From Hydrolagus colliei (taxonomy: Eukaryota), in assembly GCA_035084275.1 (NCBI GenBank), contig CM068746.1, positions 17,112,001 through 17,176,000 on the forward strand: a stretch of 64,000 nt of DNA, in the 5' to 3' direction. This document shows positions 1 through 64,000 of this stretch, piece by piece (within the stretch, counting starts at the first letter, position 1; every line of letters begins with the position of its first letter). Made by a program: the position numbers and the translations under genes. The notes beneath the pieces were generated by a model, which saw nothing but the letters and a program-made list of their open reading frames with translations, searched no databases and was not told the origin of the DNA.

Positions 1-242
1 TGTCCCCCGAATCCTTCCCCACCATCGGTGGCCATGCCTTCAGCCACTACCCCCCACAAACTCTGGAACTCCCTCCCTCAATCCCTTCGCCTCACCCCCT
101 CCTTTTCCATTTTCAGGTTTCTGTTCGACCGCACCTACAGTCATCTTTCCCCTCCCACTGGCTCGGCCACGGGCTTCACTATTGCGAAGCGCTCTGAGAC
201 GCCATCTGACATGGAGGCTGCTATATAATGCAAGTTTTGTTG
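1..242 (+). mobile_element. L2 3' end fragment
   Basis: PTIGG.AFS...LWNSLP and AAGCGCTCTGAGAC...TATATAATGCAAGTTTTGTTG tail. Confidence 0.8.
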
Positions 243-529
243 TATGAGGCATCCAGTTTAAATTTGACTGTGCTCTCAAAGTTTTTCAGTCAACTGAAGT
301 CAAATTCCTGATCATTACTCAAAGCAAACCATGTGTAGATTTAGTATTTTTCCTTTATACAGTGTATAATATATCTACATATAGAAAGAGAGCACCAATA
401 CTCTTGGGAAAATAGCTCAAGAGCTTTGCAAAGTGTTCTGTAAAGCAAAGTATCGGCAAACACAGCAATTTGTGCACAGCAACGTCACCAAAGCAGGATG
501 TGAATGACCACTCTTTTTAATGAATTTTT

Positions 530-791
530 AACTCGCACTGAGTTGAGGAAAAACTTCTTCACTCGGAGGGTAGTGAATTTATGGAATTCTCTACCCAAAA
601 AGGCTGTAGATGGTCAGTCCTTGAACATATTCAAGACTGAAATTGACAGATTTCTTATGGATAAAGGTATTAAGGGATATGGGGATAAGGCAGCCAGGTG
701 AAATTAGATTAGAAGATCAGCCATCGTCTCATTGAATGGTGGGGAGGAGCCGAATGGCCTACTTCTGCTCCTTATTCTTATGTTCTTATGA
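530..791 (+). mobile_element. CR1 3' end fragment
   Basis: RKNFFTRRVVNLWNSLP...FKTEIDRFL, (TTCTTATG) tail. Confidence 0.85.
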
Positions 792-2155
792 TTGGTACCC
801 AAGATGTCAGGAAAAATTGCCTTCTCTTTATGCCTAATGTCATGGGATCTTCAATGTCTACCTGAACAGATAGATTTCTGGACCTCAATCTAATGTCTCA
901 TTCAAAAAGTGGTATGTCTGCAACATTCAGACACCGGACTGCACTTCCAATACATTTTTAATACAAGTTGAACAAACAATCTACAGCAGCATATTTACAC
1001 CCACGTAGTTTCCAAGGCAATGAAGTCTTTAGCAGTGGTAGGGACAACAATGAGGAAAGTTCAGGTGAGTCCTTGAAAATGAAATCAAGGACATGAAAAT
1101 GAAATGATTTTGTATTGAAAAAAAACTTGACATATACACTAATTTTTCTGTCTTTCCCTATTGCATTAAAAAGCTCAGTATTAGCTGTTGTATATCTCAC
1201 CATTTGATAACCAGAGATTGTCAGCACAGTATAAATGAAAAACCATACTTTCATTTAAAATAAATAATAGAATAAACCTTGCAGTTAATATCGTGCCTCA
1301 TCACATCATCAAGATGTCTCAATCTCAAACTAACTAATTTGATTGAATTAACAACCCTCTGACCCAAAGGCCACATGTGAACAATTGAGCCAAACTGAGA
1401 AATTATTCTATGATTGTTCCTCAATGAGAAATTACTCATGAAATATAGTTTTTGCTGCAGTGATAAAAATAAATTTTATTCAACGTCCGTGATTTTCTTC
1501 AACCAGAATTTTTAATAGTGCACTAAAATAATGTAAAAAAAAGACAAGCTATTTATCAAGGGATTCATTACAATACCAAGTGTTCCATTAAAAATTCAGC
1601 GATACACAAATGAAACACCATATCGACTTAATTGCACAAGATTAACATTTAAAGGAATTCAAATGAGCACTTGATTAAAAAAAAGTTTCTGCAATCTCTC
1701 TTATTTATGTGCATCATTTAATAATATCTTTGCAATGTCCGCAATTTTCGTATTAACCCATTCATAATTTCTAATTTTTCCTAAACTTTACACAACCACA
1801 ACTTGGATTATACGGCTTCTTAATGTATTTTAGACTCGTATTCATAAGCAGGGCTTTGAAAGGTCGATTAACACCAAACTTGCAGTCTCTGACTTAACAT
1901 AAGGGATTTGGATGCAGAAGGACCTTTCGGTCATTCGATACTTTCTTTCCAAACTATCATACCTATCATCTTCCAATTATTCAAGCCATTTACAAAATAT
2001 TTCCAAAAAGCCTTTATGCTGATTGAGTTTTATTCTTCCAAGAGCATGGCAAAATTGCCATGTCTCTCAGCTAGAGTTTAACAATATTTACACAAATGTG
2101 ACATGTTAGTTGTAGAATACACAGGGATTTAGAGGGGTGAAACTAGAACAATGAC

Positions 2156-2417
2156 AATAATAATAATCCTTGCATTTGATAGAGCACTTTTCACATCTTC
2201 TAGACGTCTCAAAGTGCTTCACAGAATATACTGTAAAGTGATTTGACTGTATAATTGTGGGCGAAACACAGCACCCAATTGCGCACAGCAGTGTCCCACA
2301 AACAGTCGTGGATTGCAATGACCGATTGTATTATTGTGGGGTTTTTTGGAGAGATTATTAGTAGGCGCATGGAGTAAGGAAACTTGCCCAGGGTTTCGCC
2401 CTGACCTGCCTGGATGG
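2156..2417 (-). mobile_element. tRNA-derived SINE (Deu-like core, L2 tail), head truncated
   Basis: Same body and (TAA)n tail as the full copies. Confidence 0.85.
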
Positions 2418-3643
2418 AATGGACTAGTTGAGCCAAATATTTTGGTTCCATGCTGTAACTTTCCATGCATTTCTTTGGAACCAGGAGAAGCAGTGCAACT
2501 GTACATAACACAGCGATGAGCAGCAGCAAGTTGCTCCCCAAATCAAAGTGAATTAAACAAAAATCCCCAAGTCAAGACAATGCTAATCCATATCAACCTG
2601 TTACAGTCCTAGACATTCAGAATTATTTATTTCAACTAAGTCGTCAGTTCAAAATCATGGGCTTATTTTGCAATTTATGTGGCTCTCATTCTCCAACCTG
2701 CTCAAAGGATGAAGGAATTTGGTTCTCACAGGATTAACTGAGACTGAAGAGGGAATATGCTTATCACACGTATCATTAATACAGAACTGAGTTGACATTT
2801 TTCCCAGTTTTGTTTCATCGGACCTCTTTTAAAAAAGTCTGAGGAGTTGCATCACAATTTCATACAACAATGTGTATAGGGACAACTTTTTATTTCCTTT
2901 GTTCTTCATGATAAATTTCAGCAACAGAAAGTGACTCAAACCGATACTCTTGCCAAACAATGTTAAAACTGATACACAAAGGGTACATCAGTTGTCCAAA
3001 TATTGAAAATGCAATGGAGGGGTTAAAGATTATAGTCCTTACAAGCATCCTTCTATGCTGGAGGAATTCATCAAGTATTATTCTTATCGGTTACATCATT
3101 GAGGAAATTATCTTGGATTTGCTTTCCTTCTGTCTGCCCTAAAAACAGCATTAAAAAAAAGGCCCCCAAAACTGACATCATCAACCAGGCTTACAGGGAA
3201 ATCTAAAAATATATGTTTTACACAGACACAGTCCTTTGGGAATGTTTTAATTGGTTGGTACTTGCACAACTCTGAAGATCTCACTCTGCTGACAAAAATG
3301 CAACTCGTACTACCTATTGTGTCTTTAAACAGCAACATTCTTCATGTATTTCCATTAGGCTTTGGGCTTTATTTAGATGCATTGCAAATCCAAACAACAA
3401 ATTATTTAAACTGGTAATATCCACAAAAGATTTCTTCATGCAAATTCACAAAACAAAATCCAGACACATGCTTTATCATGATGTTTATTTTACAGAGCAC
3501 TAAGTGAACCAAATCCCAGATTTCTCTCAATGTAGATATTAAAACCCATTTTAAACAGTTGTCTGTCAATTTGCTACCAAATATACAGATATTTGCTGTG
3601 TCAGATTAAAAGTGCCCAGACCATGATTAAAGTGGGTGTGCAG

Positions 3644-4080
3644 TAGGGTCCGGTGATATATCGATATATCGGTTGTATAGATATAATTTTTCATATTGAT
3701 ATGCCGATATCGGATTGTAATATATATATATTTTTTAAAACTTCGAATATGAAAAAATATATCGGTATACCGTAAATATCAGTATATCGTTTCCGGCGAT
3801 ATATTGGTATTATCGGTATAATGCGATCTTTTCCAGCTTACCTTGTCGCCGACATTGCAACCTCCTGAGCCTAGAGCACGGAATGCACATGCACATCGGA
3901 ATGCGCGAGGCACATCGGAATGCGCGCGCACATCGGAATGCGCGCGCACATCGGAATGCGCGCACGCCCCCCCGAATGCACGCGCATGCACAGTATTAAA
4001 AAACTCGGAAATATCGATATATATCGATATGAGCCCACCGATATATCGATATCGGAAAATTTCTATATCGACGGACCCTA
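3644..4080. mobile_element. Non-autonomous hAT MITE, 437 bp
   Basis: TIRs TAGGGTCCGGTGATATA / TATATCGACGGACCCTA, exact 8-bp TSD GTGTGCAG (3636-3643, 4081-4088), GATAT-rich subtermini, internal 18-bp tandem CACATCGGAATGCGCGCG. Confidence 0.9.
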
Positions 4081-4526
4081 GTGTGCAGGTAATACATGCA
4101 ATAAATAGAGCCCATAAGTTTGAATAGCTATTCAGGTGATTACTCGCACCGCAATATTCTGCATAGTCGGAGGTGCGTGCCATGCTTGGAAGAGGTGTTA
4201 AGCGGAAGTTCCATTTATCTGTTCTATCTCAGGTAATAGTTCAAAATGATAGGGAAGTTTCTTCCAGTACGTTTACTCACAATCAATTAACTATTGATTT
4301 ACCTCATATCTTGCCAATATACTCGCTGAACTGCTTAGAGATGTTCCAATGTAGAAAAAAAAGGATGCTGTATATAAACTGAACCAAATATTCTTTAGCA
4401 ATTTTCTGATATTAGTCTTGAATGATATATTTACACCAAAGAATGAAAATTTCCAATGGTTTTTTTCCAAACCTTTCAGCACTCAAAGCTGAATTCTATA
4501 AATAAGAAAAACTCTTTGTCCTTAAG

Positions 4527-5309
4527 TAGTGTCTGGCGATATATCGATATATTGGTATAATTTTTCAGATTGATATACCGATATTGGAAATTTGAATATA
4601 TCGGTATATTGAAAAATTCGGTATGAAAAATAAATCGGTATATCTACAAAACATCGGTATATCATCAACAAATCGAAGTAAAGGTGTATATAATCTTATA
4701 AATACACGATACAAATATCAGAAATAGATAACTCCAATGTCTTTACTCGTAAAATAAGCTGCAAAAGACAACTTCGAATTTTCCTACGATCTCATACCGC
4801 ACACCGAAATTACTGTACTTACTGTAACAGTAATTCCAAGCAAAGCACGTGCTCATAATCACAGGACCTGCGCAATCGCGAGAGATGCAGAGTAGAGCTG
4901 TATGTGGAGCATGCGCTGGCGACGACAATACTTACTGAGCTAGCTCGCCGAGTGGAGTTGGGCTAGCCGAGCACGTGCCTACTGCCTACCATTAATGGTC
5001 ATCGACTATTGTCTTTAGAATTTAACCTGCAAGATTAAAGTAAGGCAAGGACAAAACCAAACCCCTGTTTACTCTCTTTATCAACCAAATTCTCTATCGT
5101 ACGAAATTTTTTTGCCATAAATTGTAAAACTCGAGTGCATGATGTATGCCGTGAATAACCATGTGTCAATGATGTACGTCACATAATGAAAACATAAAGG
5201 TTTGGAACCTGAGTAAAAAAAAAACCTGGTGATATGAATATATCGGTATATATTGATATGAGCCCACCGATATATCGTTGTCAGAAAAATTCAATATCAA
5301 CGCTTTCTA
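4527..5309. mobile_element. Related, older hAT non-autonomous element, 783 bp
   Basis: 8-bp TSD TCCTTAAG (4519-4526, 5310-5317), degenerate TAG...CTA TIRs, shares GATATGAGCCCACCGATATATCG with 3644-4080. Confidence 0.85.
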
Positions 5310-6284
5310 TCCTTAAGGATCAGGTATCAATCATCCCTCTGCCCATAACCAGTCGAAATACAAGCAATACTTAGAAGGACATCAACTGTAGCTTTCAAAC
5401 ACAGATTAGGTAGTTTTCTTTTTGGAAATAACATGATGGGATATAATTGTAGTATATTATAGTACTGTACATAGGTAGTTTGGCACACTCATGCAAGCGA
5501 CTGCTGGAAAGGTAAAGGCGAACTAGATGGACTTATTTTTGTCTTATTTTGTCCATCGTTTCTTATGTTCTTATGTCTGTAGCTGAAAATAGCAGCAAAC
5601 GTTCTTCCTGTAAGCTGATTTTACTCCTGTACTAATAATCATTTGCATGTCATGACGCCACAGGTTTCGCAACGATTCAGAAAGAAACACACTTGGATGG
5701 TCTTTTCTCATTTCCTGCTTTCTTAGGTTATTAACCCAAAATGGCTCATTTAAGTCACTTAGGATCTCATATTCAATTTAGGTTACTCAATTTCAGCAAA
5801 AGCCACCAAGACTATTGTTATTAGCAGTAATAACGAAAGACATTAACTATGGTAACTGTCATATTTTAATGTCACTGGAATCCTTTCTGCAACATATATT
5901 TTGTGAATGACCACTCCTACGTCCATTCTCATTGCGACAATTAGACCCCAGATAGATAGGAGCACTGACTGAAAATGTCTACACACTTGTCACTTGGGGC
6001 GACATATTCCAGCACCTCTTGCAGTGCTCCTAACATTTTCTAACACATTTTTAAAAATGCTTAGACTCTGCTCAAAAATAATATTTGCACCTTATCAAAG
6101 GATATCGAAATTGATCACAAACATGAATCAATATGAAAAGAAACTTAAACTGAATCTGCAGTAACCATGCTCTGCTTACAGCAATAATAAGGTTTCATTG
6201 ACACTTAAGCACATAAGTTTTCCCAAGAGTCAAAACAAAACATAGCACTACAATATTCGGGCAACATAAAACTAGTGCATTGAT

Positions 6285-6593
6285 GATGATAATAATAATA
6301 ACCCTTGCATATGATACAGCGCTATTCACATCTCAAAGCGCATCACAGAATATACTGTAAAGTGAATTGACTATATTTGTGGGCGAAACACAGCAGCCAA
6401 TTGCGCACAGCTTTGGCTCACAGACAGTCGTGGATTGCATGATCAAATTATTATTGTGTTTTTTTTTTAAAAAAGGAATTATTATCAGTCGTTTGGACTA
6501 AGGAAACTTGCCCAAGGTTTCGCCCAGCCTGGAATTGAACCAAGATCTCTCGCTTCTGAGGCGAGTGCTCTAACCGCTAAGCTACAGGACTCC
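6285..6593 (-). mobile_element. tRNA-derived SINE, full length
   Basis: GGAGTCCTGTAGCT head, A/B boxes, L2-like tail. Confidence 0.9.
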
Positions 6594-9500
6594 TTGATAG
6601 CAGCAAGATCATCACCAATGTAATTTGGAAAGAGTTTTGTTTGTTCATCAAATCCTTTCCATGTCTGAAATCCCACGTGCTGCTGAAAAGAATATACTTT
6701 TAAGCATAATTTGGTTAAAAGGCTTAAAAATTTAATAAACCACACAATTCTTAAGTTTTGTATGCACCACGTATGCAGAAGATTATTTTACTGGGACCAA
6801 ATTAAATGTGGTGGAATGAACACAAAGAAATGATTCTGCCACTAGCATTGTATTTATCTTCTGTGGTACTGTATTCAGCTGTCATGGTATTCACTGTATG
6901 CTGATCACAATAAATTGCATTGGCTTGCAATGTACTTCAGAGTACCTTAACACTTACCAAACCAATGATTGTAGGAAATGAAATTCAGCTCAGAGATAGA
7001 ATTGCAGGGGGTGCGCGGGGGGTTTCTAGAGAGTAAGTGAAGTTTGTGTAGTGATCATAAAAGAGACCCTCTGGGTTGTCTAGATCATTGCCGTACAACT
7101 TCCACTGATGCTGCACAAACTGCAAGCGCTGCAATAAAGCACAACTAAAGAGGTTGCTTAAAATTGAAGGTTTGACCTCAGGTCAGAATTGTTGAAACCT
7201 ATTAATGTTTAGCTTTCCGCTCAGATAGGATTTTAGGATGTATCTATACATAGCAAAAGCTGAAGAGAGCTAATAAATTCAGGCTAGACATACTAGACAA
7301 CATAATACAAAGCATCTCATTAAACATGTTACATCAAAGCTCAGTTTATTCCTGTTTTTTTGCCCAATATCAAGAAAACCTTTTGAGCAGAAGTCATGAG
7401 ATTGCGATGAGGATGAGAAATCCTGACTGATTATTCCCACTTCCTAACCCTGCAACAATCTAGCATAGATTTTATGCCTTTCACATACCCCAATGAGACC
7501 CGAGTTTTGGGGCAGTGGGGGGGGATGGGGAGAGGTCGGGAGCTGACCAAATGTAGCACCCCAACTACTACTCAGTTCATAAGAAAGGTTCAGATAAAAA
7601 AGGCCTATTTGATTTCCTCCTTCCAGAATACCCACTCTACCATCTTCCCACTAGAGCAGCAAGTCTTTTTTTTGTGAAAGAAACCAGTGTCCTGGTCCCA
7701 ACCAGCTACTCTGGTAACTTGTTTTGCCCAAGCCAGCAAAGACCGTGAATCACCTTGTTGCCTTCTGGTTATTATAGCCTGGGGCGATCTCTGAAATTTT
7801 TGTAAACTGTATAGACGAGGAATCGTGAGGACACTTATTTGAAATATACATTCAAGGGCTGTACACTGGAACTCTGGCACAGTATGACAGAATTAGCAAA
7901 CCTGCCATTTTTGCCTATGAGCTCCAAATTAGGACAGGTGCCAAATAGAGATGAAAAATGTCCCCCAAGGGAAAAAAAAATCAAAGCCTCTCCTGGCTGC
8001 TTCTGTCCACCTCGAAGCAACTGATTATAGAGCAACATGAGCAGATGTCTAGAAGCAGGTCAGCTACCCATCTCTTTGCTAGGATGTGGCACACAGCAGG
8101 CAGCACCTCAATGGGAAACCAGGAGAAAATATTTAAAGATTACTCACTGAAAACAAACCATGCAAGAGACAGCTGATGACTGTTGGAAGCTGCTCTTTAA
8201 GCATTCCACTTTGCAAACTGGAATTAATCTGATTGATCACTCCTACCTCTCAAGTCGGAGCATTCAAATTCAGGACATAAAAGCTGCGGAAACACAGCAG
8301 GGTGTGATTTTCAACAAAAAAAACACATGCACATTCAATAAAGGAACCTTTTGTATTTAAAGGGAACAAAGTTATAAAGCCTCGAATATTTTGTTGTACA
8401 AATCAGGCACAGGATTTTCATACTCAGTATAGTAATGGGATGCTCCAATTTGCAGGTTGAAAATAGCTGTTCTTAGGATTTCAAATAATTTATTTTTATC
8501 TATATTTCAATAGGTAAATAGCTAAGGTATTAATTGCAACACAACAATAGCATCAAACACAATGTCACCATTGTTAAACTGATCAGAAATTGTTATGAAC
8601 AGTGCACACAATGTGAATAGCACCATTTCACAAATTGTTCAAATTTGTCATCAAACTTTGAGTTAAAGGCGTTAAAAATTGGAATAAGAACCTTAGAATA
8701 AAAATCGCTTAAAGTCCTTACAAGTTACTTTATTGTGCACCAGTTGACAGAATGGTAGAATCTTGATCTCTTTCCTTGTGTTTAGGAACACCAACACCCC
8801 CACCCCACCCCCACCACCCACCACCCCCAAACAAATCACAATCTCTTTGAAAGTATATATAATCTTTCATTAATTACAGATCAATGTTAAAAGACAGAGA
8901 AAGCAATAACATTAAAACTAGGATAAAGGAAACACATTTTATGTTTTCATTTAATTGCAGCTGTTTGTGAAGCACAGTTTCGTAATAAACAGAATTAAAA
9001 TCAGACTCCAGAGATGAGAGGAATTTAAAATGACATGGCAGTGTAAAAATCACATTCACAACAGATATAACAAGAAACATTGTAAATTGTGATGCAGTAA
9101 AACATGCCAGTGTTAAAACAAATTCAGTGGTCAAGAAGTTTAAACAGCTGGAAATTAAGTGTTTAATTCAACTCCAAAAATTCAAAACAAAATCAACCCA
9201 AAGATATTCTGCCAGGGTTCTTTCTCTCCTATTGTTCAAAATGGAAATTGGGAAGAGAAGACATACAATTTCCCTTCTAACCATAGGGAAGTGCTTTGCC
9301 TTTACTCAATCAACACTTCTCCAGAAAACCTTAACAACCACAAAATTGAAGCTTGCAATACAATGGCACTTGTAGTGGAAACTGGGCAACTCTGAACCTA
9401 CTGGCGAATATCCAGCTCCACTGTAGCTTAACATAGCATTAACATGTTAATTAACCAATTATCATCAAAGTTAATAACCTGATCAACACAGAAATGAGAC

Positions 9501-11885
9501 TTGTTAGTTTTGGTAACAGCAGTGGTGGCTGTTCCATGCAGACCAGATGTGGAAAACCAAAGCTTCTGGAGTTACTGAGGAAGAATAACCTGTGGTGCAA
9601 AAGCCAGAATGAATCCACCCAATCCTGCTGGAAACTGACAGAAAGTATATCTGACACATGTCGCCTCTTCAAGTGGGTTTAAGAGCAGAGATTGCACAGA
9701 TACTGGACAGTACTGCTGACATTCATTCTAGAGGTTAGAGAAGACATTCAGAACTGGCCTCAACTTGGTGGATGGATATCTCGAGCAGCTGCGAAACAAG
9801 ATTGTGCAAGGCCTGGGACTACACAAACAGGGTGCTACTTCTCAAGTTGGTAACCAACCTGTAATGCTGCTGATTTGAGAAGCCACAAACCACATCTTTG
9901 AAAGTCTTCTATTGAGGACATCAAATCTTGAGAAATGGTTCAATTTATTGTGCTTAACCGGACAGGCAGAACTCAAGTGTGTGGCACTGATTCCTCCCCG
10001 CATTAAAACTGCATTCACAATTATACTGCTTGTGTCTGAGAATCTCAAGGGCAGCAACAAATAAGTACTCAGTGTAAAGGTATTCAAGGGTTTTGATGGG
10101 GCAACAAGATTCAAAATATAGGGCTACATTAAAATACTTCTTGTTTTTAAAATAGTATAAGTATTTGGATTGAAAGAAAAATTATTTTGTATCAAGCAAT
10201 GAAGTGATTCTAAATATTGCAATCCCCCCTCCACCTCCTCCCTAACCAACTCCCTTTAATTTGTGTTTGATATAATTACTTCAGGTTCCTCTAATTTACC
10301 CAACCGCATTTTTTTTAAAAGACACTATTATTTGGGGGAGTAGATAGATGCATTCTAAAACCATGACAACCAACAGCAACTTGCATTTACATAGTGCTAT
10401 TCATGTGGAATAGGGTCTCAGAGCACTTAAATTAAAGCACAGGGTTTGAAATTCTTCCTGTTGTTAATGTAACAACTTGCTGATGTGCTGAAGAAAATCC
10501 CATTGTAAAAACATTCAACATTGCTAGACAAAGCATCTTGACCATGAAGTGCACAAGTTAAAAATGTGGATGCATAACCTCATCAAGAGTCTTGACAAAC
10601 AGGCCCATCACAGCAGGTTAAAGGAGAAAAAATGCCTCAAAGCGCCTCATGGGATTTAGGAAAGTATAGTGACTGTTTTGTAAGCGAACGCAGGAGTCAA
10701 TTTGCACACAGCATTGTCCCGTAAACAGTCATGAAGTGAACGATCAAGTTTAATTGGGATATCTTCTGTCTGGAATGAGGGATTTCACAATTTAAGACCT
10801 AGGAAGGAGCATATCTATTGTGGCCACATGCCAAGCCATCATGATGAAAATGACCAACACGGCTTTAGAAGATCTGATGCCACAGCAGAATGTGCACGTT
10901 TGTGGTAAATTCCCTGAGGATTAAATTACTAAGTCGTCTGCAGTGATGACTGCTCGTAATGTTTACTATCTGTCATTAGGACACAATTAAACCAATAATT
11001 AAGAAATGGGTCAACAGGAGAAAGGTCCAATTAGTATTTTAGAGCACAAATTCCAGCATTAAGTCTGGCACATTAGTTGGCCTTAATATAACCAAAGCAC
11101 AACAGAAGTGCTGATAGAAAGACAAGCAGTGAATAAACCACTGATGCAGAGGTAATGGCAAAATGGAAGAAGGGAAGCACTCATGTGAACCCAACTTTGT
11201 TAAGTCTAATTTCAATTAAGAAAATGTATTATCTATTTTGCCTTTCAAGGAAGTTTTTTTTTTAAAAAAAGCTCATGCACATCTCGTCATTTCCCGACTT
11301 GCACTCAGGGTGTGTTTTTTTTCAACAAATCACATTTGTGACATTTGACTTTGACAACTATAATCATGGACCTGGGTTCAATCAGAAATTGCTCGGGGGC
11401 TTTTAGGCTCAGCAGAAAACTCCTGGAAAAAAACTCTTACACATGAATGTGCGCAAACAGAATTACAAATCAATTTACTATGTTGGCTGGTGCCCTTAAA
11501 GTGTCAAAATCCAATAACAGCAATATTACTGTTTCAGAAACAAAACAATCTTCTGATCAACCAAGCAGCAAGCGACCTGCCTTATCTGCACATGAATTGT
11601 CTCTATAATTCCTTAATAAGTAGGGTGTGTCTGGTGAAACACTGCAAACGATCAGTGTCACATATCTCAAAGACCCGCCTTCAAACACAAAAGACTGGGT
11701 GATGAAGATTTTTAGTTTCAAAAGAATCCTTGAAGAAGAAAATCAATTCAACATTGCTAGAAAGCCCATTAGGCAAAGATGACTTACAGAAGTTAACAAC
11801 AACATTTAAAAAAAAAAGTATATTGTTCTCTTCCAATATACTATATATATATATATATATATAGATATATATACACACATATACA

Positions 11886-12269
11886 TACACAGTAAAAGCT
11901 TGGTTATCCGGCACCCAACCAACACCAACCAGAACGCTCAACCAACCAGTATCTCCCAATACAATTCACCATTCCAGTAACCAGATCTCATACAGGAGCC
12001 ATCTGGTATACTCACTTATTAAGCTTACCGAACGTTGGAATTTTTATTTCACTGAACATTTTACCGAGTGTGCTGGAATGCTTTATTTGGTAAGCATCCA
12101 TACAATATTCTGTTATTATTTTGTCTATTATTAACATGGTATGTTTTAATATAAGTTTAATATTTTTGTGTAGGATGTTTGGCAACTTGCCACTCGAATA
12201 TCCGGCATATTTGATTAGCCGGCATCGGGCAGGTCTGAGGGTGCCGGATAATAAAGCTTTTACTGTGTA
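11886..12269. mobile_element. Tc1/mariner (Tigger-like) MITE
   Basis: TIRs TACACAGTAAAAGCTTGGTTATCCGGCACCC / GGGTGCCGGATAATAAAGCTTTTACTGTGTA with TA termini. Confidence 0.8.
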
Positions 12270-12659
12270 TACAAAATCAATATTGGCAGATGAACTGCAG
12301 GTAAAGAGGAAACACTGCAAAAAAAAATTAAGTTGAATACAAGACAATTGACTATGCGCTGGCACATTTCCCCAGAAAAACTGTCAAAATACTTCCAATA
12401 TATTCTGTGAAGCACTTTGAGACGTCTCATTGATGTGATAAGACATGATATCAAATACAAGGATTATTATTAGTATTATTATTATCACGACTGCCCTGTA
12501 ATAATGCATTTGCTATTTCGAGTTTCTCCTCCTAGCTAGGTTCAAATTTGTACTCGGATCCTCAAAACATCAAATTTGTATTCGGATCCTCATAAAATCT
12601 TAAACAGTCGCCCGATACTCAGTTGTGAGATTCTGGTAATTTATATTCTGGAAATTCAG

Positions 12660-12990
12660 TTTGGTGCAGTGTTGAGGGAGACTGTTGTGCTGGCAATGTA
12701 TTCCTTCAGATGAAACATTAAATTGAGTTTGCGCCTGCCTGTTCAGTTGGAAGTTAAAGATCCCATAACACTATTTGAAAAGAATAGGGAGTTTTTTCTG
12801 GTATCCTGGTTAACAATTCCCCGGACAACATCGATGTTTCACTTCAAGTCTGTTTATGGGACAGTTAAATTCGCTGTCGCGCTCACATCCAAATGCAGTC
12901 ATTGCACTCTACAGAAAACACCATGCTGTGAAATGCTTTGATATACTGTATTTCAATGTTAAAAAGTTACTTTATGAAATGCAAGAATTA
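12660..12990 (+). mobile_element. Ancient Deu-domain SINE (SacSINE/AmnSINE-like); similar copies at ~810-950(-), ~42570-42880(-), ~57200-57390(-)
   Basis: GCAGTGTTGAGGGAG...CAGATGAAACATTAAA...AAAGATCCCAT..CACTATTTGAA core, matched from memory of the Deu consensus. Confidence 0.6.
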
Positions 12991-13039
12991 TTACTATTCA
13001 GACTCCTATCCTCATTCCTTGTGAATTAAGAACTACAGA

Positions 13040-13620
13040 AATTACATTGCATGAGACCAGTCAGCTCATCAAACTTCTGCTGGTGTTATCTCCTCCCCTG
13101 GTACTATATTACCATAATTCCAGTTCACCAATCTGTCCTCATACTTTTGGGAAAAAATAATTGCCTAAGGGCTAAGGTTCAAATAACACATTTAGTGAAA
13201 CATACCACAGTCCAATCATCCTCTGTGTGATAAATCAGTTTCTCACCTTAGTTTATACCCCTTGCTATTTATTTGTCAACCTCTTCCACTAAATCTTGCA
13301 CAATTTATCATCTCATAATCTTTCAGGAATTTAAGACCTCGATTTGATCCTCTCTTAACCTTCTGTGCTCAAATGAACACCAACCCAATTTTTCAAGCTT
13401 ATCCTCATAATCATAACCCTCATCCACATGAATCAAGGCCATACTTTCTCCAGGGTCCACAATGTGCTTTTCAAAATAAGACTGCAGACAATCTTGCACT
13501 GAGACACAATCTTGCCTAATCAACTTTTTGCATCATTTTTTAACATTGCTTCCCTACTTTTGTATATTAAAACTCCTAAAAAATATATAAAACCCAGTAT
13601 TCCATTTAGTCATCTATTTT
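13040..13620 (-). mobile_element. Old CR1 fragment
   Basis: LEKLGWCSFEHRRLREDQIEV on the minus strand. Confidence 0.65.
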
Positions 13621-16600
13621 AAACTATTTCCTTCTTGTACTTCTTGCCATCTTTAAAGAGCTACTGTATGTAAGTGCCTCTATAAATCATTGTGCAATTC
13701 TTAATCAACATTTTTCTAGAATAATTAGTCATTTAACTCACAGCTGTTTTATAGACTTGATAGTGCAAAATGGCTGCCACGTTTGCTGAAATAAAGAGTC
13801 TTCATGCTTGATAGTAATTACTTCGTTGACACAAAGCACTATAAAATGCAGGGCCTCGATTTCTTATGGACATATGAGGAACCCTGTGGTACGTGTTATT
13901 TCTGTGGCCTGCAAAACACATTACTGGACAATAAAAGATGTTATAAAAATTGTGAAGGGACAAGATGCATTAAGTAGATGATGTAATGTTTTCTCCAAAT
14001 CAAGTCTCGCACACCACAGCTTGAGGTATATCACGTGAAAATAGCACAATGCACAACTGCCTACCATGGTGTGAATAAGCCTTGAATGTCCTAACTATAA
14101 TACTGTATGCTCTTTGTACTGAATCAAAGAAAAAACACAGTTCACTACCGGCACTATTATCTACGTTGTAGCACTATTGACAGTAAATCAACAAATTGCT
14201 ATTTATCCCAAAACAGACAAGCACCTTCTCTGGGATGGTGGTGGAGATATGGGGGGGGAAATCACACTTTAGGATTCTAAATAAAGTCAGGATGAAATGT
14301 TCCCAATATTCCTAATAAAATTAGTAAGTGTAGTCAAAGAAAGTAGTATTTAAAAGAATAATCAATGTCCTACAGGCTGTAGTTAATAACCACAGGAACT
14401 ATAAACTACTGTATATCCTGTTGAACGTTGCAAATAGAAATCCCAAGAGCCAAAAATGCTAACATTATTTGCTCAACAAGCATTATGTACAATAAAGAAT
14501 CTTAAAACAATCCTGTAGATATATTGATGCAACATTTAATAAGCCTTTCAACTATAGCTATCATGCTATCACTTCTACTTACGTTATTCGTGACTTTATT
14601 TTAATAGCACAGTTGAGGTATCAACATTAAAAGAATTAAAACAGGAGAGTTTCTTTGAACATGAAAAAGGTTTGGCATATTAAAAAGGTCACAAGTGCAG
14701 TAAGCCAAGAAAGTGAAACATTGTAACTGATTACTTTAATTACTATTTCTTGCAGTTTTGAGGTAGTATTAAAAATAAGAGTTGCTCTCAATATGTTATG
14801 GATAGAGCGCTCGACATGAGGCATTAGATCAAATTGAGAATTGCTACAGGACTACCACTTGCCTTGCCTTTTTAAATCTTTAATACGAGGAAGGACAACA
14901 CTCTTGAAACTCGCATCTTTAATTTAATGTGGAATCACAAAGCAAGTACAACTGGACGTTTGCTCCATTTCCATACGGGGTCCATAACAGGAAGAAAATG
15001 GCCCTCAGTATTCTGAATGTTTAATGCTAATGATTCTCGCATTTTACTTGCTGTGTGTAATTGACCGCCGCGTTTCGCCCACATATATACAGTGAATTCA
15101 CTTTACTGTATATTCTGTGAAGCGCTTTGAAACGCCTAGAAGACTTGAAGTGCTATATCAAATGCAAGGATTATTATTGTTATTATTAAACTTATCACGT
15201 CATCGAGAAACATTGCAAAGCTCTTCACAGATAGACTGGTGTGACTTGTGTACTTTGTGGGTGATGAGGACATTGTGAAATAAATGCTGTTCAAAATGTT
15301 TGAAGCACGAGTCATTCAGAATCAGCTTGACGCGATAATGGGTATGTACAGCAGGATCAAATGAGTAAGGGCCTTCTCAGTCAGCCTCTCGTTATCTAGG
15401 AGTCATTTCACAGGTTGACCGAAGGTGTGTTGTAGCTGAGGTTACAAATTGCCATCAATCTGTACTGCAGTCTCAACCCAGACAATAGAAGACTTAATCA
15501 AATAAACTCAGTCTGTTCGTACAACTGACCCACAAACCAAGTAAAGACTAGAGGTTGGCCAGTTGGATTAAGTGGCAGCGTGTGTGGGTGGGGAGTTGGG
15601 GGAGAGAAGGATTCAATGCTCCGAATGGAAAAATAGATGTTTTTGAACAAAATGAAAACATATATCTTGTACTGCACAAAGTTAATTTTCCTAACGTTAG
15701 TCCCAAAAAGGCAATCAAACTAAAGTCTCATTATAAAGACGCCACGTCATTATTCAGAAAGAGAAGGGAGCTTCTCTCACTGTCCTGGCCAACAATCTCC
15801 CAAATAAAATTGGTCATTTACCTCAGGCCTATTTGTGGGACACTGCTGCAGGCAACATCCTGGCACATTACGCCCACAAAATCCAGTGAATACGGTTTAT
15901 GATATAACCAGTGAAACGCTTTGAGGCTTCCCAATGACGTGATAAGGTGCAAGGATTATTACTTTTGCTGTACCTTGCATTTTTTAAGCTGAACTCACAT
16001 TGTTATCTATAAATATATCAAATATGCACACATGATATTTTTGTGCTGTGGCGCTTTTCCTTCATAGCCTTAAAGAGTGTCTTCTAATGAGAAGTAGAAG
16101 AAAGGGCTCTGGTGAATTCCTGTCATGATCAGCTGAGGAAAGGGTTACATCAGCAGGCAGATGCTCAAATTGCAAGGCTAGAAATTGCATCTACTCCATT
16201 TGAAGCAGATTTCAATTGCCTGGCTGTACCAGGCACTGTCTGGTCTGGGCTGCTGAAGCTCATCATTATCTGCTTCCATTCAACAGATTTGTTCATCATT
16301 TTGAAGATGAAACCCTCCTCCTTATCAACTGATATTGTAGCGTATTTACAAAGGCATGTTTCCACTATCAATCTTCCTTGAAACACAAGCTCCATTTTAT
16401 TGGTGCCATCAACGAAATTATTGTCCATCCACAAGCACATATTTGTCCTTTTAGTTTTTTTTTTAAAAAGGCAATACTAAGCATCTGCTACGCAATTTGT
16501 GCAAATTAAAGAAAAATTATTCTATACACGAATTGTGCAGCAGTCAATATGACATTACACGCATCACAGATTAGCTAAATGTTTAGGGAGTGGAATCCCT

Positions 16601-17605
16601 TTTAAATGATCCAAACCAGAGTATTTTCATTGGACGTCTATATCTCTATTGAGCACACTTTGCACTTTTTGAAATTGTGCACAATATTCAACTTTCAGGC
16701 TCTACAAGCATTGTTCTATTGCAGAAATCAATGAAGCTTGAAGAATCCACCATGAAAGCTTCAATCACCTTTAGAATACAATTAGACACCGTGCTTCAAG
16801 CAATGCCAGTATAATCTCTGCCAAAAGCTTGAAAAGACCCAGTGGCAAAAATAATTGCAACTTGCAATTTCACTACAACGTGTAAAGATCAGGGCTTCAC
16901 AAATCTCTTCCCTAGTCTTTAACTGCCATGTAGTTTTAAAGGGGAACCAACCATTTAAAAAAAAATAGCCAACACTAGATACCGGGTGTTCCATGTTCCT
17001 ATGAACACACACCCTTACTCAAAGTGCGTAGGGAGTGGAGAAAGTAGGTGTTAACTTGTACAGGGCACCCACAAAGTTGTGATAACTACCCTTTTACAAC
17101 AACAACTTGGATTTATACGGCGCCCTCCACGCCAGACAAATAAAATCAAGTCAAAAGACTTTAGACATTGCAATGGTATCCTGACTTTTTGGTCGCCCTG
17201 TAGTTCATCTAACCTGGCTTATCTATTGATCTGCAAGTCCTTTAGATGATACAGAACATCTATTTAGCTAACATTAAAACTTGGGGTGATACACAATGTA
17301 CAGTGGATGTTAAACAACTCACTGTTAGTAACCGCCCTGTGGAAATTTTGATCCTTATTAGTAGCTTGAATCAAGGTTTTAACTCCCCCTCCCCTAAAGC
17401 TATTATTGCACTACAAGAACATTTTTCATGTTTATTTTCATTTGTGTACTGCTTTGTCCTGTTCCAATTCACGAAGCTCTAATATCTCTTTTTAGAGGAG
17501 CTGCTGAACCACATTGTAATTCATCCAATAATTGCCTTCTCTGTTCAGCTTTGAAAATTTGTTGTTATTCCCACCTTTATTTTCCTATTCAATTTCCTTG
17601 TTGTC

Positions 17606-18005
17606 CAGCTCATTCAGAACACTGCCGCCTGTGTTCTCACCTGCACCAAACCTCACTCCCTGATTACCCCAGTCCTTGCCATACTTCACTGGCTCCCTGT
17701 CCGGGAGAGGATCGCTTTCAAGATCCTCACTCTTGTTTTCAAATCTCTCCGCTCCTCTGCGCCCCCTACCTCTCTGACCTCCTTTCTCCCCAACACTGCA
17801 CCCATTGCCTTCACTCCTCCGGTTCTGGTCTCCTCCTTATCCCCAGGATCCTCCGCTCCACTGTTGACAGCTGTGCCTTCAGCCACTACGCCCCAAAGCT
17901 CTGGAACTCCCTTCCTCACTTCCTTCACCTCTTCTCTTCCTAGTTTTAAATCTCAGCTGAAGACCTTTCTTTTCGACTGCGCCTTCATTCACCTTTTCCA
18001 TTGTT
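17606..18005 (+). mobile_element. L2 3' fragment
   Basis: IQNTAA...LHWLP...AFSHYAPKLWNSLP...FKSQLKTFLF. Confidence 0.85.
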
Positions 18006-18035
18006 ATTTAAAGGATAATAATGTTGTTTTAAAGG

Positions 18036-18343
18036 ATAATAATAATAATCCTTGCATTTGATATATCGCCTTTCATGTCTTCCAGACGTCTCAAAGCGCT
18101 TCACAGAATATACTGTAAAGTGAATTCACTGTATATTTGTGGCCGAAATGCACAGCCAATTGCACACAGCAGGGTCCCATAAGCAGTCATGGATTGAATT
18201 GATCAATTTACTTTGTTTTATTTGAGTGATTATTATAGACGTATGAAGTAAGGAATCTTGCCCAAGGATTCGCCCTGCCTGGATTCAAACACAGGTCTTA
18301 CCCTTGTAAGGCAAGTGCTCTTACCACTGAGCTACAGGACTCC
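18036..18343 (-). mobile_element. tRNA-derived SINE, full length
   Basis: Family head, core and tail present. Confidence 0.9.
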
Positions 18344-20188
18344 ACAAGGATGGCACTGGTCTTCAAACAATCTACCTTAGAGTAACTATTATGACTCTGT
18401 TTGATAGGCTTAAGTTTGCCCAGCAAAGGTTACGTACCGAGATTGTGTAACATGTCGACCCTATAACAGATTGAATTTTGTGTGCTATGGTTGATGGAAG
18501 ATTGTAGCACTGTTGCATTCAATTTCTGAATAATCTCTGGGTCACTCAGATGAACCAAATGTAGGAGAGAGGCATACCTTTTGGCTCCCTAACACACTGA
18601 GTCAAGAAGCAATCATGCGCAACACTTTACAAGCTCAGAGTCCTTCACAATTGGGTATTGGCAAAGTACATTCGCCTGCATTACCTTGTTTAGTTTTGCC
18701 TCTTAATACAACAACATTGCAATTATCACCATTTCATTTTGAATACTGTATTGTATTGTATCTGGCCTGCTTCATGTCCCCTGACCCACGTGCCCCACCA
18801 TTGGCAGGCAAGCCTCCAGCTACTTTGCCCCCAACCTCTGGAACTCGATCCCGAAATCCCTCCGCCTCAACTTGTCCCTCGCCTCAATCAATCAATCAAT
18901 CAATCAATCCAAACTTACATTTATATAGCGCCTTTCATGTCGACAGGATGTCCCAAGGCGCTGTACAGTTAGGTAGGGATAAGAGCAGGGGGGGGAGGGG
19001 TCGGGGCAGGATGAAGAAGAGTAGGAAAATTGACTGTATATTTGTGGGCCTCCTTCAAGTCTCAAGATCCTCCTCTTCAACGGTCCCATCGGTCACTCCT
19101 AATCCCCCTCTTTCCCTCCAATCTTCCTGTCGCCAGCTCGGATCTGAAAAAATGGCCGCCCAGCGTCTTGAGACGTCCTCCTGACATGAAAGGTGCGTTA
19201 CAAGTGTAATTTTGTTGTTGTTGATTTTATTTCATTCAATTTTTGATCTATTCGGTTTGTTCCCCATACTTCAATTTCAGACTTCAATTCATTCTTATCT
19301 GCTCCATACTCCAAAAGTCGGTTGAAATGAATCCCAAATGTTAGTCGTAATTTGTTCCAATAGCACTGCTCTCCATCTATTTGTTCCTTTGCACAAAGAA
19401 GTTCTCAAGGTAACTAGAGTTCAATTAAGGAAGGAATTTTGAACCGTGTTAGAGTTACTAAAATATTGCCTTCAAGTACACTTTATTCACCTGTGTCATT
19501 CAGAAATGAAACAGAGGGAAATGATATTTTGATAACATTTTTTGCAAATGAATTCACTTCCAACATTCACTTTAGCCTGCCCTCTGCAAATTCCATTGTT
19601 TCTTCTCAAAACTGAAGTACAGCAGTTTCTTTCAGCTACTGTCTGATTTTGTGAGGACAATCCTGGTGAAAAGAGTATGTATAATAATGGCCATTTGAAA
19701 CGTGAGAAGAGAAGAACAAGAATGGGGGCACTCAGCTCATCCAGCACAAGTTTGGTCACTCACTCCATGAGTTTGTTTATGGGACATTGCTGTGCGCGTA
19801 CCAGATGCCTAATTCGCCCACAAAATCGGCCACAATCAATCCACTGTGTCGTATATCCTGCCAAACATTTTGAGATATCTCGACAGTGTGACAAGGCACT
19901 TATATCAAATGTAAGGGTTAGTATTTTTATGATTCCACTTATCTGGATAATTTTGCAATTCCCACTTTACTTCCTGTCGTATGGTCATCTCCAGACCTGG
20001 ATATACCCTCCTCTTCTTATATTCAGTTCATTTATGGAACATAAAAAGCTGGGGGCCTCAGTTTCAATCAGCAATCCTTCAGATTTGTGGAGCACTAGAC
20101 ATTCAAGTACATATATAAAAGATGGATAATGTCAAATATTACCTTTAAGTCCTTTTCCCCCCCACCCCCAATTCCAATTAACATCGCA

Positions 20189-20490
20189 GGGTCCTGCACT
20201 TCAGTAGTTAGAGCACTCGTCTTACAAGCGAAAGACCTGAGTTTGATTCCTGGCAGGTCAGGGTGAAAGCTTGGGCAAATTTCCTTACTCCACACCTGAT
20301 AACAATCCCTCAAAAAAGCATTGGTCACTAAATCCACGATTGTTGTTGGACACTGCTGTGCACAATTGGCTGCGCATTCAGCCCACAAATATACCATCGA
20401 TTCAATTTACAGTACTGTATATTCTGTGAAGCACTTTGAGACGTCCAGAAAACGTGTAAAGCATTATATCAATTGCAAGGATTATTATTA
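20189..20490 (+). mobile_element. tRNA-derived SINE, full length
   Basis: Family head, core and tail present. Confidence 0.9.
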
Positions 20491-22060
20491 ACATTAAGCA
20501 CTGAAGCACACCTCAATCTACATTGAAAAATAATTCCTGACTTAAAGTTACTAAGGATATTAATTATTCAAAATGGCTATTTTTTTACAAAATTAACTGC
20601 AACACCAATATTTTGAGCAAAATGCTGAATTTAGGAATATTTTTTTCAGTGACGTAGATTTAACACACATTTAATTCTGTCTCCAATCACATATAATTGA
20701 GCCAGAGCTTTGGTGGATTGTATAGATACATTACACCAAGGCCTCCAAACAAAATGGAATGAACCGATACAGTTCTCAGAACAAGGACACCTCAATACCA
20801 ATACAGGTTTCTTATGTAGGTCACCAGAATCCTTCTTTAAGATCCCATTAAACACCAGCCCTCCTCATTCAGGTTGCATCTTCTCTAGTGTTGAGGAATG
20901 AACTGCTGAAAGTATAAGGTTATTTGTTCTTCCCACTTAACTACTGTATTTCAGAGAGTACTATACAAGACGTGGCATTTCAAGAAAGTATTTGGCATTT
21001 TTCAATCAAACAATTACAAATAAAAAAAATGTAAATGCAGGTTTTTTGAGCCTCCTATCCATAGAAGTGAGTTAAGGGGAACAATTCCTCCTCGAGTATT
21101 GAAAGACTTCAAAACAGAATACTGTACATACTGCACACGTTCCAGTTAATTTCCCCAGAAATGATCAGTTAGAACTGTTGTAAAGTTAAATTAGACACAC
21201 GCTTGAAATATTAAACATTTAGAAAGCACCAGAACCAATGGTGAGCTGGAAAGTAACCAACTTATGTTTTATTTCTGAAACTGGATCCCACGAAGGGTTA
21301 AAAAAAAATGACACAAACAAACTGTAATAAAACTGCTTTTATGTCGGATATTGATGGCATTATTAAGAATCACAGGATTCCCACAATATGCCACAGATTC
21401 CCCTACACGGGCTCTGTGTAACATCACTGTCTTCCATCAAGGGAAAAACATAAGACATCCACACTTTAGCAAAAATGCAACAAGAATAAAATTAGATGCA
21501 GCATTTTAGAAATCGTTCTAAAAAAAAAACCAGCCCACCCCTTGTAGTTTTTTTTTTTATATAAGTCCACAAACCTTTTGTTTCCCCCATTAAACGCCTG
21601 CTTCACCCCGGCTTGTTCCAAACAGCTCCATCTACACATGACGAAACGCAAATTACCCCAAAAAAAAAAAAAAAATGACTGTGGCAATGGAAGGCAAATG
21701 TTTTCTGGGGGAATTTGCTGAAATCACATCATCATCATCGCAACTCCCTCAGATTCGCGATCATGTCACGCGTGGGGGAGGGGAGGGGAGGGGACCAGAC
21801 AAACAAACAAAAAAGAAGTCATTTCCATCAGGATGGAAATCGGATGAGATGCAGAGAAGGTTTGTCCTGAGTTACTCCGGCTCCGCTGTGCCACAGGGTG
21901 CACCTGTTAAGAAACAAGGCTGGAAATACCCCAGTGATCCGCTGCGATTCCTCGCACCTTTTTTGTTTGGCAGGGAAACAGCTCGCAAGCGCCACCCCTC
22001 GCCCCCTTCTTACCATGTAAGCAGATTTCTTTATCCATCAGAAGCATTAACCAGGGGAGG

Positions 22061-22855
22061 NNNNNNNNNNNNNNNNNNNNNNNNNNNNNNNNNNNNNNNN
22101 NNNNNNNNNNNNNNNNNNNNNNNNNNNNNNNNNNNNNNNNNNNNNNNNNNNNNNNNNNNNNNNNNNNNNNNNNNNNNNNNNNNNNNNNNNNNNNNNNNNN
22201 NNNNNNNNNNNNNNNNNNNNNNNNNNNNNNNNNNNNNNNNNNNNNNNNNNNNNNNNNNNNNNNNNNNNNNNNNNNNNNNNNNNNNNNNNNNNNNNNNNNN
22301 NNNNNNNNNNNNNNNNNNNNNNNNNNNNNNNNNNNNNNNNNNNNNNNNNNNNNNNNNNNNNNNNNNNNNNNNNNNNNNNNNNNNNNNNNNNNNNNNNNTT
22401 GTATATGTCTATGTGTGTGTGTTGTATATGTCTGTGTGTGTGTTGTATATGTCTATGTGTGTGTGTGTTGTATATNNNNNNNNNNNNNNNNNNNNNNNNN
22501 NNNNNNNNNNNNNNNNNNNNNNNNNNNNNNNNNNNNNNNNNNNNNNNNNNNNNNNNNNNNNNNNNNNNNNNNNNNNNNNNNNNNNNNNNNNNNNNNNNNN
22601 NNNNNNNNNNNNNNNNNNNNNNNNNNNNNNNNNNNNNNNNNNNNNNNNNNNNNNNNNNNNNNNNNNNNNNNNNNNNNNNNNNNNNNNNNNNNNNNNNNNN
22701 NNNNNNNNNNNNNNNNNNNNNNNNNNNNNNNNNNNNNNNNNNNNNNNNNNNNNNNNNNNNNNNNNNNNNNNNNNNNNNNNNTTGTATATGTCTGTGTGTG
22801 TGTTGTATATGTCTATGTGTGTGTGTTGTATATGTATATGTGTCTGTGTGTGTGT
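22061..22855. other. Assembly gaps (22061-22398, 22476-22781) within a (TG/TA) microsatellite; a third gap lies at 37796-37930
   Basis: Runs of N flanked by TGTGTGTTGTATATG repeats. Confidence 0.98.
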
Positions 22856-23200
22856 TGCTCGTCCCTTGTTTCCTCTAACCCAAGTCGCCAACAATAAATG
22901 CGAATCGCTCACTCTCGTCCAACAAACACAGAACAAGAACTGACCGCTTTTCAACAGGAGGTGGGTTTCAACACGGGGTGGGGGGGGGGGGGGGAAATCA
23001 CAGTGTGTACAGAGAGAGAGAGGGGGGGGATCACTGGGCTGCAGCAGTCAGGAGATGTAGTTGAGAGATGCTCTTGTGGGTAGCAAAGGCACAAGGGGAC
23101 AACCCTTTTCCTCTCTCTCTCTCTCTCGAGGCACAAACCTTGTTGGAGATGATGCAGAAGCCAATGCGTATTTCTTTCTGCCTCTTTATATGTGTGTGTG

Positions 23201-23235
<35 letters not shown>

Positions 23236-23490
23236 CTGTCACATTTATTTCATCCACACTCTGCCCCTGTCAAGGCAACACGGGCAACATCACCGACTGT
23301 GCTGGGAATGGGCTCTGAGACTGAGAGCTGGACTCACACGTAAATCGTGTCAACGTGCAGCCAAAAACGACACCGTGTGTATGTTGTATCAGCCGCCTCC
23401 CCCAATATAAACCCTCTCCCACAAATAGACCCCCCCCCCCCCCCCCACCTCTCTCTCTCTCTCTCTCCCTTCCTCTCTGAATTTTGCCTT

Positions 23491-23918
23491 GCCCTGTGTT
23501 TGATGCCCTGTGTTTGATGCCCTGTGTTTGATGCCCTGTGTTTGATGCCCTGTGTTTGATGCCCTGTGTTTGATGCCCTGTGTTTGATGCCCTGTGTTTG
23601 ATGCCCTGTGTTTGATGCCCTGTGTTTGATGCCCTGTGTTTGATGCCCTGTGTTTGATGCCCTGTGTTTGATGCCCTGTGTTTGATGCCCTGTGTTTGAT
23701 GCCCTGTGTTTGATGCCCTGTGTTTGATGCCCTGTGTTTGATGCCCTGTGTTTGATGCCCTGTGTTTGATGCCCTGTGTTTGATGCCCTGTGTTTGATGC
23801 CCTGTGTTTGATGCCCTGTGTTTGATGCCCTGTGTTTGATGCCCTGTGTTTGATGCCCTGTGTTTGATGCCCTGTGTTTGATGCCCTGTGTTTGATGCCC
23901 TGTGTTTGATGCCCTGTG
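23491..23918. repeat. Perfect 14-bp minisatellite (GCCCTGTGTTTGAT) x30 plus a partial unit
   Basis: 420 bp of identical units from 23491 to 23910. Confidence 0.98.
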
Positions 23919-24788
23919 CCTCTCCCCAGCCAGGGAGAAATCAAATCCACAGAGAGAGAGGACAGTCCACCTGTTTGTATTATATTAAACCCTGCGGGTT
24001 TTGAGATCTAATCACATCACATCACACCAAGCAATCAACACATGTACACGTTTAATGAATGTCCTTACAAAACTGCCACAACTCCTCACTCCCCGTTATA
24101 TGTATATATATATATATACACTGTGTATCTATGTATATATGTTCTGCCCTTCTCTTCTCCCATATTGCTCACAGCCTCCCCTCCATCTCCTCTTCTCCCC
24201 CGCCTCCCCCCCCCCAGGCTTGTGCATGTGAAGCGAGCAGTCGCTAGAATGCGCTGGGTGCAAGTTGCCCACTCTATCTCCCTCTGCGATGGGATGGGAT
24301 GGGAAGGGAGGAGATGGTTTGGGAAGAGAATTGGAAATCCGCAGTTTTCACTGGCAGCACCCAGTGGAATTTAGTAAGTACTGCGTTTCCTCTCTTCCCT
24401 GAAAACTCCAGGCATGTTGTGAATGTTTTAAAACAAAAATGTGTGTGTGTGTGGGGTGGGGGGGGAGGTGGGGGTATGTGTTCTTTCAAGAGAGTAACGA
24501 TAGGCAGTTATTTAATTCACCTGTTTCTCTCTGAAACAGTTCTTCCTCTCAGTTCTCACCTGTGCAGCCTCCATCCACTGTTTGCTGGGAGCTGTCCCTG
24601 TCAGCACTCACTGCCCCCACCCACTCTCTTCCCAACTGGACTAACATACAGTCCTGTACTTTATTTAGTGTTACCAAGGCACAGGAGACTATACAAGGTG
24701 TCCATACAGTGTCAGGAGCGAGTGCAGAAACATTACCACCGGCCATTGGATTGGAGTCAATGCAACGCCATACCATTTACGTTCACGT

Positions 24789-25104
24789 GGATTCCTGTAG
24801 CTCAGTGGTTAGAGCACTCGCTTTACAAGCGAAAGACCTGGGTTTGATTCCTAGCAGGTCAGGACGAAACATTGGCCAAGTTTCCTTTCTCCAAACCCCT
24901 GATAATAATCCCTCAAAAAAATAATAAATTGGTCACTCAATCCATGACTGTTGTTGGACACTGCTGTGCGCAATTGGCTGCCGCGTTTCGCCCACAAATA
25001 TACCGTCAATTCACTTTACAGTATATTCTGTGAAGCGCTTTGAGACGTCTAGAAGACGTCCAGAGGTGAAAAGCACTATATCAAATGCAAGGATTATTAT
25101 TATT
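24789..25104 (+). mobile_element. tRNA-derived SINE, full length
   Basis: TAGCTCAGTGG A box, GGTTTGATTCC B box, GGATTATTATT tail. Confidence 0.9.
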
Positions 25105-25577
25105 TCTATAACAAAGCTTCTTTCACATCAGGAAGACGTCTCAAAACACTTCACATAAGAATTGCTGGATAAAAGAAGACCATTCAGTTCACTTCCATTA
25201 CCCTTCATCCATTCCATATGCATCCACATATTATGTCTCAAACAATATTCTCTCAATAGTATATCCCACAATATTGTTGACATGGTGGGTGGGCATCTGA
25301 GCTGAGGGTGGAAGCTACAGGGGGGTGTAGAGGGAAAGATTGAAAGTGAGGTGCATTGTGAAACTTGCCTTGAACTAAATATTAGACCCTGTCCTCAAAA
25401 CACTTCCTCATATAGGTTTGGGATCCTTATGCCAATATCGAAACAACCTTGTGAATTCTAAATCATTCCATTGCTGAAATTCTAACATCTAACATTGTAC
25501 TACATTAAGTAATCTTTATTCAACAGTTGAGATGATTCGTAGTACAATGAAACAACTGAATAGGCTGCGAGGTCGAG

Positions 25578-25985
25578 TCAACAACAACAACAACAAAATT
25601 ACATTTATAAAGTGCCTTTCACATCGGGAGGACGTCCCAAAGCGCTGAACAATCAGGTCGGGCCCTGAGCAGGGGGGGAAGGGTCAGGGTAGGGGGAAGG
25701 GTCAGGGTAGGGGGAAGGGTCAGGGTAGGGGGAAGGGGAAGGAGAGTAGGAGAGGGGGAAGAGCTAGGAGGGGAGCAGAAGGCACAGTCGAAGAGGAAGG
25801 TCTTGAGACCGGCCTTGAATGAGGAAAGAGAGGAAGCGAGGCAAAGGGATTGCGGGATGGAGTTCCACAGTGTGAGAGCAGAGAGGCTGAAAGCCCGGCC
25901 ACCGATGGTGGGGCAGATAGGGCGATGGAAGTGGAGCCTGCTGAGCAGAGGGGATGGGCAGCTGATAGGGAGACAGCAGGTCGGT
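25578..25985 (-). mobile_element. L2 3' fragment with internal 18-bp G-rich tandem repeat
   Basis: (CAA)n tail, PTIGGRAFS..LWN on the minus strand; GGGTCAGGGTAGGGGGAA repeats at ~25680-25735. Confidence 0.8.
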
Positions 25986-28900
25986 CATTCAGGTTTTCAG
26001 GTAAACGGGTACATTACAAATTCACTCCAAATATTCTTATGTTCTTCTCTCATAGTTGTCAGTGGGGTATGTATCTACAGTGTATGTTTATAAATAAATG
26101 TATTTAAATATCCACACAACATTTTATGCCTTTGATAAGGACATCTGTCTGTCTAGTTTGCCATGTATAATTTCACCCAAGTATCTTCCATAAAGCTTTT
26201 CCCCCCCACTACAATACTGCAGGATGGTAAAACACAACAGGACTCAAAACAGACAATAATTTAATTTGCACAACCAGCTTTATGAATACGTCCTGATTTT
26301 GATATTCAGCATGTACAATATTTTGATTGATTAATACATCAATTCATCAACCACATCATACATTTTCCTCTAAATATTATTTAAATGTATCTGGATATGA
26401 TGCAGTTATTGCAATACAATATTTGCCAAATGCAACAATAACAAAATAGCTTTGATGTACCATATCCCAATCAGAAATAACATCTCAGACTGGAGTCACA
26501 AATGGAGGGAAATTTTAGAAAGCCAAGAGAATCTTACAGCTGAGAAGTTTCCATTTGCAGACATTAGTCCTGTAACACACCTGCACAATTGTAAAATGTC
26601 TGGTTTAATATTCTTCTTAGGGGTTGTTGTGATTTCATTGTCAGTGTTATTTTCAACGAGACAGGCTCTGATTGCATCAATTAGACTTGGCTTGTCGAGA
26701 AGGTTTAAAGGATTTGCAAGATAAACTTTAAAAGACATTAGAGTTTTACAGCTAGGAGCACAATGCAGAATTGACCCATCACCAGAAAACAAATGTAAGC
26801 AGCAATAAAACAATCAGTAGATCAAACATGTCTTGTTATCCCCGAATTTGTACTTGATGTAGGATGCATAAATTTGTCTGGTTGGAACGATAATGCAGAA
26901 GGTTCAGCTATACATAAATATGTGACATATTTACTTATACTTCCTAATCCAATAACCTGTTCACCACAACCTCAAATGTATTGCCTCTTATCTCATTGCT
27001 ATCTGTGCTGATTGCTTGCCTGGTAATCTGGGTGGGCTTTAAAGGACCCTCTTTCAAAGAAAAATGCAATTTTTCTCCCAGTTATTCTGGTCTATATTCC
27101 TCTTCGTTTGGGTTCACCCCATATTCAAAATAGCCAGTTACTCGGTTCATTGTTGTTTGCAAGACATTGTTGTTGCAATTTAGCTGCTATGCTTGCCTGC
27201 ATAACAATAGTCATTTCATGTATAAATTAGATCTTTTAAGATGTTCCTTTTCAATGTGAGAGGTGCTACACAAATATAAGTTATCAGAACATTTGTTATA
27301 GCATCTTGTCACACAGAGGGATCTCAAAGCACCCTACAGTACTTACTGTCAAGTAGTGACTGTTAGGCAAAAATCCGAGTTCCTAATTACCTGTGTTCCC
27401 TTGATACTTTATCTTTTCCTCCGCACGCATCCCAGCCGTGCATGTTTCCATAATCTGTAACATTTGACTTTATCTTTTTTTCTATCAATAAAACCTTAAA
27501 TTTCACGTTATTCTGCATCTCCATAGCAATTTCAGTTCCATTAAAAAGGATACAGGGCCTTTATCAGCAATGTCAGTAAGAATATAACTATTACTCCTGA
27601 TAAGATAGCTTCTTGCTGCTGTAGGCACACTTCAAATGCAATAGGTGCCAGCAAGAAATGTCTTTGAATTGACTTTGTAAGGCCATAATGGGCTGTGAGA
27701 ATCTAAAGAATATATTCAAATATTTGGAATAGTATGGAAATAAGATTGCAGTGGTTAGATGGAGGGCAAATGCAGCAAATTACAGATTAGCATGAGTTTT
27801 TTTAAACGATTTTTCCCCACTTTTTTTTCTAGCAAATGAGTATGCGAGTGGATAAATCAAGTATTCTGTGTAATGATTGCAATGGTGTATGATTACGACG
27901 TCAGCCTGTATAAGTGGATCTGCTTATTTAATCTTTCATTATTTTCTCCACGGATCCTCTTGCTCCCCCACACCACGCTCACTTCTTCACCTACAGGCCA
28001 AGGCCATTCACAAAACTGCAGTGAATTGACACATTTCCTGATCCACCAGGAATCCCACATTAGCATTGCAGTGAAGGCATTCCTTCCTCCCAGTCTTTTC
28101 AATCAAGATCAGCCGATAAATTATACAAGAATAATATTATCCAACAAAACATCTCAAAATGCCTAACAGAGTGAGCTACTTTAAATTGCTGTTATGTTCC
28201 CAGCTAGTATTTTCAAGCAAAATTCCAACAGTAATGAGATGCATGACCAAATTGAACCTGTATTTTATGCTGAATTTGGGAAAATCAGGGAAAATATTGG
28301 TCCAAGCTGAACAAATGAGTTGGGTAAAACTCCTCTATATCTGGGGACACAGTTTGTGACACTGCTCTTTTTTGAAACAGTATCACTGCAGAATTTGTCA
28401 AAGATATGTGAAAGGGAATATATAAATAAATGTTATTGTTGTTCTTTATCAAGAACAACAGGGCAGAGGTACAATACCTCTAGGCACAGAGGTATTGTAC
28501 CTCTGCCTTAGTGCATTGACTAGGGCAGAGGTACAATATTTATTGAATTCATTCAAAATCTTACTATATCTACATCGCGGATTTTTAGGACTAAAGCAAT
28601 TGCAATTTTCAGATGCTGGTTACATATAAAATCTGCATTTTGTCAGTAACTTGCATTTTTGCGGAGATTTTAATCTTGTGTGTGGAAAAAATGGTGGAAA
28701 ACCTTGTTATTTACACAATTTATTTTGCATAGATTCTTCCATGGTTTTACACAATTTTTTCCACACATAAGATTAAAATCTCTGCAAAAATGCAAGTTAC
28801 TGACAAAGAAGAAGAAAGATTGAAGATGGTGGGACGATGGGGGGAGAGTGCAATGGACACTACTGCAGAAGTGATCAATTGATTAAATTTAAGTTGTACT

Positions 28901-29029
28901 CCTTAAATAGGCTTCCTGGAACATTTGATCATTTAGATGTGAATTATGAGCTTATTGAGGGATTTTAAAAAAATCTTGTTTGGCATTTATTATGTCTTGT
29001 AGTAGCAACTGGGTAATCAGTGTTCTTAA

Positions 29030-29590
29030 GACCATAAGAATTAGGAGCAGGAGTAGGCCATTCGGCCCCTTGAGCCTGCCCCAGCATTCAATAAGATCAT
29101 GGCTGATCTTCTGACCTAACTCTGATTACCTGCCCCATCCCCATATCCCCTAATCCCTATATATTTTTTTAAATCTATCAGTCTCAATCAGCCTTGAAAA
29201 TGTTCAGGGACTGAGCATCCACAGCCTTCTGGGGTAGTGAATTCCTTAAATTCACTACCCTCTGAGTGAAGAACTGTTTTTTCAACTCAGTTTTAAAAGG
29301 CTGGCCTTTAATCTGAGACTATGACCCTGAGTGTTAGATTCATTGAACACATTCAAGACTGAGATCAACAACAACAACTTCAATTTATATAGCGCCCTCC
29401 ACTCAGGACAGTGTCTCAGAGCGCTTAAAAAATCAAGTTTTTTTAAAAAGATAAAGTGAATAAGAGATATGAGATAGGGCGGGGAAATGGAATTAGGATA
29501 GAAGATCAGACATGATCTTATTAAATGGCGGGGCAGGCTCGAGAGGCTGAATGACCTCTCCTGCTTCTACTTCTTATGTTTTTCTTATGT
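29030..29590. mobile_element. Two CR1 3' fragments in opposite orientation, with a short L2 tail inserted
   Basis: Minus copy ~29030-29340 and plus copy ~29340-29590, each with CR1 tail motifs. Confidence 0.75.
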
Positions 29591-30190
29591 GTTGGTTTCC
29601 GAGAGCCAAAGCAATATTGGATTGTCAGAGGAGATGTATTGCCCATGTTACGGTCTCTTATGGCCTAGGTTGTCAGAGAATTCATTGTCTAGACTATGAT
29701 GAAGAATAGATCAGTTAGATTTCTCCCTGGTTGATGCCGGATGCATTCCTCAGCTTTGATTTGTTTCTTTATCACACTGAGTGTGTCTCACTTGACAGCT
29801 TAAGAGGTTTATGTATAAAGTTGGAGATAACATTACCTATTATGTTTTAAGCAGGTAGATTGATCTATACTTGTCATATTTCCGTAGGTGGGGTGGATGG
29901 ATAATCAAGAAGAGTCACTCTTCTGACAAAGGTACAGTATTAAACCTGAAGTTATTCTTCGATCGTAGCACTTACCTATATGTGTGTTGATACTTTCTCC
30001 AGAATTTAAAAAACATTCAGAAACTATTCAGTAGCCTTTTGATCATCTTTTGCTGACCTAAGCCCCTGTGGCAATCCATCACTATACTTAAGCAAATCCA
30101 AATCCAGACTAAATTCCACGGATGGACACAAGGAAATTCCAATCTCTGGAATAAGCAACATCTCCCTGATTTGTCATAATATAATTTTGT

Positions 30191-30501
30191 GGAATCAGCT
30201 CAGTGATTAGAGTACTCGCCTTACAAGTGAGAGACCTAGGTTCAATTCCAGGCAGGGCGAAATCTTGTGTACGTTTTCCTTATTCCACACGCCTAAAAGC
30301 AATCCCTCCAAATAAAAAACAATAATAAATTGTTAATTCCAATCCACAGCTGTATGTGGGACACTGCTGTGCCCAATTGGCTGTCGCATTTCACCCACAT
30401 ATATACAATCAATCCACTTTACAGTATATTCTGTGAAGCGCTTTGAGATGTCTATATAAATGACATGGAAAGCGCTATATCAAATGCAAGGATTATTATT
30501 A
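30191..30501 (+). mobile_element. tRNA-derived SINE
   Basis: Family head, core and tail present. Confidence 0.9.
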
Positions 30502-30899
30502 TGAAAAATAATGACTGTATATTTTGTAGGTGATCAGCAGTGCCCGAGAATATTTTGGATCTACCTGGTTCAAGAATCGTACAACGAAAACCTCCCAGAG
30601 GATTGACTTGATCACAACAAGCATTCTCTTGCCAAGCAGGACATAGTGGAGACAGTTCAGCTTCAACCTGGTTTGCCTCCTTCCACCATCACCCACCACC
30701 ACAACAGTAGAACCTCGGTTGTCGACCACCTCAGTGGCATGACCACCCCCACTTGGCGACCATCAGAGTCAGTCCCAAATATTTCCTAACTCATTTCCAG
30801 TTAAATAAACCTCTCTGACGAGACAACCCCGGTTCCCAAACCGCGACCGCTGATTTGGCCGTTCCCAAACAACATTTTCCTGGTCCTAACACGACCACT

Positions 30900-31019
30900 C
30901 TGGCCAATCAGGCTGCGGCGTGATGTCACCGAGACAAGATGGCGGCGCGGATTTGAAGAGGTCACGTGAGCGGCCGTTTTGTCAGACAGTAAAAAAAAAA
31001 AGTGAAGCTGCAGGTAACA
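30900..31019 (+). promoter_or_regulatory. CpG-rich promoter and first-exon signature inside the TIR element
   Basis: CCAAT 30904, YY1 AAGATGGCGGC 30936-30946, GGCGCGG+TTTGAA (CDE/CHR-like) 30944-30957, E-box GTCACGTGAG 30961, donor CAG|gtaaca at 31014. Confidence 0.65.
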
Positions 31020-31044
31020 GAGCATCCGGCCCCGCGGTCCCGAA

Positions 31045-31500
31045 CATTTCCCCCGGCCTCGAGTATCCTCACTGCCCCGATTCCGAGACGCCTCCTCCGA
31101 GTATCTCCCTCCCCCCTCGGCCTCCAGACACTCACTCCCTGGTCTCGAGTATCCCCACTCCCTGGGCCCCCAGACATTCACTCCTTGGTCTCGAGTATCC
31201 TCCCTCCCCGGCTCCGAGACACCTCCTCCGAGTATCCCCCTCCCTCGCGGCCTCGAGTATCCCCACTCCCCGGTCTCGAGTATCCTCCCTCCCTCGCCGG
31301 CCTCGTATATTTCACCCTCCCCCAAGACTCCCCGGCCTCGAGTAATTGGAATTGAAAGGATTATCTGAGGTTAAGATCGGCCATGATTTAGTTAAATGGC
31401 ACAATGGCCTATTTCTGTTGCTATTAGTATTCTTTCTCCCCCCCACCAGCCTCGAGTATCCCCCCCACTCCCCGGCCTGGAGTACCCCTCCTCCCCGGCC
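31045..31500 (+). repeat. ~30-bp degenerate C-rich minisatellite (CCCCGGCCTCGAGTATCC...) interrupted by a CR1 3' fragment (~31345-31435)
   Basis: Recurrent CTCGAGTATCC units. Confidence 0.8.
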
Positions 31501-33110
31501 TCTCCGACTCTGCATGGATGGTAGCCAACTGTTTAATCTTCCATCCAGCAGACTCTACACCTCACTAACGCGACCACCCCGCCAACGCGACCACCTGCTC
31601 GTGGTCCCGTGGGTGGTCGCGTTACCGAGGTTCTACTGTATTTGGTCATTTGACACCCATGGAAGAGCAGCTTCAATGAGGACAAAAGCTTTAGCAATCC
31701 CCATAGTTTGGAAGAAACTGCATCACTGATATAATGCTTAGTTAGTCCTCTATTCCTTGCATTTCAAGATGGACAAGACTAACCTTTCATCTTGCTCCCT
31801 TTGTATCTGTCTTTAATTCATGCCTACACTCACCATCCCCACACCGCACCACTCACTATTTGACACCGTCTCTGTGAAGTACTCCGAGACATTATCCTAC
31901 ATGAATGGCGCCATATAAATGCAAGTTTTTCTCTCCTCACTATGATGAGACTGGGGACTGACTGAAACACATCAAGGTAAGATTTAGAAACTAGCACAAA
32001 GAGTATGTGATCACATCTGCCTTATGAATTATTTCTGCCAGATAAAAACAGACACAAGCTGATTTAATCTGTTCAGCTCAGTATCTGAATATGATCCATC
32101 TGCATTTCTCATGCTGTCATTTCCTATTGACAATGGCAACGGTTTTTAGTTTGCGAGCATCTGTTTCTGATTCCATGTGCAAATGTCACTGACTCATACA
32201 GCACCAGTTATAATTGTTGATTTGAAAAAAAATAAGGAGAAAATCAACAAGAACTTGTATCGGAATAGGAAATGTCTGTCATATTTTGGACAGCTCATTA
32301 AAAACAAGTTAATGCAATTGCTTGCACTTCCTGTAAATGTCATTGCCTCATATGGCAACAGAAGCATCATCGTTAGTTGAAGAGACATCAGCTACACTTG
32401 TCACTCAAGCCACTGTTTTCAAAGTTGGCGTTTTCTGTCAAATATTGAAAGGAAGCCTTACTCTGCATATAATAGAAAATGTGAAGAGGTGACTAAATTG
32501 GTGGAACTGGACTATCCAGTAGAAAATAACATTTCACCTTTGAGACATTTAATACCATTCTATCTCTCAGGCTTTTAGAGCTGATAAAGGTACTTTGCAA
32601 ATGCACAATTGGCTCATGTTTTGCCCACAAAAACCCAGTGAACCACTTTAACATGTCTCGACAATGAGATAAAGCACTATATGAAATGCAAGGATTATTA
32701 TTGAACTGAAAGCAAATCAGCTCATTTTATTGAAAATGATGGTAGACGTGATAAAGGTCTTAAAAATTATGAAAAGGTTTGACAGAATGGATAGGGAGAA
32801 ATGTTCCATGACGCAGTGACTAGATGGCAATTTAAGATAGTTAGCAAACAAAAGAAGAAAATTGGAGCAATATTTTCAAAGAGTTGTTAGAATGTATAAT
32901 ACTGCGCCAAGTGCCTTGGTCAAGGCTGGATTTATATTAACTTTCAAGTGGGAACCAGATATCTAAAGAAGAATCAGTGGTATGAGGAAAAGGTAGGTAA
33001 ATGGAGCTAAATGGATTATGGTTTCAAAATCAAGCAGAGACGATGAGTCAATTGGCCAATCTAAGGGCTAAATCTGAAGCAGTTACTACAACAACAACTT
33101 GCACTTATAT

Positions 33111-33438
33111 GGAGCTCCTATGGTTCAGTGGTTAGAGCACTCGCCTTAAAGGCATGAGACCTGTGATGGAATCCAGGCCAATCAGGGCGAAACCTTGGGC
33201 AAGTTTCCTTATTCCACACACCTAATAATAATCCATCCCCCCCAAAAATACAATAAGAAAAATTGGTCATTTTCAATCCACGACTATTTGTGGAACACTG
33301 CTGTGCGCAACTGGCTGCCGCATTTCACCCACCAATGTACAATCAATTCATTTTACAGTATATTCTGTGAAGCGCTTTCAGACATCGATAAGATGTGAAA
33401 AGCGCTATATCAAATGCAAGGGATTTTACTATTATTAT
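33111..33438 (+). mobile_element. tRNA-derived SINE inserted in a minus-strand L2 tail
   Basis: Flanked by ACAACAACTTGCACTTATAT and TATAGCACC. Confidence 0.85.
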
Positions 33439-35489
33439 ATAGCACCACCCATGCAGGTTAGCATCTCAGAAGGCTTAGTTTAAAAAGAGATATGGGCAAA
33501 CAAATAGGCAACAAAATAAAACAGGATTTGATTGCTGTCGTAAAATGCAAGGTATTGAAAAATCCAAGTCCCACACATTTTGTTTGTCACCTGGGTGTAC
33601 TCTTGTTTAAGAGTATCCTAACTGGACTGAGATTTACATATGTATGTCATTTAAGCATGTAAAATACCCTGTAACTGGAATGGAATGTACACTCTCTTCC
33701 CAGAGGGATGCATCCTGCCTAATGACACAATGTATTTAGCCCAGGTCGGCAAGAGCCAAGGCTTGGGGAGCCAATGGGTATACTGCTTGAGTTCCGTTAG
33801 TTAAAAACACAAATCTTATCACATTCACCCTCTGACAAGTTTCCCACTGCTTGTCCATCTAGAACCATTGTACCCATCAGAGCTTTGTCTTGCAGGGTTA
33901 ACAGGAGCTGAGTGGGAAGGAGACGTCAGTGTCTCCAAGTTCTGCAAACGAGCCAGGCAGCGTGATCTGTCATCACAGACCAACCTGGCTCAGGATCCGA
34001 CTACTGAGATCGCCACAGAGGATTGAATCAACCCTGACATTTTATTATGAAGCACTTCATCTTGAAGCCAGCTCAGCAAGGTGTGTTCCTCCACGCGGAG
34101 CGCGCTCTTCCTTCCAAACACAGGGAGATTCTCACATGTAGGAAAACGTCACATGTGGAATTCTGTCTGGTCCGAATACTTTCAAGCTTGGTGATGCTTC
34201 CACCATGTCAGACAAACAAAGTAGGCGTCAAAGCACCGAAACCACGTCATCAAAGTGGACCCACACAGCTGCAATGAGAGTCGTAATTCTCTATTAAATC
34301 GCGCTGCTCACTCGCAGTTTAAACAATTGCTAAAACGTATGCAGTAAAAGCACAGCATGGTTAATGATCTCATTAGCCTGGGCTGGAATCTAGTTTGAAA
34401 GGTCAGATCAGATTGAAACGCACTCTTCGCAATCAAACACACTCAAACGCATGCCTCGCAAGTCTCCCCAGCTCCACTCTTTAAAAATTCCAGCTCATTC
34501 AGAACTCTGCTGCCTGCATACCAACCTAGACTAAACTCCGTAACCCCTATCTCACCAATCCTCACACTCATGTTAAAATCCATCCAGTCGCTCCGTGCAG
34601 GCAGCACTTAATAGTAAAGTTTAACACTGAGCTGGGAGAGGCAAGGTGACAGCCGCCACGATCAAAGGGGAAGGTCTTCACGTGCGATCCGAAGACGAGC
34701 GAGGAGGGATTGAGACAGAGTGTTTCGGTGGCATAGCCGCGATTGTGGAGGGGACGAAGGACGAGCCGGGATGGGGAGCGAGGTGTGAGGTGACTGTAAA
34801 CACGGTCGAAAAGGAAGGTTTTCAGGCGGGACTTGAAGAAGGGGTGAGAGGGGGGGCCAAGGTGGAGGAGTGCAGTGGCTGAAAGTTGGGGCTTTTAATA
34901 TGGCTTATGTCAAACTTGCAAACAATATATGATCTTTAGCTGTATACGCAGGAAGACAGAAGACTTAGGGCGGCAATCATACCATTTATATGGAACAGAC
35001 TTGTTCTGTTTTACTGTATTTTACGCTGGTCATCAAATATACTGATGTATTTGCTGCTGTTTATATATATTATACATATATATTTAATAAAACACACAAA
35101 ATAAATTTTCTGATTTACTCAAATTGTCTATTCTCCCACCCTGGCAGGCTGCCTCCAACTAAACGAGAGACCCTGTTTCAAACCCCCTCCTCTAATCTGT
35201 ATCTTTTTCTATTTCATTCCCACCCCCCAAAGGAGCAGTAAAAAAAAATTACGCGGAAAAAAAGGCGCCTCTAATGACTTTTGAGGGTTTGTGTGGTTTT
35301 ACCATCTGCTCCCCTTTCATCCTCTCGCTCTTTCTCTCTCACCCACTTTAATTTGTCCTGTTTGCTCAGCTCCCTGTCTATTGTAAAGCAATTATTCCCG
35401 ACCATTTGAGCCCAGTCCCCTCCCACCCCCAACAGCTCAGCTGATCGCGCCGAGCAACGCGCCAACAATCCCGGAAAACAATCTCCATC

Positions 35490-36960
35490 CCTCTCCTCTC
35501 TCTGCCCCCACCCTCTCCACTGCCCGCCTGTCCCTCTCTCTCCAGCCCCCCCCCACCCCTCCCGCCTGTCCCTCTCTCCCCAGCCCTTCTCTGCCCCCCT
35601 CCCCCAGCCCGCCTGTCCCTCTCTCCCCAGCCTCTCTGCAACCCCCCCACTGTCCCCAGCCTCTCTGATTCCCCCCCCCCCAGCCTCTCTTCCCCCCTCC
35701 CCCAGCCCGCCTGTCCCTCTCTCCCCAGCCCCCCCACTGTCCCCAGCCCCCTATCCCCTCTCCCCCCCAGCCCCCCTAACCCCCCCCCCCCGTCCCCAGC
35801 CCCCCTGTCCCCAGCCCCCCTACCCCCCCCCCCCGTCCCCCCTGTCCCCAGCCCCCCCTACCCCCCACCCCTGTCCCCCCTCTCCCCAGCCCCCCTACCC
35901 CCCCCCCTGTCCCCAGCCCCCCTACCCCCCCCCTGTCCCCAGCCCCCCTACCCCCCCCCATGTCCCCAGCCCCCCTACCACCCCCCCCTGTCCCCAGCCC
36001 CCCTACCACCACCCCCTGTCCCCAGCCCCCCTACCCCCCCCTCCCTGTCCCCAGCCCCCCTACCCCCCCCTCCCTGTCCCCAGCCCCCCTACCCCCCCCT
36101 CCCTGTCCCCAGCCCCCCTACCCCCCCTCCCTGTCCCCAGCCCCCCTACCCCCCCCTCCCTGTCCCCAGCCCCCCTACCCCCCCCTCCCTGTCCCCAGCC
36201 CCCCTACCCCCCCTCCCTGTCCCCAGCCCCCCTACCCCCCCTCCCTGTCCCCAGCCCCCCTACCCCCCCCTCCCTGTCCCCAGCCCCCCTACCCCCCCTC
36301 CCTGTCCCCAGCCCCCCTACCCCCCCCTCCCTGTCCCCAGCCCCCCTACCCCCCCTCCCTGTCCCCAGCCCCCCTATCCCCAGCCCCCCTGTCCCCCCCT
36401 CCCTGTCCCCAGCCCCCCTGTCCCCCCCTCCCTGTCCCCAGCCCCCCTGTCCCCCCCTCCCTGTCCCCAGCCCCCCTGTCCCCCCCTCCCTGTCCCCAGC
36501 CCCCCTGTCCCCCCCTCCCTGTCCCCAGCCCCCCTGTCCCCCCCTCCCTGTCCCCAGCCCCCCTGTCCCCCCCTCCCTGTCCCCAGCCCCCCTGTCCCCC
36601 CCTCCCTGTCCCCAGCCCCCCTGTCCCCCCCTCCCTGTCCCCAGCCCCCCTGTCCCCCCCTCCCTGTCCCCAGCCCCCCTGTCCCCCCTGTCCCCGTCCC
36701 CAGCCCCCCCTGTCCCCCCTGTCCCCGTCCCCAGCCCCCCCTGTCCCCGTCCCCAGCCCCCCCTGTCCCCGTCCCCAGCCCCCCCTGTCCCCGTCCCCAG
36801 CCCCCCCTGTCCCCGTCCCCAGCCCCCCCTGTCCCCGTCCCCAGCCCCCCCTGTCCCCGTCCCCAGCCCCCCCTGTCCCCGTCCCCAGCCCCCCCTGTCC
36901 CCGTCCCCAGCCCCCCCTGTCCCCGTCCCCAGCCCCCCCTGTCCCCCCTGTCCCCAGCCT
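35490..36960. repeat. C-rich minisatellite (CTGTCCCCAGCCCCCC core), G-rich on the minus strand
   Basis: 22-28-bp variant units in blocks. Confidence 0.97.
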
Positions 36961-36994
36961 CTCTGCCCTGAGGGAGGGGAGGGGGGGGGGGGGG

Positions 36995-37170
36995 CAGCTC
37001 AGTCACAGTCGCGCCCAGGTTCCGCGCCAAACAATCCCGGAAGCGCCGGTGCCGCGGGCGCGGGCTCCCATTGGTCAGCTGCCCCGCAGTGTATCGGCTG
37101 CTCGAGGCCCTGATTGGCCAGAGCTCAGTTGGAATGTTGGAGCGCGCCAGAAAGCCTGGATTTAGCGGGT
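36995..37170 (+). promoter_or_regulatory. E2F7 proximal CpG-rich promoter
   Basis: E2F site TTCCGCGCCAAA 37020-37031, ETS-like CCGGAAG, inverted CCAAT boxes (ATTGG 37070 and 37113), E2F-like GCGCGCCA 37142 and TTTAGCGGG 37161. Confidence 0.8.
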
Positions 37171-37533
37171 TCAGGAACCAACTAACTCACTGACTACAGA
37201 CACACACACAGACAGACACTCACACAGACAGACACTCACACAGAGACACTCACACAGAGACACACACAGACTCACACAGACAGACAGACAGACACTCACA
37301 CAGAGACTCACACAGACACTCACACACACTCTCTGTCTGTGGCTGGCACTGCTTCCCCTCCACCCTCAGCCATATCGATCATCATCAGCTCCCGGCCCTA
37401 ATCCGGTGAAAGTGATGTAAACGCTGTGATTTGGTTTATTTCTCTCTCTCTCTGTGTCTATTTTATGCCGCATTTCACAAGGTGACTGATCCCTCCTCAC
37501 TTACCGTTCGCCAATAACACGCCAGCGAGCTCG
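37130..37533 (+). other. E2F7: Putative non-coding exon 1 (5'UTR) of E2F7; start approximate
   Basis: Follows the promoter, contains a (CA/CAGA)n tract, ends at a strong donor TCG|gtaagt (GT at 37534). Confidence 0.6.
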
Positions 37534-38256
37534 GTAAGTCGCTGTTCTTTCGTGCCTCCTCTGCCCGCGTGTGTGTGTGTGTGTGTGTGCTCGTGTGTTA
37601 TTTTGCCGCAAGACATTTTCCCCGGGATGCCGGTTCATTTTCGTAAATGGAGCCTGGGGTGGTTGATAGACAGCGAGATAGACAGATAGATCAATAAATA
37701 AATAAATACGGGTTTCTCTCTCTCTCAATGAATCGTTGAAACACACGGTGATGTGAGATCTCCAATCGATATTGTAAATACAAATGTTTCTGAATNNNNN
37801 NNNNNNNNNNNNNNNNNNNNNNNNNNNNNNNNNNNNNNNNNNNNNNNNNNNNNNNNNNNNNNNNNNNNNNNNNNNNNNNNNNNNNNNNNNNNNNNNNNNN
37901 NNNNNNNNNNNNNNNNNNNNNNNNNNNNNNCGCGCCAAATACGTTGATTTGTGTTTTTTTAAAAAAAAACTTGGTGCTGATCTTAACTTTAACTTAAAGA
38001 TTGAAAGTGTCACAAACATTTGTAAAGTTCAGTGCGGATCTCGCTCAATCGCTAAATGTTGCAAAGGAGTTATCTTTTTTTTTAGCGGTTCCTTCGATGA
38101 AGTAATTAATTTGAGGATTGACCTCCGCAGCTCCAGCACAGCGAGTGGCTGTTACACACAGGCAGGCGATACCAATACTGTGTGGAATACCTTCCTGCCT
38201 CCCATCATTTGGTATTAGCTGTAATATTCTACAATCCGATATAGTCGCATGTTTGT

Positions 38257-38735
38257 GGAGTCCTGTCACTCAAGTGGTTAGAGCATTAATTCGCCTCCCC
38301 ACCTGATGATAATCCCTCAAAAAAAATTTGGGGGGTCATTTCAATCCTCCACTGTTTGTGGGGAACACTGCTGTACGCGATTGGCTGCCCCGTTTTGCCC
38401 AGAAAATATACGGTCAATTCTCTTCACAGTGTGAAACAAAAACAGGGAACCCGCTGGGAACGCTCGGCGGGTCAGGCAGCACCTGTGGAGAAAGGAAAGT
38501 GAGTCAAAGAACGACAAAGAACCGACGGAGGGTCGTGGACCTGAAACATTGACTTTCTTTCCCTTTCTCCATAGATGCTGCCTGACCTGCCGAGTGTTCG
38601 CAGCCGCTTCTGCTTTTGTTTCAGAGTTCCAGCGTCTGCAGTATTTTGCATTGTTGTCACTTTAGAGTGTGTTGTGTGAAGCGCTTTGAAACGTTTAGAA
38701 GATGTGAGAAGCGCGGTGTCCAAATGCAAGGATAT
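38257..38735 (+). mobile_element. tRNA-derived SINE, internally deleted and interrupted by the hairpin element
   Basis: Head at 38257, core to ~38430, tail resumes ~38655. Confidence 0.8.
38432..38654. mobile_element. Shark-type inverted-repeat (Penelope-like pLTR-derived) element inserted into a SINE
   Basis: ~75-bp arms 38432-38507 and 38549-38623 (GGTCAGGCAGCA../..TGCTGCCTGACC); SINE sequence resumes after it. Confidence 0.65.
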
Positions 38736-38919
38736 TTATTTGTAAAATATTTATACAAATATATAATTTATCCAAATGTATTAAACATATTTATTTATAA
38801 AAAATAAAAAGCGAATACAGTAGGCAGCCCACTTAATGTTTCATTGGATGAGTTGCAAATTATTATGATGAGAGCAACTAGCTTTCATTTTAATCGTTTT
38901 CGTTTCTTAGGTGGCAAAG

Positions 38920-39015
38920 ATGGAGTGCTTGAAACTAAAAGACTTGAGTGCGCGGAAAAACAGATCCGATTTCTCTCCAGACATCCTGAAAGATGAAAGC
39001 AAAATTGCACAGAAG
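38920..39015 (+). CDS. E2F7: E2F7 coding exon 1 (MECLKLKDL...IAQK); exon starts 38911
   Basis: ttcttag acceptor at 38910, AAGATGG Kozak context, AAG|gtaact donor, 96 nt, phase 0. Confidence 0.9.
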
Positions 39016-42000
39016 GTAACTTTTGAACAGTTTGAGTTCCACTGTCCAAGTCTAAAATGAGAAATTCTCTACACTTTATAAGTCCGGGTGCCGCCCCATT
39101 GGATTTGTAAAGAAAGAATAGCAAAGCAATGATACCTGAAAAAGTGCCTTTACTTAAAATTTGCAACCAATATATTGTATTTTTACCAGGTTTTGTTTTA
39201 ATGTACAGTTAACTAGCAAAAAACGGGTAGATCGACTAGTTCCCAATGCCCTGCGTTCAGGTGCCCACCCAGCAGTGTCAAGCTCTTTCAGATGTCTTCC
39301 AGGCGTGAAAAACGCTTTATAAATGTAAATTATATTGTACACGTACGTTGTTGTGATGCCTCTTTAAAAGGGTTGTCATGATGAATGACAAGTAATGTTA
39401 AAATTGCTACATAAATATTTTACTACAACATGTCAGTGAGCTAACTACAATATGAATTGTAAGCAAGGCCCATTCACTTCATATTTAATCAAGCATCGGA
39501 AGAAATTGTACTTGTTCCTCTGGGACTACAGACGCTGTTCAATGGGGTGCGGGGGGGGGGGGGGGGGGGAAGCACTGTACCAAATACTAGAAAGCGATTG
39601 TCACAATTTCTTCCTAATTTGTTCCGCAAAGGTTGAAGGTCAGATTAAAGGTTGAATCAAAGATCAAAGGATCGAATAAAGATTGGTTTAAAAAATCATT
39701 TGGCAGAAGGAAGAAATTGAGAACCAGAATAATGTCACACAGTCTATAAGACAATGTGATAATATTCTTTGCATTTGCATGCTGTCAAAACACCTCAAAG
39801 CGCTTCATAGGATTTACTGTACTTCAACATTTGCTATAGTGCTTTTTGTGTCTGGAGGGTGTCTGCTTCACAGGATACACTGTAAAGGTGAGCCACTCTC
39901 GTGCGTTTGGTGGGGAATCTGGTTACAGGGTTAGGTAACCAATTTGCAAAGTATTGATGGTAGTATTTCAATGTTGGATTTCGCCTAAAATTGTCAACCT
40001 CATTACTGCTTTGTCTGAGATTCATTGCAAATTAAATTGAGTTGATTGACTTCCTTCTCTAAGCCCCGTGTTTGCCTTGTTTGGAGGAGGGTTCATTTGC
40101 TAATGGCACATTTGGTTTTGTTAGGAAAACATGTTCACAGAGCCAAGCAGGACCTTGCCAAGGACACCGGTGAAAGCTGAATTGACACCGGCTGCTGTTT
40201 CGAAGAGGAAAGGCTGTACTCCAGATCATATTCAGATAACTCCTAATAAGCACATGGACAAGTCCCAGTCTGATCCATGGTCACCCACCGCTAACCTGAA
40301 GATGCTAATCAGCGCTGCCAGCCCTGACATCCGCGATCGAGAAAAGAAAAAAGAACTGTTTCGACAAATTGAAAACGAGCGGGTGGAAAGCATCAGCGAT
40401 GTTATTCAGGTGTGAAAACCGCGGGTTTTTGTTTTCAAGTTTATGAATGGTTCGGTGTTCTCTCCTTTCACGATAGAAACCTTCCAGATCACCTCCCCTC
40501 CTATAGTGTCACTCCACTCATAATATTCAACCTAAGACAGAGCTGCCAACCCTCCCGATTTTTGCGGAAGCCTTCTGCTTTTACATGCTCCCTTCCGCCC
40601 TCCCGATCCCAGATAAATAACTTCCGTTTTTTTTGCCATTTCACAATTTAAGCTAAATCCCCCTTGCACCACCTATGTTCACTGGGGAAGGATGGAAGAA
40701 ATCAGTTTAATGGAGAAGAGAAAGACGTGATCATTTCTGCAAAGAAGATTAGTCATTTATATGCAAGCAACTAATCCTGGATTCTTTTTGATTGGTGAGC
40801 GAGGTTCGGGCTGCTCACCTCCATTAACTGAATTAGACCAAAGCCTTCCACTTAGGGAACGTGGATTGTCATCGCACATGCCCCATTTCTCCCCTTCCCC
40901 CTCAAACTCTTGTAGCCCCCATATTGTTAAAGGACATTGAGAATAAATGAAGATCAAATAAAACTCAACTGTCATTTGCCAAAATATGCTGCAGAAATTG
41001 CCACACGTGGGAGGGACACAAAGGGAAGGCAAGTGTGGTGTAGATCATAACTTTTTTTAAAATTTTGTGCGCCCAACACTAAAATGAAGGTGTCCAGGGT
41101 GCCTGGATGCCTGTTAATGTCGAGCCCTGGCTTAACTATTGGCTGATACTGAAGTGATAGAGGCAATAACAAAATCCTTCCTGAAAATGTAACAAACCTT
41201 CCTGAAAAATTACTGCAACCTTCCTGAAAATCTTCCTTGAAGGTTGGCAGCTCTGCTAAGATAGACAGTCAGGCTGATTGCTGTTGAAGAACAGAGACGT
41301 GCAGAATTTTGGCCTTAGTCTTGATAATGCTTAGTCACTTTTTTTTTAAGAAAAATGATTTATTTTCATTCTCTTTTCCATTCTTTACATCTTAATATAC
41401 AATAGCTCAGAAAATTGGTCATTTCAATCCACAACTGTTTGTGGGACACTGCTGTGCGCAATTGGCTACCGCATTTTGCCCACAAATATACAGTCAATTC
41501 ACTTTACAGTACATTCTGTGAAGCGTGTTGAGACGTCAATAAGATGTGAAAAGCGTTATAGCAAATGCAAGGATTATTATAAATGCAGGCAACCTTCTCA
41601 TTGCTTCTCTCGAGTCTGTCCATAACCCACCATCGAGCAGCTGGGAACGACTTCTTGGTGAAATCGAGAAATACAAGTGCATTTTTTTTTAACAACTAGA
41701 TACAGAAACAGCTAATTCAGAGAGTCAGTGATTTTCCTTCTGAGGAAAAACATAAGAATTTGCTGGGCGAAGGGAGGCCAAGGTCCATCCTGCCAGTCGC
41801 TTGACATGCCTTGTCCCAAACTATATACTGTATCCCGATATTAGTTTCTGGCAGAAATCTATCTTAATTTGTTCTATACACTTGCTGCTTTGACTGTCTC
41901 CCGAGAGAGCCTGTTCTGTAAGTTTGCTATTCGTTCACTGAAGTAGTGCGCCCATGGACTTGTTCTGAATTTACCCCTCCCCATTCGATCGCAGGCCTTG

Positions 42001-45000
42001 TCCTCTGGCCCTATTGTTCAGTCCAGGATAAAATAGCTTTTTATGGTCTACATTATCTAGTTCCTTCAGAACCTTACAAGCATAAACCTTGCATCTCGCT
42101 CTTATGAATGCAAGAGGCTAATAGTATTGAATAATTAAAAGGTATTTTGGAGAAGTAATACTGGGAAGTAAAACTGCAAACTCTTTATATGTTGCTTTTA
42201 AGTTTGGTGCGGTGGACGATGGGACAGCAGATGATTTTGAGCCACAACGTCCGAGCAGGAAACAGAAAAGTTTGGGGCTTTTATGTCAGAAATTCCTTGC
42301 ACGCTATCCTGATTATCCGATTTCCACTGTGAAAACCGAAATTTCTTTGGATGAAGTGGCAACAGAACTTAGTGAGTAAAAAGAAACTGAGCGATACAAT
42401 AATGGGTTTCCTGATGAATTTCATTGAGCACTTGAGATATTTGGATGCGACGGGTTGTATATTTATAATACAGAATTTTTAAATGAATTTATTCCAAATT
42501 GTCAGCAGTTTTTCCTTCTGGGTATTTAACAACAACAGCAACAAAATTACGTTTATAGAATGCCTTTGAATCACGTTCCAAACAATCGTCATCCAATTTA
42601 TGCACAGCAGGTCTACAAACTGCCACAAAGTGAGTGACCAATTTTATCTGGGGGCTTGTTGGCCAGGACACCAGGAAAAAATCCCTCTCTTTCTGAATAG
42701 AAAAGTGACAAAAACCCTTGATTGCCCATTCCCCTGGAACATCTTTCCGAGGTGAAGGGAGCTGTACAAATGTAATTTGTTGTTGGCGAATAGTGTCATG
42801 GAATCTTTACAGTACCCCCATTTAACTCCCATCTCTGACAATTCGGTGCTGAACTGGAGTGTCAGTCTTGATTGTGAGATCAAAGCCCTGATGCAAAAGC
42901 TGTGAAGTGTTTAACACAGACATGACTTCTCCCTTGGCTTTTTTGACAGGAGTGGAACGCAGGCGTATTTATGACATAGTAAATGTTCTGGAATCGCTTC
43001 ACCTCGTCAGCCGCATAGCTAAGAACCAGTATTCCTGGCACGGGCTTCACAATCTCGCTCACACTCTCGCTGCTCTGAAACGGAGAGGAGAGCAGCACAG
43101 GTACGCAGAGCAGATGGTCTGCATTCGAAACAAGGAACTCGAGGTTGAATTTGACTGTGAAAAGCCAAGGAGAAACGGTGTTCATAAAGCACACGCTGGC
43201 TCCCAGGAATTCAGTGGCAGGATGAAGTATGCAGAGAATGATTGCAGATCAGGTAGGACAGATTTCACAACATGTGCGGGAAAAACTACCATCAAACCAA
43301 TGTCATTTGATGATCAATCCTGAAGCTTTCGAGTTTGTTTTGCGTTTCAATGTTTTCACTTAGTTAAAAGGCTTGTCGCAAAGTACATCAGCGGAATTTG
43401 TCTTGACATTCACTTGTCTTAATGAAAATACCTGAAATGTCAAACCAGCTTTCTTTGTTTCGGTTTTAATTTAAAAATAATGGGATGATGTGGTGGAGGA
43501 AAACAAAATCCCTGCCTTGATGGACATTCAGCCTTGTGTGTTTTCTAGACATTGTCTCTAGAGTCCTGTCAAGTAGAGATGAAGACTGTGTGTCCCCCAT
43601 CTCGTGTTTGTGCCCACGCAAGTTAGTTGCTGAGCAAAATTAAACTGTAACACTCCCTCAGTGCCCCCGCCTTGCCCCATCCTTCCCCCATCTTCAGTCC
43701 GCACCTGAAGACCTTCCTCTTTGATCGTGCCTAAGGTCACCTCCCCCTCTTCCCGGTTTGGTGTAGTGCTGTCCCACTGCCAAGCGCTCTGGAAAGCTAT
43801 CCTGAGTGAGGGGGCCTCTATGTAAACACAAGTTGTTGGTGGTGTTTTGTGGACCTTTTTTCATTGCGATCTCTGGTTTGTTTTTTAGTGTCTCTGAACA
43901 GCAGGAAGGACAAGTCATTGCGTATTATGAGTGAAAAGTTTGTGATGCTTTTCCTTGTGTCCAAGACTGAGATTGTGGCTCTCGATATTGCTGCTAAAAT
44001 TTTGATTGAAGAAAGTCAGCATGATTCGGCAGATCAAAGCAAATTTAAAAGTAAGTGGTGTTTGCTGTAGACTAATATTGCAGTACTTTTTGTATTGAAT
44101 CAAGATGAGGGATATTGATCCTCAGGAATAGAAATGTTCTGTTAGGATGAAATACTCTCAGGTGAAATATACTTTAAACACGGACTAAAGTTCATTCCAC
44201 TTGGCCTGAGTACAGTTTATTTAAGAAAAGAAAAGGCTAGAGAAGACAGGATTTTCTCCGTGAATCCTATTTACAAAATAATCACCATTTGATAGCACAG
44301 AATGTTAAGCGATATGGCCTTGCAATCCATATTGTAATAATGCTTTTCCAATTGTTATTTTCTCCTTCAGCTAAAATCCGCAGACTGTACGATATTGCCA
44401 ATGTATTGACCAGCTTGGGACTCATCAAAAAAGTTCATGTAACCGAAGAGAGGGGGCGAAAACCTGCCTTTAAATGGCTTGGACCCCTTCACCCCCATAA
44501 GTCAGAGGGTAGGTTTATTCCACATTTTGTACTGTAATGTTTGCTAGTTGAAGTTGTTACATGAAGGTGTGAACCTCTCATAATAAACCCTGCTCTTCAG
44601 AATTCCACCGCAAAGCCCCCCCTCACTCTCCCACCCAACGCTTTCAAATCCTGGGTTCCTGTAACTCAGTGGTTAGAGCATTCGCCTTACAAGCGGGACA
44701 CCTGAGTTCAACTCCAGGCAGGGCGAAATCTTGGGCAAGTTTCCTTACTCCACACGCCTAATAGTAATCCGTCAACTAATAGTAATCCGTCAAAAGAAGC
44801 AATAATAAATTGGTAATTTCAATCACACTGCTGTGTGCAATTGGCTGCCATTTTCGCTCACAAAATATACAGTCAATTCACTTTACAGTATATTCTGTGA
44901 AGCGCTTTGAGACGTCTAGAAGATGTGGAAAGCACTATATCAAATGCAAGGATTATTATTATCCTACCTCGAGTTCAATCTTGTTGGTTGTTTTCTTGCG

Positions 45001-48000
45001 CTAAGGGTCAGTTCTGCGGAGCACTTTGTAATACCCTTGATGTGAAAGGCAGCGTATCAATATAACTTTAATCTTATAAAGGATAAAGATTTTACAGCCA
45101 ATTTCTCTTGTGCTTGGTGATAAAACCAGGCCTGTTGTCACCTTCAGAAAATTGGAATCATACATTGTTACAACAGGCCATTTGATCCATAAAATTCGCA
45201 CTCATGATTTTCTACATACAAGTCAATAACACTGTATATCCATTGCGTTTTGCTACCAAATAAAACCAGCTGCTGCATGTCCATGTGTTCCATTTCTCCT
45301 GCTCGCTTCCCATAAACCCTTTAATGGTCCTTCTCTGAAGCCAACTATCAAATTGCCTTTTCAAAAGAAAAATTTATGGATTCTGCTTCAATAGTAATTT
45401 GGAATAGAGAATATTGCATTCCAACATCGTATGTGTAAAGATTTTTTTTCTTCCTTTCTAATTTTATTATTATTTAGTATCAATTCTGCACCGTCTCGTC
45501 GTGGAGAAATTCCAGCAATTGTACGCGACTGTTTTTTTCGGCATCTTTAGAATCTCAGCTGGTTTGTTTGGCGGCAGCTGTTGGGAATGTATTTTTTGCC
45601 CGATTTGTATTGAAAACCTTAATTGCCCTCAAAACTCTTTTATAAAGGTATTCAGAAAGTAGTCAGCACTCCCGCTACGTTGTCAATAGCCAAGAGTCCG
45701 GAGGATACAGGGTTGCCTCTCCTTCACACTAAAGAGAAATTTGCACGGCATGCTTCATTCCCCACTCCACGTGCTGTTCAGACTGAAAAAGTCACAACAC
45801 AGTCGGCTCCATGCAGTCCTGTTAACGTTAGACAAGGTAAGTTTACATACTAAATGAGTATAACTTATGGAGTAAAATCCTGACATTGTCCTCATCCCTT
45901 TTATGACCTGAAGGATTTCAGAAATTCCAATCTTGGGTAGAAGTTCATCCCAAGTGATTTTCTTTTTTATCAGTACATTTTCATTAAAGTTGTATGTGTG
46001 GCCACAAACGATTTGTATTCAGTTGGTATCACACTGAATGGTGAACAATGTCAACTGGTCCTTGACTGCAGAACTATTCGCACAAGCTTTTTCTTTTTGA
46101 AATCCTATCAACTCCAATTTCACAAATCGAATAAATTGCACAGTTGTATTGCTTTTGAGGGTTTTTTTTAAAAAACAATCAATTTCAGCTGCAATACTGA
46201 AATCTACATTCCATCTTGTTACCAGGAAGGTTGAACATGTTATAGATTCGCAAATCGGGATAATTGAGCATTGAATTGAAATGTTTGTTTCTTGTAACCG
46301 TGTGTGTCATTAATCATCCAATTTCTTAACCTCCAGTGAGAACATTTGGATCTGAGGATAACTGCAATAAAATGGCACAACTTGCTGCTGTTTGCAGACT
46401 GCAGTTTGAAGAAGACGTGTAAGTGTAAACTTCAGTAAAGCCTGCACGACCCTTCTAACCTCTCAACTAATTAAAATCTATTCTTACTCGTGGCGGTGTG
46501 TTTTCAGTTAGATTATAATCTTTTTGGACCATAATTTTCTGTGTTGTGTAACCATGAGATCTGATTTAATGTGACATTTGTTTTTGGTGCAAAAAAACAC
46601 AAAGAAGTCTTACGAATACATACACCTGTTGTACAATATGATTTGTGGTTTTACATTAAATTCTTGCTGAAGATTTTTCTTCATTCTTACAGAAACTCAC
46701 AGCCTCGCCCAGAAGTTAACACTTGTCAGACACGAGGCTTTGCAACCTCGCTTTGTTCCCCGATATTCATGACCAGCTCAAAAGTCTCTGTTGATTCTTC
46801 AATGAAGCCTGTTTTCCAGCAGAGTTTAACAGTTCCACGGTCTGAAGTAACTTTGCCTGTTTGCCTTCCCAATGGTACCAATGGACCGTTAACGGTTCTG
46901 CCCCCGTCTGTCGCTTGTACAGCAAACAAAGCCCATTTCTGCTTCCTCGAGAATCAACCTTTTCTATTTGTCCAGAACTTGTCTTCGGCTCCTGTTCTTA
47001 TGTTGTATGAAAATGGAGACCCAACTGGAAGCACGAGCACAGCTGGCCCTGTTGCGATTCAAGCCTCAGTGAAGTGTGAAGCCTCACCAGCAAGGCCTGA
47101 GGTAGTGAGTTCTGTGTGTAGTGACTCTTCACGAAAGCGTAGTGCAGCTGAATTCTGCGCGTCCTCTGAGGAAAGCGAGCGAGCGACTAAACAAGGAAAA
47201 ATTATTTGTTTTCCTGGACCGAGCTCTGGAGAGAAATATTCCGAGGTGCCTGTCTCAACATTAGTCAAGGTGTGTATTTCAGTGATACTTTGGTGATAAT
47301 ACAGTACCATCAAGAGATAGGGTAAGAGATTAAAAATAGGCCTTTCCACCCAGTCTACAATTGTAGAGATAGCACTTTTCACGTCAAGAGGATGTCCTGG
47401 AGTGCCTGTTTTGGACCTAAGCTGGGGATCCGGGAGGTAAGAGGGTAGGGGGTGGTGGGGAAGGAGGGTAACCGAACACACGGTCAAAGAGGAGGGTCTT
47501 GAGGTGGGTCTTGAAGGACACAAGGGAGAGTCAGACCAGTGTCCTGGGTTTCTCACTAGAGTCGACGTGAGCAGCATCCAGGCTCAGCCATGTACGTCAT
47601 CCTTGAGGACGCTGAGCAAATCAGACGAGGCAAAAGGCATTGTCCTCAAGCCCCTTGTGCATTGTATAGCCAGCTTCAAGAGTAACAACCGCTTTCCTCT
47701 CCCCGTCTTCCTCAACTGGCAAAGGAGTGATCAGGAGCCTGGAAAAGTCAAAGTGGGTTGCTGCTGTCGGCTTGCTTGGCACTAAAAGCACGTGCCTCAA
47801 GAAAATTCAGAGAGATCTGAGGACAAACCGAGTGCACACGCTCCCTGTAATTGCTGGTGTAAGACTGTGAGTTTGCCTGATGCGTGTGAACAGCTTTCAA
47901 CAACTTGCTTGACTACAATTTTGTGGAGCCCTGTAGTTCAGTGATTAGAGCACCCGCTTCGCAAGTGAGAGACCTGGGTTCGATTCCCGGCAGGGCGAAA

Positions 48001-51000
48001 CCTTGGGCAAGTTTCCTCACTCCACGTGGCTGATAATAATCCCCCGAGAAAAAAATAATAATAATTTGGTCCAATCCACGATTGTTTGTGGGACACTGCT
48101 GTGGCTACCGAGTTTCGCAAACACAAAACATACAGTCAATTCGCTTTATCACTTTACAGTATATTCTCTGAAGCGCTTTTGAGACTTCTAGAAGATGTGA
48201 AAAGTAATACATCAAATGCAAGGTTTTTTTTTAACTAACTAATCAAGAGAATACTGGTGTGCTCTGAAAACCAAGACATTTTCATGCGTTTTGTATAAAG
48301 AAACTCTTTCTTTATTTTTCAGGGACCTTTCACTCAGCAAAATGGCTCTCAGAATAATCGCATCGAGATTGAGTGTCCGAAAACCAACTCCGGGACAATT
48401 GCATTTCCTTCTTCTAAAGCCCTTGATCCAGATAGGGAGTTGAATTCCGCCACCAGATGCCAGTGTAGAGAGCGGAATGCTGGGCGGCAGTTATCGGGAA
48501 TGCCAAGCCCCAAAGACGAGGGGAACTTCACAGAAGAGGCTGACATCAAATCTAAAGCTGAGAGCCCAGCAGTGCTGGCCACGCCGGAAGGTAATCAAGA
48601 GGTAAGTTTAGAACATAGTTTGAAAAATGGCCAAGACTTGCTGCATACACTGCACCGGGAAACTATTGGTATAATATAACTTGGATAGATGTGGCAGGTG
48701 TTTGTTTGTCTTGCTGTAAGAAAGGGAGGTCAAGCAATGTTATTCCTATCAGAAAGCTGTCTATTTACTACACTGGCCAAAGGCATGTAATTTGATTCCA
48801 TGCACCAATAAAGTTTCCTTGGGGTATTTTGTCTGGTTGGACAAGGTTCAAACCTGCGCCTGTCTCTCTTCAATAGAAAGCTTTAAAAACTCAGAAGGGA
48901 ATTCTTCTTCAACAGCTAAACAAGTGGAATGGAGTCCTGTAGCTCCCGTAGGTTCGAGCACTCGCCTCACAAGCAAGAGATCTGGGTTTGATTCCCAGCA
49001 GGGCGAAATCTTGGGCAAGTTTCCTTACTCCACACGCCTGATAATAATCTCTCCAGAAATAATAATAATAAATTGGTCACTTCAGTCCACGATTGTTTGT
49101 GGGATACTGCTGTGCAATTGGCTGCTGCATTTAACCCACAAATTTACAGTCAATTTACTTTACAGTATATTCTGTGAAGCGCTTTGAACGTCTGGAAGAT
49201 GTGAAAAATATTATAACAAATGCAAGGATTATTATTATGTTATTCACATATATTCTGCAATAGATAACTGTTTCCAGTCCCAAACCTAAAGCTGTTCCAA
49301 CAGCATAACAGCATTTTGCCCACAAAATAAGCAGTCAATTGGCTTTTCCATTTAATCTCTGAAGCGCTTTGAGACGTCTTGAAGACGTGATAAGGCGCGA
49401 CATCAAATGCAAAGATTATTTTTGTAACTGAGGGTGCTACCACCGCAGCTGAAGTTCAGGCCCATGAGGCAGTGTTTGATCTTCAGTCCTGTTTCATTGC
49501 TGCTCATTTTGACTTTGATTGTACTTTTCTCTTTGTGATTTGCCAATTCTCCCTGTGGGTATTGGGAGCTAATGATCCTGGAGTATCTGAGTGGGCATTG
49601 ATCTTCCCAAAGAATTGATCTTGTTCTTGCTTCTTTTCTCCTCTCACCCTCCCTTATTTCTTGCCTGCCTCGGGCTATCTACAGGTGAACTTTAGGGAAT
49701 GGCAATTGTCTCCTGATTATAGCATTGATTTTTAAGCTGTTTTCTCTCTCTTCCTTCCTGCCAACCCCAAGAGCGAATTGTAATATTCCACCCATATTTT
49801 TATTTGTGTCAATACAGCTTGTCCGTTTTGTTTTTTTCTCTTGCTGTCTTAAAATCTGACCCACAGCAAACATCTTGACTCTGTTTCCCAATGAATGTGA
49901 TGATTCTGAAAGTTGTGTTAATGATTTCCTGTCTTGTCTTTCTCTTAAGTATCCAATAAAATCTGGACACCGAATGCCTCAAGCCTGCCCCTCTCAGTTG
50001 GCTGCTTCTGAACACAGTGGATCAGCTCAGGGAAAAAATGATGAAACGCCACCCATTACTCAGTACCTCAATCTGCCATCAGCTTCAAGTGAGTGAAAAT
50101 AGTGTCTACATTTCTGACTTCAGTGTTGGTAAAAGGGAAACATACAAATTCCTCAGTTCTCTTTTTTCCCTCTTTCTCCTTTTTATTATTTTGCTGGGAA
50201 AATTATCTTTTTTTTTAATTTGAGGAAGAACGATTGTAATAATCGATACCACGCCTTTGAGACGTGAATTGATTGTATATTTTGCAGGCAAAATGCAGCA
50301 ACAACAACAAAATTTAATTTGGAGGACGCATCTGGAGGACGTCCCAGCATCCAATTGTGCACAGCAGGGTTATAATCCGTCGTGGATTGAGTGGATTTTT
50401 TTTTGTTATTTTGCTGTGGGATAAGTATCTACCTCTTCTTTATGGAAAAATGACCCCTTGCTCAGGTCCCTACGTGTTCAGTGCCTTTGGGACGTCCCCC
50501 CGATGTGCAAGTGTAATTTTGTTGTTGTTGCACGTTTACTGTTGACTGACAATAGTCAGTCAACAGTAAACGTGTTGGTAGAATATTGCATTGGAAAGAT
50601 TTGAATCTTATTGAATGATTTGAGTGTCGAGAACAATATAACTCACAAAAATGGCTGCCTGCTCCTTGTACAGCTAAGAATCTGGTGTATTTAAATGCAT
50701 AAAGAAAGGTCAATGGAGAAGGTGTGCCTTGACTATCAGAATTCACAATTAAAATATTTCGTGATTCTTTTTGCTGCACACTACTTAAGATATTTGCAAA
50801 TCGGAAGTCAAAGTTAACGCGATGATATCTGCTTTGCAAATCTGCTTTGTTAGATTCCCAATGTCTAATTTATAATAGTCACAAGGGGATTTGATGTTCC
50901 TGTTGCAGCTTCTAATTTATGAATATCAGCAGACATTTACTTAGTGAGATTCACAAAGCAGCCAATTCACCTCCAAAAAAAAAGCAGCTCCTTTTTAATA

Positions 51001-53861
51001 TAAGATAAAGCTGATGAATAAAACAGTGACAGCTTGCGTTTATACAGTGCCCTTCCAGTGGGATGCTTAAAATAGCTACCAGAATTAGCACATCGATCCT
51101 GTTTGTCAATATTGCAAACCAGTCTCCAACCAGTCAGATCGCAAGGTAGCTTAACATGAAGCAAAGAAACTAGCCACAATGTGGCGGGCAAAGACTGCTG
51201 AAGTGACATATTAATCTATGGGTTTGCGAAGCAATTAAAATATTTATTAAAAGAATTAAAATGAATTGCGCTGACTTTATTAATGGCGTCGGAGATCCTT
51301 TTATAATTTCTCATTACCGCATGTTGACCTTGATAGTTCTCTGCAGTCTGAGCAGAATCTTAAACAATTGTTTGCTGCTGCTGTTTTGACCATGTCTGGA
51401 GCCTGTTCAGTATTCAAAAGACCTTCAATTAACGGAGTGTTTGAAGTTGCTATTGGAGCAAAATAACATGGTGTGTTTTCTCACACACATACACCCATCA
51501 ATTTTCTCCGCTTCTACCAACAATTCAGCTGGGGGCACTGGATTCTGAATGGCTGATTTCTTTGCCTCCCCCCGCCCGCCTCTCCCCACCCTTTACACTT
51601 CTCTAATGCAAGGTCCCAAGTGTTGCCTGAGCTTTGACACGTCCTATGAAAGATGCTTTATACATGTAAATAGTTGTTGAAGTCACTGATTGCTACTGAG
51701 GGTCAGTGGCATGGGTACACGTCACTGACTAGGATCTCATCCAAGTGGTCATTCTGCCCCCGTAAACCCAGACAATAGATATTGGCAGGTTATTCAACAG
51801 CCGGGAGCAAACACTGCACAGCCCAATTGTGTCCCTGCCTGTGAGTCGGATTCTGCGGCCAAACGTAGGTACTCAAAACTCTTGCTTGGTTGGCATCAAG
51901 TGGTTTCTAAAATGAGTCCAGTGTCTGTACGTCCCCTCATCGCTGACCTGTGGTGTATTTCCCTACTGGTCCCCCTGGTCCCAGAGGGCTCCTCGTATCA
52001 CAGCCCCTTTGCTCCATCGATCCCCGAAAGAAAGAAAGGAAACGCAACATCACCGAGCACTTGATTTAATCCCAGCAGAAATATTGTCGGGGCTTTTGTG
52101 GGTTAGTTATAACCATTATCGTGGAGTCCTGTAGCTCAGTGGTTAGAGCACTCGCCTTACAGGGGAGACCTGGGTTTATTTTCAGGTAGGGCGAAACCTT
52201 GGGCAGGTTTCCTTACTCTACACGCCTGATAATAATTCCTCGAGGGAAAAAAATAAATAAATTGGTCAATTCAATCCATGACTCTTTGTGGATACTGCGG
52301 TGCGTAATTGGCTGCTGCATTTCGCCCCCAGAATTTGGTCAATTCACTTTACAGTATATGCTGTGAAGCACTTTGAGACGTCTAGAAGACGTGATAAGGT
52401 GCTAATATCAAATGCAAGGATAATTATTTATTATAAATATCGTTTGAAATGTGATGAGCTGTGTCTTTGCTCAAATAGATAAAGTTGGTGCGCGTGAAAT
52501 AGATCTTTAGAAACTGCTGGTGGAACTTGAAGCTTCTGATTTGCCTTTGCAGGGTTGAATGAATTGAGTCTGTTCGTTTCTGCTCATCAAAACCTCAGGG
52601 CAGTGACTCCAAATCAGATGACTTCGTTGAACATCCCATATGTGATGGTGCCCATGCTTTGCCAACCATCGGTTCCCAACGTACCTTCGGCCGGAGGTGG
52701 CCTTCTGAGCCCTGGCCTAATGCATTTCAATCTTCAGAACCTCAGCCTGCTGCCTCAGCCCCAGCTTCTAATGGGAACAGTCTCGTCAACAGCCCCCACC
52801 ACTTGCTCCTCTTCACGAGACCAGCAGAGCCCCGCGTCCGACTCGTCTTCTCGGGAAAGCGTTCCCAGCAAAGTGGCCGCTGCAGTGTTGCAACCGGTCT
52901 CCGCGCTCAAAGTGCAGCAGCAGCAGGTATGAATCTTGACGGGAAAAGCGTTAAGCGAATGTAATTGTGTTGTTAGTGAATCTTCAACAGAACAAATATG
53001 GCCATTGTAAAGATCCGAAGCCGCAGTGCAGGAGACACCGCCGAGGCTGGCGAAGAAAGCGAGGGAGAAACCAGACAAAATACCAGTGGTTATGTAAACC
53101 TGAGCTTGAGAATGAATAGTTTGCGGGTCACGAGATACAGGGAGACCCACGAGCTGCGGATTGCCATGTTCCGAAAGTCCTGAGAGAGACTAAATCGGAA
53201 AAGGCGACAATTTTTTTTTTTTTTAAAAAGGGACGACGTGGAATCTCCTTCTGATTGGAAAGAAATCAGTCCAAAACAGTCAGGGACTAACTGACTGAGC
53301 TTTGATTTCCAACACCTCGTGTGAGCATCTGAATGTAAAATATCCTTTGATCAGTGCAAACACTAAAACTGATAATAATACATTGTCACTGCACTGCAGT
53401 AAAACCAGCGTAGCACTTTGAGATATTTTAGTGACACGATAAAGTTGTTTTATCAAATCAACCATTCTCATGATGTTATTAACTCAGTAGCAATAACTGA
53501 TTGTGTCAAGTGTAATCAGTTGTAGGCTGTACGTTAAGCAGTTGATTTATAAAGAAGCCTGTCTGGCTGGATTTCCATCTGGGGCCATTCAGTCATTCCT
53601 TTTAAGATGGACTGGAAATGAATGGTGTGTGGGCAAAGTAGGAGAATGGAAATTCGTTCTAACTGAGACTTGTGATTCTCTTTAATATATTTGCAGTCGT
53701 CTGTTCCATTGACTCCCAAGGGTGAACAGCCAACGCAGCTGGAGACTTTCTTCCACACGCCCGTCCCCACGATGCAAGTGAAAAAACCAGAGGGTGTGCA
53801 AGTGAAGATTCTGTCCTCAGCCCAGCGACGGCTAGAAATTGAGAATAGTGCCACAAAGTAA
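38920..53861 (+). CDS. E2F7: E2F transcription factor 7, full spliced CDS, 13 coding exons, 2958 nt / 985 aa
   Basis: Two E2F DNA-binding domains ([14 protein letters not shown]...[15 protein letters not shown]; [18 protein letters not shown]...[13 protein letters not shown]), [27 protein letters not shown]-terminal MECLKLKDL and C-terminal AQRRLEI match E2F7 better than E2F8. Exon lengths sum in frame. Confidence 0.95.
40125..40409 (+). CDS. E2F7: E2F7 coding exon 2 (ENMFTEP...SDVIQ)
   Basis: ttgttag acceptor, CAG|gtgtga donor, 285 nt, contains [14 protein letters not shown]. Confidence 0.95.
42203..42371 (+). CDS. E2F7: E2F7 coding exon 3, DBD1 N-half (FGAVDD...DEVATEL)
   Basis: ttttaag acceptor, A|gtgagt donor, 169 nt, [19 protein letters not shown]. 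Confidence 0.95.
42950..43252 (+). CDS. E2F7: E2F7 coding exon 4, DBD1 C-half ([16 protein letters not shown]...NDCRS)
   Basis: ttgacag acceptor, G|gtagga donor, 303 nt, phase 1-1. Confidence 0.95.
43889..44050 (+). CDS. E2F7: E2F7 coding exon 5, DBD2 N-half ([17 protein letters not shown]...SKFK)
   Basis: ttttttag acceptor, A|gtaagt donor, 162 nt. Confidence 0.95.
44371..44508 (+). CDS. E2F7: E2F7 coding exon 6, DBD2 C-half ([15 protein letters not shown]...KPAFKWLGP)
   Basis: ccttcag acceptor, G|gtaggt donor, 138 nt. Confidence 0.95.
44653..44962 (+). mobile_element. tRNA-derived SINE (E2F7 intron)
   Basis: Family consensus, internal 18-bp duplication. Confidence 0.9.
45648..45836 (+). 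CDS. E2F7: E2F7 coding exon 7 (IQKVV...FARHASF...[11 protein letters not shown])
   Basis: tataaag acceptor, G|gtaagt donor, 189 nt, ARHASF and SAPCSP motifs shared with E2F7/8. Confidence 0.88.
46337..46418 (+). CDS. E2F7: E2F7 coding exon 8 ([26 protein letters not shown])
   Basis: cctccag acceptor, GT|gtaagt donor, 82 nt, phase 1-2; KMAQLAAVC resembles the E2F7/8 conserved helix. Confidence 0.88.
46693..47269 (+). CDS. E2F7: E2F7 coding exon 9 (NSQPRPE...STLVK)
   Basis: tcttacag acceptor, AAG|gtgtgt donor, 577 nt, phase 2-0, open throughout. Confidence 0.85.
47925..48230 (+). mobile_element. tRNA-derived SINE (E2F7 intron)
   Basis: GGTTCGATTCC B box, family consensus. Confidence 0.9.
48323..48601 (+). 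CDS. E2F7: E2F7 coding exon 10 (GPFTQQ...EGNQE)
   Basis: long pyrimidine tract plus ttttcag acceptor, GAG|gtaagt donor, 279 nt open, phase 0-0. Confidence 0.75.
48931..49238 (+). mobile_element. tRNA-derived SINE (E2F7 intron)
   Basis: Family consensus. Confidence 0.9.
49950..50088 (+). CDS. E2F7: E2F7 coding exon 11 (YPIKSG...[10 protein letters not shown])
   Basis: ctcttaag acceptor, A|gtgagt donor, 139 nt, phase 0-1; QYL motif. Confidence 0.82.
52123..52433 (+). mobile_element. tRNA-derived SINE (E2F7 intron)
   Basis: Family consensus. Confidence 0.9.
52553..52926 (+). CDS. E2F7: E2F7 coding exon 12 (LNELSLFV...KVQQQQ)
   Basis: ctttgcag acceptor, CAG|gtatga donor, 374 nt, phase 1-0. 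Confidence 0.88.
53697..53861 (+). CDS. E2F7: E2F7 last coding exon (SSVPLTPK...ETFFHTP...[13 protein letters not shown])
   Basis: atttgcag acceptor, TAA at 53859-53861, conserved TPK / FFxTP / QRRLEI. Confidence 0.93.
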   Translation, partial: SSVPLTPKGEQPTQLETFFHTPVPTMQVKKPEGVQVKILSSAQRRLEIENSATK

Positions 53862-56800
53862 TACGTTGTACACGGCATTTTAACAGATTAATGTTATTCT
53901 CGGTAAATATTGAGTGTATTTGGCAATTATCCAATCGATTGATGGTGTCAATTGCCACAGATTACTTTTGACTGTACTGTGTATCCGTGGTTGTTTACAA
54001 ATTCATTGCACACCGAACCATTCGTTAGTAATCGATCGTTTTGATGCGGTGGATGAACAACAAAGCACTGAGTTGTGTTTTTTAATCCCTTCCCCTTTCA
54101 GTCTGTATATGGGAGAGGTTTTGTATTGTGTTACATGTTAATATATTCGTGTGACAAATTTTGAAATATGCTTGAAATTGCAAACTAGGAAATGTTTTAT
54201 GGAGCCAAAAAAAGAGACATCCTTTGGTGACTTTTAGGACCAAGGGCATTGTGGAAGTTATAGAGATCAAGGGAATTGGCGAGCTGAATGCCCGCCCACA
54301 TACCTGGCCATTAGCTGTTGGAAGTGGAGAATGCTTTGCTGCATACTGTTTCCATTTCCATTCGCCTTACAATCCAAACCATATGTGGCAAAAGGTGGGT
54401 ACTTTCTGACCACACATGTATTTACACCAGCAGCTGAAGTGCCCCAAGGAACTGACACAACAGAAATTGGATGTTGATAACGTGAAAATAATCTTGAATG
54501 ATTGCAAAGTACTGTGATGTATCTGCGTGTTAAGCTGCAGCTCTGACCAGGCTAGTTTACATACAATACAAAATTACATTTATAAAGTGCCTTTCTTGTC
54601 AGGAGGATGTCCCAGGGTGCTGAACAGTCAGGCATTAGGATCTGAGCGGATGCCTAAAATAGCCGGCTGTTGGAATGATTAGGGCAAAAGGGTTGATTCT
54701 TTTTTAAATATCCATTCTGTGGTAAACAATATAGGAGTGACCCATAAAAATACTTTGCCAAATCCAGTCAGGGGTTCAGTTTTGCATGTTGTCTAACCTC
54801 TGCCTGCATTGTAAGATTATCCGTAAGCACAGTACAGTATTCTGAGTTTCAGAATGTGTATGAAGACTGAGAACAACTTCCATGGAGTTAACTTGAGGCG
54901 TGACTTGTTTTCCTCCCCAGTGAGATATTCCACCTGGACGAGATTAGTCTAAACTGAAGTCATTTTTCTATAATTCCTTAAAATAACTCAAGAAATCCGG
55001 CTTCACTATTAATGCATTTTTAGGTATTTACTAAATTCTGGATGCTCTAAAATGCTAGAGAAATAGAATAAATCCAAATACATCCCTGGACTGCTATTAA
55101 GCATTACACGGTAATTTTTGCACTTGTGCTAAATGAGATTTGTGAGTCTTTTTAAAAAAAAAAAAAAAAATCACCTTTCTGGTTATGTCTTTGTTCTATG
55201 TGGATGGTGGCTTCATGGTTTAATATGCATTATAAAGCCAAGAAAAATTTATTAGGTTTGAAAACGTTCTATTCAATTAAGTCCACCTGTAACTTTCTTT
55301 ACTAAACTTCAGAAAGCAAAATGCTGAACTGATTGATCAATGTTGCTGAATACAGAAATCAATGGAATCTCGTATAGTTGTTGCTGGTGTATTTAGGTGA
55401 AACCAGATTCTCAGATGAAACTTGTTCTTTCTTGAGTTGAATATATATATACATATATATATATATAAAATGAATGTACCAACTCAAAGTGAATTTTCAC
55501 AGTGGGATGTTTTTAGATCGTAAGTCACATGTAAATCTGTGAGTGGGGGAGAGGTGAAACAACTGGGTGCTGAAATAGAACTTCTTTAAAAAATATATTT
55601 AAAAAGTATTTTTAGGAGGATAGTTGTTGAGCCTGAATGGAGGGATGAACTCTACAGGAGGTGGAATTCCTGACTATTCTGTTTTTTCCTTCCGCTCCTC
55701 AAAAAAACCTACTTGACTAATAACTGATCTGCACTTATTTATGAAGTAAATATCACCAGTGTTCAACTGTTCAAAGGAATATTTATCTATCAGGAGTGAT
55801 TAATTTAATCTGTAACTCGCTATTCAGTGCCACAGTCAACAAATGGTTTACACTTATATTTTGGGCGGCTTTGAAAAGTGAGGTACATAATGGGTCATGT
55901 ACCCCAATATTTTGAGTAATAACTTCACAAATTTGGTTGTTGTTTAATGAAATTCTCCTGTAATGTTACTATTTGATTACTCTGGATATATTGTAGTCGG
56001 ATGGCTTGGTGGATAAATAAACCTGGTTTACAGTAAGAAACTACAGATCAGTTTAGTCCCTAGTGTCAGTTCCTAGTGTATGTTTGAAGCTTCAAGCAGC
56101 AGTGGCAACACTACAGCTGGAGTTAATGTGCCAGGATAAGAGAGGGCTGACACCAGTCAAGGGGTGGGGTTGAGGTGGTGGGGGGCAGACAATGAAACCA
56201 GCAAGAGGAGAAATTCCACCCGGGCCCTACATTTATTTATTCTTTGTGTAGCGTGTTTGTGTGGGGAATTTGGAACAAATATTGAATTTTCAGTCTTAAC
56301 TTTCCAGTTGGTGTTCTGCTGTCCACAAAAGAAACATGTAGGAAATCAACATTAAAATTAAGATTATTTAAGGATGTGCCAAATTCTGGACGCCCCCAAA
56401 TCTGAAATCAGAGTAAATCTAGCCCTAAGTGGAATTTCTACCCCCCCAAACAATCTCCTGTCTCTTGTGGTTATGTAGTTGGTCAAACAAAATCAAGCCG
56501 ATATGTCTTTAAAATTCCAGTTCTTGCAGCTATTCCTGAAAGGATTTCTTTGGTTAGAGGGGAAATCCATTCCGTGGCGTTGGTTCATTCAAAGAATTCC
56601 AAACCATCAATATGATACTTGACATTTTACAGCTTATTTACATACCTTGTATGTTGTAACTGTTACAACTATGGTGCTAATCTTGTATTTAAAATGCTGG
56701 ATTTTTAAAATGTAATGCTGCTTACCTGCAAAGTATATACTTGCACTGCTAGTTTGCTGAAGTTAGCTTTTTAACCTTCATATTGCTGCTTTTGGGGGAT

Positions 56801-56995
56801 GTCACCTGCTTTAGCAATCAGGTTTAAACAGGGATCTACTTGTAGAAACAATAGTTGGGTGATTTGTAGTACAGTACTGTAAAGCTACTTGCATACAGAT
56901 TATGATTTTTTTGTTATGTGGGAAAATACATTTGATTTCTGCTTAAATTAATTCACTCAAGTGGTTCAATAAAAAGTACGAGAACAAATTTATTT
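53862..56995 (+). other. E2F7: Probable E2F7 3'UTR to distal poly(A) signal
   Basis: Largely repeat-poor U-rich sequence; AATAAA at 55067, 56016 and 56968; miRNA seed cluster just before the last. Confidence 0.5.
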
Positions 56996-57621
56996 GACTG
57001 CTTGATCTAACTCAATTCATTACCTTCTCCCTCAGCTAATTAATTGCAGTAAAAGGTTCATTTTTAATCCAATTTAAAAGGCTAATCCTGTCCAGAAGAT
57101 GGGTGTCCCAGATGATAGTTAATGAAAAGTGATCTTGATTTCATAAAATCGAACCCATAAAAGCCATCAGATTAACCTATAAATGTTACTTCCGTCAAAT
57201 GTGTCTTTTTGTAGGCAGCCAAATCACATTAACAAGTTCTAAACAGCTGTGAAATAAATGATCCATTGATCTGGAGAATTGGTGGTCAGCACAAGGGGGA
57301 GAAACACATTTGTTTATAGTGTCGCGGGATGCTTAAGATTCAATTAAACAGGCAGATGATTAATACTTCATCCAAGAAGACACCCGTTCAGTTTCCACTT
57401 TAAAACGTGTATATTCAAGGCGCTTAACAAGTACAATAAATGTTTTGTGGATTGACATTGTGAGAGTGGGCAAACTACCCCTAAATTCTACGCCTCCGCT
57501 CCAAACACTTTCCATTTTTAGTTAGTAATATTAAATATACTCATTATCCAGAAGCAGTGCTCAACCTTTTGTAATGGATAAAAATGAGAAATGACAGTGC
57601 AGATATAAATGGTCTCATAAA

Positions 57622-58856
57622 ACAGTCGATCACACCATCCTCCTTCAACGTCTTTCCTCCCACCTCAACCTTCAAGGCACAGTCCTTGACTGGTTCCATT
57701 CTTATTTGACCCACCGTTTACATTTTGTTTCTTCCAACGGTTTTTCTTCAAACCCCCGCACAGTTTCTCACGGCGTTCCTCAGGGCTCTGTCCTCGGTCC
57801 CCTCCTTTTCACCCTTTACACGCTCCCTCTGGGCGACGTCATCCGCAAACATGGGGTAAATTTCCACATGTATGCGGACGACACCCAATTGTACCTTTCT
57901 GCCTCATCCCTCAACCCCCAGACGATCGATGTTCTGACAGCATATCTGTCCGACATCGAGTCCTGGACGAGGGACAACTTTTTGCAATTGAACGTGAGTA
58001 AGACCGAGGCCCTCCTGATTGGTTCAAGCCAGCGCCTCCGCACATCGGGCGCTGCCAGCCTCAATATCCAAGGCTACACTCTCCACCTCACAAAGCCAAT
58101 CAGGAACCTTGACATCATGTTCGATCAAAAACTTTCCTTCCTCCCCCACATCCGCGCCTTGACCGGCACCACTTATTTCCACCTGCGCAACATTGCCAGG
58201 CTCCGCAACTATCTTACCCCCCACGCTGCCGAAACACTCGTGCACGCGTACATCACCTCAAGGCTGGACTACGGAAACTCTCTCCTCGTCGGCCTCCCCA
58301 GTTCCTCCATTCACAGGCTGCAGGCCATCCAAAACTCTGCAGCCGTGTACTATCCCGCACCCGCCTCCGCGACCGCATAACCCCCACCCTCGCCCGTCTC
58401 CACTGGCTCCCCATCCTCCAGAGGATCGAGTTCAAGATCCTCGTCCTCACCTACAAGGCCTTACACGGCCTTGCCCCGCCCTATTTAACCAATCTACTTT
58501 CCCCCTACAAGCCCACCCGGACCCTCTGTTCAACAGGACTTGGCCTGCTCCAAGCCCCCCGCCCGAACCGCCCCACCATCGGTGGCCGGGCCTTCAGTTT
58601 CTCCGCTCCCACCCTATGGAATGCCATCCCTCAATCCCTCCATTTCGTTTCTTCCCTTTCCTCTTTCAAGGCCGGTTTGAAGATTTTCTTCGATCGTGCC
58701 TTTTGTTCCACCCCGAACGTTTTTACCTCCCCTTCGTGTTTCACCCCTTCCCAAACACTCCCCTCTCAGCTCGGGTCACACGCCTCCTGTGCAGCGCCTT
58801 GGGACGTCCTCCCGACGTGAAAGGCGCTCTATAAATGTAATTTGTTGTTGTTGTTG
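57622..58856 (+). mobile_element. 5'-truncated L2 LINE: RT C-terminal part plus 3' tail
   Basis: [31 protein letters not shown], 1-nt frameshift near 58344, then HWLP/RAFS/LWN; (TTG)n tail. Confidence 0.93.
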
Positions 58857-60049
58857 TCTCATCTATCAGTTCTACTGTAGGTGGAAACTTCACATTGGAA
58901 TTGATGGATTCCTGAAGTTAAACACAAATTGATGTTTCAACAATCAAAAATCTAGTTCCAATGTCGGAATAGAAAGGTGGATGATATGGTTTCAGGTGTG
59001 AGATTGAAGGGTTTGTATTTTGGACTGTAATTGCTAACAGGAGAACTGAGAACAACATATTAGTTTCCAAAGTAAACTGCATTCACATGTCCCAGTAAAT
59101 CAGCTTCTGTGTCAGTACAGGAAATCAGATTGGTGCAGCTTCAATGAAATAAGAATTAAGGGAGCTGTCACATAAGGAGCTGAATGATGTCTGACCTGAA
59201 GATAATGAGGAAACACTGAGAAAACGATGCTGGGTTGACCAGTTCATCAATAGCAAAGGGAATAAATTTCACATCATTCAAGGAATGTGTGGCACGGGAG
59301 ATCAAACGAGGCCCAAGAAAACATCCACTTGACAAAACGCAATTTAAATCTTGAATGAAGCAATACAATTTACATTGATAGAAAGCCTGTCACAGTGGGA
59401 GGGTGTCTTAAAGTACTACTCACAGTCAGTGTACCTGGGCTGAGAGGGATGGCAATGGGAAAGATGACCAAAAGCACGCCAGAAGGGGGACATTTTAAGT
59501 CAGGGAACGAGTCAGAGGTACTCCAGCATGCAATTGCAGAGAGCAAGTGCAGAATGGCTGGAAGCATTGTTGGGACATGAAGTAAGGTAATGTTTGTTCA
59601 GCAATGCTTTTCCTCTGCATTTCACGGCAAAGCCTGGACCATGGCTCATTGAAGTTCAGTGGGTACTACCCTTTTTTCTCCACATGGTGGAGACAGCTTT
59701 TTTTTACTTGAAACGCTTTTATTATTTTTGGGGGGTGATTGAATGTTTACATACACTCACTAAACAATTTAGGCTTCTTCACTCGGTGGAATGGTGTGCT
59801 TTTTAAAAAAACCTAATAAAAAAAACTGATGTTAATTCTATTTCGGTTGCACAACTGATTAGAAACACTTAAACAAGAGTCGTGATACAATGACATTATC
59901 GTTTGGATTTTCAAAACTTCAATTATTTTCCATTTATCAATCTAAAAGGAAATACTTGTGCAGAAGATTCCTCCTTTTTGTTTCAGTGAAACTGGTTGAA
60001 TCCAGACTCGCCCTCTCCTTTCCCATTTTCAGGTCACAGCTAAAGACCT

Positions 60050-60315
60050 CCTGTGCTCCTGTGGCTCAGTGGTTAGAGCACTTGACTTGCAAGCTGGGGA
60101 AACCAAGCTGGGGAGACCTGTGTTCGAATCCAGGCAGGTCAGGGCGAAACCTTGGGCAAGTTTCCTTACTCCACACGCCTAATAATAATCCCTGCAAAAA
60201 AAACGATTCGCCCACAAATATATAGTCAATTTCACTTTACAGCATATTCTGTGAAGCGTTTGGGACATTGATAAGATGTGGAAAGCGCTATATCAAATGC
60301 AAGGATTATTATTAT
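60050..60315 (+). mobile_element. tRNA-derived SINE inserted in an L2 3' fragment (~60010-60455)
   Basis: 9-bp TSD TAAAGACCT at 60041-60049 and 60316-60324. Confidence 0.9.
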
Positions 60316-60499
60316 TAAAGACCTTTCTTTTCGACCGTGCTTTTAGTCACCTTTTTCCACCTCCCCCTGGCTCGGCCCCGGGATCCGTTATTGTGAAGCG
60401 CTCTGAGATGCCATCCGGCGTGGAAGGCGCTATATAAATCCAAGTTGTTGTTGTTACAGGGAGAGTATCAGAAACGGGGAAAAAAAATAAAGTAGAACC

Positions 60500-61378
60500 T
60501 CAAAAGTAGTAAATGGTGACGAGGATAGTGCCAGACTGCAAGAGGACATAGACAGAATGGTAAAATGAGCAGACACATGGCAGATGAAGTTTAATGTGGA
60601 GAAATGTGAGGTGATGCATTTTGGGAGGAAGAATAAGGAGAATATAGGCTAGATAGTACAATTTTAAGGGGGTGAAGGAACAGAGAGACCTGGGGTTAAT
60701 GTAAGTAAATCTTTGATGGTGGCAGGACAGGTAGATAAGACTATTAAAAAAGCATACAGAATACTCTACTGAACTATAAATAGGGGCATAGAGAACAAAC
60801 ATCAGGAAGTTATGATTAACCTGTATAAAATGCTGGTTAGGCCTCAGCTAGAGTACTGTGTTCAGTTCTGGGCACCACACTTCAGAAAGGATGTTAAGGC
60901 ATTGGAGGAGACTTGCCAGGATGGTACCAGGAATGAAGGACTTTGTTTATGAGAAAAGGCTAGCGAAGCTAGGATTATTTTCATTGGAGTAGAGAAGGTT
61001 ACGAGGAGACCTAATAGAGGTTTTCAAAATCATGAGGGGACTTGATAAGGTAAACAGGAAAAAAGTGTTTCCACCGGTGAGTGTATCAGTGATTCGAGGT
61101 CACAAATTTAAAATAGTATGTAAAAGCAGAGGGGAGCTGAGGAGAAATTTTTTCACACAAGTTGTTCGATTCTGGACGGCATTACTTGAAAGGTGGAGGC
61201 CGATTCGATAACAACTTTTAAAAGAGAGGTGATGGTTATTTGGGGAGGACACGTTGTGGGGTTATGGGGTGAGAGCTGGGGAGTGGGATTGACTTTGAAT
61301 AGCAATTTTCAAAGAGCTGGCACAGACTTGATGGGCCGAATGGCCTCCTTTTGTGCTGTACAATTCTATGATTCTGTG
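60500..61378 (+). mobile_element. CR1 LINE 3' fragment, degenerate
   Basis: WQMKFNVEKCEVMHFG, LVRPQLEYCVQFWAP, RLRGDLIEVFKIM; ATTCTATGATTCTGTG tail. Confidence 0.9.
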
Positions 61379-61439
61379 AAGTTTGAAAATCCTATTGCTG
61401 TGGTAAAAGTGATATCAAATTCAAGGATAATTATCATTA

Positions 61440-61757
61440 TAATAAATAATAATCCTTGCATTTGATATAACGCTTTCCACATTTTATCGATGTCTCAAAG
61501 CGCTTCACAAAATATACTGTAAAGTGAATTGACTGTATATTTGTGTGAGAAACGTGGCAGCCAATTACGCACAGCAGTGTCCCACAAAGTCATGGATTGA
61601 AAATAACCAATTTTTATAATTGCGGGGGTTTTTCACAGATTATTATCAGACATGTGGAAGTAAGGAAACTTGCCCAAGATTTCGCCCTGATCTGCCTGGA
61701 TTCGAACACAAGTCTCACGCTTGTAAGGCGAGTGCTCTAACCACTGAGCAACAGGGG
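61440..61757 (-). mobile_element. tRNA-derived SINE
   Basis: Family consensus on the minus strand. Confidence 0.9.
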
Positions 61758-62431
61758 AAAGGACCTCTTGTGACCTCCTGCTGAATTCTTTCCAAGTTTG
61801 AAGAAAGTACCTCACAGGATACTTTTATACGTCACTATACATAGACCCTATCACTGGAATGGACGAATGGCCCTTTAGTTAACTTACTTAAGGCTCTGGC
61901 CATTTACTCTTATGTGACAAAAGTGACATCTGCGCTCTAAGACGCTACCCTGTGTGGAGGGCACTAAATAAGTGCAAGTTATTGTTGTGTCCATCCTCTA
62001 TCATAATAAAAGGAGAACCATGCTGCAACCTTGTATTGTCTTTCATTCTTAACATGTAGCCAAGTCTATTGGTGCCATGTCTTACATTAAAAGTGAAAGT
62101 GGTGTGATAGTTGCGCTTGCACTTGATATAGCACATTATCGGGTCTTCCGAGAATTCTCAAAGCACTTCAGAGAATGCACCATGAATTGGATTGACTGTA
62201 TATTTTTGCGGTTGAGATGTGAGCAAGACTTTGCTCCTTGTACTAGAAAGTGCCTTTTGTTACACAGTAACCATGCATTTCCTTTGATTATTTATTAACA
62301 TATATATTTCCAATACTCTCTGGGATTGAGGAGGCCAGAGAGGTAAGTACGCTCTCCTTGAAGTCGAGCTGAATAGAAGTTGATGTGTTTGGTCTTGGTA
62401 GTCCAGTTCCTGAGTGTCTGGTGCTGCTGCT

Positions 62432-62731
62432 GGAGTCCTGTAGCTCAGTGGTTAAAGCGATCGCCTTACAAGCGTGAGACCTGAGTACGATTCCAGGCAG
62501 GGCAAAGCCTTGGGCAAATTTCCTTTCTCCACAGGCCTAATAATAATCCCTTAAAATTGGTCATTTCAATCCACGACTGTTTGTGGGACACTGTTGTGCG
62601 CAATTGGCTGCCGTGTTTCACCTACAAATATACAGTAAATTCACTTTACTGTATATTCTGTGAAGCGCTTTGAGACGTTTATATAAATGACATGAAAGGC
62701 ACTATATTAAAGGCAAGGATTATTATTATTA
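62432..62731 (+). mobile_element. tRNA-derived SINE
   Basis: Family consensus. Confidence 0.9.
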
Positions 62732-63644
62732 CGTACTACTTCAAGTACAGTTGCAAATAATCAGCCAAAAAGATGGACATAGAAATGATACGGAAAGCCT
62801 CAATGAAGCAGGGACTTGGAAGTAATAAACAACAAATCAATTGTCTTAAGAGAAGTTTACAAAGAAGCCTTACCTTTACCGCAACTATCAGCAGCATATA
62901 GAGATGCATTACATCTAGAACAAATGCTACAAAGCAGAATCTGAAGACTGCTTTGCTGGTTGACTCCGGAGCCTGTGCTGAGGACTGTGAGGCAGTTAAA
63001 AGTCCAGTGTTGTTCATTCAATGAAAATATTTAACACATCAATAGTGAAAACAGTATGGTACAAAGTGACTCACATTGTTTCAGAAGTTAAAAGGAATTG
63101 CATTTTCTTACTAGTGTATTTTTGCTATTAGCTTCTTATACTGCTGATTAGATACAGTATTTACGAGCAAAATGACAGCAATGTGGTGAAGAGGCACAAC
63201 ACAAGGTCACACACTCATTCTTTATGTGGTGAACCACCAAACACTAGCAAAAAAGACTGAGTAACCAGGTGCTTTGGTTGCCGGTCACCCAAAATGAGTC
63301 AGTTCGTTTATGCTATTTCTGAGCACTTCCCAGCAATTGTTTATACAGCAATATTGTCAAAGGTTCCCAGCAAGGAAACTGCACAATGTAGAAAGGAAGA
63401 AATAGCTACACAATTACGCAAAGTTGATGATGTGCAGCCTGGCAATTTACCCAAGTCGTGCCCCTGCCCCCCAAAACCAGAGTTTAGGATCCTTAATTTC
63501 TGTATCGTAAGACTTTCAATAGATTCACTCCTATCAATTGTCATTGTCATAATATCTAAGCTTTCCCCACAAAAAACTGGAAAGATAATAAAAAAATATT
63601 ATTCACTGCTGTGCATAATTGCCTCCTGCATTTCTACTACTCCT

Positions 63645-63920
63645 ACAACTACAACTTCCATTTATATAGCATCCTCCACGCCGGAAGGCGTCTCAGAGCG
63701 CTTCACAATAGCGGATCCCGGGACCAAGCCAGGGGCAGGGCCAGAAAGGTGACCAAAGGAGCAGTCGAAGAGAAAGGTCTTCAGCTGGGACCTGAAACTG
63801 AGGAGTATGGCCTCCGTCTTGTAAACATTCAGCTGCAAGAAATTGGCTGACAGAACATCAGGGGTCTGGGGGGGGTCGCAAAGTGAAGTGGAAAAATAGA
63901 GTTGGGTGTCATCCTCATAG
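63645..63920 (-). mobile_element. L2 fragment(s)
   Basis: DDTQLYFS...FLQLN..KTEAIL and FRSQLKTFLFD on the minus strand, joined by internal deletion. Confidence 0.75.
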
Positions 63921-64000
63921 ATTTTTCCCACAAGACTAGTCAATTCACTTTCCAGTATAATCTGTGTGGTGTTTTGGAGACATCTCGCTGATGTGATAAG

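Follow-up and report, generated by a model that had tools for sequence, protein, structure and literature searches.

The 934-bp element found about 5.5 kb upstream of E2F7 in Hydrolagus colliei is one worn copy of an abundant, short, non-autonomous family of pogo type, and its promoter-like motifs are common to the whole family. This shared block is probably the native promoter, with the non-coding first exon, of a transposase gene since deleted. Positions below are those of the window, the whole 64,000-nucleotide stretch of contig CM068746.1 that was analysed. A previous sequence-only reading of the window had described a DNA transposon carrying a cell-cycle-type promoter directed at E2F7.

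Architecture of the Element

The ends of the pogo-type element are located at 30705 and 31638 of the 64-kb window. The outer 15 bp of both TIRs are identical; the next bases differ (3 on the left versus 4 on the right), and are followed by CGACCACC. This 15-mer has only two exact matches within the 64 kb, which are the two ends of the element. From left to right, the features are:

30703..30704, no strand: left target-site remnant, AA in place of TA (sequence; family contigs match from 30704, with loose ends before 30704)
30705..30730, + strand: left TIR, 26 bp, putative 5' end, near-identical to the Trichuris trichiura pogoR TIR (row of PMC7386202 Table S1)
30724..30898, + strand: six direct GACCAC-type subterminal sites at 30724, 30741, 30758, 30822, 30845, and 30893, putatively transposase-binding
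30902..30968, + strand: promoter-like block (motif search; multi-copy in 4/4 contig runs), made of the following five sites
30902-30910: NF-Y CCAAT site (CCAAT at 30904)
30921-30928: CRE-like TGATGTCA
30936-30946: YY1 site
30952-30957: lone CHR TTTGAA
30961-30968: E-box GTCACGTG
31011..31019, + strand: predicted splice donor CAG/GTAACA, exon end at 31013 (motif match)
31044..31344, no strand: C-rich 23/46-bp VNTR, variable among copies (repeat analysis; family joints skip parts of it)
31345..31430, + strand: ~85-bp retroelement 3' tail piece (loose ends at 31344 and 31400; contigs run from the VNTR through the piece)
31438..31502, no strand: second short VNTR block (repeat analysis)
31559..31611, - strand: right subterminal region, which when read from the right end gives GGGACC and then two inverted GGTGGTC sites
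31612..31638, - strand: right TIR, 27 bp, putative 3' end
31639..31640, no strand: right TA target site (sequence; family contigs diverge from the reference after 31640/31641)

The 26/27-bp TIRs are of the short CAGT type (<=40 bp) of the pogo superfamily, and the TA target site agrees with it as well: the right TA is intact, and the match of family contigs extends through 30704 and 31640. In the E2F7-side copy, the duplication of the target is imperfect (AA left, TA right). Two degenerate subterminal sites become GACCAC with the family majority letters at 30825 and 30849. The outline drawn by the sequence-only reading holds, from the element itself with its ~27-bp TIRs to the CGACCAC subterminal repeats (5/5 heptamers of the window lie inside it), the CpG-rich interior (CpG o/e 0.85 in the element versus 0.47 in the window), and the absence of a transposase ORF, as no Pfam family reached the cut-off in five of its open frames, nor in one frame of the left flank. 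The TIRs delimit a single element, since family contigs join the left and right halves. Contig joints from 30742 to 31531 and from 30973 to 31546 span both halves, so that an origin of the TIRs in separate, unrelated insertions is rejected. A second element behind the raised depth of the left flank was also considered and rejected, a decayed SINE piece being the likely source.

The conserved parts of the family are about 30705-31040 and 31490-31638. The VNTR at 31044-31344 contains 26 of the 60 CpGs of the element. The retroelement tail piece, which we take to be CR1-like (LINE), is also present in other family copies and is similar to 29502-29529 of the window. Both were absent from the earlier reading. 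A tail scrap within a MITE represents a TE-in-TE capture followed by amplification.

An Abundant Non-Autonomous Family

Public DNA contigs were aligned to 30505-31854 at 80% likeness in four of the 12 runs listed (X4, organism A, whose label is also that of the best-matching runs; X6, organism B; X7, unlabelled; X12, organism C), with thin coverage of the flanks in X7 and X12. The listing contained no RNA run, a fact that has no bearing on expression. The runs aligned 1,527 (X4), 1,001, 488, and 141 contigs. Summed depth, which is no copy number and is taken here only as a sign of very high numbers, for the block and the ends alike, was in X4 about 21 over the right flank, 12,400-18,900 over the block (30865-30999), 6,600-25,000 at the left end, and 14,000-18,900 at the right end, placing block and ends at about 300-1,200 times the flank depth; the corresponding values in X6 are about 185-250 times for the block and 110-650 times for the ends. 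The loose ends of X4 contigs cluster at 30704 (20 contigs) and at 31640/31641 (18 + 22), and their agreement of 0.41-0.45 indicates unrelated flanks departing at TA sites. This pattern at both TA ends is common to all four runs. The copies are therefore as in pogo MITEs: many, dispersed, with different flanks, and without coding capacity.

The sequence-only reading had proposed a BLAST-style copy test, in which a multi-copy interior linked to a transposase would mean a native promoter. With contigs as a stand-in, its first half is borne out, as the interior is multi-copy and the block as deep as the TIRs, but the transposase link was not seen: no contig runs into a transposase among the rows listed, which comprise 24 of the 486 loose ends, 15 of the 92 joints, and 32 of the 3,300 pieces.

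The Promoter-Like Block

Each motif named by the sequence-only reading is present, namely CCAAT at 30904, YY1 at 30936, TTTGAA at 30952, the E-box at 30961, and the donor CAG/GTAACA at 31013/31014. The CRE-like TGATGTCA at 30921 comes in addition to these, and the family majority letter at 30924 converts it into the perfect CRE palindrome TGACGTCA. The NF-Y site begins 3 bp past the last subterminal site. The combination of NF-Y, YY1 core, E-box, and CRE-like sites was found in 0 of 20,000 dinucleotide shuffles of 30840-31020, for motifs picked after viewing the sequence. The predicted donor at 31013/31014 and the one predicted for E2F7 exon 2, at 39016, are both of the GTAAC class, and donor variants among family copies retain AG/GTAACG. 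All motifs had been said to point to E2F7; this is the case for YY1, the CHR, and the donor, but not for the E-box and the CRE, which are palindromic, nor for the CCAAT box, which works in either orientation.

Two further observations concern the block. The YY1 motif contains a strong-context ATG opening a 5-codon ORF (MAARI-stop) at 30939-30956, possibly a uORF of the ancestral transposase mRNA. Promoter variants also exist in the family, since two X4 contigs carry 27-29 extra bases directly after the CCAAT box (30912), with CACATG and a G-rich, Sp1-like run.

End Polarity and Class

The ends were compared by eye with the rows of Table S1 of Gao et al. 2020 (PMC7386202), taking the first 400 bases of each element only. 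Rows that start with a TIR and direct repeats reach a transposase-like ATG within 400 nt (Agrilus, Halyomorpha, Latimeria, Spodoptera frugiperda, and Zeugodacus); rows that start with the GGGAC layout continue into AT-rich or antisense sequence. Among them, the Nematostella pogoR row displays a TIR, GGGACC, and two inverted GGTGGTC sites, a layout as at the right end of the element. Because the direct-repeat pogo rows lead to the transposase ATG, the left end appears to be of the 5' type, and the motif block would therefore have the place and direction of a transposase promoter. Comparable words are found in these rows: the Halyomorpha row harbors CCAATCAG at the transposase-promoter position (PMC7386202), and in a full-length whale-shark Tigger row, the 200 bp next to the TIR contain TGACGTCA, GTCATGTGAC, GATTGG, and CCATTTT. 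A donor-like GAG/GTAAGC is present near base 390 of Trichinella pogoR rows (PMC7386202), a lead only. The word AAGATGGCGG has 0 occurrences in the first 400 nt of the elements in that table.

The closest row seen is pogoR, yet in this by-eye comparison Tigger rows, too, agree with the element over the first 16 bases of the TIR. With the pogoR rows Trtr-pogo, Neve-pogo2, and Haha-pogo (Gao et al. 2020, PMC7386202), the element shares a CAGT-start 25-27-bp TIR ending in GACCAC(C), the TA target, and asymmetric subterminal repeats. It differs from the pogoR members of this source, which are about 2-4 kb long, by its 934 bp without transposase, and by the GC-rich motif block, the VNTR, and the LINE scrap inside. 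As to Tigger, the Scleropages and Pomacea rows (PMC7386202 Table S1; PMC9219625 Table S1) are close to the first 16 TIR bases, and the 5' end of the whale-shark Rhty-Tig1B has in its vicinity, like that of the element, CRE, E-box, CCAAT, and YY1-like words. The GACCACC tail that the element possesses is, however, absent from the Tigger TIR rows seen, and the element has no transposase (CENP-B_N/HTH_Tnp_Tc5, DDE_1, DD29-59D) whose phylogeny would place it. The Passer family was considered and rejected, as the Passer TIRs given in PMC9976928 begin with CCGT.

A TIR pattern scan of metagenome contigs returned two eukaryote-like loci of the same TIR class, at L001:770-846 and L002:1666-1752, and no transposase was recognised on reading either of them. 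The second is a very short element inside an apparent intron. The same scan of viral contigs gave 0 loci.

Origin of the Block

The course of events favoured here would start from a full-length pogo-type element that lost its transposase through an internal deletion. The deleted element would have kept its 5' end, comprising the TIR, the six binding sites, the NF-Y/CRE/YY1/E-box promoter, a short exon, and the donor at 31013, and its 3' end as well. After acquiring the VNTR and the LINE-tail scrap, it would then have spread to many TA sites by means of a transposase acting in trans. One copy would have inserted 5.5 kb upstream of E2F7, with a 50:50 chance of its direction toward the gene, and is now decaying.

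That the block might be the transposon's own promoter was one of two options of the sequence-only reading, and it is the favoured one, the interior being multi-copy and as deep as the TIRs; the transposase link that was to accompany it is the part not seen. The word "native" rests on position and analogy, since no transposase-bearing contig is among those listed. According to Palazzo et al. (PMC6446368), the 5' terminal region of the Tc1/mariner elements Sleeping Beauty and Hsmar1 contains a promoter that is active. These tested promoters are AT-rich and "blurry", whereas the block of the element is GC-rich.

Possible Cell-Cycle Control

By the definition of Mueller et al. 2014 (PMC4176359), a CDE precedes its CHR by four nucleotides. 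In the element, GC-rich words stand at distances of 1, 3, or 6 nt, and the place of a CDE at 4 nt is occupied by the pentamer CGGCG. Of the CDE/CHR pair claimed by the sequence-only reading, the canonical CHR TTTGAA at 30952 is retained but the CDE is not, its spacers being 1, 3, or 6 nt and not 4. The wrong spacing leaves a lone CHR within a general promoter motif set. The element agrees with CHR-only promoters in having the canonical sequence, and with the CHR and CDE/CHR promoters described in PMC4176359 in combining TTTGAA with an upstream CCAAT box; those of the CDE/CHR class have their CDE 4 nt from the CHR, unlike the element. According to the same source, a CDE accompanies the CHR in no more than 23% of CHR promoters, a CHR by itself can be functional, and CCAAT boxes are common basal promoter elements.

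The "cell-cycle type" label is weakened by the CDE spacing, by the single intact CCAAT, and by the general nature of YY1, the USF-type E-box, and the CRE, although the lone CHR may work. The motif set would thus be of a general housekeeping type, for which cell-cycle control is possible but not indicated. In its strongest form, cell-cycle control would mean that the block is the family's own promoter gated by the CHR, with DREAM repressing it in G0/G1 and MMB/FOXM1 activating it in S-G2/M. Such gating, which would time transposase output to dividing cells and is compatible with the native-promoter reading, is rather unlikely. The canonical TTTGAA is located 48 nt downstream of the CCAAT, near the likely start site, it carries no majority change among the 40 of 200 differences listed, and most CHR promoters are without a CDE (PMC4176359). 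The hexamer, however, arises in 22% of shuffles of 30840-31020 and occurs 83 times in the window, the spacing to a CDE is wrong, and the one intact CCAAT is an example of a common basal element.

Possible Capture of Host DNA

The other option of the sequence-only reading, a Pack-TIR capture, fails in its single-copy form, since the interior exists in many copies, with a depth in X4 on a par with that of the TIRs. The interior of a Pack-TIR occurs in one or few copies and is absent from the family consensus; here, all four runs contain many copies of the block, and its coverage in X4 resembles that of the TIRs. A capture in the family ancestor is another matter: a host housekeeping promoter and first exon would have been taken up once, and the resulting Pack-TIR amplified to high copy number. 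This is unlikely, even though the motif set is GC-rich and host-like, the family holds a captured LINE scrap, and no autonomous partner is seen among the contig rows listed. In Tan et al. 2021 (PMC8277862), multicopy Pack-TIRs tend to take GC-rich DNA, with one frog case involving a 5'UTR piece. The same source, however, makes multicopy cases rare (1.4% of animal Pack-TIRs) and low in number (few copies each). The block, moreover, adjoins the last subterminal site and faces as a transposase gene would, and full-length pogo rows have CCAAT or CRE motifs at the same position. Like the Pack-TIRs of PMC8277862, the element has a non-coding interior between TIRs, and it holds one foreign piece, the retroelement tail. 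It is unlike them in its high copy number, in a motif block that looks continuous with the transposon end, and in that no host parental copy was identified within the window. The interior of a Pack-TIR would match a non-TE parental copy of the host at 90% or more, and the window offers the block a match of 15 bp only.

CpG Decay and Probable Methylation

The comparison of the E2F7-side copy with its family covers the 40 of 200 differing places listed, of which 36 are inside the element. The 5' arm displays at least 16 majority differences in 336 bp. CG-to-TG/CA changes affect at least 6 of at least 29 family CpGs in this arm, and at least 22 of the 29 survive. In this partial table, CpG transitions amount to 6 of 58 bases (10%) versus 4 of 278 elsewhere (1.4%; Fisher p=0.0025), and all changes to 7 of 58 in CpGs versus 9 of 278 elsewhere (p=0.010). 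One CpG change strikes the centre of the CRE. The CCAAT, YY1, CHR, E-box, and donor core show no change among the 40 of 200 differences listed.

The sequence-only reading had taken the retention of CpGs as a sign of an unmethylated element. This is contradicted by the CpG-biased decay relative to the family majority, a pattern that fits a likely methylation of the E2F7-side copy in the germline. The high CpG content of the element is inherited from the family.

Relation to E2F7

The downstream gene is indeed E2F7, as had been proposed: exon 40125-40403 has 95% identity with E2F7 of Callorhinchus milii, while its identity with shark sequences does not exceed 76%. The features of the gene, both outside the element, are:

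37009..37140 (about 37000-37140), + strand: predicted promoter belonging to E2F7 itself, in which E2F-type sites and two CCAAT boxes occur (motif search)
38911..39015, + strand: first coding exon of E2F7, ATG at 38920 (gene prediction)

The predicted E2F7 exon-1 donor is at 37534, and candidate AG acceptors are found at 33895 and 38910 (junctions 33896/38911). Two similar E2F-type cassettes, at 35433-35480 and 36997-37045 (CGCGCC...CGCGCCAA(A)CAATCCCGGAA), enclose a C-rich tandem array of 1.5 kb that directly precedes the E2F7 promoter; this array may be an expansion within a regulatory element that had been duplicated.

The broadest scenario considered is that a MITE family spread a complete NF-Y/CRE/YY1/CHR/E-box promoter and donor over hundreds of chimaera sites, DREAM/MuvB-gated, with the ancestral transposase timed to dividing cells and some copies, perhaps that of E2F7, driving cell-cycle-timed host transcripts. 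Taken as a whole, it is decidedly unlikely. The co-option of the E2F7-side copy, whether its role would be that of an upstream promoter or of an enhancer and its target E2F7 or a lncRNA, with splicing from 31013 to 33896 or 38911, is very unlikely. It could draw on motif cores that look intact, on the YY1, CHR, and donor facing E2F7, on the candidate acceptors just mentioned, and, as a hint, on an insertion that appears common to organisms A and B. These points are set against the CpG-biased decay, CRE centre included, the differences from the family majority (at least 16 in 336 bp), and the predicted promoter and first exon of E2F7, which would have to be skipped; with many genomic copies, some copy near a gene is expected anyway. 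The element is probably not used by E2F7.

Regarding the age of the insertion, X4 record 8 spans the left junction and has 1 difference there. The right junction is reached on unique flank by X4 record 15, with 0 differences, and by X6 record 23, with 3 differences in 241, these two records carrying only 24-25 TIR bases, below the 31-base rule. Because of this shortfall, the sharing between organisms A and B gives a hint that the insertion may be older than their split. No empty-site joint is present among the 15 of 92 joints listed, below which a single-copy joint would rank.

That the block was captured as a single copy by gap filling in cis, with the E2F7 promoter nearby or some other gene of the vicinity as its source, has a vanishingly small probability: a 15-bp exact match links 30898-30912 to the E2F7 promoter at 37109-37123 (E=0.035), and single-copy Pack-TIRs often copy DNA within 15 kb (PMC8277862), but the match is merely an NF-Y site with its flanks, the rest of the block matches nothing else in the window, and the block is multi-copy in 4/4 runs. 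The two 15-bp stretches are on opposite strands, and are likely a case of convergence.

Wider Setting

The element belongs to ordinary transposon biology: the MITE family of which it is a member is of pogo type, has pogoR-like ends, and is abundant in a holocephalan. In the surveys as cited, TcMar DNA makes up 0.03% in chimaera (PMC12361510), and pogoR transposons are listed in one vertebrate only, Latimeria (PMC7386202); the family is a modest addition on these two grounds. The promoter cassette that it preserves is structured and GC-rich, in contrast to the Tc1/mariner promoters tested, which are AT-rich. Were the CHR functional, a DNA transposon promoter would be tied to the DREAM/MuvB cell-cycle switch, and the family would supply a vertebrate genome with mobile promoters of this kind. 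Plant MITEs amplify transcription-factor motifs, including E2F sites in Brassicas, as described in Morata et al. 2018 (PMC5950925). In both cases, MITE families spread regulatory motifs to many sites; the plant MITEs spread one motif, whereas the vertebrate pogo-type family would spread a whole promoter-like cassette with a donor. The literature search, with repeat libraries (Repbase, Dfam) outside its scope, found no description of this pogo-type family among the papers listed, and no paper combining DNA transposon, internal promoter, transposase, CCAAT, and YY1, which does not establish that none is in print.

Several other repeats were observed in the window. A search of 29500-35400 against Rfam returned one tRNA-like SINE head only. 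This SINE has copies at 30197-30500, 33090-33430, 24780-25100, and 20190-20490, the Rfam tRNA match being at 30197-30252, and a decayed antisense SINE piece is located at about 30510-30570. A 68-bp, 93% inverted repeat with a 33-nt loop lies at 28639-28807, a cluster of 20-bp palindromic repeats at 28462-28538, and inverted 85-nt retroelement-tail pieces at 29055-29557. The stretch 3501-5500 is CpG-dense and AT-rich, with an o/e of up to 1.6. Finally, the gap-containing stretch 21600-24400 harbors microsatellites and a long 12-bp array, and may be the 5' end of another gene.
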